NCBI GenBank assembly: GCA_039621445.1
Contig: CP154954.1
Span: forward strand, 18,400,642-18,464,641
Reading direction: 5' to 3'
Length of the DNA stretch: 64,000 nucleotides
From: Euglena gracilis
Lineage: Eukaryota
Position numbers and translations under genes: made by a program. The first letter of the stretch is position 1; every line of letters begins with the position of its first letter. This document shows, piece by piece, positions 1 to 64,000 of this stretch. Under the pieces are notes generated by a model, which saw only the letters and a program-made list of their open reading frames with translations, ran no database searches and was not told where the DNA came from.

Positions 1-1090
1 AGGTGGATGAGTCGGAGTGCAGCACATGTTTGGGTGTTTTTAAGAAGGGTCGACCTGCCCCTGGCACCAGGAACTCTTTGAGATGTTTGATTTCCAGTTT
101 CAACTGGGGGGGTATTGGTACTGCAAAATCCCAGCCCATGGTATCGTTTAACTGGCTGAATTTTTTGACATTCCTGTGTGACCAGCCTTAGGAATGGAAG
201 GGCAGGGAGGTGCGAACGTATTTGCCCTAGGATGCTGGCAATTTTTCTGCAAGAAAGGCTTTGAGCTAAGACCACTTTCCCCAGTTCCTTTCTGATGATT
301 TTTAATTTTCCAGCTGGCACCTCCAGCAGCCACTCCTGCAGGTGGATGATGAACCCCAGGTGCTGCAGCTTTTCAGTGGGGGAGAGAATGGATTTTTTCA
401 GGTTTATTTTGAAACCTGCAGAGCACAGATTGTTGATCATCATGGCCAGTTGCTCTTTTACCAAATTTTCTGAGGAACCAATTAGAATGATGTCGTCCAA
501 ATAAACGAATGCCATGAGCCGATTTGATATCCAGAGTCTTTGGAGCACTTTCATGAGGGACATGAAAATTTCTGGAAGAGTGCTTAGACCAAAACAAGCA
601 CCTTGAAACTCCCACAGCCTTCCCCCTACTTCCATCCTTACAATTTTTTTGAAAATTTCTTGAAGGGCCAGGTGAAAGTAGGCATCTTTGAGATCCAGCT
701 TTGCAGCATACCAGCCTTGCTTTAGGAGAGGAAAAATGGTGGAGATGTTTTCCAAGGTGAATTTTTTTGGGGAACAGTAAAGATTGAGTTGCCTGCAGTC
801 TGCAATGAGACGATGTTTTACCCCCTCCCCTTCTGGTCTGCTCAACAAAAACCAGGGAACCAGATGCCTGGTGTTTTGCGGATATGTAACCACTTTGACA
901 GCTCCTGATTTTTTGTAATCCTTCAAAATTTCTGTGGCCAGTAAAGTTTTTGGCTTGTTCTTTTGATGTGGACAGGTGGAAAGCTTTTCTGGAAGGGGTC
1001 GATCTGGTCCCACCCCTTGTCGGATCATTCGCACCACTTTGGTGTGAGCGTGGGTTTTCAACCAGGGGAGACATTCTCTCAACCTCTGAA
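1..1090 (-). CDS. DIRS reverse transcriptase (partial; probable frameshift near the 5' end; absent from the ORF track)
   Basis: Manual minus-strand translation: WFLLSRPEGEGVKHRLIADCRQLN...AAKLDLKDAYFHLAL...FQGACFGLSTLPEIF...AFVYLDDIILIG (YLDD at 492-503)...GFKINLKKS...QHLGF. Confidence 0.9.
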
Positions 1091-1500
1091 AGACAGGGGA
1101 ATCTTTCCATCTTTCCTCCTGACTTAGGATTATCCTTACAACCCCCTCTTCCCACTCCCCTGGCTGCTGCTGCAGATTGGGGCTCTGGGCCCCCTGGTTG
1201 GGGCTGGCTGATATGGAACATGAGGTTGTGGGACAAGGTAATGGTTGTGGGGCATCTTGCTCCTTCCAGATCCTGATGGCTTGACTCCTGTTCACCCCAA
1301 TCTGGGGTCTGTCTGGTGCCCTCTCCAGGGGCCTGGGTGTCAGGGCTTCCCTCTGCCCTTTCTCCTGCAGTGGAAATGTAGGGAAGAATGAGATTTGATT
1401 GGGTGCCATACCCTTTGGAGGTCCAGGGACTTCTCCATACTGGGCTGCCATAGCCTCCCCTGCCACCCTTGAATCCTCCTTTGAAACCCTTGAATCCTGC

Positions 1501-2418
1501 TTAAAATTTCCAGCCTCGGCTGCCTGTGGGGGTGGGAAAATGCCACCATTCCACCCGACCCACTGGTGTGTGCATACCAGCAATGTTCAGCTGTTGCTGA
1601 GTCCTCTCCACCCGAAGATCTTCTTTTGAAAATAGACCGTTTGATGTTGAAGGTATGGATCCTGGAACACTTCGACGTTTCCGTTCTCGTAGAAGGCCTT
1701 GTTCTAATTCCGCCATGGCGAAGAAGAGCTGCTGGAAGAGGACTCTGTAGTCCTCTGGCAAAGTATCCACTTGACTGTAGATGGTGGCCATCATCCTCAT
1801 CAAGTGTATGACCCTTTGTTGAACACCTTTCAGCATCTTGTCCATGGGTGCTTTGGCATCCTGGTTGTGGTTGTTGTCCTCGGCGCGCATTTTCAGGTCC
1901 TGGAAGAGTGGCAGCTCGTGGAGGACTTGTTTCCAGGGTGACCTTGTACCTGCCGCCGCCTGCTTGAGGCAGGCCGACAGCCCTTGAGGGAGGGGGGTCG
2001 TGTCTGCCTGCCAGGGGAGCCTCTCCGCTGCCGCCTCCGCCGCCGCATCGTCCTCGTCCTCCTCGTCGTCCTCCGCCATCGCGGAGCTCGCCGCGACCAT
2101 CTGTTTCCCTTTCTTCTCTGCTGTGGCGCCGTCCAGCATCGTTTTCCACGTCTCGGCCAGTCTGAAGGCACACTCTCCTGCCCGCTCGCTCAGCTCTAAC
2201 TGCAGCACTTCGATCCCACGTACCAAGGCGATGGAGAAGTGGAAGCTCATGAGGTAGATATGCCGCTGATACCTCTTAGCTCCTTCGCTGCCCTCACTGT
2301 ATTCCAGCCTCCTCCTTGCCAGCGTAAGCCTGCCGCTAAGACTCTTTGAACATCTTCCCCAGAGGTGTCTGGCAGAAATGCTCCCACCAGGTCTGTGTTC
2401 AAAAAGAAAGTGCCCCAC
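1501..2418 (-). CDS. gag-like ORF1 of DIRS copy 1
   Basis: 305-aa ORF upstream of the RT; clearly homologous to copy 3 ORF1 (RAEDNNH..D, GVQQR, QQLF, RRS, LF...DL.V.RT). Confidence 0.7.
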   Translation of the reverse strand: MGHFLFEHRPGGSISARHLWGRCSKSLSGRLTLARRRLEYSEGSEGAKRYQRHIYLMSFHFSIALVRGIEVLQLELSERAGECAFRLAETWKTMLDGATAEKKGKQMVAASSAMAEDDEEDEDDAAAEAAAERLPWQADTTPLPQGLSACLKQAAAGTRSPWKQVLHELPLFQDLKMRAEDNNHNQDAKAPMDKMLKGVQQRVIHLMRMMATIYSQVDTLPEDYRVLFQQLFFAMAELEQGLLRERKRRSVPGSIPSTSNGLFSKEDLRVERTQQQLNIAGMHTPVGRVEWWHFPTPTGSRGWKF

Positions 2419-2751
2419 GCACTGTTGTACTTTGCTTCGTCTTCGGATAGTAAATCCAGCGTTGTGAAACTCATTTTTTCGATCGAAGGACGATTATGAT
2501 CCGCCAACTCCGGCAACAAAAAGCAGTAAGAAAGACCTCGCCAAAAACAACCACACAACAAGCCGGCAAAAGAAGCAGGACCTCACCCCCAGAGTGTGCG
2601 CAGCCCGAATGGTCTGCTCGGGTTGTTTTTGGTGCGTTTGTTTAGGAGGTCCCGCGTAGTGCGTTTTTTCGTGGAGTTCAATTTATCCAAAAAAAAAGAC
2701 GCTGGTTCAGAACCTAGAAGCAGAAATAGTTGAAGTATCTGAAATATTTTA

Positions 2752-3711
2752 ATGAAAGATGCAATTTCTAAGACGAACAGCGCTGGAGAACTTCAAGAGA
2801 AAGCAGCAGAAGAAGAGCAGCTGGGCAACCTGACGGCACGGATCGACTGTGGCGAACCGTGGCTGCCCATTCCCCGAAAGAAATTTCCCAAAAAAAACCT
2901 TCCACAACCCAAACCCCTCAAAGTGATGGCCACGGACCCCGGCAGACAGCGCCCCGCAAGGGGCAGAAGCAACGCCCAGCAGGCCACTACGGCCATTGAA
3001 ACCAGGGACGTGTGGGCCAACGTTCCACAAAACAGTGTGCATCAAAGCGGGGCTATGGCAGCCAAAACCTCACAGGCCATGAAGGCAACTAAGGCAATGA
3101 CGGCACAAACGGCCATGAAGGCATGTGCATTTACAAAAGTCGCTGGAACAACGTCCAAGGTGGTCACAAGCACAACGGCCCCACAGGGCATGGCAGGGGC
3201 AGACAAGGTCAAACACCACATCCCCACCATTTCTCAATCACACCACCCCTCGGGGGGTCAGGGGTGGGGCCCCAAGAACCCCTCAAGATTTCAAATGGGC
3301 ATGGCGACCCAGAAACTAATCAGGCCATTGGGGCCTTTCAACTTATCATCAAGGCCATTGGGGCCAGAAATATCAACAAGAAGATCAACAATTACAACAA
3401 TACCACAGGGGGATCCTTCACAGGCCCCCCAGAAGCTAAGGGGCAGCCTTGCAAGGGCTTTGTATTTAAATTGGCAGCCCCCTGTCCAGCCCCAGGAGAA
3501 AGATGGCTCCCCAAAGGCCAGCCAGGAGGAACAGGAAGGGGGAGGCTCCCCACCAGCATATATTCCTATTCCATCAACAGGTGGGGGGCACAGAGGCCCC
3601 CCTGTGGTATGGCTACCAACCCCACAAACATCAAGAAAACCAGATAGGAAAAACAGGGCCAGTAAGCCCTATGGCATGTGCTCCAACGACAATATCCTCC
3701 AGAGAGAGTAG
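2752..3711 (+). CDS. putative gag-like ORF1 of DIRS copy 2
   Basis: 319-aa low-complexity ORF between the left ITR and the RT; assigned by position only. Confidence 0.45.
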   Translation: MKDAISKTNSAGELQEKAAEEEQLGNLTARIDCGEPWLPIPRKKFPKKNLPQPKPLKVMATDPGRQRPARGRSNAQQATTAIETRDVWANVPQNSVHQSGAMAAKTSQAMKATKAMTAQTAMKACAFTKVAGTTSKVVTSTTAPQGMAGADKVKHHIPTISQSHHPSGGQGWGPKNPSRFQMGMATQKLIRPLGPFNLSSRPLGPEISTRRSTITTIPQGDPSQAPQKLRGSLARALYLNWQPPVQPQEKDGSPKASQEEQEGGGSPPAYIPIPSTGGGHRGPPVVWLPTPQTSRKPDRKNRASKPYGMCSNDNILQRE

Positions 3712-3849
3712 AGTGTGAGCAGAGAGGGACACTTTCTTCTTCCAAGGGCTCAAACCCTAGGGGCTCTGTGGGATGTGAAATGTCCAACACCCCCCACCCA
3801 GCCACCAGAAAAACATCTTGTTGGGAAAATACATTCCATGGAGGAAAAA

Positions 3850-5600
3850 TGGGGAAACACCCCCCTGTACCAGAGACTTCAGAAATATCCGAAATGGTGA
3901 ACAAAAAATGCCCCCCAGCAACATGTCAATTGATAAAAAAAAATAGAGTTCAACCCCCCTGGGTAAATCCCCCAAAAATGTCCACCCACCCAAAACCCAG
4001 AGCCAACTTGGACCTGAACCTGGCAGAAAAAAAAATCTGCTGCATTACGAAAAAACTGGGTCAGTGAAACGATTTTGGGATTCATAAACCCAGCACTTGA
4101 TCCCATGGTTTCAATTTCAAAACCAGAAGGAGGAACAACCAACTGGAGAATGATCAGTGACTGCAGAGAAATAAATCAGCAGTTTCAAGTAAAACCTTTC
4201 AAACTGCATCATATCAAGTACATTTTTCCATTTTCGGAAAATGGCCACTGGGCAGCAAAAATAGACCTAACGGATGCCCATTTTCATATTCCATTAAGTC
4301 CAGGCCTAAGGCCTTTTTTAAGGCATCGGGTAGGGTGGCAGGCCCGGTAATTTCAAACAGGCTGCTTTGGGCTAAATGTTATGTCCCAGATTTTCATCTC
4401 AGTGACGAAAACTTTCGAAAAGCTGCGGCGAAAAAGGCGCATCCAGGTGTTTATTTATCTGGAGGACATTTTGCTGGTGGCCCCCACCCAAAACATGTTG
4501 CACAGTCACATGAACGGAGTCGTCAAAGATTTGCTGAATCAGGGTTCAAAATCAATGTGAAAAAGCCCACCCTCCAGCCCACCCAAGTTATAAAACATCT
4601 GGGTTTTCAACTAAATTTCCAGGAACCAAAGTTACAGGTGCCTCCCCAGAAAGTCAAAACCATAAAAAAGGAGAGAGTAAAAATTGTGAAAAAATATTAC
4701 GTGGCAAAAAGGCAGTTGGCTGCAATTTTGGGTCAAAGAAGATGAAACCTAATGGCCGTGCCCTTTTAAAGGCTTTTAAAGGCTTTTACGGACACCCTGG
4801 CATTTTTTTGGCGGCAAAGTCCACACCCCCCTGTGACTCAAAACACCTAATTTTCCAGGAATTCAACGCCCATATAGGAAATATAAATTCTACTGGACAC
4901 CTGGGGAGGGGGCAGACCTTTTCCCCCAAAATGCAACCAAGGAGTTACACTCAGACAGCGGCACCCATGCCTGGGGGCGGCGCTGGACATCCACACAGGA
5001 GAACTTGTGCAGGAATTTTGGAGAAAAGACTCCATTTTTCACATAAATGTAAAGGAGCTCAGTGCAGCAATCAGCACTGTGAAACGTTTGAGCAACCCTG
5101 CGGAAACAGTTTCTTTGTCCGTAGACAACCAGGTAATTTACTATTACCTGACAAAGGGGGGCAGAAAGGACCCCTTCAACAAAATGATAAGACTCATTTG
5201 TCAAACGGTGCATGTAAAAACAAGTAAACCTCCAAGTAAACTGGGTGCCTTCAAAAGAATTCCCAGCAGACATTGGGGACTTTATGCAAACCTCCCTGGT
5301 CAACAATTCGAAAATTTCTGCCCAGGTTGAAAATGTTTCTGCAGACCAAAGTTTTTTTCCCCAGACCAAAGTTTTGATGGTCACCCCTACTGGGATTCAG
5401 CCACCTGGTGGCCCCAACTAATAAAAATGAAAGTTCCAGGGACCCCCTGCCTGAAAATCCTCCCCTACGGGGGTATGTTCACCAATTGAAGGAGGCAACA
5501 AATGCCACCACCCCCCAGGTGGCCCCTGTTTTGCATGATTTGCTCAGGCAAATTTTGGAGGGGAAACAAATTCAGGTTAGATCCATTGACGATTTCCTGG
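3850..5600 (+). pseudogene. DIRS RT-RNase H-methyltransferase-like pol, with stops and frameshifts
   Basis: RT: WRMISDCREIN, AAKIDLTDAHFHIPL, CFGLN, IYLEDILL, GFKIN, KHLGF. RNase H: HINVKELSAA, VDNQV, WVPS. MT-like: YANLP...KVLMVTPYWDSATWWPQL. Confidence 0.88.
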
Positions 5601-6430
5601 GATAAGCCCCGGTTTAAAACGTTATCAGAGTGCTTTTGCACTTCTGGGGGTAATTTTGGAGCAAATGGGGGTACCTCCCCATTAAGCCACAACAGACCAA
5701 GTAGCTGACGCTTTAATACAATTATTCCAATTTTACAAGGCCCAACCCCGTAATGCATACAGTGCTGTGCTTTGATTCCTGGGTTTGGTGGGCTAAGATT
5801 ACACACCCTGTTCACCCCTGAAAAGAGGCTTTGGAACCAAAATCTGGAGAAGTAGGCATGTTGGGACCCATTCCCAATCCTCCTGGGGCTGGCCAGTGCC
5901 ACAATGCCCACTGATATTGGTACACTGCATAAACAGCTTATTTCTTGCTCACGAATCCTCTGTACATACAGGTCCTCAGTCTTGGCACAGGTCAAACGAA
6001 CCACCAGTGTGTTGGGTGCGGAACTCTACATAAAAACCAAGCGTAAAGTTCAGAAGTTTCACAAGTGTGAGAGGGTTGTGTCAATTCCCCAATGTCCACA
6101 AACAAGCCCCTTGCAATTAATGATGTCTTATGTGGCTGCCACACGTTCATTCGTCAGACCTGGGGCCCCCGGCTGATTTCATTAAGGTCCCCCTTCAGGG
6201 CCATAAGTGCAGATACCATTGCTTCTGTCATAAAAGAATTTTTGGCCAAGCATGGGGTGACCCCACAGGTGTGGGAGGCCCATTCCCCCAGAGGAGCAGG
6301 AGTTTTTTTACTCAAAAAATTGGGCCTTTCTGCCCGAGAAGATTGTGAAATTGGCCAGCGGAGGGGGGTGGAAGCATTCACAGCCCATTATCAAAGACTT
6401 GGTGCCCAAGGTGCCTTGTATAATGCCCCG
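5600..6430 (+). pseudogene. DIRS tyrosine recombinase, disrupted
   Basis: C-terminal YR motifs HSPRGAG...IGQR...FTAHY (H-x-x-R and catalytic Y); stops and frameshifts upstream. Confidence 0.85.
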
Positions 6431-7023
6431 GCCCCCCTAATTTTTGTGCACATTCAGGCCTCACAATGGCAAAGTGCGGAGCCCGAGGTGTCTCGCACTT
6501 CCTTGAGGCAGACCGAAAAGGGAGGAAGGGACACCGAGGGCGAAGCACAAAGACCTTGTGAGCCAGACCCCCCCCCATCCGTAAAACAAATTTTTGTCTT
6601 TAAAAGCACTCGGTCAGCAGTGGGGGTCCAGGCGGGGAAGAGGGGTCCCAGGGGCAGGAAGCCACATCGCCAAGACGGAGCAGCGTCGTCAGCCAACTCC
6701 GGCGAGGCGGCACTAAGCGGGACCTCCTAACCCAACACACCAAACACAACCCGAAAAGCACCGCCGGCGAGCAGGGAATGGCCTCACAAGGTCTTTGTGC
6801 ATCGCCTTGGTGTCCCTTCCTCCCTTGTCTGTTTGCCTGGCTCCTAATTGCCCTCGGAAAAATTTAAGTACTTTGACCAAACTTGTGCCAACGGTCTTGG
6901 GGCGCACAAATTCAAATTTCATTGAAATGTTCGCCAGTCATCAACGAGCGCTTTTTCGGAAGAGGGACAGGCAGTCCCTTCCTCTCCCCCCTCCGGTGCC
7001 GTGGGAGGCTGGCACTTCTTGGC

Positions 7024-7376
7024 GACACCTCGGGCTCCGCACTTTGCCCTTGTGTAGCCATGCCTTGCAAAGGCATGGCCTCGCAAGGCCTTTGCCCTTC
7101 GCGGTCGGTGCCCCTTCCTCCCTTGTCGGTTTGCCTCGCGGGAGTAAGAGACGCGGTGGTGTATCTTGGTGCATCTATAGGTATCGATAGGTGCGTCTTG
7201 GGCAAAGCGCAACGACCTTCTGAGGCCATGCGGACACCTCTCGGCCTCCACGCTTTGCCCTTGTGAGACCATGCCTTGCCCGCCGGCGGGGGGGGGGGGA
7301 AGGGTACGCATAAGGACTTTGTGCTTCGTCCTCGGTGTTCCTCCCTTCATTGCGGGTTTTCCTCGAGGGAGTACGA
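7024..7376 (+). repeat. two tandem DIRS terminus-only units (left-start plus right extension)
   Basis: 7024-7046 and about 7233-7257 are the reverse complement of the 5' part of the copy 2 ICR. 7078-7150 and 7311-7376 are the reverse complement of its 3' part. No coding sequence lies between them. Confidence 0.65.
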
Positions 7377-7729
7377 TGTTGTTATCGATTGCCATGGGCA
7401 TTAGCCCCTGCCACGAGCATGAAGCAGCTGCCGCCGGCAAGGAAGGCATGGCTTCACAAAGGTCTTTACCACTCCGGACTCGCACTTCGGTTGGGTGAGA
7501 TCCTGCTTGTTTGTGCCGGCTGTTTGTTCATGGTGTGCTCTTTGGTGGGGTGCTTCTTACTGCTTTTTGTTGCCGGAATTTGCGATCCTAATCGCCCTTT
7601 GGACTACAAGCAATCATGTCGACATCAATCACATCCGAGAGTTTGTCGTCAACAGACGAGAGCGTCTACAGTGCCAGGGGACCTGGCGCTCTGTGTCAAA
7701 AAGGCACAGCAAGGAGAAAGACTGGACAT

Positions 7730-8100
7730 GAGGCATGTCTTGCAAGACGTATCAGTGTTTACTGGAATGAAACAGAGGGCAGAAGACAACAATCACCAAG
7801 CCGATGGTCGTTCAATCGTTGCCAAATTTATGACGGGAGTGCAACAACGTATGCTGAACGCCATAAGGCTGCTGGCATTGCACCCCATTGTGCTGCAGCA
7901 GGACACGTCTTATCACCAGCTGTGTCAACAACTGTTTTACTATTTGGCTCAGAAGTGCAACTCCTGCGGGAGAGAAAAGCGCAGGAGCATCCTGGGAGCT
8001 GCGATGGAGTCCATCAACGTTCTATTCACTTCAGCAGATTTGCAGGTGGACAGAACGGTCCAGAACATCAATGGAGGAGGTAAGGCTCCCCTTACTCCCA
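7730..8100 (+). pseudogene. gag-like ORF1 remnant of DIRS copy 3
   Basis: RHVLQDVSVFTGMKQRAEDNNHQADG...GVQQRMLN...QQLFYYL aligns by eye with the copy 1 ORF1. Confidence 0.75.
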
Positions 8101-8631
8101 AGCGCTCCAAGTCGTATTTTCCCATCCGCACAGGTTGGGGACATTGGTGAAGAGAAGGTGGCAAGGGCAGTCGGCCCCTCAACAGGAGCTATGGCAGCTC
8201 ATACCCATCACCATGGCGGGGGAAGAGCCTGGACAAAGGCAGAATCTATGGATTCAAAGGTCGTGGACGTGGAGGAGCTTCCATCTGGCCAGCCAGTCTC
8301 CAGGCAAGAACAACGACCCAGGGTGGGTCCCAAAACTCAGCAGCTTTCTTATCAAGAATGCCCCCTACAGCACATGATTCAATGCAGGGAAAAACAGTGG
8401 GGGGACACCCTTGCCCCAAAGACTTTTGAAAACTCTGTCCAGGTGGAGAAAACATGGAAACACTTTTCTCTGTCAAATTCTGCAAGAAGGCATTCTACCA
8501 GATTTCCCATTACCCCTAAACCTGTCAAAAAAAACACAAGATTCTATGGGAGAGAAGAAATTGGTTTGGCAAACAGGATTTTGAGGGATTAGGAGTCCTC
8601 AGGTGCAGTCAGAAAGCTACCTCCAGGAGCT

Positions 8632-9830
8632 GTGTCCAAGCACTTGGTGCCTTGGTTCATCATTTCAAAAATGGAAAAGGACACCATCAAACATCGTTTG
8701 ATCACAAATTGCAAGGAATTAAACACATTTTTAACAACCCCCCCCATTCAAACTGACCACCCTGTCAGGGATCTTCCCCTACCTGCAGCAGGGTTGGTGG
8801 GGGGGAAGTTGGACCTCAAGGATGCATACTTCCATCTCCCCCTTCACCCATTTCTTCAGAAATATTTACATCTCCATGTGAGGGAAACGGTGTGGGAATT
8901 TCAGTCAGCCAGTTTTGGAATCAGCAAATTACTGTTCCTGTTCATGCAATTTATGAAGCCTCTGGAAAAACTGTGGCAGACAGGGGGCATCCTATCCTTT
9001 GTATATCTCGACGATATACTGTTTTTGGCAAAATCCTCCCAGCTGGTACAAGCAGGTTTCAAAATCAACATCCCCAGAAGTGTGTTACTCCCCAGTCACG
9101 TGATCCCCTACTTAGGAGCAGTGATAAACCTGGCAGAAGGAAACCTTCAGGTCCCACTTCAAAAGCTAAAAACCCTGAGAAAGGAAATCGGAAAAGTTTT
9201 GGTTGCAAGTCACCTAACTTGTCGAAAAATGGCTGCAATTATACAACCTCTGAGGAAAAAATGGTCATCATCTGTGCAAAAGTATGCTAATTTTTGGGAT
9301 GCCACCCCAATTGTGCAAAGACTGGCTGCTGATGATGCCCCCCTGCATACTTTGCCCTTTCCTGAACTGCGGTTACGTCTCATTGTGATTCTGCGTTTAT
9401 TCTCCTTTTTTCGAGGTGGGGATTTGGCTTCTCTCCTTAGAACCTGTTCCAGACTTCATGACAAATTCTTTATACAAGTCAGGAGAAAGGGTTTGAAACT
9501 CCATCGGTGGGAGCAATTGCCTTCTCTGAATTCACAAGTGCACATCAGTCAAGTACACTTTTGGTGGAGTATGTTAGACGTCCGGCTCACAAAGGAAAAA
9601 CCGGTTTTCCTTTCACTTCAACCGCCCTTTAACGCTTTGAAGCCAAATTCCATCAATGGCCTCACAAAAAAAATTTTGTTGCAGCAGGGGGTCCCTGCCC
9701 TGTATGGGGCACACAGCAAAAGAGGTGCAGGGGTCTCTTTCTTTTAGTCTTTTGGCTTGGACTCAGAGGAAGTGTGCCAAATTGGTAAGTGGAAAGATCT
9801 AAAAAGTTTTACATCCCATTATTTGCGCAT
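8632..9830 (+). pseudogene. DIRS RT fused in frame to YR by internal deletion (RNase H and MT lost)
   Basis: 371-aa ORF: LVPWFIISK..KHRLITNCKELN, KLDLKDAYFHL, VYLDDIL, then from about 9241 YR motifs FRGGDL...HSKRGAG. Stop at 9745-9747, after which IGKWKDLKSFTSHY continues. Confidence 0.85.
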
Positions 9831-11906
9831 CAACGCCCCAAAAAAGGCGGCAGAAAAAATCGACAATCTAGTGCACAAAATCTCACCCAAAAAGTGCGCC
9901 GCCCGAGTGGTCGTGCGCTCCGGGGACCTTTAGGGAGCCTGGAGGAAATGGCCAGGAGGGCGAAGCATAAGGGCAGTGTGAGTCCGCCCGCCCGCCCGAG
10001 GGGAAAAGACGATTCGAGTCCAAAAAGCCGCACCAGACTCACAAGGTCTTTGTGCTTCGCCCTCGGTGTCCCTTCCTCCCTTGTCGGTTTTCCTCGAGGG
10101 AGTACGAGACCGCCACCTCCGGCAACAAACACGCAGTAAGAAGCACCACACCAAAGACCACACCATGAACAAACAGCCGGCACAAACAAGCAGGATCTCG
10201 CCCTGCCCTTGTGCTTCGCCCTCCTGGTCATTTCCTCCTGGTTCCCTAAAGGTCCCCGGGGTGCACTGTGTCCCTTTCTCCCTTGTCGGTTTTCTCGAGG
10301 GAGTACGAATCTTGGGAGATGCGTGAGAGCACGGGCGATTTCCTGGCCAGAAACTCTCTAAAAGCGGTGCGCCACGCCAGAAAATGGAAAATGCCAGTTG
10401 TCCGGGGGGGGACATCGCCCATGAACAGGAACAGTCGGGCTCCGGGTCCCCCATCCACCATCTTGGTTTTCTGGGACGGGGCAAAAGAGGCTTCGCAAAC
10501 AAACGGACGCTGAGCACTGCAACACACAAGAGTGAAATCAACATCGGTGAGCAATAGCACAAAAGTTAGAGGAGGGGAAGGCTCAAATGTTGTGCTTTCG
10601 AGAACAAATCCAACATTTGATCCTCTCATGGAGTTCTCCCAACAAACCAGGTGCCCAGGAATGCACACAAGATGCACTGAGCATCCTTGCTATTGACAAC
10701 ATGAGCCTTGGTTTATCTGCCACTTTCAGAACATTTCACCCTTGATGGGACAGGTTTTTTCAAAACATTCAGGTGAAACCAGTAATCGGCTCCAATTGGT
10801 ACCTTTTTTTAACGTTTGCACAGGTTTTTTTTGTGAATCCCTGTAGATTTTTGATCATTGTTCCTGAATCCCCGTCTCAGAAATATCTGTGCGATGATGG
10901 TTGATGTGTTGTTTTTTGTGATTTGTGGAATAAATTCAAAAAAAATGATGGTTGATGTGTTGTTTCGCTGTGTTGACAAAAAGGTTGACAAAAAAAAGTG
11001 AGGTGCAATAAAATACAAATATGCACAGGGAGATGTACAAAGAGAAACCTCCAAATATGCAATGTGAATGCAAAAAAAATGCAAAAAAAAATGCAAAACT
11101 GCATGTAAAGTCCTTTAGGAACTCACCTGCTGGAAAGGGCCTAGAAAATTGTCACCTCTGACAAAAATTCTCATTGTACAACATTATTTGTTGTACAATT
11201 CGATGGACGTTTTCGATGATCCAGACCCAACTGGGAACACGCTTGGCCTGGGCACTCCGGCTCCAATTCCAAACCATAACCCAAACCCTATCCAAGCAAA
11301 TGACCCTGACCATACCTCCCTTCAAGGCCCTGCAGACCCCGCATCCGGGGGGGGGGGGGGGCGCTGCAGCCAGTCCAAATCCGGTCCAGCCCAACCGCAG
11401 CAGCACCACTCGGGGTGGGGGGGGGGTGCTAACCCAGCTAGCCAGCCTCTTTGTGCTGGGTCAAGCCCAAAAGTGTCCAGAGATGGTAAAAAAATGGTGT
11501 TTTTGGGGGATCTTTGGGTGTTTATTTTTGGGTGGTTGTCAGATGCTCATTTATTCCAAGGTGCTTTTTGTACGTCATTTTGTTGGGCAATTGTCCGGTT
11601 TTGGCCCAACCCGGACCTCCCCCCCCCTTGTCATTGACACAGCGTGTCATTGCCATACCTCCCGTGCCAACGGGACTTTTCTGGAAGAGAAGTTTTTTCT
11701 TTGCGTTGGACACACACAGTTTCTGAGGAAATTCAGCCAAGACGCTTCAAGATTGTGTTGGATCTCCTTGCCAGCCATGGCTTCAAATTCACTATGAACT
11801 TGGTGTTGGTGTTTGGTGCCATATGAGAGCCAATGGTGAAATTGTGGAGGCCAATTGTTGCTGGAGCGGTCTGTTTTTATTATTATTATGACACCCTGCT
11901 GTTGAC

Positions 11907-13665
11907 CAGGGTGTGACGTAGAGCTGAGCTCTTTGGGAGACCACCCCGGCCCGGCCCGAGAAAAACGCTCATTTTCCGCTCAAAAACAGTTTTTCTGGGT
12001 CAGGGAGGCCAAAAAACATCGTTTTGGGGCCAAAAAAAATTTTCGATTTTTTTCGACTTTTTTGACCGGTTTTGACCCAAAGTCATGGGTTGGTGGCCCA
12101 AAACGGGGCGCTGGCGTGTCGCAAAACGCTCATTTTCGGCTCAAAAACAGTTTTTCGGGGTCCCGGAGGCCAAAAAACATCGTTTCGGGCAAAAAAAATT
12201 TTTCGATTTTTTTCGACTTTTTTGACCTGATTTTGACCCAAAATCAATGGGTTGGTGGCCCAAAACGGGGCGCTGGCAGGTCGAAAAACGCTCATTTTTG
12301 GCTCGAAAACACTTTTTTCGGGTCCGGGAGGTCAAAAATCATGGTGTTGGGCAAAAAATTTTTTTTCGAATTTTTTCGACTTTTTGACCCAAAAATGGCC
12401 AAGTCCACCGGCCAGGGGGCGGGCCCCAGCTAGGGGGGGGGGGGGGCCTGTGGGGGGGGGCCGGGGCGGAAAATTTTTTTTCGCTCAAAAACACTTTTTT
12501 TGATGTTCTGAAGTGAAAAAAAGTGTTTTTGAGCGAAAAAAATTTTTTCAAAATTTTGGGTCCCAACCTGCCACCCGACCCCCCCTCGCCCAGCCACCCT
12601 GACAGCGCGCAGTGGGGTCCCCAAATACCCAAAACTGGCCCAAAATCGCACAATCAGGCCCAAGAACCCCAAAAAACGGTCAAAACCCCCCCCTAAACCT
12701 AATGATTGACCCCCTGGTTTGGGTTCCAACTCCTCGTCTAGCCCGAGATACGGCCAATTTACGGTTTCGGCCCCGAAATGGCCAGAACTGGCAAAACTGG
12801 CCCAAAACCCCCAAAACGGCCATATCTCGGGCTAGGCGAGGAGTTGTCCCAAACCGCGCATACCAATCGATAGGGCGTTCCAAGGTCGTCAAATGAGGTC
12901 GCCATCACTTTTCTTCAACTCCGCAGCGTTTTCGAGATATTTTGAATTTTTTGATTTTTGACCCCCCAGCCCGGCCGCCCTCGAACCCCTGCAGGGGTCC
13001 CCGAATACCCAAAACTGGCCCAAAATCGCACAACCAGACCCCGGGAACCCCAAAAAACGGTCAAAACCCCCCCCCTAAACCTAATGATTGACCCCCTGGT
13101 TTGGGCTCCAACTCCTCGTCTAGCCCGAGATATGGGCAAATTACGGTTTCGGGCCCCGAATGGGCCCGAAATGGCCAAAACTGGCCAAACTGGCCCAAAA
13201 CACCAAATTGGCCGTATCTCGGGCTAGGCGAGGAGTTGGCCCAAAGCGCGCATACCGATCGATCGGGCGTCCCAAGGTCGTCAAATAAGGTCGCCATCAC
13301 TTTTCCTCAACTCCGCAGCGTTTTCGAGATATTTTGAAATTTTCGATTTTTGGACCCCGAAAAAACCTGCAATTTCCCCGAAAAAAAAAACGGTACACAA
13401 CTTTTTTGCTCGGGCCCGATCTCCGAACTGGCGGGGAGTTACGGCTATTGTGGGGGTGCGTTGGCAACCTGGGACCGTCTCCTAACCTATAGGCCATTCA
13501 CTTTGGGGACCCGGAAATTTGATCATATCGATAATCCGCGGGACTCCCTGCCTACCCAGGGAGGGGGGGGGGCGGGGGGGGGGGCGGGGGGGTCAGGGGG
13601 GGTCCCAAACCGGGGTGGTAAGCTTCGCTCTTACTCTAAAGAGATAAGAGCTCAGCGACCCCCCT
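11907..13665 (-). mobile_element. unclassified hairpin-ended non-autonomous element (family A), copy 1
   Basis: GCTGAGCTCTT near 11923; hairpin GCTTCGCTCTTA-N11-TAAGAGCTCAGC near 13622-13657; internal 163-bp tandem units (11960-12400) and an approximately 350-bp direct repeat (12612-12960 and 12995-13355). Homologous to 36590-41973 and 57602-60313. Confidence 0.75.
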
Positions 13666-14164
13666 GTGTCAACGGCACTTTCCTGGTGGGAAGGTCCCAA
13701 TGAGGACAGGTCAGCGAGTGCACGGGCGACAGTTTCCTGGGAGGACATTCCCCCCAGGGGGATGCCTGTGTTTTATATTTTTATGCAGAATAGAACGGCA
13801 TGTGCAAATAATTGCACATAATCCCACACCATTTCTGACCCCCCCCCGGGGGGAGCACTTTCCACTTTCAAAAATCATTCAGTCACTTTTCGAAAACCAG
13901 TCATTCACTTCCTCCCCCCCCCCCGTAGGGTGTGGTCAGTCTGGCCACTCGGCAAAATGGCTCAAAATCAATAGATTTTGCCCAAAACACCCAAAAAAAA
14001 TTTGCCGCTTTTGGCGCCGGGCGGCCACCTTCGGCTAACATGCCAACCCCCCCCAGAGGTTCAGAGCAAGAACCCCACCAGTACTCCGAAGAAGAAAAAA
14101 CCAGACAGTCACCCCCCGCCTGGGTGGAGTCGGACACACCTTAAGCATTGGGGATGGTCTGGAT

Positions 14165-14574
14165 CATACAATTGCTTACCGACCCCCGGGGGGGGGGGGG
14201 GGGGGGGGGCACTCCACTTTTTTTAAAAAAAAGGCAGTCACTCATTTTCCAAGAAAACGCATCCAGTCAAAAAACCCCCGGGCCCCAGCATAATTTTATT
14301 ACTCGGGGGGGGGGGGGGGTCTGGGTTGTTTTTGTTTTTTCTTGCCACTCAGAAAAATGGCCACTTTCCAGTCACTTTAGGCCATTTTAGGCCCAAAGAA
14401 TTTTTCCGGCGCCTTCGGCGCCGGGGTCACTCAAGCCACTTTTGCCCACTCCTGGCCAACCCCCCCGGGGGGGGAGGGGTCCGGGCCAAAAACCAGTCAG
14501 TCACTCTGAAAAAACCAGTCACCCACCCCCCCGGGGGGGGGGGGGGGGTTGGTCAGTGCTTAAGCAATTGCCTG
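14165..14574. mobile_element. hAT-like MITE
   Basis: TIR CATACAATTGCTTA / TAAGCAATTGCCTG; perfect 8-bp TSD GTCTGGAT (14157-14164, 14575-14582). Confidence 0.85.
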
Positions 14575-15322
14575 GTCTGGATTCTTGGAGTGCCTCTCCG
14601 GGGCATGCCATCATCCAATTCCACCGAGTTGAGAGTGAGCAACGTTAACAAAAAGAAAACTTTCTACTTTGTGAACGTATGAAAATGCTTGGGACGAAGC
14701 GTGCCGGACTCTTGGCTGGCGCGGGTGACACCCAAGCCACGCTGCCCAAGTCACCCATATCACCCATGTGGCGACAGATTGCAGAAATGGCAGGCCATGA
14801 GCACTTCCATCACCTGGGTGTGTGATGGACAGATGGGAAAGGGGGAGCGGAACATGTGACAGAATGCATAAAGAAGTCGCTGAGGCTCCTTTGAACAGAA
14901 AGTGATGGAAAGGAAATGATGGAAACTCGACCTCATTTGGGTGAGAAATTAGAAAAGGGGTATCCGGGTATCGAGGTACAACATGGCCCATTGAAGATTA
15001 AAGCTTCCTCTGTTGGCATCAGACCATAACTTGCCCCCCAGGGCTTGCAGGCCTTTCCAACAACACAGAAAAAGTGATTTCTGCAGCCTTGGACCATCGC
15101 CCATCCACCCAAAACGTCAAAAATGCGTTCTTCGACTTTTGATTTTTGCCCCGTTCGAGCCTCAGGCTGGCCGTTGGCCAGCCCCTCAGCCCAAGGACTG
15201 TCCGCAAGGGACGGTCCTCAATGGAAAAAAGGAGGACGTCTGAGGGCGGCCCTGGGTCAGTGGGCTCCCCTCTGGCGAAAGAAACGCCCCGGCCAGAACT
15301 CTGAGGAAAGTGGCGTCTCCGC

Positions 15323-15512
15323 CAGGCTTTTGCTTAAGGACCCGGGGGGGGGGGGGGTACTGGCTAGCCAATCGGCTAGACACTGGAAAAAGTGGACTAG
15401 CTAGACCCCCCCGGGGGGGGTCTGCTAGAAAACCCACTAGCCAAATTTGGACTAGCCGCAGTCCAGCCCCCCCCCGCGGGGGGGGTACTGCAATCCCTTA
15501 AGCAAAAGCCTG
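15323..15512. mobile_element. hAT-like MITE
   Basis: Perfect 17-bp TIR CAGGCTTTTGCTTAAGG / CCTTAAGCAAAAGCCTG; perfect 8-bp TSD GTCTCCGC (15315-15322, 15513-15520). Confidence 0.92.
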
Positions 15513-16004
15513 GTCTCCGCCAAGTTTCTTCCTCAGTGTTTCATTCCACTTCACAGCTTCATCGTCACCACTCAAAAAAAAAAAAACGACGCACCGGGAA
15601 GTGCGTTAATCGGAGGCGGTCAACGGCTCAGAAGCCTCACCCAGGACATGGAAAGCAAAGGCCAGGTGGAAAGTCAGGTTAGAAGTGGGGCTTGGACATT
15701 GAATGGTGAAACAATGCAGGCAGAGGTGGGCCAGGCACCTTCCAGGCATTTGAACTAATGAACAAAGCCAATGCATCTGATTGCTCCCCCCCAGCAGGAA
15801 AAGTCATCCGGTAAAAGGCATTAGATCTGCCATAATGACAAAGCAGCCAATAAAGGCAGCAATGTCGGGGTCGGGGTCGGTGGCAACACGTTTGGCGACA
15901 TACCCTGGGTTATCAACCTCTCACCTCTTAGAAAATGCGGGTGAGGAGACTGAAGACTGAAGAAGGCGGAGAGTTAATTGGATGTACAAAAAAAAGAGAA
16001 TATA

Positions 16005-16046
16005 TATACATATATATATATATCTCTCTCTCTCTCTCTCTCTCTC
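16005..16046. repeat. compound (TA)n(TC)n microsatellite
   Basis: Read directly from the sequence. Confidence 0.9.
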
Positions 16047-16454
16047 AAGTGAAAAAAAAATGTTTCTGCACATAAAATTCTCAACCAAAAAAAAATGATC
16101 CGAACCCCAAAGAACATCCTTCAGTAAACCCTCCCCCAAAATCATACCCCCCCCCTCGGGGTCCGACTTCGGCCACCGAGTTAATACCCCCCCCCCCCAA
16201 TCTCGGGCTGACGACCCGGATTTTGACCTGAAAATGTGGGGGAAAATAACAATCTCTGACAACAAATTACGAAAAAATTGATCATCTGGCCTCCAAAAAG
16301 AACAGAAAGGACAAAAAAACGACCCCAGGGTTTGGGTGCTATTTTGGGTCCCACGGGACTTCGAAAAATTTCGAAAATTCTGGGGTGCTGTTACCCCCCC
16401 AAATAACACCCTCGGGCCGGGACTTTGGGCGAAAAAATAATACCCCGGGGGGGT

Positions 16455-16811
16455 ATTACCTACCCCCCCCCCCCGGGGAAACTGTCATGCCTGAGAACCT
16501 GTCAGGGTCCCGCCCGGGAAACTGTCAGGGTCCCCGGTACCGGCCAACCTGTCAGTATAGGGTCCCCGGTACCGGCCAACCTGTCAGTATAGGAAGTTGT
16601 CAGGGTCCCCGGTACCGGCCAACCTGTCAGGGTCATTTTTTATTGACTTTCCCTTGAAATGTCCTACCCGGGAAACTGTCAGGGTCCCGCCCGGGAAACT
16701 GTCAGGGTCCCTGGTACCGGCCAACCTGTCATGATAGGAAGTTGTCAGGGTCCCGGGTACTGGCCAACCTGTCAGGTAACAGTTTCCCGGGGGGGGGGGG
16801 GGGTAGGTATT
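16455..16811. repeat. MITE-like element with internal tandem CTGTCAGGGTCCCCGGTACCGGCCAAC units
   Basis: Inverted ends TACCTACCCCC..GGGAAACTG / CAGTTTCCCGGG..GTAGGTA with repeated internal units. Confidence 0.6.
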
Positions 16812-17507
16812 TGGGGGGGGGGTTAAAGCAGTTCTTTCATAAATGGCCAACAAAAAAAGTTCTGCCATTTGCGACTAAACTTTCCCACCACCGGCAACAC
16901 ACAATGCAGCATACAGAAAAAACCTAAATAAGACCTCCCCTCAGATCTGCACCAGCATATCCCAAAATTTTGACCCCTTGAATGTGCATTTATTGCAAAA
17001 TGAGCGTCTTTTCCTGAAACCAGCACTTACAGAACAAAAACTAAGGTGCAAGCTCAGCAACATAATGTGGGTTTCATGAAACTCAATCCCCCCTCCAACC
17101 AAATATGAACCTCCCCTTAAAACTTTTGATCCCCCTACATCCCCATCACCAAAGAGACAACACCAGAACTGTGGTGTCCACCATTCGTCCAACACAGGGT
17201 GCTCGCTGCCAAAATAGGGTTTGGGGAAGGTTTAGGGCGAGCTTAAGGTGATGGTTAAATTAGGGTTCACCCATGGAACCAGACATGAATAGGAAGGGGG
17301 CTTAGAGCACGCCCACGCCCCATTCCCTCGGGGGTTGCGAGCCCATCTCTGGGAAGGCGGCAACGTCAGCGCATTCGGGTTTACCATCGTTCGGCCCACG
17401 GCCTGCTGTTTCCGCAGCAGGGACAGGTCTTTGGCGGACCACAGGCCCCCGGCCGCCTCCTCCCGCTGCTTCCGGAGCCGCTCGGCCGCAGGAGCTGGTG
17501 TTGGGGA

Positions 17508-17818
17508 CAGGCATTTTTTTAAAACAGACCGGGGGAGGGGTCCCCCCCCCACCCCCCCCCTGCCGGGCGGACCTAAAAGGGGGCGGGGCCCCCCCCCGGG
17601 GGGGGCCCGCCCCACTTTTAGGGGGGGGGGGGGTCGAGAGGCGCGACAAAGAAAATGCATGCAATCGGCGCCTTTGGCGCTGGTCAAAAAAAAAAATCCG
17701 GCGCCTTCGGTGCCGGGCACCCACCAGCCAAAAAAAGGTACCCGCCGGTGGGTGGGTCCGGCCAGACCCACCCACCCTACCCCCCCCCCCGGGTCCAAGA
17801 CTAAAAAAAAAACCCCTG
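17508..17818. mobile_element. hAT-like MITE (related copy at about 27723-27923)
   Basis: Ends CAGGCATTTTTTT / AAAAAAACCCCTG; flanks TTGGGGA / CTGGGGA (7 bp, 1 mismatch). Confidence 0.6.
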
Positions 17819-18374
17819 CTGGGGACGCTTTTCCCATCGGGTGGCCACACATGTCGAACTGGGGGGGGGGGCAGGGTTGCTCCGTCCAGATGGAAATGCA
17901 ACGCTCCCCAAAGCTGTTCTGTTGGGGCTCTGGAGAACATGAGGTGGGAGCCAGCTTCTTTGTCCCAAGGGGTGCTTTGCGTATGGGTGCCCCCCACAGC
18001 AACCATATCCCCCGGGGGTCAATTTTGGGGGCGATTGGCAGGGCTGTATGGGAAGGTCTGGTGGGGGGGGGGGGTCCCCACCCGGGAGGTCCAGGGGGTC
18101 GACCTCCCCCTCCCACCATTGGCACCGGCGCAAAGAAAATTCCTTCGGCCGCCCGAAGGATAATTTGACCTGAAAAAGGGAAGGCCTGGTGGGTGACGTG
18201 GGACCCCCCCTCCCGGGGGGGATAGCTGGTGGCTTTTTCCCCAGCCAGTGGAAAGTTCAGTGCAGTGGAACACCCCAGGGGCAGAATGGGAAGGACTGGT
18301 TGGGGGGGGGTCGCCCCCCCACATGGGAGGAGGGGGTGGGGTCGACCCCCCCCCCCACCCACACAGCATTGTCA

Positions 18375-18800
18375 CCAATTTTGGGAAAACGGATGTTGGC
18401 CGGGGAAGTTTTTTGAATTTTTTTTAAAAAATTGAACTCAAATGAATGATTTTTTGATGGAAAAACACATTTTTTTCACAAAAAAAAATCTCAAAATTTT
18501 CAGGTTTATAAATTGGTAGTTTTTAGGAGGAGGGTGAAAAAACAAAGGTCAAAAAATGGACCAAATTTTGGCACAGTCAAATTTTACTGACATTTTCTTT
18601 CTTTGAATTTTTTTGCATTTTCAATGGCACTGTTTGCTTCAAAAACTCTCAAAAGCAAAATTTTGAGAAAATGCTCAAATTTGGAAGGTGTGAAAAAAAT
18701 GGGGTTTGGGGGTTTTTTGGGGGGACCTCCTATATGGGTCCCGAAATGGCTCAAAAAAACACCCGGCGTTGAAGGAAAAAAATTTTCGGGTCCAAAAATT
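18375..18800. repeat. dispersed AT-rich repeat of about 400 bp (family C; further copies at about 22275-22620 and 23680-24060)
   Basis: Shared blocks GATTTTTTGATGGAA and ACCTCC(T/C)ATATGGGTCCC occur in all three copies. Confidence 0.75.
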
Positions 18801-19112
18801 GGTCCCTCCGGAAATACGGGAAGAGGTGGGGGTCGACCCCCCCACCCACCACCCTGGCTGTTTGGCCGCTTCCCGTTCTGCCCTGCCCCGGGGGTCTTTA
18901 AGCGAAGGCCACTTTAAGCCCCACTTCAGCCCCGCGTCTATGCCAAACGTCAGGCCTAGAATCCTAGCCATAAGGGTGTGTTATTGATACATGGAAAACT
19001 AAAGGAAAACAGGGGGGTTTGCTACCCCCGAGGGGGGGGGGTGTTATTGGAGGGGGGGGGGGTTACGTGATTCTACGTGATTTTGGAATACGCCTTCACT
19101 CCAAAAAAAAAC

Positions 19113-19328
19113 CAGCGGCTCCTGTGCGCCCTGCCGGCGGATGAAAACCCGGCGGCCCGTCTTTTCCGGCCGGGCCTCCCCCGGCCGCACCGCCTGGGGG
19201 GGCGGGGCGGGCGGGGCCGCCTTCACCGGCGACACCGTGACGGCGTGCTGCTCCGCCACCTCCCGAACCACCTCCGGCCGCAGGCGCAAGGACGGCCACA
19301 GCGGCCCATGGACGGATGGGCGCTCAAA
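19113..19328 (-). CDS. candidate host-gene exon (unknown protein)
   Basis: GC-rich island with acceptor ttctccgggcag|; 72 open codons FERPSVHGPLWPSLRLRPEVVREVAEQHAV...; weak GT donor. Confidence 0.45.
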
Positions 19329-20076
19329 CTGCCCGGAGAACATAACTGATTAAGGCGATCTTATGGCCGCCCCCATCGAGAAGCAGCTGACCTCCCCCTC
19401 CCGGGGGCGCTTGGCTGGGCCACGAGTCAAGGTAAGGCCAGGCCAGGTGGCCAACCAACTTTCAGCGGGCCATGCACAAAGTGGTCAAGGTAAGCCGAAT
19501 AATAGGGTCAAGGCTGAAAGTTAAGGCTGAAGGCCAACTGTAGGGGGGCCAAGTTTGCATGTGACGGGGAAGGACAAGGACCTGCAGTCGACGATGGAGG
19601 GGGTCACCCGGGGGAGCAGCAACGCCCACACAACTCCACCACAGTACAGTGATTTTCTGTTGCCCAAGAAGGGGCAGCCAATCCTTCTCTTTGACGCTCA
19701 TCACATTGACAGCGCAACAGAATTTGTTCCCGATCCAGACTACTGCTGGTCCAGAAAGCGTTTTCAAATGGGGATGAAGACTGGTTTTCGCCCAAGGCCA
19801 GAATTTTCCCGCCCGGATCAACCAGAAAGTGTGCTTGCTGGCACTTTCCTAACTTTTTTTCTGGGGAACAATATGATAAACTGGTGCAAAACACCAAAAG
19901 AAAATTTGGATTATTTAGAAAATTTAGATTTATGCCAGAGAGTCCATGGTCCTGGCAGGTGAGGTTGGTGTGGTTTCAGATACAAATAATTCAAGCCACC
20001 AAAGACCAGCAAGCAAAGAAAAATTGCTGTGGCATTTGGTTCATTACCAACACTGCCGAACCCTTCCCCCACTCAC

Positions 20077-20296
20077 CAACAGAAGATCCACTGACAGGCG
20101 TTGGTGGGCAGCCAAAGGCGGCTGGCTGTGCCGCGCTTCGGCGGGCTCATGTCCCGGGCCCGCGCCTCCGCCGCCGCCTCCGCCACCGCCTGCCGCAGCG
20201 CGGCGTGGACGAGCTGGGCAGTGGCCCGCTCCAGCGCGGCCGCGCGGTGCGCCGCGGCGACCCGGTGGGCGGCGCACGGGGCCAGAGCCGGCCGGA
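20077..20296 (-). CDS. candidate host-gene exon (Ala/Arg-rich, helical)
   Basis: Canonical acceptor ccgtgcag| and donor |GTGAGT; reads RPALAPCAAHRVAAAHRAAALERATAQLVHAALRQAVAEAAAEARARD. Confidence 0.55.
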
Positions 20297-22094
20297 CTGC
20301 ACGGTGGGTGCCCCAGCGCTCCCCCCCCCTGTGTGCACTGTGGCTGTTTTTTGGTGCCTTTTATCCCTTCTTCTGGCCTGGTGCTGTTGTTCGCCTCTGG
20401 CCCTTTTGTCTGTGCGCTCCCCCCCCCCGGAACACGTTGAAACCTCTCTAGAGAAGGCCTTTCAACCCTGGAATGCCTTCCCCCCCACCCGACCCCCGTA
20501 ACACCCACACCCCCCTCCAAAAAAAGGGCACGCCCAAAACATTATTTTTGGCCATTTTTTGAACACAACAAAATTTTTGGCTGGACCCCCCAAAAGGGGG
20601 CTGGCTGGCAGGGCTGGCAGCACCCCCCAGGGGGGGGGGGCTGCCAACAGATATGGGTGCGTAATTCAGCCGTGTTTCCAAGATTCCCATAGCCCTGCTT
20701 ATCCCCCCTCTCCCTAGGCAGCAAAAAAAAAAACCCGAGGGTTCAAAAAACAACAAGCACGCTGTAAGGAAAAAATTGTTTACCTTTTTGAGTTGGTGGA
20801 AAATCCAAAGGTGGTCGTAAGAAATGGGGGGGTCATTTTCAAAAAATTTCATTGGTCGTACTAAATGGGGGGGGGGGGGGTAAATCAAAAAGTCGAAAAG
20901 GTTCAGTCAGTCACGCACTGCTGCTACCACTGGCTTGACAGAAGTGAGAAACAACCCAAACATCCAGAAAAACGTCACAGCTCTGTCTGCATCCAACAAC
21001 TTAGCCTCGGCAACGTCCCCATGGGTCCCTCCATCGATGGTCACTGTCATCATCATGATTATTTCATTCCTCATCCTGTTTAGCGTTCTCATCAGGGACG
21101 CGATAAGGGACTCTCCAAAATGCGACATGAAAAAAATGCAAAAAAAATCAGAAATACATGGAAATAGTGCAAGAGAAAAAAGCACAAGTTCAATTAAATC
21201 CATTTTCGGTACCTGGGTGATCGAATATCCGAACAACAGCATTTGCACTTTTTGAACTTCCTGGTCCCAAAAAGAACACAAAAATGTCAAAACAAAACAA
21301 AACATTAATCACAAAATAAAATAAATCTGAAAAACAATTTTCGGATCAAGCTATTGCCAGCAGTGAGCAAAAAAAGTCACCACCAAAACACAAATGCACA
21401 CAGAAATTGAAAAATCTGATTCCTTGACCCCCAAAATGGTCCCAAAAAACGCAAAGTCAAACCATCCCAAGTGTGCAGCACTTGGAGGCAAGCCACTGTA
21501 AAATGGCCACAACTCGGGCCATTTCTGTTGCCCGAAAAGGCGCACAGGCCAAAAAACACCAAGGTTGGGTCTGTTCCCTGAGTCTCAACAGTGGAAAATG
21601 ACGAGGTCCCAAAATAGAGGGTCGCTGCAGGAACACAGGGTCAAAGGGGTTTTGTTTCAAACATGGCGTCGCATGGCAACCCCCCAGGGGAGGTCCAGCT
21701 TCGAGGTTGGAAATTTGGGCTGGCGGGAAAAGGCTGCCTCCGCCAAAGGGGTCCCCCTTACTGGAACTGGGTCTGACCGGGGGTCGAACCGGGTGCCAAA
21801 AAAATCGAAACTGCAAAAATGTCAACAAAAGCAGCCAATTACGCAAAAAAAAACAACAAAAAACAGCCAATTAACCATCCAAAAAATCGGGGTTTTTTAA
21901 CCCTTTGTCAAAAAATGGTTGGCTCGACCCCCCCAGGGGATGGGGTGCCCTTCGGCTTAAGTGACGCCCTAATTCTGTTTTTTTTTTTGAAAAATCTTCA
22001 GACAAAGGAACATGAAATGCTCCTTTTTGAAACTTTGAGGAGGAAGAGTAAAACCCTCCGCAAGCAAAGAAATTTAGAGGCTGAATAGTAGAGA

Positions 22095-22245
22095 CCTGGT
22101 TGCTGCCTCTTGAAAGGGGTACACAACAGCCTGAAGAAACCCATGACCGAGCATCTGCTTCAGCATTGCGGACCGTTCCGACGCAAACCTTTGCATCAGC
22201 AACAGGCCAATTTCGGCGAAATCCCAGCCTCTTGCAGGAGGGTCC
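22095..22245 (-). CDS. candidate host-gene exon
   Basis: Non-repetitive island reading GWDFAEIGLLLMQRFASERSAMLKQMLGHGFLQAVVYPF; boundaries approximate. Confidence 0.35.
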
Positions 22246-24479
22246 CTAACTAAAAAAAAAATTCTGTCCCAACACACAATTTTGGGAAAACGGGGATTTT
22301 GGCCGGGGAAAATTCTTGAAAATTATTTTGAAAAATGATCCCAAAATACATGATTTTTTGATGGAAAACCACATTTTCCCCCAAAAAATATCCAAAAATT
22401 AAGGGTTGAAAATTGTTAGTTCTTAGGAGGGGGGTCAAAAAATCAGATCAAAAAAATGGGACCAAATTTTGGAACATTCAAATTTACTTAGATTTTTTCT
22501 CTTTGGAAATCTGATGGATTTTCAATAGCATTTTTGGGGGGGGTTTGTGGGACCTCCTATATGGGTCCCAAAATGGGTCTAAAATACACCCATTGCCGAA
22601 GACGCTGGGGAAAATTTTTGGAACTTCACCGGTTCACCGGCCAAGGGTCGCCCCTCCTGAGGATGAGCAGATTCAACTATTTATGTTGGGATTCCTAGGG
22701 ACAAAATACAAAAACTGTTGTTTTTTTGTTGCAAATTTTGGTTGAAGTTGGAGTTGAGGATTTCGAAATTCGTGGTGCCGCAAAGGAGCACAAGCGCCTG
22801 AAGAAGATTGGGCCTTGCCCCAAGCATTGTGGCCAAATGTCACACAAGCCAAAGGCTTCAAAGAGCAAGAAGGGTTTTCTTATTTGCAAGATATTCCCAG
22901 TGCAGTTTTTCACCGGCCCGTGTGCAGGTGGGTGGGGGGGTCGACCCCCCCCCCACCACCACCCTCTTCCCGTTGTTTTGGTGGCACCAATTTTTTGGAC
23001 CACCGGGAACTTCACCGTTTTGATGGTTAGAGGTGAAATTGCACAAAATTCACAAAATTGCACAAAATTGCACATACCAGAAAAGAGATACCAGAAACCA
23101 GAAAAGCTGCATATTCTGCCAATTTACCTGGTCGGTTCGCCCAAAAAGTTGCAACACAATCAGCCGTGGCAATATGCGATGGCAATGCTTACGCCATTCA
23201 TCCTGAATTTGTTCATCATCCAGCGGCCATGTGCAATTAATTGCACAAAATTGCAAAAAAAATTGCCTTTCAGGAAAATCGAAAATTGCACAAAATTGCA
23301 AAAATTGCACGGCGCAACTTTCTCCCCCCCCCCGTGCTCTTTTTCCTCTCAAAATGATCATTTTGAGGTTGATGGGTCATTTTCAAAAATTGGGCAATTG
23401 GTTGTTTATCTCAAGCTTTAAATCATCAACCCACACATTTTTTTCTCGTTTACAACCCAGGTGTGTTGTAAATTGACATAAACCTTCCAAACGTGCCTTC
23501 GAGGAAATTTTACAAGAGAGGATCGTCCAATCGATGCTTTTTGTGAGTTCAACTTTTTGAATTTTGGACATTGAAATACCCTCACCCCCCCTCAAAGGGC
23601 AACCCCCCCCAAAGTGGCCAAAAGATTTTTGGCAAACTTCAATTTCAACAAAATTTCAAAATTTCAAGAAAAAACCAAATTCGGGAAAAAGGGGATTTGG
23701 GCCGAAAAAAATTTTGAAATATTTTTTGAAAAGTGAATGATTTTTTGATGGAATCCCACATTTTTTTCACAAAAAATCTCAAAGATTTCAGGGTTAAATT
23801 TGGTAATTTTTTGGAGGGGGGTGGAAAATAACGAAGGTCGAAAAAAAAGTGTACCATTTTTTCTCTTGGAAATTTTCAATGGCTTTTTTTGCTTCAAAAA
23901 ACTCTCAAAATTAAATTTTTGAGAAAATGTTGAACTTTTGAAAGGTGTGAAAAAAATGGGATTTTGAGGGGTTTTTAGTTTTACCTCCCATATGGGTCCC
24001 AAAATGGGTCAAAAAAAGCCGGCGTTGAAGGCGCCGGAAAAAAATTTTCGGGTCCAATTTTTCGGGTTTTTGTGTATTGGGGGGGGGCGGTCTTTAAGGG
24101 GGCGGTCCTTAAATAAAAATATATACACATATATATCCCGTCCCTTACGGACCACCCTGGCAAGAGGAATTCCACCTGAGGGGGGGGGGGGATAAGCGCA
24201 AAAATCTCCCCAAAATAAGCGGCAAAATAAGTGAGAATAAACTCCAAAAAAGCAGAAAAATCAGTGGAAATAAGTGATTTTGCCGCCTGAAGTGAATGGC
24301 ATGAAGGTGCCCAAATCAGAGGGAAGAAATACAAACGTCATATATGAACCAAAAAAGCCGAAGAAACACAAGAAAATGCACAGAATTGAAAAATGGCCCA
24401 TTATGGGGGAAAATGAACAGAATTTGCAGGAAATGGGTCTTTTCCGGGCTTCCGGTGCCATTGGCACTGAGTCAGCTGG

Positions 24480-25050
24480 GCCTTGTGTCCTTCCCCACAC
24501 ACCCCGGGGAGTCAGACTAGGGGGGGGGGGCATCCTTGTATTCAGCCTGGTTTGCAACTGGCGCTTTGCAGCCTCCTCCGCCTTGAGCCGGTTTGCCAGC
24601 AAGCGGGACTGCTGCTGCCGCTGGGCAGTGAACACCTCCACCGCCCCCACCATGTCACTGATGGGGCGTGGCCCTTTGTGTGCCTGGCAACTCAAGACAG
24701 CAGGGTTTAGTCTATAATGCAGTTGACCTTTTGGGAAGGGAGAATACTTCACCTGCAATCTGGCAAAGGTACACGTGTGAACGCCACGCTGTTAAACGTC
24801 GGTTCTGGTTGCCGAATCGCTGATGGCCGGGTGGTTTGTGCCTTGAACGCCTGCAGCTCGGAGTGGCGCGCCTTAGCCATGGCCAGCCGCTCCTCCGCCA
24901 TTATCTGGCGCCGGGCTGCGGCCTCTTCAGCATTCAAGTCACCAGCAGGCTTCGCCACAAACGACGCGGGCAGATTCATGTCAAATTGGCACTGGACGCA
25001 CCTGTCTGCGCGCACCTTGGTGTGCGGGTACGTGTTGACACAGCTGCTGC
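24480..25050 (-). CDS. two candidate exons encoding coiled-coil-like segments, separated by a short GT-AG intron
   Basis: DLNAEEAAARRQIMAEERLAMAKARHSELQAFK (about 24773-25050), then acceptor ttgccag| (exon starts at 24683) and AHKGPRPISDMVGAVEVFTAQRQQQSRLLANRLKAEEAAKRQLQ. Confidence 0.55.
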
Positions 25051-27269
25051 GGATTATTTTGGGCGGGGGGTACGGCGGGGGGGAGCTGCCCCCCCCTCGG
25101 AGGAGGCCGTAGGCCGACTAAGTTCATTAGAACGGTTACCCGTGGCCATCCATGCCTTGCACGCACAAAAGGATTTTGTTATTTTGGGCGGGGGGGTCCG
25201 GGGGCAGCACCCCCCCCCCGTAGGCCCACTGAGTTCATTAGACGTTTACCTGTGGCCATCCTTGCCTGGCACACACAAGGGGATTTGGTTATCATGCCCT
25301 CCCCCCCCCTCAGTTAGTCGCCCCCCCCCTATAAGTCATCTTTGGGCCCCCAGGCAAAAACAATTTTTTCCGAAGGAAAATATTTTTCTTAAAAAAAAGC
25401 CGAATTTGGTCGTCAGAATTTTTTGCTGGTTGCCATCCATGAAAAGTGCCCTGGAATGCCCAAAAACAACCTTGAAACCCCAAGACTTGGGGCAGGGGGC
25501 AAAATTTGGGCATAAATTGCCCCCCCCCCCCGAATTAGTCACCCTCCCCTATTAGTCACCCTTGGCCAAATTCCCCTCCCAAGGGGTGACTAACTGAGGG
25601 GGGGGGTATGGTATTTTGGGCGGGGGTGAAAATTTTTTGAATATGTGACGTTTTTTGACAGTTTCAAGGTCATTCCAAAGTGTTTCCATGCATTTTGAGT
25701 CAAATTTACTGAATCAAATTGGGGGGAGCATAAATTTCAAAGAAGGGGGGTAATGCGATTGCTGATGGTGTGTGGATGCGGTTGTGATGATGATGATGAT
25801 GATGATGATGTGTGGATGTATGTTTAGAATGTATGTGTTAATGTATGCACACACACACTGCGTTCCGGAAGTTTTCGAACCTGCAAGTTGCCGAAAATCA
25901 TCGAACACCAGATATTTAGAACCCCGGGATTGCTCATGCTGTAGCCTTTTTCAAGGCCACACTCCTGAACAACAGGAGCAACATCTGTTGGTGGCCTGAA
26001 CAACGTAACCCCCCCCCACCCAAATAACACCCCCAGTGTGTTATTTGGGCACCCGAACTGGGGTGCCAGGGGGGGGGTGTTATTGGGGGGGGGGGGGTAT
26101 TTTTACATTGAAAACCAAAGGAAAACAGGGGGTGTTATTTGGGCGCAATTGAAATTGGCCCCTGAGGGGGGGGGGGGTGCTTTTTGGGGGGTTATTTGGG
26201 GGGGTTAGGTCACAATCCGTCCATCTGTGGAATTCCTTGACCTAACGTCTGAACCTGCTGTCAAGATGCAGTGGACGCCCAAGGGCAGATATGGGGGGTC
26301 CAAAAACTGCACAGAAAAATGTGCTGAAATGGGGAAAATGATAAAAATTTGCAGAAACTGAGGTAAAATTTCGTAAAAGCCATGAAATGCAAAAAGAATG
26401 GCCTTCACCAAGCAGAAGAATACAAAGTTGCACTACGAGACTTGAGCAAATACATCATTGCTTGGCACCCAATGGAAAAGCCTGGTTCCACATTTGAATA
26501 GCAAAGTCTGATGCAGAGCCAGGTTGCATTTTTTGCAAAAGATCAGGAGCATACATCATGTACACCATCACTTCATGAAGAAAAAAAAAAGATTCACCAG
26601 ATAAACATACAAGCAAGCAATTGTGAGAGCACAATCAGAATAAAAATATAGACTATTTTTTGGCTTTGTTCTCAGCTCCAAAGGAAATAATTGCATTTCA
26701 TCCCTTTCAGATGCAAACCACCCATTTGATTTTGACCTCAAAGAGCAAATCCATACATTCCTAATGGAATGCGTACAAAAGTTATGTCCCAAATTCCCAA
26801 ATAATGACAAAATGTGTCGGAGCACCTTCCCATGTGGGGAAAATCCTTGAACCCAACCCTGCTTGTTTCTCATTCAAATACTGACATAAAAGCATTTCAA
26901 ATTTCAATTTGAAAAAATATAGCTGGCCCGCATGGGCAAGCAAATGTGGTCCGATGCCCAAATGAGGAGGGAGTAAATATATTTTTGATGCTTCTGGGGT
27001 TTTTGTAATTCCCCACCCCTTTAGTTGCACTAAGGCTTCTTGTCAGCTTATGGCCTGTCATCATTTTGTCATCACTTCTCGCTGCACTTCTCGCCTGTGG
27101 TGCCCCCCCCCCCCGGGGCAGAGGGACTGGAAAACCCAACCCCTCGCCCCCCCCCCCCCACTCAGGCGCACCTAAACCATCTGACCCCATGAAACGCAGT
27201 TCAGCATTTCAAAATTGCAAACAGAAGACCAAATTTCTTCAGGGCTGTAAGACTGGACCGTCTTCATTC

Positions 27270-27450
27270 TCCCTTTCCTTCAGGAATCAGAGAGGCTTGG
27301 CTCTGAACTTTGGACAACCGCTCCTCCCTTTCTGCTTGCATGGCGCGCTGTGCATATTTGCGGCTCAGTTCCGCTCGGTGGAGATGCAGCGCTCGGCGAG
27401 CAGCGGTACCCCCCACTGCCTCTGCAAGACCATTGCAGTGGCACTGGACA
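27270..27450 (-). CDS. candidate host-gene exon
   Basis: Manual frame AVGGTAARRALHLHRAELSRKYAQRAMQAEREERLSKVQ; boundaries approximate. Confidence 0.35.
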
Positions 27451-30400
27451 GACTATCACTCACTTTGTGATCAGCTCGGGCTATTCCTAAATCTTAGACG
27501 GTGTCACTCGCACTTAAGGATTAAGGATTTGTCCGTGTGCGCAAATGCGGACATCGTCAATTTTTTGGGAAAATTGCAATACCAGGCTCCCGAAACCCAA
27601 ATAATGCAATCAGGGTGTGATCCAGTGCCCCAGGACGAGCAGGGATGTCAGTTGGGGTGCCTAAGATGTGTCACCACAACATACAGGATGCATAACCCCC
27701 AGAATGCGTGTTTGAGACCTTCCAGGGGTTTTTTTAAGACCGGGGGAAGGGGGGGTCCCCCCGACCCACCCATCCTCTTGGGGGGGGGTCCCGGGGGGCA
27801 CCCACTTTTCCCCCAAAAATGGCCAAAAATCACAAAAAAAATGCCAAAAAAATAGTATATCCGGCCGAACCCACCCACCCTACCCCCCCCGGGGGGTCCA
27901 CGGCTTTAAAAAAAAACCCCCTGCTTTCAACTTCTGCCTTGTCAACCTGGGATGTTACTGCAAAGGTTTGGGGAGGTGAGAAACAGCTTGAAACAATGCC
28001 CCAAATTTTTCCTTTGTGAGAATTCAATGCTTGGTGTCAGTGGCTTTTTGCCAGTGTCTAGTCACTTCTAGTGGCTAGCCAGTGACTCCCCGGGGCCCTT
28101 GACAAACGCCTGGGTGTTAGACAATGAGGTCGTTGGGTTGTGCAGTGTCTCAGTGGGGGGCAACAGATACGTGTCAAAAGCACAACCACAATTCAAACCC
28201 TGAAATTTGAAAAAAAAAAGGAGGAAAATCAAAACTGATACAAAGAATGGCAGACAAATTGAAGCAAAAAAATGCAAAATAAAAACATCAGGGGAAAAAA
28301 GCAAAAAAAATAAATGAAAAAGGTTCAATAATAAAATTGTGTGTTAAAAATATAAAGAACACAAAAAAAATTAATCTCAAATAAACAACAACTAACAAAG
28401 AAAAACAAAGTGTGCAGCTGGCCCTGGAGGCCTACACGGCGGGGTGATAAAGGGTCTCCAGGGCTATATTTTAGGTCTCCAGTGATTCCATCATTTTCGA
28501 GACATTTGGGGGGGGGCGATTTTTTTGTCCTAAAATGGCTGATGAACGGCTAATTCAAAACAGGCAAAAAAAGGTGGGCCGCGTGACCATAAAAGAAACA
28601 AAAAAATAAAATAAACAAATGCATAAATATGGCCATCACTCCGGCTTGGTACGGAGTTACGGGAAAGTAAAAATACGGTTAGATGGGCGTTCCAATGGCC
28701 TCATTTGCCGGACATTTCCTTTGGTTCTGCTTCATTTTCCAGATTCTTGGGAAAGATCAATTTTTGATCCAGAAACTGCCACCAAAATGCCCCAAAATAT
28801 CTCACTTAACGCGAAAACCAACCACTTGTGCTGAACCCCCCCCCTCTACACTCCGGACCCCCCCCCCAGGGGGAGGGGTCCAGGGATCCCCCAACTGGGA
28901 AAAACAATTCCTCCGGCAGTGGGAAAATGAGATTTTTAATATTTATTTTTTGGATGATTCTGCTCCAAAAAAAAAAAATACCAAAAATGGCCAAAAATGG
29001 GCATTTTCGGCAAGTTTTGGGAGTCAAAATTTTAGAGACCCTTAGTTGCACTAAGGCTTCTTGTCTGTTTATGGCCGGTGCTAGCTTCACTTCTGGCCCA
29101 GTTTGCTGTGTGGTGAGTGGCCTGGTGCCCAGTGAGTGCCCCTCACACCAGTGCTTTGTTGTTGCTCCGCCTGGCCAGGTGAGTAAATTGGTGTAATTAA
29201 CTCTGGTGTAATTCCATTAACATACCCCCCGGAGGGTCCACTAGGAATTCCACTGACCAAATTCGGACTAGCTGCAGCTCAGTGCCCCCCGGGGGTGGGG
29301 TACCGCGAACGCTCAAGCAAGAGCCTGCAGGCATCATCACCCCAGATTGCCATTTTATGCAAAGAGCTCAGCACTTCTGCAAACCTGGTCAATCAGGGGG
29401 GTATGGTGGTAGGAAGATACCTAGTAGTTTTGGGCCAACTTCTTATGCATTTTTAGAAAGATCTCAGAGAGCTCTTTGTGAACAGATCGGAAAAGAATCT
29501 GAAATTGGGTTATTTTGAAGGCTCCGTCAAAATTTGGCCTTTTTTGGACCAATGTCCGGGTTGGGGGTCGCTTTATGGGGGGGGGGGGGTATGGGTGGTG
29601 TCCACCCTGGCAGATCTTTTCTGGTCTCCTCAAAGTGCCGGCTTGAACATGTATGGTTGTGTGTTGGGTGTGGGTGGCTGTGCGTGTGTGTGTGGTGTTG
29701 CTCGTGGCCAAAAGAAAAATAATTCAATGAAGTTGAATTAAATTCGGTAATAAAAACTCTGCAAGAGCGATGTCATGCCGACTCACCACACTCAAGCTGA
29801 TCAAGCAGGAAGTGGTGCACAATCACCCCTCCTATGAAAAACAATCGGAGAAAACACAGAGAAATGAGATGGTGCTCGTTGTCAAAGTGTCTTTTTGGCC
29901 TGGTCTTGAAGACTTTGGAAACAAAATAAAGCAATGGCAATGGCAAACCATTGAGCCTGCGCATCGACTCCTCCTCATCCACCAATGCTTGCCACCCTCA
30001 GGGTTTCATGGGAGGGAAATTCTGGGGGGGGAGGAAGAGAGGGGAAATACTTGGGCTACTTGCATATGAAACATCTGGCGATTATAGCCAAATACATCAA
30101 ATGCCCCTGTTGTTGAAACGGATTGATACTTTGAATAAAACTCCAACGAACAAGGTTTTTGGAGCTTTTTTGACAGAGTTGTTGAAATGTTTTCAAAAAC
30201 ATTGTTATGCATAGTGGCATGTTTTGGACACTCTTCTTCTTCCTCCAAAAAAGAAAAGGCATGATCAAAACAGCAAAAAAAATGTAAAACATCCAAAAAA
30301 CAAATTCTTTTTGCTTTTTTTGAAACAAGAATTCTATTTTTAAGATGAATGTTAATTCGATTTTGCTCACATACTTCAAAAAATACGATAAAAACAAAAA

Positions 30401-31479
30401 ATGAGAAACCGTTTTCGCCTGAGGGAAAATCGGGGCGGAATAAAAATGCAGAATTTTCTGAGTAAAAAAAAATCCTTGCAGAAACGGAGAAATTGCCGGG
30501 GGGGGGGGAACACAAAAACACACAAATGAACACAAAAGAAGACAAATTTTGCCAAACACCCAAAAACACAAAAAAAATCCAAAATCCCACCCTGGGGGTT
30601 TGAAATACCACCCCCACCCTGTGTGCCCATAAAACCAGGGGATGCTGCAGGGTGTGAGCTTACTGAAAAAAAGAGAAGCTGAACAGGAACTCGATGTTAC
30701 TGGCGTCCCCCCTTACTATTTCAGCATTTCAGGTCAGAAAAGAACTGCCATGCCCAACCTTTGTCCAAAAAAGTCACGTGGCAAAATTGTCAGCTCATTC
30801 TTTGCCATCAACTGTCCACTGGCCCTGGAAAAGAAGGAATGGCAATTCATTGGTCGCCAATGCTTGAAAGAAAATAAATGGACAATGGGGGGGGGGTAAA
30901 ACTTTTTCCAAGTTTTCCCCCCCAATTTTTGGCCAATTCACGGGTATAAAAATGACAAAAAACGGCCAATTTGGCACGGTAAATTTCCGAATACCAAACG
31001 GCCAATTTGGCCTGGGTATCTTACAAAACCCAAAAGGCCAATCTCGAGGGGGGGGACAATCTGGTGTACTTCCCAAATCGGCCATTTTGGTCAAAAATGG
31101 TGAACGTGCAAGATTGTCCCCCCCCCAGATTGGCCATTTGGGGGTCCGAGGCCGCCCAAGGGGCGGCCAATCTGGTGGGGGCACCAGGGGCAAGCTTTTT
31201 TCAGCAGCCCCTGCCTCTGGGTAACCTGGGGGGGAGAGTAGGTGGTGTGCTGCCAGGGTGGGGCCACTTGTGTGGGGCAAGTTCACCTGTTTCGGGTAAG
31301 ATTCGGGTTAATTCCAGGAGGTAGGGTTTGGAATCCATTTTCATTTTGGGGCACCATTTGGACCAAATTAGGCCTAAATTGGGCCTAAACCCCAGAACCC
31401 TGATCGCTAATCCCAACCCTGACCCAAACCCAATTCTGACATCAAACGTGATGGAGCCTGGGAATCGGGGGGTCCACTC

Positions 31480-31745
31480 TTTCTTGTGAGTGGGGGGGAG
31501 GGCCAACTGCCCCCTCCCCAACAAATGCCTCCCTGGGGGGATGAAGGAAGAAGGCGTCCCAAGCAACCCTGAACTCTCCTGGTCCTCCACCTCCTTCAAC
31601 TGCCAGAGATCGCGCTGCAAAGCTTCAGACCAGACTGCCTGAAAAGCCTCCGTAACAACAGCTTCCACCAGTGTTTCCGCCACTGGCAGGGTCCAAAACT
31701 TGGGGTCGTGGCAAGTTTGCATGCACCCAAAATGCAGTGTGTCCA
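31480..31745 (-). CDS. candidate host-gene exon
   Basis: DPKFWTLPVAETLVEAVVTEAFQAVWSEALQRDLWQLKEVEDQES; boundaries approximate. Confidence 0.45.
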
Positions 31746-33419
31746 AAACTTGGGGAGAGGGGTTGTTTAGGATGTCCTGGCGAGTTTTTTGTCCCTTTGT
31801 TTTTCAGGGGGATTGTGGTCAGTGGAGAAAAATTCATCACATTTTTTTGTCGCCAACCCCCCCCCCCAGGGGAGGGGAGGGGGCTGTGGGATCTCAAGGT
31901 TGTGAGTTTGGTAAAATTGGCAGAGGTCTTTATGTCAAGAACTGTGTTTAGGTCAAGAGTTAGGGGAGCGCTCCCCTGAGAAGCCGAAAGCGCCGTGCCC
32001 CCTAAAACCTTGGCCTAGGCACTGTTCTGGTCTGAGTCCCTGTTTAGGGCAAAGAGTTAAGACCCTTCAGGTCGCGAAATTGGAACGGACTCAAAATTTG
32101 TGAGCAAGCTGGAAATGGAAAATGACCAAGTTTGTCATTTTTGGCACTTTGGGGAAATAATCTTGGCATTTTGTCGTGAACAAAGTGCCGGTTTGGACAC
32201 TTTGGTAACCAAAAATCTCTTTGGTATTTGCATTTCCAGCACTTTCACAACCAACATTTTGCATTTTTAGCAATGGCAACCAAAGTTCGGCATTGATGGC
32301 ACTTTAGTAACCAACATTTAGCTTTTTTTTGGCACTTTGGGGGGAGGGGTGTGTGGCTCTTGTTGCCTTCGTTGGTGTGTTTGTGTTGGGTGGTTGGGTG
32401 TGGCTCATGTGCAATGGAGAGTGGAGAGTTTTTTGTAGGAGAACAAGAAAATGGCATCTGCGATATGTCAACCAGAAAAGTCACTGGAATTAGGAATAAG
32501 TTCCGTTTCAAGATTTGAATGGTCAGTGTTAAGTTGTTGGGGTTCGGTAGGGTTAGGTGTGTTAGTGTTAGTTAGCGAGATAAGTTAGTGTCGGTTAGGG
32601 GAGAGGGGTTTTACCGAAAGGGGATGTGGCTTTTCCCGTCGGCATGGGGACCGGCGACGTTTGCTATTGGCATTTCTTTTGGTATTTGCCCAATGGATTG
32701 CAGAAGAAAACATTTTCATTGACAAACAACATTCTCGTTGACACATGAACACAGGAAGCTGGTTTGTCTCTTCGCTCTTGGGATGCAGCCTACATCAACG
32801 CCTTGCCGAAGTAAGGGAAAATAAACTTTGGCATTTGGGGCACAATGAATTTTGGGGTTGGCTCTTGGGATTTTGGCACTTTTGTAAACAAAATGTGGCA
32901 TTTTTGGTATTTTTGAAACTGTCCTCGGACACATTTGGAAGGAATTCCCTCAACCCCAGACTCACGCCAGAGCCGGGATCTAGGACCCGGACTTGGGTGA
33001 GAAATTCCCGCCCGAGTACGGGTCCAAGACCCCGGCTCGGGCATGAGTCTGGGTTTATGCCTCATTTTTTGGCCATTTTTTTTGGAAATTTCTTGAAAAC
33101 TGGGGGGTAAATACCACTTTCCTTACCCCCCAGGTTTTTCATTTCTGAGTTTTTTCAGGTGTTTGACCCGCTTTTGAATTGTGAGGTTTGGTAAAAAAAA
33201 TATTGAAAATCTGTTATGCCCGAGCTCAAATTGTGCTTAGAGTTTGGTAAGTTTGTGTGGAGGTTCCAAAAACTCCATCAAATTTACCACGTTTCAACAG
33301 AGAGTCAACAAACTCCCCCCCCCTTTATTTCCGGCCAACCTTTCTCACCGGACCCCTGACCACAACAATGGAGGGAAATATGTTGTTGATATGGATGTGA
33401 CTGCGAACACATTCTCACT

Positions 33420-34035
33420 CCAGTCCACAAATGAAGGGCTTTTGACCACTGGCTGCAAAGCTCATGTCCAGATGCAATCGATGGTCTGTTGCCTGTTTAG
33501 CTTCAAGGCGTGCTTCAAATGCCGCATGTCGGGATTTCATTGCATTGTGCGCTGCTTCGAATGCAAAGGCCAATGGATGGAGTCTTTGGGGGTAAAAAAA
33601 CTTTGTGAGGCGAGGGAAAATCAAACCTTGAACTAACAATGTTTTGAAATGAAGAACAAAATCCCCTTCCCCTGAGGAACAAAACCCCCTTCCCCAAGGG
33701 GCAGGATCGCCCAAGTGGGTCATACCAAGGATTTGCACACAGCGCACCACAGACACACGCACACGCACACGCGCACAGTATCTCATTTTAGTGTCCAGTG
33801 CAGCATTGCAAAAAAGATCCATCAATCTTCGTTCTTGGATACTGGGTGCTGTGAAAGTCAAAGTTTGCGGCACAGCCAACTTCAGAGCAAAGAAGGCACA
33901 TCTCTGCCCTTGCAGCAACAACACCCTTGCGTTCTTTTCGGCATTTTTGAAGTCTTCCAACTTCTCTGAGAACTCAGCCCACAAGGGACCCCGTGCCATG
34001 GCAATGTGAGCTTGCTGCTCAATAAATATTTGATG
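33420..34035 (-). CDS. two candidate host-gene exons
   Basis: QIFIEQQAHIAMARGPLWAEFSEKLEDFKNAEKNARVLLLQ... and FAFEAAHNAMKSRHAAFEARLEAKQATDHRL, separated by a (TGTGCG)n intron-like stretch ending in ttgttag. Confidence 0.45.
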
Positions 34036-34847
34036 CCCTGAGAAGGTGAAACTCAATCAGTTAATCAATGAATCAATCAACCCAATTGATCAATTAATGT
34101 GTCCACGCCTTCACACCTGAACCAGCGTCTGGGACACATTTTTTGAGTCTCTAGACTCACGCCCGAGCCTGTGTCTGGGGCACAGACTCGAGCAGAAATT
34201 TCCCGCCCGGGTCTGTGTCCCTGGCTGGGAGTCATTTCCAAAGAACAGGGACATGAATGCATGAATGAGTGGAGGAAATGCTAGGCAAGCACTGTTGTGC
34301 CACAGCCGCAACGATCACAGAGAAGCCAATCGCCTGGACGTCCCCCGCGTACCTCGCCCCACCCGAACCGGTGTCTGGGACACCGGTTTGGGTGGAGCCC
34401 CCATACACGGTTTCAGGGGTCAAGAAAGGACAGGAAATGCCACCCTGAACGGGGAAAACAGACAGCAATACAGCGCCATCCCGATCTCCCCCCATTTTCA
34501 ACCAAATTTTAGAATCTGGCACCCTCCAAGAAAACAGCTGAAAAATCGGCACTTGTTCGCTTCGACCTTTCCCCCCCCCCACAAGTCGGTCTGCCTTGAG
34601 TCCAGAAACGCGGCTTTATGGGGTGTTTGGTTTCTGGACTCAAAGCAACCGACTTGTTAAAAATGTGTTCAGCCCGCCAAATGCCTGCCCTGAAATTCGT
34701 GATCATGAACACGTTTTCCATTAGGGCATCTGTAAACACTCTGCAGAAGGCAACACAACTCCCTCGGTCGTGGTTTTGCGGAATGCCCGAGCGAGGGCAT
34801 TCACGTATGTATGAAAAGAGGTTGTGAACGATTCCCTGAAACGAACA

Positions 34848-35090
34848 TACCACCTCCCCCCCCCCTAATTGACCGTGGGACCTCTCCACGGGACCCCCCT
34901 TTTGGTCAATTAGGGGGGGGGTTCAATTAGGGGGGGGGGGCGTCAATTAGGGGGGGGGGGGTACCGTCAATTAGGGGGTGCTTCAGCACAGAATCCCCCC
35001 GGGCAGTCAATTAGGGGGGGGGTCGAAAAAATTTTCCCCGGGGCGTTTGGTCAATTAGGGGGGGGGTCAATTAGGGGGGGGGAGGTGGTA
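34848..35090. mobile_element. MITE with TA-bounded TIRs (Tc1/mariner-like)
   Basis: TACCACCTCCCCC..TAATTGACC / GGTCAATTAGGGG..AGGTGGTA, with internal TCAATTAGGGGG repeats. Confidence 0.65.
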
Positions 35091-35094
35091 GTTC

Positions 35095-35308
35095 CCGACT
35101 GCTGCTCACATTGAGCCACACATTGTTCAATGACGCTCGCCTCATCGAACAACAGGCTGGGTTCCAGCTCCCATCTCGTCAAGGCAACAAAGAAATCATC
35201 CAGCTCAGGATAAGATGCTTGCCGATGTTGACACAGTTTGGCGAACTCCAAACAGTTGGCAACAGCAAGCTCTGCACCTACGGAGCCAGACTTTTTCTTC
35301 GTGTTGCC
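35095..35308 (-). CDS. candidate host-gene exon
   Basis: Acceptor ctggcacag|, then GNTKKKSGSVGAELAVANCLEFAKLCQHRQASYPELDDFFVALTRWELEPSLLFDEASVIEQCVAQ. Confidence 0.5.
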
Positions 35309-35399
35309 CTGTGCCAGCAAGGTGCGGTCTTATATGGGGGGGGGCATGGGAGATCAGGCAGTAGACTTTGGTCATTTTGACCCCCCCTCCCCCCCCCCC

Positions 35400-36380
35400 T
35401 ATGGTGAAGTTCACCGTTTGAAAGTTCACCGGGGGGGTCCCGGACCCCCTCCCCCCCCCCTCTGCCTAACCCATCGGTGAATTTCACCAGTGAAGTTCAC
35501 CAAGAGAGTACTTTTTTGGCCAAAAATGGCCAAAAATGGCACTTTGGGCAAGTTTTCGGAAATTTCGATAAAATTCCATGAAGCATCAACCTCAAAATGA
35601 CCATTTTGAGAGGAAAGGAGCAAAATTGTACCAGTGAAAATTTCACCCCCAACCATCAAAACGGTGAAGTTCACCGGTGAACTTCACCGGTGAACTTCAC
35701 CGCCGAAAGTACCCCCCCCTCCCCCCCGGTGAATGTTCACCGGTGAACTCTCACCGGGGGGGTCCACAGCCCCCCCCCCCACCCCTGCCTAACCTGCATG
35801 GTAATGGAAAACATGTCATTGCCACAGATGCCCTGATGGAAAACGTGTCATTGCCACAGATGCCCTAATCGAGGTTAGGCAGGGGTGGGGGGGGGGGGTT
35901 GGGGGCCCCGCCCCTAAAGGAATTTCATGGAGAAACCTCACCGGTGAACTTCACCGGTGAAGTTCACCGGGGCGACGGCAGTACAGTTGGGGTTTTTTGG
36001 GGACCCCCCCCCTCCCCCCCCCTGTACAGTTGGGATTTTTGGGACCCCCCCCCCCTAGTCCTAGTGCCGACCCCCCCGAGACAGATGAACATTTTGTCAC
36101 CAAAAATGGCCTTTTTAGACCAAAAAAAGGCCCTAAAAATTTTTTCCGGCGCCGGTTTTTGGCCAATTTTTGAGGGGGGGGTTGGCAGTTTACCAGGACC
36201 CCCCCCCCCTGTGTTGAGACAGTACAGCAAAAAGTGCCAAAAAATGCAAAAAAAAAAACTGTCCTCGGGACCCCCCCTCCCCCCCCCTGCCAAAGCTCCA
36301 CCGGTGAAGTTCGTCCATGTATTTCCAATGAAGAGGGGGGGTGGGGGGGTCCCGCCCGAAAAACCCAAAGTTCACCGCCT
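35400..36380. repeat. dispersed repeat family D with GTGAAGTTCACCGGTGAAC motifs (also about 42780-43053 and 22620-23040)
   Basis: Repeated palindromic motif and CTGCCTAACC / GGTTAGGCAG ends; 35490-35790 closely resembles 42780-43050. Confidence 0.7.
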
Positions 36381-36932
36381 GATCTCCAATGGAAAACGTG
36401 TTACCCCCCTTTTTTCCCGCACAGCCCTCCCCCCATGGCCAAACGCACGGCAAACTTTGTGAATGGCCTTTTGCCACCTCCCCCTAAGACGGAAGTGTTC
36501 CTGGCTGCTCTTGCGGTGTACCAGCAAGATGCTGAGAAGCCGAAGGTTGACCCTCCCTCGGGAGCCAAAATCCCAGGGGGTCTTATATGGGGGGTCGCTG
36601 AGCTCTTATCCCTTTAGGGTAAGAGCGAAGCTTACCACCGGGGGAACCCCCCCCCGACCCCCCCCCCTCGGGGCCACCTCGGGAACCGGCGGATTATCAC
36701 CATGATCCCGGCCCCGTTCCGGAAAAAAAAATTTCAGTCGCAAGCGACTGGATTTCTAGTTTCTGAATTTTCTGAAAACCTGGGTTTGACCCCCAACTCC
36801 CCGCCAGGCCCGAGTTATTCACGCGCGAAGGGGTCCAAACTGGGTAGGATTGGCCCGCCCCCCCCCCCCTGGATAAGCCCCCCCCCCCTTTGGACTCTGC
36901 CATTTCGGCCAAAAAATGTCAATTTTCTACAC

Positions 36933-37046
36933 ACAAATTGTGGCTGAGCCCAGATTTCAGCCTGAAAACGTGTTCAGGAGGGGGCTCCTGAAGGGGGCCC
37001 CCTGAACACGTTTTCAGGCTGAAATCTGGGCTCAACCACAATTTGT
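36933..37046. repeat. palindrome with 46-bp arms at the end of family B (inverted copy at about 42140-42240)
   Basis: Arms 36933-36978 and 37001-37046 with one mismatch. Confidence 0.9.
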
Positions 37047-37181
37047 TTAAAAACGTGTTCAGAGCCCGCCAAATGCCTGCCCTGAAATTCATGGTCATGA
37101 GTCACGCAAGGGGTCAAAAACGCGAAAATATGAAATTCAGACCCAAAAAACGGCGCCCTAATGGAAAACGTGCCTGACCAC

Positions 37182-37605
37182 CATAGCTGGCGTTTTTTTG
37201 TTTTTTTTAAAAAAAACGTTTTTTTTGTTTTTTATTAAAAAAAACGGGCAAAAAAAACGGCAAAAAAAACAAAGGGGAAAATGATGGTCCAAATTTTGCC
37301 TTTGATCGCAAGGGTGAACCAATCTTTGCTCAAATGACTTGAAAACCAATACTTTTGGTTGTCTTCAACAAGAATGGTCAAAATAGGGCATTTTTCTCCC
37401 ATTTTGGGATGTTTCAACTTGAAACATCCCAAATTTGGTGTCTTTCTCTGCCTGAGGATGGGCAAAAAAAAGCTAAAATTAAAGGCAAAAATTTTTTTGC
37501 CCTGGACCCTCAATGGCGTTTTTTTTTGTTTTGTTTTAAATAATATGTTTTTTTAAAAAAAAACGTGTTTTTTTTGACTTCGTTTTAAACGAAGTGCCAG
37601 CTATG
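37182..37605. mobile_element. hAT-like MITE (same family as 52929-53381)
   Basis: TIR CATAGCTGGC / GCCAGCTATG; perfect 8-bp TSD CTGACCAC (37174-37181, 37606-37613). Confidence 0.92.
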
Positions 37606-38811
37606 CTGACCACAGATGCCTTAATGGAAGATGTGTCATTGCCACAGATGCCTTAATGGAAAACGTGCCTGACCACAGATGCCTTAATGGAAAACGTGTC
37701 ATTGCCACAGATGCCCTAATGGAAAACGTGTTACCCCTCCCCCCATACCTAAACGCACGGCAAACTTTGTGAGCACCGTGAAGCGTGGAAAAATCTGATG
37801 ACCACCGCTGGCCGTCTGTTGAAAAGAGCTTTCGATCGAGGGGTAACTTGGTACCCTAACGTTGCACGAAGCCCGAGATACGCTCACAATCGTCGGATCG
37901 GCCAGAATCTTAGTCGAAATTTGTGGTGGTTTTTGGTGCTGCTTGGTTTAAAATGCTTAACAAACCATACAGAAACGATTTTTGTCTTCGAATCGAGGGC
38001 ATCTGGGGTCCAGGGAGGTACAAGAATTGTGAAATTAGGATTTCCCAGTGACAGGAAATACCATACCCCCCCCCCCCCCCGAGCTACTCCCGTCCCCGGA
38101 ACAGCTTGGGGGGGGGGACCTAGGTCCCCCCCCCCGAGCTATTCCCATACCCGACCCTCGGGCAACCCCAAGGGGGTCATTTTTGGCAACTTTTTTTGGA
38201 TGTTCGCAAAAAATGGTCATTTTTAAGCACATTTGTCAAAAAGTGATTTTTGAAAACTCCCTCTCGCCCTCCGTGATGTGGGTGTCAAACTTTTCAATCG
38301 CTTGATACACCAACAGGTTTCAGGTTCCAATTGTCTTTTTGCTTGAATGATTTCCATTTCAGAATCTGGATGCCAAGCAGTCAAATTCCTCCAGAACCTC
38401 AAGAATGAAATCCATTGGGGGAGGGGGTGGGAAAGGGGTTGGAAGTAAATGTATGAGTTGGGGGTTCCCCAGCTTTTCGCTCAACCCCCTTTCTCCAATG
38501 TTGCACAAAATTTGGGGAAGTTCTTTTTTTCCCGCACTGCTGTGGGTTCAAATTCAAATTCACTCTTGAACACCGCAACTTGGGTGGTTGGTTATCAAGA
38601 GGTACAAAGCCCCCCAAATTCCTCCAAAATGACATTTTGGCATTCACTTCATTCCCTTCCTCCCTTCCTTCCCTTCCTCCATCATTTGGCAAATTAAACA
38701 TCAAAAAAAGGGGTAAACCACTGCTCCAGAGTACAAACCAACCCCCCCCCCCCCGCGGGGGGATCAAGCCATGCACCAAAAGTTGCAAAGAGCAAAAAGA
38801 CCTCAACCTGG

Positions 38812-38955
38812 ACATCAGCAACTGCTGAATATTTTGTGCCATGACGTCCATCGAGTCGTGGGTGGTGCTGCGCAGCAGGTCCACGGACGACGTCATTAGA
38901 TCCATGAACACCACCCATATGACGATGGCCGGCACCAACGATAACACAAGGGTTC
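38812..38955 (-). CDS. candidate exon encoding a transmembrane helix and an amphipathic helix
   Basis: LVLSLVPAIVIWVVFMDLMTSSVDLLRSTTHDSMDVMAQNIQQLLM with coding-like GC3. On the minus strand it is preceded by CCTG+5 nt and followed by 3 nt+CAGG. Confidence 0.5.
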
Positions 38956-39539
38956 CAGGCCGGCAAAGGTACCACCCCTCGATTCTTGAACCGTTCCAGA
39001 GTTCATTTTATACCGGTTAGATAGCTTTACGTTGTGCACATTGGATCCAACTCCCCAAATCTGAAAAAGTGTCCGATGTTTTTCTTGCAGTTGGACTGCT
39101 GGGCCAGCCCGTTTCCAACCCTCAATGTGGACCTAAAATGCATTGCCTTGTGTCTGAAACCAAACAATTTGTGCCCTCTTTGGACTAAGGACAAAGACTA
39201 AGAACTAAGGGGGGAGACCTTTCCTTTTCTATGGCTGTCCCAAAAACGTCGATTTTTGAGCACTTTTTTTGGGAAGTTCTTTATAAAAAGTGTTATGACA
39301 GTGAGCTATTCCCGTCCCCCCTATGGGAAATAGCTCGGGGGTGGCGGGGGGGGGAGGGATGGTAAGAGTACCAAGCGGCGTGGCTGAATTTGGTCGTCAC
39401 CACTAGTCGTCTGATGAAAAGAGTTTTCGATCGAGGGGTGAGTTTGTTCCTGAACAACTTTCACAGCCAGAGATCCGCTCGCGATCGTCGATCGATTTCG
39501 CAAAATGCATTTTCGGACGATTTCGGACGACACGTGATT

Positions 39540-39775
39540 GCCACAGATGCCCTAATGGAAAACGTGCCGTTGCCACAGATGCCCTAATGGAAAACATGCC
39601 ATTGCCACAGATGCCCTAATGGAAAACGTGTCATTGCCACAGATGCCTTAATGGAAAACGTGCCTGACCACAGATGCCTTAATGGAAAACGTGTCATTGC
39701 CACAGATGCCCTCATGGAAAACGTGTTCATGACCACGAATTTCAGGGCAGGCATTTGGCGGGCTGAACACGTTTT
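39540..39775. repeat. 32-bp tandem array and TIR of family B (other arrays at 35805-35865, 37610-37730, 40775-40980; solo TIRs at 34660-34735 and 50640-50715)
   Basis: Unit GCCACAGATGCCCTAATGGAAAACGTGTCATT; terminus GAATTTCAGGGCAGGCATTTGGCGGGCTGAACACGTTTTTAA. Confidence 0.85.
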
Positions 39776-42700
39776 TAAATATCTCCAAAATGAAGCAAAA
39801 TCAAAGGAAATGTCCAGAGACCAAATTTGAAGCCCTTGTTGGGAACGCCCCATCCACTGGTATTTTGATTTTCCCGCAACTGTTCGCGTAGCCCGAGATA
39901 CGGCCGTTTTTCGGCCGATTTTGGCCATTTTGTACACTTTTTTCCACTGGTGGACTTTCGGCCAAAAAAGGCGAAAAATATCGAAAAATTTTTTACCCAA
40001 AACCATGCTTTTGGGCCTCCCGGACCCGGAAAAAGGGTTTTCGAGCCGAAAATGGGCGTTTTTCGACCATCATGGCCATCATGACCCGTGATGGCCATGA
40101 TGCCCATCATGACCTATGATGCGCATCATGACCCAGGAAGGGCATCATGGGTCAAAAAAGTCGAAAAAAATCGAAAAAAAATTTTGCCCAGAACGGACTA
40201 AGGACATAGACTAAGAACTAAGGGGGAGACCTTTCCTTTTCTATGGCTGTCCCAAAAACGGGGGTCGAGTTTTTGAGCCAACTTTTTTGGGAAGATTTCT
40301 TATAAAAAGTGCTATGACAGTGGAGCTATTCCCGTCCAGGCCCCCCTATGGGAATAAGCTCGGGGGGGGGGGGAACAGCCTCGGCGGGGGGGGGGGGGGA
40401 TGGGGGGATGAATAAGAGTAAACCAAAGAAAGTACCCAAGCGGCGTGGCTATTTGTTCGTCCACCACAGTCGTCTGATGAAAAAGTTTTTCATAGAAACA
40501 TATACATATACATAATACATACCTATTACCCCATGGGAATAGTAGGCGGGGGGGGAACCGATCGGGGGGGGGGGGTGCGGGCCGCGGGGGCGGGGAGATG
40601 GGAAGATACCAGCGGCGTGCCTGACTTGCGCGTCACACTAGTCGTTCTGAGAAAAGAGTTTTCGACGAGGGGTGAGTTTGTTCCTGAACAACTTTCACAG
40701 CCAGAGATCCGCTCGCGATCGTCGATCGATTTCGCAAAATGCATTTTCGGACGATTTCGGACGACACGTGATTGCCCAGATGCCCTAATGGAAAACGTGC
40801 CGTTGCCACAGATGCCCTAATGGAAAACATGCCATTGCCACAGATGCCCTAATGGAAAACGTGTCATTGCCACAGATGCCTTAATGGAAAACGTGTCATT
40901 GCCACAGATGCCCTCATGGAAAACGTGTTCATGACCACGAATTTCAGGGCAGGCATTTGGCGGGCTGAACACGTTTTTAAAATATCTCCAAAATGAAGCA
41001 AAGTCAAAGGAAATGTCCAAAGACCAAATTTGAAGCCCTTGTTTGAACGCCCCATCCACTGGTATTTTGATTTTCCCACAACTGTTCGCGTAGCCCGAGA
41101 TAACGGCCGTTTTTGGGTTTTTTCGGCCGTTTTGGCCATTTTGGTACAACTTTTTTCCACTGGTGGACTTTCGGCCAAAAAGAGGCGAAAAATATCGAAA
41201 AAATTTTACCCAAAACCATGCTTTTTGGCTCCCGGACCCGGAAAAAAGGGTTTTCGAGCCGAAAATGGGCGTTTTTTTTCGACCATCATGGCCATCATAA
41301 CCCGTAATGGCCATGATGCCCATCATAACCTATAATGCGCATCATGACCCAGAAAGGGCATCATGGGACAAAAAAGTCGAAAAAAAATCGAAAAAAATTT
41401 TGCCCAGAACGGTGTTTTTTGGCCTCCTGAACCCAGAAAAACTGTTTTTGAGCCGAAATGAGCGTTTTTTTTTTCGACCCGCCGCCCCCGTTTTGGGCTG
41501 CCAACCCCATTGACTTTGGGTCAATATCGCGTCAAAAAAAATCAAAAAAAAATCGAGAAATTTTTTTTGGCCCGAAACGATGTTTTTTTGGCCTCCTGAA
41601 AAAGAAAAAGGTTTTTGGGCCGAAAAAATGAGCGTTTTTCGACCCGCCAGCGCCCGCCCGTTCTGGGCTGGTCAACCCACTCACTCACTTTCGGGTCATT
41701 TTTCGGGTCAAACAAAAAAAAATCGGAGAAAACAAAACGATGTTTTTTTGGGTCTCCCCAGGAGGACCCAGAAAAGAACTGTATTTTGAGCCAAAAAATG
41801 AGTGTTTCTTTTTCGACCCGCCCTCCGCCCCGGCCCCCCCCCCCGGCGCCCTGTTTCGGGCACAAAACCTTTGCATTTTCAGTCGACAGAGCTCCATGGA
41901 GTGGGCCTGGTTTATATGGGGGTGTCAAGGGTGGGTGAGCGCTTATTAAGAGCGAAGCACTATTCAAAACCTGGTCTTATATGGGGGGGCATGGTAGGCA
42001 TCTGTGGCAAGGCATGTTTTTCCATTATGGCGCTCTTTTTTCGGTCCGAATTTCACATTTTCGCGTTTTTTTTTTCTTGGCGTGAATCATGATCAGAATT
42101 TCAAGTCAGGCATTTGGCGGGCTTTGAACACGTTTTTAACCAAATTTTGGGTGAGCCCAGATTTCAGCTTGAAAACGTGTTCAGGGGGCCCCTGCGGAAC
42201 ACGTTTTCAAGCTGAAATCTGGGCTCAGCCACGATTAGTGTGCAGAAAAGGGAGGGTCGATAGCGAACAAGTACCAAATAATCCCCCCAATCTGGGACTC
42301 CATAGGTCATGACGACAGGTGGCAAGGACAAAAAAAAGAACCTCACTCCCTCAAAGTGAGCACCCTCCAGGAACTATGGGAATCCAAAATGGCCACTGGC
42401 CAATGGCCAATGGGGGGGGGACACTTTGGGGGAGAGGGGTTAAAGGCAAATCCCTTCGAGGCCGGCAGGCTTCGTCTGACAGAACGTGGTCAAAATTTCA
42501 ACCCCCAGCCCTAAAAACGGTGAACTAACCAGACCTGTTGCCGTCATCCACATGGGGTCCACAGCCCCCCCCCCCACTTCTTCCTGGTCAAAATGGACAC
42601 TCCTCAATGCAATCATGTGTGCAAAGGTCTTAAAATTTAAGCAAATTTTATAGGCCCCCAAGTCCCAAAAATGCCCGACTCAGCCTGCCCCCCCCCAGGG

Positions 42701-45700
42701 GGGCCCAGGGATGCCCTCACCCCCAGGAGATCAGGCGGTAACTTTTGGGATTTTGGACCCCATCCCCCCCCCCCCCCCGGTGAAGTTCACCACCAGAGCA
42801 CTGTTTTGGCCAAAAATGGCCAAAAATGACATTTTGGGCAAGCCTTCGGAAATTTCGACAAAATTCCATGAACCATCAACCTCAAAATGACCATTTTGTG
42901 AGGAAAAGGAGCAAAATTTCACCTCCAACCATCAAAACGGTGAAGTTCACCAGTGAACTTCACCCGTGAACTTCATCGCCGAAAGTTCCCCGCCCTTCCC
43001 CCCGGTGAACGTTCACCGGGGGGTCCGCAGCCCCCTCCCTGTACTGCCTAACCCTTGGACGGCCTCTGGGGACCTTGTTTTTGACCAAAATGACCAATTG
43101 GGGAGGGGGTTAAATTTTGCACTGACATGTTATCCTGCGACGGACCCCCTTTCGATAATCCTGCGACGCACTTTGCAGTCCTGTCCTGGCCATTGGGGAC
43201 AAGGCAGTACAGTTGGTCAAACCTTGGGACCCCCCCCCCTCCCCCCCCCCTGTACAGTTCCAACCCCCCCCTCCCGGGACCCCCCCCCTCCCCCCCCCAC
43301 TTCCAACCCCCCCGAGACAGATGAAATTTTTTTTAAAAAACGGCTTGTTTTTTCGAAACAAAAAAACATGCTTTTTTAAGGGGGTGGTGCGGGTCGCGGG
43401 GGGGGTCATGGGGGGGGGGTCACGGGGCGGGGGGGGGGGGTCACGGGGGAAGTATGACACTTTGCAGGTAGCCGGGAGGCAACATCCATGACGTGGCATC
43501 GTGATAAAATTGGTCATTTTTTGAAAAGGGAATTTTGTTAGGATTTTCTTGACCAACACGTTTTTGGGATGAAGTTTGGGCCATTTTTGACAAAATTCCG
43601 TTTTGGGTGGGGAAATGCACCAGTTTTTGGCACTTCTTTCAGGGGAAAAGATTTTTGGCCATTTTTGGGTGTGAAGGTGCATTGGGCGGACAAGGATACA
43701 TGAAAGTGCATTGTTTTTTTTAAAAAAAATGCTTTTAAAAAAAGAATGGCGAAGGATCGATTCTCGGGTCACGGGGGGGTCACGGGGGTGTAACTGGGGG
43801 GGGGGGGGCACGGGGGTAGTACCCCCTGAGAAAAAATATGTTTTTTTAAAAAAACAAAAAAAACCTCATGGGGGTTTGGGGGAATTTTTTTTGAAACTTT
43901 TTTTTTTGAAAAAAGGTTTTTTTTCATCTCTGCAGCTTCGTAGTCTGTTAAAGGTGCTGGAAAAACTAAAAATACGTCACTTTTGATGACCAAAAAAATG
44001 ACCTTAAAACCTTTTCCTCAAAAAATGGCCATTTCGCAAGGAAAAAGGTCAAATTTTGCTTTTTTAAAAAAGAAAACATGTTTTTATGTGTGTTTTTTTG
44101 GAAAAAAAACATATTTTTTGTTCTTTGTTGAAAAACAAAAAAACGTCAACCCTGGCTCAATTCCGCATGGTGTGCCAAGGGGGAGTGATTGAAGCTGCTT
44201 CCTGCCTTTCTGCTAAGTGTTTAAAGTGAAAATACTGGCTACCACTCTTTTTACAAGACACAAATATTTTGCAAAATGCATCTGAATTTCGCAAAATCCA
44301 TCATTGCCAACCTCAATTGGACGAAAAATGTCGCAACTGTCTCGGGGGTAGGCAGTACAGTTGTGATTTTCTGGGGACCCCCCCCCCCTGTACAGCTTCC
44401 AACCCCCCCCCCTCGGACCCCCTCCCCCCCCTGTGCCTTGTCTCCATTTTGGTGGGTTTACTTTTGACGAGACAGGGGCAGGATTTGGGCATGCCAAACC
44501 TTGCACATACACACAAGGGAACCCCAAAGGAGGCCAGGTAGTCCACTTCGGGACCCTGGGACCCCCCTCCCCCCCTTGTTCAGTTCACTCCGGAAGTGAA
44601 CAGGGGGTCCCCCCCCCGTGTAGTAGGGTGGTGACATTCGTGAAAAGTGGTCGGAAAGAAAAGTAAAAAATTGTGAAATTTCGTGAAATTTCAGGGGCCG
44701 GAAATTTCAGTCAACACCCTGCTATTGGCTTGTGGTCTGAAAGAAAAGTTAAAAATTGTGAAATTTTGTGAAATTTCAGGGGCCGGAAATTTCAGTCGCC
44801 ACCCTACTGTGTACCTGGATGCACCTGTTCACTTTGGGAAAAAACCGAAAACCGGAACAGCAGGCGAACACCGAAAAGGGCTTTTTCGGCACCTTCGGTG
44901 TCGGACGCCCCATCCCCCCCCCCCTCCCCCCCCTCCGGGAAGTCAACATGTCCAGTTCAGTTCAGAAGTGAACAGGGGGGGCCCCCAATACCTGGGCTCC
45001 AAAGGCGGCAGACCAGAAGAGGGGGAAAAAGATTCAGGCCCGCCAAAGAAAATTTTCTTGGCAAACCCCCGCGCACCCCCCTCCAGGACCCCCTCGCCAC
45101 GCCAAACCCCCCCCTTCCCCCCCCCAGCCAGACACCTCGCCACGGCGTGCCGACCCCCCCCCTCCAGGATGGCAAATTTGGCCGAAGGGTCGGCGGGCGG
45201 GCCAAAAGTTGGTTCAATAACCTGACACCCCGCCAGGTTATTGAGGGGGGGGGGTCTTTAAGATTTTGCCAAATCCAAAAATAAGGCTAAAACTTCATGA
45301 AACTCCGAACCCTAACCTATTTCCCCCAATAACGGCCAATTTGGCACGCTGAATTTCGAAAAACGAGCAGCCAATCTGGGGGGGGGGGAATCTGGGGGGG
45401 GGACTCAAGTCAAGGGAAGTCATTTTGGGGTCCAAAATTTTTTTGGGATTTGTGCGGAAAAGGGGTGGGGGCGGACCCACCAACCATCCTCCCCAGACCC
45501 CTCCCCGGGTTTCTGGACAGCTGCCCTTGCCCAGTGCATGGTCAATTGGAAAATGCACTGCTGGGATGTAAAGTGCATGATCGTTGAAAAACAAGATTTA
45601 AATGACTCCCAGAAGCCTTTATGAGGATTTCCTCAGAATCCCCAAAGCACACAATCCCACCTTGCACATTATTTAACATCAATATTGACGTCTTTGCTTT

Positions 45701-47532
45701 GGCTTCATTTGGTGGCTGTGGTGAGACCCGCCTCTGATTCTCATGTCCAATGTGCCCTATTTTTTTCGAACAACTCTCACAAATTCCAGGATTTCAATTC
45801 ATCCACAGGCGGGTGATGACACGACTTCGCGAAAATTATCGCGATTATATCAGGGGTTTCACCGGACGAAACGGCGGTGGGGCGAACCGAATCCACCGAC
45901 CAGTGGCGCAGCCTACTGGATTTGAAGTGTACGGGGGGGAGGCTATGCACCGATTGGGAGACCCCATGGATGAGGATAAGGCAGAGGGTGTCATCCGGTT
46001 CCCAGGAAACCTGGAAACCTGGAAGGGCGAAGAGAGGGTAGAATTAAGTGTCGTGAGGGGGAAGTAGGCTGAGAGGGCAGAAACAGGGCAGGAACGTGCG
46101 GTAACATGGGGGCATCGTAATGGCAATCTAAGCCGCATTAAAAAAATCAAAAACAAAAAAAAGCTTTTTGAAAGAAACAGAAAAAGCCAGCGAGAGTTTG
46201 GTGAATTTTTTTAAAAATTGTTAGGATTTTCCCTTGTCATTTTTGGGACGTGCAAAAAATTTTGGGCACTTTTTCAATGGTTTCTCATGTCTGGCCCCAA
46301 AGAACCTTTTGGTCGTCGGTTTGAAGGGAAAAAATCGCTTTTGTATTGTTCATTGTGTTTCTCAAATAAAGCAGTGCCGGAAATGACCACAAATTTCGAT
46401 TATGTTTCTTTTTGATCCGACGATCGCGAGCATATCTCTCACTGGTTGTGTGCAACGTTGTGGGCACCCTCACCCCCCTCAAAGTGTCTCCCCCTCAGTG
46501 TGGATAATTTTTGGCAACTTTGGTTTACCCCCCTTGAAGTGGCCATTTCTTTTGGCGCCGAAGCGCCGAAGCCCAAAAATTGCCCCCCCCCCCGCCCCCC
46601 CCCCCCCCCGAGTGGCCGTTTTGGGGTCCTGTGGTGCCTGGAGGGTGGCCACTTTGAGGGGGGGGGTGAGGGTACCAATCTCGATCGAAAGCTCTTTTCA
46701 ACAAAAATCCATCGGTGGCCATGAAATTTTCAAGGTTGTGCACTTGATAGCAAACCACTGGCAACATGGATAACAACTCTTGCCTCTTTGGCCAATCCCA
46801 CCTCCGGTCACTCCTCACAAGGTGGTGGGCCGAATGCATGCATGTTCGCCTTACTAAACTTACTAAACTGGAAGACATGTCACCTTGAGTGTCAAGGGCC
46901 ACTGTTGCCCACGTGATCCAAACAGGTCAGTCGCATGGCTTTCTCCTCTACTGTCTGGGGAAAGGCTCCCAAGGAAGCTGTGAAATGAGTGGTGGTAGGT
47001 TTAGTGGTGGTTAGGGGTATGTATACAATATGCGCGAGAAGACATTTGAGAAAAGCTCAAGGTTGTGGGAGAGGGGGAGGAGCGGTTTTTTGTGTTGGTC
47101 CGGAGGTTCGGCGTGGAGGGTGAGGGAGGGAGGAAAACTCGGTGCCTTTTCCAAGGCAGCCAAATGCCTTCTGAGTAAGGGGGTCCATGACTCCCGGTCC
47201 GAGGACGTCCTTGCCGCCCTGCGCGGACTACACCCCGTCGGGGCGGGCTTCTCCTGGTCCGACAATGACCAACAGTTAGCTTCCACCCACTATTGCTACG
47301 TCAACTCCCCAGCCGACGACCGGTTGGCAGCACTTCGTAAAGTTGCCCTCGGGTTCCCTCCGGGGAGTGCACCGGGGCCGTCTGGCCTGCGACCCGCATA
47401 CCTTGCCGAACTGTTACGGGACGGTGACAGTGGGAACCCACTCCGTTGCTGTAGGCCTTGGACGACCTTGTCCAACAGTGCACCCAGGGGTCTCTGCACC
47501 CCACGGCAGCGGAATGGCTATGCTCGGCCAAC

Positions 47533-48315
47533 CATAGGTGTAGAAGTGGGGGGTCGGGGGGGGCGGCCGCCCCCCCCTAACATTTTGGGAAGAAATTTTT
47601 TTTGAAAAGTGTGTGATTCACATTGTTTGTGGTTTTTTCAATTTCTCACACCGAGAATTCAACTTTTCATTGAACTTTAGGGTGTTTTTGCTGTTGGACA
47701 TCGCTACCGTCTCGCCGCCCTTTGTGCGGCCAAAGACGTGCTGAATTCATGGGTCGGGGGGGGCGAAAATCTCGGCAAACAGGAAAACATGCATCTTGAC
47801 TACGCTTCCAAAGCTCTTTTTTTTCAAGAGCACACAATTTTTGTTGACAAGTTTGGCAAGTTGACAAGTCTTTTTGGGGAAGGTTTTGGAAAATTGCATT
47901 ACCGTCAGCCGCCCTTCGGGCGGCAATAGATTTTTTTTGTTCCACGCAAATCCTAAGACACAAATCCTGAAACCCAAAAAGGCGTCACTCTTGCCGCTTG
48001 TTGGGCGGCTCTTCCAAATTGTGATGGATTGGTGGCATAATGTAAAAATGGCGGCTTTTTTTGTAACATTCAATGCCATCTTTCAAAAAAGCACTACCGT
48101 TTTGCCGCCCTTCGGGTGACTTAAAAGCTTCCAAGTTGTGATGGATCAGTGTCATAATGCCAAAAATTGCCACATTTTTTTTTGTAACATTCAATGCCAT
48201 CTTTCAAAAAAGCACCACCATTTCGCCGCCCTTCGGGCGGCGAGGGAAAAATGGATATTTTCAGTCTTGTCGAGGATCTCGCCCCCCCCGAGAAAAAATT
48301 ACTTCTACACCCCTG
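47533..48315. mobile_element. hAT-like MITE in the CRE RT (same family as 53724-54910)
   Basis: TIR CATAGGTGTAGAAGT / ACTTCTACACCCCTG; perfect 8-bp TSD CGGCCAAC (47525-47532, 48316-48323); removal restores CSAN|LFPLRKK. Confidence 0.92.
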
Positions 48316-49494
48316 CGGCCAACCTCTTCCCTTTGCGGAAGAAGGACGACGGGGTACGCCCGGTTGCCGTCGGGGAGACCTTTGTGGAAAAATGCCTCAT
48401 GGCTCTTCCCGAGACAGAGGACGTGGGCGCCAACCTGCGCCCGTTACAGTCCGCCTTTGGAGGCAAAAGCGCCTGCGAGCAAATTGGGATCTCGCTGCAA
48501 CATCTGAGCGCAGGGACGACCCTGACTGGGTGTACTCCAGGTCGACATACGGAATGCCTTCAATTCTGTAAAGCGGGCTGCCATCATTGATGCCGTCAAG
48601 CGCCAGGCCCCGCACTTGCTGCACTGGTGCCGCCTTTCCCTGCAGCCATCCCGTTTGTTCGTTGGGGACAACGAGATCTAGAGCACGGAAGGTGGGCAGC
48701 AGGGAGCACCCCTCGTGCCTCTCCTGTTCTCGCTAGCCATTCACGACACCCTGCTTTCGGCACCAGGACGGGGCAATTCCTTCTGGTACTTGGACGACGG
48801 GTCCATCTTGTCAGACGTCCCAACTGCTGATCGCGCCCTGGCACACCTCCAGATCGGCCTGGGCCGCCTGGGGTGTTCTCTGAATCTAACCAAGACTACC
48901 GTGTGGGGCCCAGGGGTTCGGCATATCCCCTCTCTGCATGATGATTCCGTCTTGCGTGGGGCCTTTGTTGTTCCCTTCACCCTCGACTCCGGGTCTCGGT
49001 GTTGGGCGTCCCGATCCATCACCCTTCGGATGTGTCCTTTGTTCGCCAGCAATTAGAGGTATCTCCAAGCATGAGCAAGCAACAGCACTGCTGGGCTCCG
49101 TGCAAGACCCCCAAGTCCAACTGTCCTTACTCCACTTCTGTTTCGACGCCTGTAAGTTCAGTTCTTTGTTGCGTAGTGCTCACTGCCTCCCCTTTCCCCA
49201 CTTGCTGGCCCGTGCGGACGGATGCCTCCGGGCCACTTTCCAGCAGATTTTGGATTGCTCTGTCACCGACACACAATGGGCCCAGGCTGCCCTGCCTCTG
49301 CGTTTGGGTGGTTTCGGTATCCGGCTGGTAGGCTTGTGCCAATTAATCGTTTCGGGCTGGCGAACAATTAATCGCGATTAATCGGGGTGTCTCGGACGAT
49401 TAACGATTAATTGGTCCCTTCCGTTTTTTGACAATGAAATCTCCCTAAGAAGCTGGCACTGGACTCCGTCCTGCCGGCACGTCTGAGTGCACTG

Positions 49495-49746
49495 GGGGGT
49501 CGGCACACCCCTCCCCCCCCTCCCTCACCGACCCCCTCGCCACGCCATTTTACCCCCCCCCTCCCCCCCCTTTTCAGACCCCCTCGCCACGCCACGTCAG
49601 CCGCGCCAAAGAAAATTTTCTTGGAAAACCCCCGCGCACCCCTCCCCCCCCCCATCCGGGACCCCCTCGCCACGCCAAAAAAACGCCAAAAACCCCCCCT
49701 CCCCCCCCCCCCTAGCCGGACCCCTCGCCACGGCGTGCCGACCCCC
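49495..49746. mobile_element. G-terminal TIR element (related copy at about 44896-45160)
   Basis: TIR GGGGGTCGGCAC / GTGCCGACCCCC; direct repeat CACTG (49490-49494, 49747-49751). Confidence 0.85.
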
Positions 49747-50035
49747 CACTGTTGTCATGGATCCACCATGCACCCAACTCCTTGGGCCTGAGTAACATTT
49801 CTCGCGCCCCCATTGACGGATTAAACGATCTACTATCCGGGCTGCAAAAGCACTTGGGGGATGCCTCGAGCCAGTGCGGAGATGGGCAGGAAACGGCGCC
49901 TTGACCCCTGACGACACCACCCACCACGATCAGGCATGGTGGAGCGATCAGCTGCGCCAAGCAGCACGTCCGGCATTCCTCGCGACCTTGAACGACCGAG
50001 ACCGGGTCCGCTTTGAGCATCAGAGTTCTTCCATT

Positions 50036-50268
50036 GGGGGTGTCGTCCCCGTGACCCCCCGTGACCCCCCCCCCGCCCCCCCCGTGACCCGGATTTGAAC
50101 ACCCCCCGATTTTGGGGTCCGCAAACGCACGTGCTTCAATCACAACTGCTTTCAGTATTTTTTTTCAAATGTCGCGGAAGCCGGAAACATTGAAGAGGAG
50201 GCCATATCCCCCCCGTGCCCCCCCCCCGTGACCCCCCCCGTGACCCCCCCGTGACCCGGCCCACCCCC
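50036..50268. mobile_element. G-terminal TIR element with CCCGTGACCC repeats (related copy at 43381-43826)
   Basis: Ends GGGGGTG / CACCCCC; interrupts CRE motif QSSSI..SSWIGARP; TSD imperfect. Confidence 0.65.
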
Positions 50269-50340
50269 GTGCTCGAGCTGGATCGGGGCTCGCCCCTCTG
50301 GCTGCCGGGTTTGCCGTGGACGGTGCATCGTTTCGCCTGA

Positions 50341-51067
50341 CAGGGTTGGATGGTTAATCGAAAAACGGTTTATTCGCTTGTGACCCCCCCAGTTAATCGA
50401 TCGTTTGTGGGGGAGACAATTAACCATGGTTAATCGAAAAACGGTTAATCGCTTGTGGCCCCCTTGGTTAATCGACTTTTTTTTTGAAGTTTGTGCCAGT
50501 CATTGAGCCGGCGTTGACCGAAAGGGGAAAGTTGTGTGGGCCGTTTGGAAGGTTCTTTGTGCAAAATTATTTTAAGTTTTCATTTCTCTTTTTCAAGGAA
50601 AGAATTGTCGCAGGAAATCATTGATTTTGTTGGCTGTTTAAGAACGTGTTCCGCCCGCCAAATGCTTGCCCTGAAATTTGTGATCATGAACACATTTTTC
50701 ATTAGGGCATCTGTGGCTGGGCACGTGCTAACAATTATTTTTATAGACTTTTCAAGTGCGTTGCGCTGCGCACTCACTTCAACTTTTGATGAAAGATTTG
50801 TAAAACATACCTCCAATGCATGAGGCTTGTCGTTTGGGTGAAAGCGTCTTGACGCATTTTGAGGATTTTGAGGAGGCAGAAAAGTTGCAGCATCACTCAA
50901 CAACACTACTCAAGGGAAGGGACATTTTGAATTTTTTTGTGGCGGTTAATCGAAATTAATCGAGGGGAAAGCACAATTAATCGAAAATTGGTTAATCGCT
51001 TGTTGACCCCCAGTTAACCATGGTTAATCGCTTGACCCCAATAATAACGGTTAATTGCCCAACCCTG
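50341..51067. mobile_element. hAT-like MITE with 7-bp TSD and TTAATCG subterminal repeats
   Basis: TIR CAGGGTTGG / CCAACCCTG; TSD CGCCTGA (50334-50340, 51068-51074). Confidence 0.88.
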
Positions 51068-51335
51068 CGCCTGATGATGAAGTGGCATCTGGGGTTGCAT
51101 CATCCCGTTGAGCCTGGCAGGTTCACCCTGCCCCTTGGGTTGCGGGCAGGTGGTGGATCCCTTTGGGGATCACGCTCTGTGCTGCCACAAGAACAAGTTG
51201 TGGGAGCGCCACCACCGGTTCAACACTTTCTGGGTGCCCAGCTGCAGGCCCGGGGGATCCGCCATGCTCTCGAGATTTCTGTGGGGGCGGCTGGCCGGCT
51301 AGCCGTCCGAGCCGTCCGGACCTCTTCAGCTGGAC

Positions 51336-51746
51336 TAGGGCTGTTTCGATTAATCGACTAATCGATTAACCGTTCGTCATCGCCGATTAATCGAATCGTT
51401 CGGCCCATGGCTGTTAATCGTTCATTGTGTGGATGTAAACCCAACAAACACAAAATTGGTTGAAATCAACAAAAATTAGTGGGTTGGTCAGACAGATAGC
51501 ACACGACTTGATGGTACACCGTGAAAACGGTTGTTAAAAGTGCCAACAAGTCACCGAACGTGCCCGTGAAACATCTCACGATTCTGATTAAGATACAGCA
51601 GTTCCTAATGTTCTATATTAGAATTTTCAAGCAGATTTCATTTTCAAAAATCGGAAGGGACCAATTAATTGTTAATCGCCCGAGACACCCCGATTAATCG
51701 CGATTATTCGGGGTCCAGCCGGAAACGATTAATTGGCACAACCCTA
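51336..51746. mobile_element. hAT-like MITE with 7-bp TSD (truncated relative at about 49329-49447)
   Basis: TIR TAGGGCTGT / ACAACCCTA; TSD GCTGGAC; many TTAATCG motifs. Confidence 0.85.
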
Positions 51747-51930
51747 GCTGGACCAATGCTGGACGCCCAGCCGTCCGTCCGGACGAAGCATTTTTTCGCC
51801 AGCCGTCCGTCAAGCCGGACCAATGTCTGTCTTGCCAGCCGGCCGGACCAAAAAAAAATTTCCTTCCTTTCCGAAAAGCAGTCATAGCTTCCCTCTACTC
51901 GTCGCGTCAAATCAGGAAAAACACGAAGCT

Positions 51931-52002
51931 GCCCCCCGGCGGGATTCGAACCCGCGATCTACCGGTCACACGCTAACCACACGACCGCTATACCACGGGG
52001 GG
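51931..52002 (-). pseudogene. tRNA-derived sequence (tRNA pseudogene or SINE head)
   Basis: Minus strand: acceptor stem CCCCCCG/CGGGGGG, A-box-like TGGTATAGCGG, perfect T arm GCGGG-TTCGAAT-CCCGC; the anticodon arm does not pair. Confidence 0.7.
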
Positions 52003-52569
52003 TGATATCATTCTCGGAGGATGAGTTGAGTACGCAAGGAGGTCACTGTAGCCACTTGGAAATAATCATCTTGAGGTTGAATGATAAATACCACAAAAAT
52101 AGGCCCGTGAATCACCTCTGATACGAACCTTGCAGTACGGGGCAGCTCAGCGGACATCGTACTGTAGATCTGACATGTTGTGTGCAACCCAGATCTGGAC
52201 CGTTACTTCCGGTTGGCGATCTACGCGATTGTGGTTTACGCCTGCGGTTCCAAAGACCCGGCCGGCTAGCTGGACCAAGTGCATTTTCTTCAGCCGTCTG
52301 GACCAAGCCCACAAGGTCAACCGTCCGTCCGGACCTTCGCTTTTTTCACCAGCCGTCCGTCCGTCCGTCCGTCCGCCCCCTGTGGCTGCAGATCAGAAGC
52401 GTGATGTGGATACCTTTCTGCCACATTGGTCGGGGGCTGCCTCGTGGGCCATCGACGTGGGCATCAATCACCCCTCACCACCCAGTGCTGCTTGGAGCTT
52501 GCCCGCCTCATCGGAGCTCCTGCGCGGCCGGGCCCAGAAAAAGACGGCTAAGTATGGGGCCCGTTGCCA

Positions 52570-52883
52570 AGGGCTCCCGGATCTGGCCTGGGGGGGGGGG
52601 GGGTAGTGGGGGTCGACCATGGTCGCTCTCGGTCGCTATGGGTGATTCCTACTGATTTTTTTTCCACCTTTTTTGCCATGTAGCGGCGTAGGCAACTGTT
52701 CCAGGGCCCTAAAATAACAAAATCCCTTGTGTGTGTAACGCCTTTTGCTTGTATGTTGCGCAAATTTTGCATGTAGCGCACATTTTGACATCGACCCCCC
52801 CCACGACCGAGGGCCACCGAGGGACACCCAAAACGACCACGGCCGAACCCCACTACCCCCCCCCCCAGGATAAATCTACCCCT
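52570..52883. mobile_element. MITE with AGGG...CCCT ends and 8-bp TSD
   Basis: TSD CGTTGCCA (52562-52569, 52884-52891); removal restores KYGARCQARGFSPLIL. Confidence 0.8.
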
Positions 52884-52928
52884 CGTTGCCAGGCACGGGG
52901 CTTCTCCCCATTGATCCTCAGCGTCTGG

Positions 52929-53381
52929 CATAGCTGGCGTTTTTTTTGTTTTTTTTAAAAAAACGTTTTTTTTTGTTTTTTATTAAAAAAAGAACGGGCA
53001 AAAAAAAACGGAAAAAACAAAGGGGAAAATGATGGTCCAAATTTTGCCTTTGATCGCAAGGGTGAACCAATCTTAGCTCAAATGACTTGAAAACCAATAC
53101 TTTTGGTTGTCTTCAACAAGAATGGTCAAAATAGGGCATTTTTCCGCCATTTTGGCTTGAAACCATTCCAAACAAGGTCCTAGTGCCAACTATGGTTGAA
53201 ACATCCCAAATTTGGTGTCTTTCTCTGACCGAGGATAGGCAAAAAAAGCTAAAATTAAAGGCAAAAAAAATTTTGCCCTGGACCCTTAATGGCGTTTTTT
53301 GTTTTTTTTTAAAAAAAACATGTTCTTTTTAAAGAAAACGTTTTTTTTCTTTACTTCGTTTTAAACGAAGTGCCGGCTATG
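52929..53381. mobile_element. hAT-like MITE
   Basis: TIR CATAGCTGGC / GCCGGCTATG; perfect 8-bp TSD GCGTCTGG (52921-52928, 53382-53389); near-identical to 37182-37605. Confidence 0.92.
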
Positions 53382-53723
53382 GCGTCTGGGGGTCCTTCGG
53401 CGAGACAGTCACGGCGTATGGGATGAGCTCCGGCGTCGCCTTGGGGCCATGGCCTCCGGTGGGGCGCGGAGCGTGTTCCTTGATGGACTACAACAGGGCC
53501 TCTCTTTGGCACTGTTCACCGGAGTCGCCGCACAACTCGGTGCCCTCCTCATCGCCAAGGAGCTCGGCCATAATTGCTGCAGCTGTGGCTCCCTGTATGC
53601 CTAGTAGTCCTCCCCCCACCTCAGAAACTGCAAAACACTTGCCGCCACATCCATGATATTTTGCGCTCAGCCATGATATTGTGCCTCTTATCCCCCTTCA
53701 GCCAAGGAGATTTTCGTTCCTGC

Positions 53724-54910
53724 CATTGGTGTAGAAACTGGGGGGCAGGGGGGGCGCCCCCCCCCCCCCGAGTTTTTTTCCCCCCCCCCCCGAGGATTTT
53801 TTGACTCAAAACTTTTTTGCCCCCCCCCCCGAAAAAAGTTACCCTCCAAAAATTTTTTGCACTTTGTGAAAAAATTCTTTCAGATTAAGAACCCAACTTT
53901 TCATTGAACTTTTGGGTGTTTTTGTTGTTGGACATCGCTACCGTCTTGCCGCCCTTTGGGCGGCCAAACAAGCCCAAAACTCATGGTCAGAGAGGGGAAA
54001 AAAGTTTTCCTTTTTCCAATCTGAAGTTGTTGTTTGTGAATATCTCCACTCCCGTCTCGCCCTTTGGGTGGCAACAGGAAACACATGTAACTTGACTTGG
54101 CTTCTAATGTTTAATTTTTTAAAAGAGCAAACCATTCTGTTGATAAATTTGGCTCTTTTTGGGGAATGTTCTTGGAAAATTGCACTGCCGTCCAGCCGCC
54201 CTTCGGCCGGCAATATGTTTTTTTTGTTCAATACAAAATGGACCGAGGGCTCTTTTTCGCATTTTGCACTCGTTTCAAATCCCAAAACACAAAAGGCAAC
54301 ACCGTCTCCGCCCGCTGGCAGCTTGAAAGCTTTCAAATTGTGATGGTGTCAAAATGTCAAATTGGCATGATGTCAAAAAATTGCCACATTTTTTTGTTAC
54401 GTTCAATGCCTTCTTTCAAAAAAGTGCTACCGTCTCGCCGCCCTTCGGGCGGCAAAAAGAAAACAACACATTCAAACAACATTGGTAACAGGGTTTTTTT
54501 CCGTCGTGGACCCCAGGGGGAGGGGGGGTGGGGTGGGTGGGTCCTGCAAGGTTACTGGGCTGTTTTTAAACAAGTTGTTTATAACAGGTTTTTTTCCTAT
54601 TTGTGGTGTTTACTTTTAAAAAAAACACCCTTTTTAAAACAAAAAAACGTTTTTAAACCGTTTTTTTATTCATGAAAGTTTTTTTGCTTTTTTTTAAAAC
54701 AAAAAAATGGGAACATTGGGGTCCCGCCAAGCCCCCCCCCCCCCCCGGGGGTCACCCCAGGGGGAGTGGGATATTCTTTTCGGCGTCTTTGGCGCCGAAA
54801 ATTTTTGAAAAGGTGCTATTTTTGGAATTTTTCTGTTTATGACGGGCGCTAACTTCGCTTCAGGCCCAGGATCTCGCCCCCCCCGAGAAAAAGTTGTTTC
54901 TACACCGCTG
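53724..54910. mobile_element. hAT-like MITE with a nested insert
   Basis: TIR CATTGGTGTAGAAAC / GTTTCTACACCGCTG; degenerate 8-bp TSD GTTCCTGC / GTTTCTGG; internal homology to 47533-48315. Confidence 0.75.
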
Positions 54911-54949
54911 GTTTCTGGGGTCACATTGGCACACTTTTTTGCACAAAAA

Positions 54950-55290
54950 ACAGTCCCAAACCGGACGCCGGGTTTTGGACAGAACCGGCGTTCATAACGC
55001 CGGGTTTTAGGACAGAACCAGCATCTGGAAAACCCATGGGGGGGGGGACGCCGGTTCTGTCCTGAACCCGGCGTCTCAAACGCCGGGTTCAAAAACGGTT
55101 TAAGTTGAAACTTGATCTCAATAACATAATAACATGCACTTGATAAACACTTGAAACCGTGTCTGGGGGCTCCGGTTTCATGCCCGAACCGGCGTCTGGG
55201 ACGCCGGTTCGGGCGGGAAATTTCTGTGCCGAACCGGTGTCCCAGACGCCGGTTCGGGCGTGAAACCGGCGTCTGGGGGACCCAAAATAA
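54950..55290. repeat. repeat with AACCGGCGTCTGGG units in both orientations (related at 34120-34400 and 32930-33050)
   Basis: Recurring motif read directly from the sequence. Confidence 0.6.
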
Positions 55291-58200
55291 AAAGTGCCAA
55301 AAAGTGTCCAAAAGGGTTAGTCGATAGGTGTGAATCACATTTGAGCAGTTTTTGGGCGGACTTGGCCCAAAAATTTGACACGGGGTGTCAACGAGAACGT
55401 TGTGCCTTGGAGAATGGGGGGGGGGCGTAAATCAATTAAAAGGGGGTCAACCCCGTCTCCAACGTCGAAACCGACAGGCCATGAAAATTTTTGTTCTTTG
55501 GCCAGTGAAAGGGTCAGATATCAAACCAAAAAACACCTCATTTTTCTTTGAAAATCAATCAAAATTGCGGATTCTTGTGAATTCCTTGAACTTTTTCACA
55601 TGAAAAATACCCAAACATCAAAAAGTGCTCTGTGCTTTAAAGTGAGGGAGAAAAGAGTTTTTGGACTTCCTTGACGTGTCAGTGCAGGAAGCTTTTTTCG
55701 CTATTTTTTGGAACCTTCCAAAGAAGGGTGGGGTTGGGTCCGAACCCTCCCCCACATCGAGGGGGGGGTCCGGACCCGCCTCCCCTTACCACCTTGACTG
55801 CATGCACGTCTCCACAGAGAGTGAACTGCGTGCACGTCCCTTATGTGCAGGCGACAACCCAAATCGCCACCACCTGTGTCTGGGACCCAAGGAGGCCCCA
55901 TGGACCCCCCAGGCTGCCATGGGCCTTGCGCTATCGGGGGCCACTTTTCACCTGACCAAACCTAACCTATAACCTTGACCCCCAGGGGGGAACTGGTCGG
56001 AACCCCCCCCTACAACAGCTTCCAATTGATCCCTGGTTGGGGGGATGCTATTTGGGGAAATTCTTCAACCCCAAAAAGCCCCCCCCCCCAATGAACATCT
56101 AACATAACTTCTGAATATTGCACATTTTAACATTTTAACAGATGCCGATGCTGCTTCAAATTTGGGCCACTCAATCTGGTGAGTTTTAGGTAATGTCGAT
56201 GGTTTTCCGCCTTGCTCTGATTTCCCTCTTCGCGGAGGGAGGGCTATTATTGCGGGGGAACATTCTTTGGGGGGGGGGATTTATATAAGATGGTGGCTGC
56301 CCAATTGCGCAGATGCACATGAGGTGTAGCGAGGGAGATAAAGATGATTGTGCGCGCTATTGGTCCTTGAACTCGATCATGAGGTCGCTTGGACTACATA
56401 TTGAGGGCCGTCGCAAGGGTCCCCGGGCCTGGCTGGGAAACGAGTAAGAGCCATTGGCACTTAATTTTGGAGGATACAAAAAAAGCAGTTTCCTTGACAT
56501 GAGGCGGCGCTGTGGTCCTCAATGTGTAACAGGGATTGGCAATTCTGGCAGACAATACCCAATTCATTGGGTGAAAAAAAATCCTATGAATTAAAAGAAC
56601 ATAGATTAATTGAATAGATTAATAGAATAATTGAATAGAATAGATTAATTGAATGGATAGATTGAAACGGCGATTCCGGAAATGAGCTTCTTTTGACAAT
56701 GCCTCGGTTACTCTGCAAATTGTTTGAAAATCCTCTGTAGATTGCCCTCCGTGGTATCACAGTAAATTGTGTATGGCCCAAGGACCTTCAAAGGAGTAGG
56801 GATTGTGCACCATATAATAGGCTGGCATATTCCTGGGTGACATAGGGGAAGGTAATTTGGGACCCATCAGAGGAGGATCAGGGGCAGGCAGACCCTCACT
56901 GCGGCATCAGTTGCCCGTCTGTCAGAGCATCTGCCTGGCCGCCATCTACCTGATGCAACACGGGTGTGAGAGAAGGGGCCACGTCAGTTGCAGCTACAGC
57001 AATGCTGTGCTCTGCCCGAGGTCCAGTCCCATCCATGCAGTTGCCTAGCAAATTGGTGCTCGCGCCCAGGCCCAGTCATGTCACAGGTGTTTGGTGGGGT
57101 TCTCCCTGGGAGAGGTACAAAGGGTAAACCAGATCGGGGACAAAAATCCAAGACCCTACCCCCCCCCCCCCGGCCAAGAGAAGGTTTTTGTCCAACGGGG
57201 TGAGAGTTCAACAAAAAAGGCAGCCAGGAGGGGAGGCGGAAATAAGCAGCGTTGCATGTCCCCACATCCGACTGCATAAACCAGGGATCGGCGGGCGAGT
57301 GGAGCCGATGGGAACGCAACGTAGTCAACCTGGACGTCCCTGGAGAGGGCCCATTCAGGGAATTTCTGAATGACCCCCCTCTGGGGGGGTCCAAACGGCT
57401 GGCTGGAAAAAGCGTTGACTGGAAAAAGGTGCTGGCTGGACCCCCTCATTACTTTGTTTTACTTCATTACCACTCGACCCCTGGGGGGGGGGGTCGAGCA
57501 GTGACAGGCTGGGAGATTCTGGCAGGCTGGCCGGCCGGCTGGCTGACTGGCTGGCTGACCGGCCGGCTAAGCCGGACCCCCCCCCCCCCGGGGGATAGGG
57601 TGGGGTCGCTGAGCTCTTATCCCTTTATGGGTAAGAGCGAAGCTTACCCCTGGGGGAAAACCCCCCCCGAACCCCCCCCCCCTCCCCCCCCCCTCGGGGC
57701 CACCTCGGGAACCGGCGGATTATCACCATGATCCCGGCCCCGTTCCCGAAATTTTTTTTTTCAGTCACGAGCGACTGGATTCCTAGTTTCCGAATCACCT
57801 GGGTTTGACCCCCAACTCCCCGCCAGGCCCGAGTTATTCACGCGCGAAGGGGTCCAAACTGGGTAGGATTCGCCAACCCCCCCTGGATAAGCCCCCCCCC
57901 CCCTTTGGACGGCCAAAAAATGTCAATTTTCAAAATATCTCCAAAATGAAGCCAAACCAAAGGAAATGTCCGGAGACCTAATTTGAAGCCCTTGGAACGC
58001 CCTATCTACCGGTATTTTGATTTCCCCGCAACTCCCCGCCTAGCCCGAGATACGGCCGTTTTCGGCGCAGACGGCCGTTTTGTACACTTTTCCCTCTGTT
58101 CGACTTAGCCGTTTTCGGGGGGTGGGGGTCAAAAAATCGATGTTTTCAAAATTTCTCGAAAATGATGCAAAATCAAAGGAAATGTCCAGAGACCTAAATT

Positions 58201-58334
58201 GAAGCCCTTGGAACGCTCTATGTACTGTGATTTTGGTTTCCCCGCAACTCACCGCCCAGCCCGAGATACGGCCGTTTTTTGGCCAATTTGGGCCATTTCA
58301 AGCCATTTTGTACACTTTTCGACTTGGCCGTTTT

Positions 58335-58930
58335 CGGCCAAAAAGTCGAAAAAAATCGAAAAATTTTTTTCCGCCCGAAACGATGTTTTTTGGCCTCCCG
58401 GACCCGGAAAAACCGTTTTCGAGCCGAAAACGAGCGTTTTTCAACCCGCCGGGGCCCCGTTTTGGGCCGCCGACCCATTGACTTTGGGTCAAAACCGGGT
58501 CAAAAAAGTCGAAAAAAATCGAAAAATTTTTTTTTGCCCAAAACGATGTTTTTTGGCCTCCCGGACCCGGAAAAACTGTTTTCGAGCCGAAAACGAGCGT
58601 TTTTCGACCCGCCGGCGCCCCGTTTTGGGCCGCCGACCCATTGACTTTGGGTCAAAACCGGGTCAAAAAAGTCGAAAAAAATCGAAAAAATTTTTTTTGC
58701 CCAAAACGATGTTTTTTGGCCTCCCGGATCCGGAAAAACTGTTTTTGAGCCGAAAACGAGCGTTTTTCGACCCGCCAGCGCCCCGTTTTGGGCCGCCAAC
58801 CCATTGACTTCGGGCCAAAACCGGGTCAAAAAAGTCGAAAAAAATCGAAAAAAATTTTTTGCCCGAAACGATGTTTTTTGGCCTCCTTGACCCGGAAAAG
58901 GGGTTTTCGAGCCGAAAATGGGCGTTTTTC
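58335..58930. repeat. 163-bp tandem satellite (about 3.6 units; about 1.3 more at 59965-60175)
   Basis: Period of 163 bp; ORF-track stops recur at 58481, 58644 and 58807. Confidence 0.92.
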
Positions 58931-58934
58931 GACC

Positions 58935-59956
58935 ATAATGGCCATCATGGCCTGTGATGGCCATGATGCGCATCATGACCGGTGATGCCAATCATGGGTC
59001 ATAATGTGCATGATGACCCATGATGACCATCATGGGCAATGATGGCCATCATGACCAATGATGGCCATCATGACCAATGATGGCCATCAGGACCAATGAT
59101 GGCCATCATGACCAATGATGGCCATCAGGACCAATGATGGCCATCAGGACCAATGATGGCCAGCATGACCAATGATGGCCATCATGACCAATGATGGCCA
59201 TCAGGACCAATGATGGCCATCAGGACCAATGATGGCCATCAGGACCAATGATGGCCATCAGGACCAATGATGGCCATCAGGACCAATGATGGCCATCATG
59301 ACCAATGATGGCCATCATGACCAATGATGGCCATCATGACCCCTGAGGCCCATCATGACCAATGATGGCCATCAGGACCAATGATGGCCATCATTGCTAA
59401 TGATGGCCATTATGACCCCTGACGCCCATCATGACCAATGATGGCCATCAGGACCAATGATGGCCATCAGGACCAATGATGGCCATCAGGACCAATGATG
59501 GCCATCATGACCAATGATGGCCATCATGACCAATGATGGCCATCATGACCAATGATGGCCATCATGACCAATGATGGCCAGCATGCCCAATGATGGGAAT
59601 CATGACCCCTGATGGCCATCATGACCAATGATGGCCATCAGGACCAATGATGGCCATCAGGACCAATGATGGCCATCAGGACCAATGATGGCCATCAGGA
59701 CCAATGATGGCCATCAGGACCCATGATGCCCATCATGACCCATGATGGCCATGACGACCAATGACGGCCATCACGACCAATGATGGCCATCAGGACCCAT
59801 GATCCCCATCATGACACATGATGCCCATCATGACCAAAGATGGCCATCATGGCCCGTGAGGGCCATCATCACCCATGATGTCCATCATGGGTCAACCAAT
59901 GATGGCCATCAGGGCCCATGATGTCCATCATGGCCCATGATGGCCATCATGACCAA
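58935..59956. repeat. 19-bp minisatellite GACCAATGATGGCCATCA(T/G), about 50 units
   Basis: Read directly; homogeneous centre with degenerate edges. Confidence 0.95.
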
Positions 59957-62059
59957 TGTCAACCGGGTCTAAAAAGTCGAAAAAAATGGAAAAAAATTTT
60001 TTTGCCCGAAACGATGTTTTTTGGCCTCCCGGACCCGGAAAAACTGTTTTTGAGCCGAAAATGAGCGTTTTTCGACCCGCCAGCGCCCCGTTTTGGGCCG
60101 CCGACCCATTGACTTTGGGTCAAACCCGGTCAAAAAAGTCGAAAAAAATCGAAAAAAATTTTTGGGCCCGAAACGATTCGTTGGGACGCCGGGCCGCCGG
60201 CCGGCCCGCCGGCCCGCCGCTGGCCGGGCCGGGCTGGGCCGCCGGGCCGGGCCGGGCCGGACCGTCGGTGTTGGGGGGGAGCTTATCAAGAGCTCAGCAC
60301 TATTCAAAACCTGGTTCAGCTTAAGAAATTCCCTGCGCCATTTGCGGTGGGCCGCTGTCCAGCACCCCAGGGGCTGTCGGCTCTGGGGAGGGGAGGGAGC
60401 TGGCAGCCCTGTCCTCCAAAGGTGAGCGCCTGCAGCGAGGCTGCTAACCCCCCACGGTACAGAAATGATCCAAGAATGTACGTTGACACAGGGGGGGGGG
60501 GATTGTCTTGTGTCAGACAAGAAGGGGTCCTTAGGGATGGGGAGAGTCGAGAGCTTTTGGAATTCTAGGGTAAGATTTTCACCACATGGATTCTGGGTTC
60601 CCTGGTACCGCGGGGCGGTGAAAAGGAGAAAAAAATAAGAATAAGAATAATCAAACTTTGAGAAATCTGAACGGCGGCAAGAATGCTTCCATATTCCATG
60701 CTTTCCAGGGGAAAGCAGTTCCCACCACAGAAAAATTTCACAGGGCTTTCTCTGTACAATAAACTTTTGCGACTCTTAAACTTTGACTTGTGATACCCAC
60801 CCCTTGTCCAACGGCTACTTATGTTCGCCCCCGCCCACTGGCCTTGGGTCAGGTGTGATCTTTTTGGATACAATGTTGGTTCCATAAATGTGGGAAGGAT
60901 TGTGAAAATTCATTTTATCTCGAAACTTTGACTTCGGCAAAACAGTGAAATCCACAATAAAACAGCTGAAAATGCAAAAGATGGCAGCTGACTCCGACAG
61001 ACCCCGAAAACTGGTTGCACATGTGCAAAATGGCTGAAATTGACGTAAATTCTCAAAGGCATTTTTCAAAAGCGGGTTGAAAGGGTTTGGGCGGTTTGAG
61101 GTTCGAGCGGCTTGAGACTCACCGCTCCTACCCATACCGCTCCTACCGCGGGAGACCGCGGGCCCCACTGTCAGCAATGTGCTTAGTGCAGCCTCCGTCA
61201 CCTCCCCTCATGAGGGGGTCGGATACTCTAATCCATGACTGCGGCAGCTTCCTACGAATCACCCACTGCCAGGTTCAGCAACTCTAGTGCGGCGACACGT
61301 GGGAATCCTTGCATCTTTACACGGAAAGGGCTTGGCCACTCTGCTCCAGAGCTGCAATGGCCTCCTTCATCGTCCGCCGCGTTCGGCTACTCATATCCAT
61401 GGCCGTGCACCCCCCCCCCCGGCTCTCCGATGTAGGCTGGGGGGGGGGGGGGGTCCTGTTGGGTTGACCGACCCAGTCAGTCGACCCAACAATGAGGGGA
61501 TGGACTGAGTCTGTCGACCCAACAGTCTAATGTATCAAGTCGGTCCTCACGATGCTTGGTTGCCTGCACAGCAACCAAGGCGTGAACCTCCCCCGTGTGA
61601 ATTCGCTCTTCCAAATCGGTATCTCTTGTCTGTCATTGTACTCCGTGATGTGGGCGGGGCATGGGGGTGTGAACAACTGCGCCGTGCAATTCTGGGGGAA
61701 CATGGAAAGTGACCTCAGGATCACTGCAAAATTCTCGCTTCTGAATCGGTGATACTGGGGGAACTCCTCGGGGGGAACTCCTTCCGACAAGCTATGCTGG
61801 ACTGGCAGCTGGGCGGGCATCGTCAGGATCAGGGGCGACAACCCTGCCAACACTTGACCCGGACCGCTGACTGAGTGCTGAGTAACTCGTGCTCTGCTTC
61901 ACCCTCCTGGGATGGGGGAGGGGATTGAAAAAGCAGGGGGAGGGTCGGACCCTCCCTGCGTTCAACAAGAGAGCCCAAAGCCGAATTCCCTGTGCTTTTG
62001 TGCTCCCCACTGGAGGTCCTGGACAAATGTGTAATACCAACTGGCATTCCAATTCCACG

Positions 62060-62130
62060 TTTAGGGTTAGGGTTTTGGGTTATTGGTGCAGGATTGGGTT
62101 AGTGTTCAGGTTAGGAGGGTTGGGGTTAGG
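62060..62130 (+). repeat. degenerate interstitial TTAGGG-like tract
   Basis: TTTAGGGTTAGGGTTTTGGGTT...GGTTAGG; similar tracts at about 11270-11290, 17215-17267, 31385-31432 and 32540-32600. Confidence 0.55.
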
Positions 62131-64000
62131 ATTCATCCTGTTACGACTAAATTTCGATGAAAATTGGGCCTAATTCAGCTAAATTTAGGGCTTGGCCTTA
62201 TTTAACGGGGGGGGGGGAGGGATTGGGGCTAGATAAAATTAGAACCGGCAAAATTGGAAGCCGAAAAAATTTGTGCCAAACCTGAAAACAGGCCCGGAAA
62301 AAATTGGCAGGATTTTTTATGTGAAAACGTCCAGTTATGGCAAAAGTTCTTTCATGGCAACCAAAAAATTGGGGGGAAATGGGAAAAAATTGGCAGGATT
62401 TTCAAAAAAGGGCCAGAAAAAATTGGCAGGATTTCTATACGCCAATTTTTTCGCAAACAATTTTTTGGGCCTCCAATTCCCCCCCCCCCCGGTAACTTTA
62501 GCCCTCTTCTGAACGACAATTGCAGCTCTAACCATCGAAAGTCCCGTCAGTTTGCGGAAAGTGGAAAGTACCACGCCAAAGTCCTTGGAGACTAAATCGT
62601 TGTGACGGAGTCAGCAGACTGTCTGGGGCTGGTGTGACCAATCTTTGAGGGATGGCAGCGGATTCAGCCTATTTTGCACAACTGCCGCCAGGTTTTGTTG
62701 TTAGACCCCTGGCCACAGCAGGGCTGAGCAGGACTCCCAGCATTCCTACGGCCTGGAAACTGGGGTGGGACCCCATCCCCAACAAACGTTTTGAGGGGGT
62801 GTGGCCGCATGCCTTCCATCTCAGCCATTTCGGAATCGTGTCACCCCCATCCGTCAATTAAAAGACAGATGTATACCAGGAACGGCAGCTCAAATTGGGT
62901 ACCCCAACCATTTACACCGACGTCTTGCTACGTCACTTTCACTTGAAAGCCTGGGGGGAAGTTAGTTTAAATGGGTCAAAATGCTCGTCTGGGGGGGGGG
63001 GGACGAAGCGACCTGCATATGTCCTCTCCCCTGCAGAGATGTCAGAATCTCTCAGTGATGTTCCATCTGTGCATGTTTCGCCAAAAAGTAGACACTGGGG
63101 TGAGCCTGAACGCTCGTCTTGTGTTTTCTACGACCTTCTTGCGCTTTGCTGCGCTTTACCTCGGTGCGCACTGGATGCGGGAGAGGGGTTTTTTCAACCC
63201 CTTTTTCAACCCCTGGGGGGCAGGGGTGGCCTGGGCCGTCTGGCGCTCAGAGGAAGCTGCCGCGGGTTTGCCTCTCTGTTCTGAATGGGCGTAACTGAGG
63301 GCACACTTGGGTCGGAAGGAGCTCCCCCCAGGCTCCTTCCGACCCAAGTGTGAGTGCTTGTGGGGACGTGTGTTGTCAGTCTGTGTTGCGGTTCCGCCGC
63401 AAGCTGGCAGGTGGGGTATCATCAGGGTCGATGGCCCTGCGACCGTCGTCCCTGATCGATCTTGTCTGTGGTTAGATACGCGCTGTGCTGCACCCTCCCC
63501 CAGGGATGGGGGAGGGGTGGGGCAGAAAAAATGAGCCCAAAAACAAGGCAACCCGGGGAGGAAAAATGTCTCCACTGTGTAGGACTGCGCCCTCCGGGAC
63601 ACCACCCTTTGGGGAAGGCTAACCAAGGCCCTTCCAGTTGCAAAAACTTCGCAATTCAAGGAAACTCCAGGTGAAAAAATGATTTCTAGCATCCTTGGGG
63701 CAATACAGCTGGTCAGTGAAAAAATAGCCACAGGAAGGGGTATATGGTCATTTTTTGGCTGTTTTTGGCCCTTTTTTTTATTTCAACCACTTTGGCAGCT
63801 CCTGACTTAAGCTGGGGGTGGGGGGGATTGTAGTCAACCAGTTAGAAAAGCCAAGTCCACATGCAAGTTGCACCCCCTCTGGCTCGGACCATGTGAACTT
63901 CGACTAATGGCGTAAAGTGGAGCCCCTACAATACCCCACAGTACCCAACAGTACCCCACACCCCCCACACATCCCCCCGCACCCCCCCCCCACTGCCCCA

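Follow-up and report, generated by a model that had tools for sequence, protein, structure and literature searches.

The window analysed here is a stretch of 64,000 nucleotides from Euglena gracilis (contig CP154954.1, positions 18,400,642 to 18,464,641 of the forward strand). It carries six compact elements, M1 to M6, bounded by terminal inverted repeats (TIRs) and flanked by target-site duplications (TSDs) of 8 bp. With positions counted from the first letter of the window and no strand assigned to any of them, the elements and the parts of M2 are as follows.

14165-14574 (14157..14582 with TSDs), no strand: M1, 410 bp, TSD GTCTGGAT on both sides
15315..15322, no strand: left TSD copy of M2, GTCTCCGC, same as 15513-15520
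15323..15512, no strand: M2, a MITE of 190 bp with ends CAGG..CCTG
15323-15339 and 15496-15512, no strand: TIRs of M2, 17 bp, perfect
15513..15520, no strand: right TSD copy of M2, GTCTCCGC
37182-37605 (37174..37613 with TSDs), no strand: M3, 424 bp, TSD CTGACCAC on both sides
47533-48315 (47525..48323 with TSDs), no strand: M4, 783 bp, TSD CGGCCAAC on both sides
52929-53381 (52921..53389 with TSDs), no strand: M5, 453 bp, TSD GCGTCTGG on both sides
53724-54910 (53716..54918 with TSDs), no strand: M6, 1187 bp, TSD GTTCCTGC/GTTTCTGG, matching at 6/8 positions

An earlier note, made from the letters of this DNA, had proposed six TIR elements, and all six are present where it placed them. TIRs were found in 6/6 and a perfect 8-bp TSD in 5/6, M6 being imperfect (6/8). 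Sizes range from 190 to 1187 bp and the TIRs are short (10–17 bp). M3 and M5 belong to one family, with ends CAT..ATG and 85% identity over 458 columns; M3 has a G+C content of 32% and is inserted in a 32-bp minisatellite. M4 and M6 are related through common segments at 68–91% identity and share the ends CAT..CTG; a reverse-transcriptase fragment lies directly downstream of M4, and M6 contains no Pfam-recognisable ORF. M1, also ending in CAT..CTG, and M2 occur once each within the window. Overall, the six elements comprise at least four families. Their subterminal short repeats are family-specific: M1 carries repeated CAGTCAC motifs, whereas the interior of M2 contains short repeats with CTAG and C-run/G-run palindromes, the latter being found close to the ends in most of the elements.

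A strict scan of the window (CA..TG ends, perfect 8-bp TSD, TIR of at least 10/12, length 40–3000) returned 17 matches, 12 of them inside an array of 19-bp tandem repeats at 58.9–60.0 kb. The five matches outside the array were M1–M4 and a low-complexity candidate at 39261-41444. The same scan applied to 40 Markov-1 shuffles gave a single match altogether. M5 and M6 are recovered only under relaxed settings, and such a scan is non-discriminating alone, with 49 matches in the real sequence against 19–45 in shuffles. The insertion of M3 is validated independently by its surroundings: excising the element together with one TSD restores the 32-bp register of two sister minisatellite arrays, with a score of 140 against 128 when both TSDs are kept, so that the sister arrays act as an internal empty-site control. 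The two additional features returned by the scan are:

58963-59958: tandem array, 19-bp unit, 52 copies, 87% matches
39261-41444: candidate element, 2184 bp, ends CAC..CTG, perfect 8-bp flank repeat TTTTTGAG

The 19-bp unit is partly palindromic and generates many false TIR/TSD matches. The flank repeat TTTTTGAG is of low complexity and may be due to chance.

The DNA contig sets X1 and X2 and the raw RNA read runs X21 and X22 were placed at 90% likeness on positions 4001-24000, the part of the window holding M1 and M2. Summed DNA depth, which is not a copy number, reached 1.1–2.1 million inside M1, with high values at 14358 and 14398, and 4.75 million at 15457 in M2, where at least 128 contigs contributed. 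Single-copy contigs near the two elements have a depth of about 90–220, exemplified by 14552-15112 and 15491-15982 in X1 and by 13657-14175 and 15104-15348 in X2. The M1 and M2 families are thus very high copy, and the single-copy contigs around the two insertions imply that their flanks are low-copy DNA. This corrects the earlier note, in which the clear examples had been placed inside other transposons. The insertions are plain: low-copy non-coding DNA surrounds M1 and M2, a minisatellite holds M3, and M4 has a retroelement fragment beside it. In a separate metagenome scan, the 17-nt TIR of M2 matched 71 loci, once in each and never with an inverted partner, and these were set aside as chance matches and not copies of the family. 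The published E. gracilis assembly amounts to 2.37 Gb, 59% of it repetitive, according to the excerpted text (PMC11252322).

The window has 461 stop-to-stop ORFs that reach 70 aa, and its coding content was surveyed by a Pfam profile search of 387 of them; those set aside included 9 that overlap or nest with others and reach 150 aa, and 64 of 70–77 aa outside 26208-48187. Among the 387 ORFs searched, no transposase, no hAT domain and no host gene was recognised, and the only matches were three fragments of a reverse-transcriptase domain:

4018-4347, + strand: RVT_1 fragment, Pfam E 2.6e-4
8593-9744, + strand: RVT_1 fragment, Pfam E 8.9e-7
48682-49053, + strand: RVT_1 fragment, Pfam E 2e-4

For the 384-aa reverse-transcriptase ORF, the nearest Atlas clusters join RVT_1 to a tyrosine recombinase; at a score of 0.82 this is no more than a lead, and it suggests DIRS-like retroelements. 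Neither a spliced leader nor rRNA was found in the window, the one gathering-level Rfam match being a tRNA.

M1–M6 are devoid of coding capacity. In their TIRs and fixed-length TSDs, and in being small, non-coding and multi-copy (the M3/M5 and M4/M6 pairs), they have the defining traits of MITEs. Elements of the hAT superfamily create 8-bp TSDs, have short asymmetric TIRs and subterminal repeats, usually end in YARNG and prefer the target nTnnnnAn. The duplications observed here have the hAT length. M2 fits the YARNG pattern at each end, and M1, M4 and M6 fit it on the right (CAGGC, CAGGG, CAGCG). At all other ends, on the left in M1, M4 and M6 and on either side in M3 and M5, the third base is T, and the left ends CATAC, CATAG and CATTG depart from the hAT pattern. 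T2 and A7 are both present in two of the six TSDs (M1 and M3), a small sample. In their 8-bp TSDs, short TIRs, lack of coding sequence and high copy number, the elements resemble described hAT MITEs such as the Mar and BniHAT families, as far as excerpts of that literature describe them; they differ from these in that no matching transposase appears among the 387 of 461 window ORFs searched and that CAT stands at one end or at both in three families. Because of these two differences, the hAT-like character of M1–M6, drawn from TSD length and TIR ends only, is a lead and not a statement of membership.

Duplications of 8 bp are also made by P, Merlin and short-TSD relatives of Mutator, and descent from one of these superfamilies, rather than from hAT, is a somewhat unlikely alternative. 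It would accommodate the CATAG found at both ends of M3 and M5, the CAT left ends of M1, M4 and M6, and the lack of any hAT domain among the 387 of 461 window ORFs searched. It is disfavoured by the shortness of the TIRs, by the right ends CAGGC, CAGGG and CAGCG, and by the asymmetric ends and subterminal short repeats that are typical of hAT. We retain hAT-like as the working description and consider it probable that M1–M6 are non-autonomous cut-and-paste MITEs, likely of this kind, and that an element of the M2 type would be an immediately spliceable intron if it came to lie in a euglenid exon, where its removal between positions 5 and 6 of both TSD copies would restore the target exactly. 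Their insertion would be the work of a transposase encoded elsewhere that makes 8-bp staggered cuts and is itself most likely hAT-like, and the setting would be a very large, repeat-dense genome in which some families have reached very high copy number.

The link to splicing arises from the nonconventional (NC) introns of euglenids. In the published excerpts, the most conserved and always-paired positions of these introns are CAG at +4..+6 and CTG at −8..−6 (PMC4770533; PMC11282704), and the E. gracilis consensus reads CCAGG at +3..+7 and CCTG at −9..−6 (PMC11170887). The knock-in experiments of Nomura 2025, as excerpted, define the code as N3-CDG...CH'G-N5-6|R (PMC12501133). The spacer before CDG is 3 nt with no length tolerance, that after the complementary CH'G is 5 nt with 6 tolerated, about 12 paired bases are needed inside the motifs, and the downstream exon has to open with a purine, C being the worst in knock-ins (PMC12501133). 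Any single substitution in CAG or CTG abolishes splicing, the only working motif pairs being CAG-CTG, CGG-CCG, CGG-CTG and CTG-CAG, and synthetic 50-bp introns that follow the rules are spliced (PMC12501133). The pathway is non-spliceosomal and structure-dependent, and it yields circular RNA (PMC11282704). The intron facts that the earlier note had given, that is CAG at +4..+6, CTG at −8..−6 and spacers of 3 and 5 nt, are thus borne out by these excerpts, the spacers by knock-in.

The same note had added the two spacers to give the 8 bp of the TSD, and this arithmetic is correct: removal of the element plus one TSD leaves a scarless target. If the TSD bases are numbered t1..t8, t6 of the left copy would be the first base of the intron and t5 of the right copy its last. 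M2 with its TSD reads as 3 nt, CAG(G), a paired stem, (C)CTG and 5 nt, in agreement with the motif, spacer and pairing rules, and its stem has 14 further perfect pairs beyond CAG/CTG where about 12 are needed. Including the last TSD base, the C that precedes CAGG, it agrees with 9/9 letters of the E. gracilis NC consensus. Predicted RNA folds of M2 are closed by the TIR stem in both orientations (−124.9 and −120.2 kcal/mol; z −7.3 and −6.0), with no equally good fold among 200 shuffles, in keeping with the proposal that the TIR would supply the pairing stem. The TSD is mostly single-stranded in these folds; on the + strand the stem extends 2 bp into it. Splicing in either orientation, as originally suggested, is limited by the purine preference: the downstream exon would begin with C if M2 is read on the + strand and with G if it is read on the − strand.

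The idea that several MITE families fit the code holds for M2 (CAG..CTG) and fails for M1 and M3–M6, leaving one of six elements and one of four families. M1, M4 and M6 (CAT..CTG) as well as M3 and M5 (CAT..ATG) violate the CDG/CH'G motif rule and accordingly should not be spliceable by the NC code; the recurrence of the same CAT..CTG asymmetry in M4 and M6 marks it as a family trait there and not as decay. It is very improbable that all the listed families together make up an active set of introners whose splice sites lie 3 nt ahead of the left TIR and 5 nt beyond the right one. Its appeal lies in the CA..TG ends and 8-bp TSD geometry common to 6/6 elements. Against it stand the published loss of splicing on single changes in CAG or CTG, the restriction to the four working motif pairs (both PMC12501133, as excerpted) and the third pair that CAT and ATG ends break. 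Code-like inverted pairs are also more frequent in the window than in shuffled sequence (197 against 47–84 in 10 shuffles), and M2 is the only one accompanied by a TSD; the excess therefore reflects general hairpin richness. For M2-type MITEs, the role of an introner source is plausible though unproven, and on sequence grounds it would extend to this one family.

Published flank preferences offer a second comparison. In the excerpted data, a purine occupies NC-intron position +1 in 51/55 cases and downstream exon position +1 in 55/55, a pyrimidine occupies upstream exon position −1 in 49/55 and NC-intron position −1 in 49/55, and C is preferred at NC-intron +3 and at downstream exon position +3 (PMC4770533; PMC11170887). 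Read in an 8-nt register, these preferences pair up, the purines falling on t6, the pyrimidines on t5 and the C's on t8. Knock-ins place no functional requirement on the exon base at the donor side (PMC12501133, as excerpted), and for this reason the pyrimidine bias of the upstream exon is, in our reading, explained better by inheritance or target preference than by a need of splicing. In E. agilis, a recently gained NC intron of gapC, found in one strain only, is bordered by direct repeats of eight nucleotides, longer than those of older introns (PMC4770533, as excerpted).

These correspondences could be a coincidence. M1–M6 would then be ordinary hAT-like MITEs unlinked to splicing, since CAG starts are common, any TIR makes a stem and the sum of 3 and 5 would be numerology. 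We regard this as a somewhat unlikely alternative. It gains from the five elements in six that depart from the NC code, and from the published interpretation of the E. agilis eight-nucleotide repeats, which their authors, in the excerpted text, read as a mark of double-strand-break repair (PMC4770533). It is harder to reconcile with the agreement of M2 with 9/9 consensus letters, the C before CAGG among them (PMC11170887), with three published flank preferences that pair exactly at TSD positions 5, 6 and 8, and with an upstream-exon pyrimidine bias that, lacking a functional requirement, fits inheritance from a duplication.

Gene context and RNA also bear on coincidence, and on its side: no MITE copy lies within a gene in the window, and no RNA junction is found among the joints listed. 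Pfam searches and frame reconstruction revealed no recognisable exon or gene holding any MITE copy in the window. Open frames restored across the six empty sites span 79–233 codons, which is ordinary against a median of 144 at 400 random positions. Comparison of the 61-aa open frame of M2 with longer proteins, which is weak evidence, gave 952 word-sharing candidates and none at E ≤0.001. Among the RNA reads placed on 4001-24000, most lay only partly on the stretch (8304/8533 in X21 and 4411/4633 in X22), the share continuing into unlike sequence was 0.96 and 0.93, respectively, and both strands were equally covered; the reads come almost entirely from other copies of the repeats. RNA-carried joints numbered zero among the 15 joints listed for 4001-24000 (3384 further joints).

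A further reading, which we regard as tentative and somewhat doubtful, is that a single transposon class, a hAT-like MITE with its 8-bp TSD, has left its footprint as the euglenid NC splicing code, and that CAGG..CCTG families are live introners. The code N3-CAG(G)...(C)CTG-N5 would correspond to a MITE plus TSD, cut between t5 and t6 in both copies. The non-spliceosomal pathway would then excise hAT-like MITEs from RNA without leaving a scar, and CAGG..CCTG families such as M2 would still be seeding introns. Inherited duplicates or target preference would account for the paired flank preferences, namely Y|R at either junction and C at position +3 of intron and exon alike.

Part of this scheme has precedents. 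A maize Ds element is reportedly processed as an intron, in work attributed to Giroux and dated 1994. A MITE-like origin of NC introns was proposed in 2014 (Milanowski, PMC3935182) and repeated in 2016, 2018, 2024 and 2025; as excerpted, the 2024 review describes the NC junction repeats as TSD-like and the CAG/CTG stem as a TIR (PMC11282704). No euglenid transposons were known as of 2014 (PMC3935182, as excerpted), and both the origin of NC introns and the reason for their spacer lengths were still called unclear in 2025 (PMC12501133, as excerpted). The excerpts of the NC-intron literature name no superfamily, 8-bp length or element family, and among the literature matches listed none links hAT or an 8-bp TSD to Euglena introns. 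An 8-bp TSD split into 3+5, with CAGG..CCTG ends equal to the NC consensus, appears to be unpublished in this form, as judged from these excerpts.

Euglenid NC introns, as excerpted, resemble M2 plus its TSD in their CAG(G)/(C)CTG inverted-repeat ends, junction repeats, spacers of 3 and 5 nt and stem. The present case differs from the published NC-intron MITE hypothesis in consisting of actual families with an exact 8-bp TSD, which here lie outside genes and are known from DNA alone. A further parallel is provided by the introners of Micromonas and other algae and by the TIR/TSD introns of Amoebophrya, Polarella and Fritillaria, which, in the excerpted review, are short DNA transposons with TIRs and TSDs, as here, and whose RNA loses the element and one TSD so that the exon is restored (PMC11282704). 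Those introners have spliceosomal or spliceosome-derived sites and TSDs of 3–5 nt (PMC11282704), whereas the cut sites of M2 would fall inside an 8-bp TSD and would involve the NC pathway and circular RNA.

Euglena NC introns number in the hundreds of thousands, and both their origin and their odd spacers of 3 and 5 nt are at stake. As a candidate source, the window supplies a high-copy CAGG..CCTG family where none had been named before. M2 also yields an exact numerical prediction, namely that identity between the junctions should follow an 8-nt register. An 8-bp TSD would explain three paired features of the consensus; should the 8-nt register prediction fail, M1–M6 would be ordinary MITEs.

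Several other features of the window are recorded here:

36951-37062, 39763, 40965 and 42158-42221: hairpin palindromes of about 60–80 nt with the common core CAGATTTCAGC.TGAAAACGTGTTCAG
37606-37731, 39537-39725 and 40771-40928: 32-bp minisatellites between the hairpin palindromes
49329-49451 and 51624-51746: inverted-repeat pair, 123 nt, 87% complementary, enclosing about 2.2 kb
51931-52002, − strand: tRNA-Thr (TGT) gene or tRNA-derived element, by Rfam and ARAGORN
58340-58934: 163-bp repeat, 3.7 copies, adjoining the 19-bp array

The 123-nt inverted-repeat pair may constitute a larger TIR or foldback element, and the ORFs between its arms match no Pfam family. Runs of four or more C followed by runs of four or more G occur 43 times in the window against 20 in the opposite order, often just inside MITE ends (e.g. 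14183-14209, 14526-14548 and 15467-15485). The accumulation of RNA reads with long stretches of G at 13559-13602 probably reflects a sequencing artefact for which a C/G run serves as the anchor. Another stretch, at about 22080-22260, has an A run at its end and resembles a retro-copy; Rfam gave no useful match at 21800-22500. Within it, position 22198 has an RNA depth of 23 in X21 and 31 in X22, with T instead of A in 22/23 and 31/31 reads, and a DNA depth of 0 in X1 or at single-copy level in X2.
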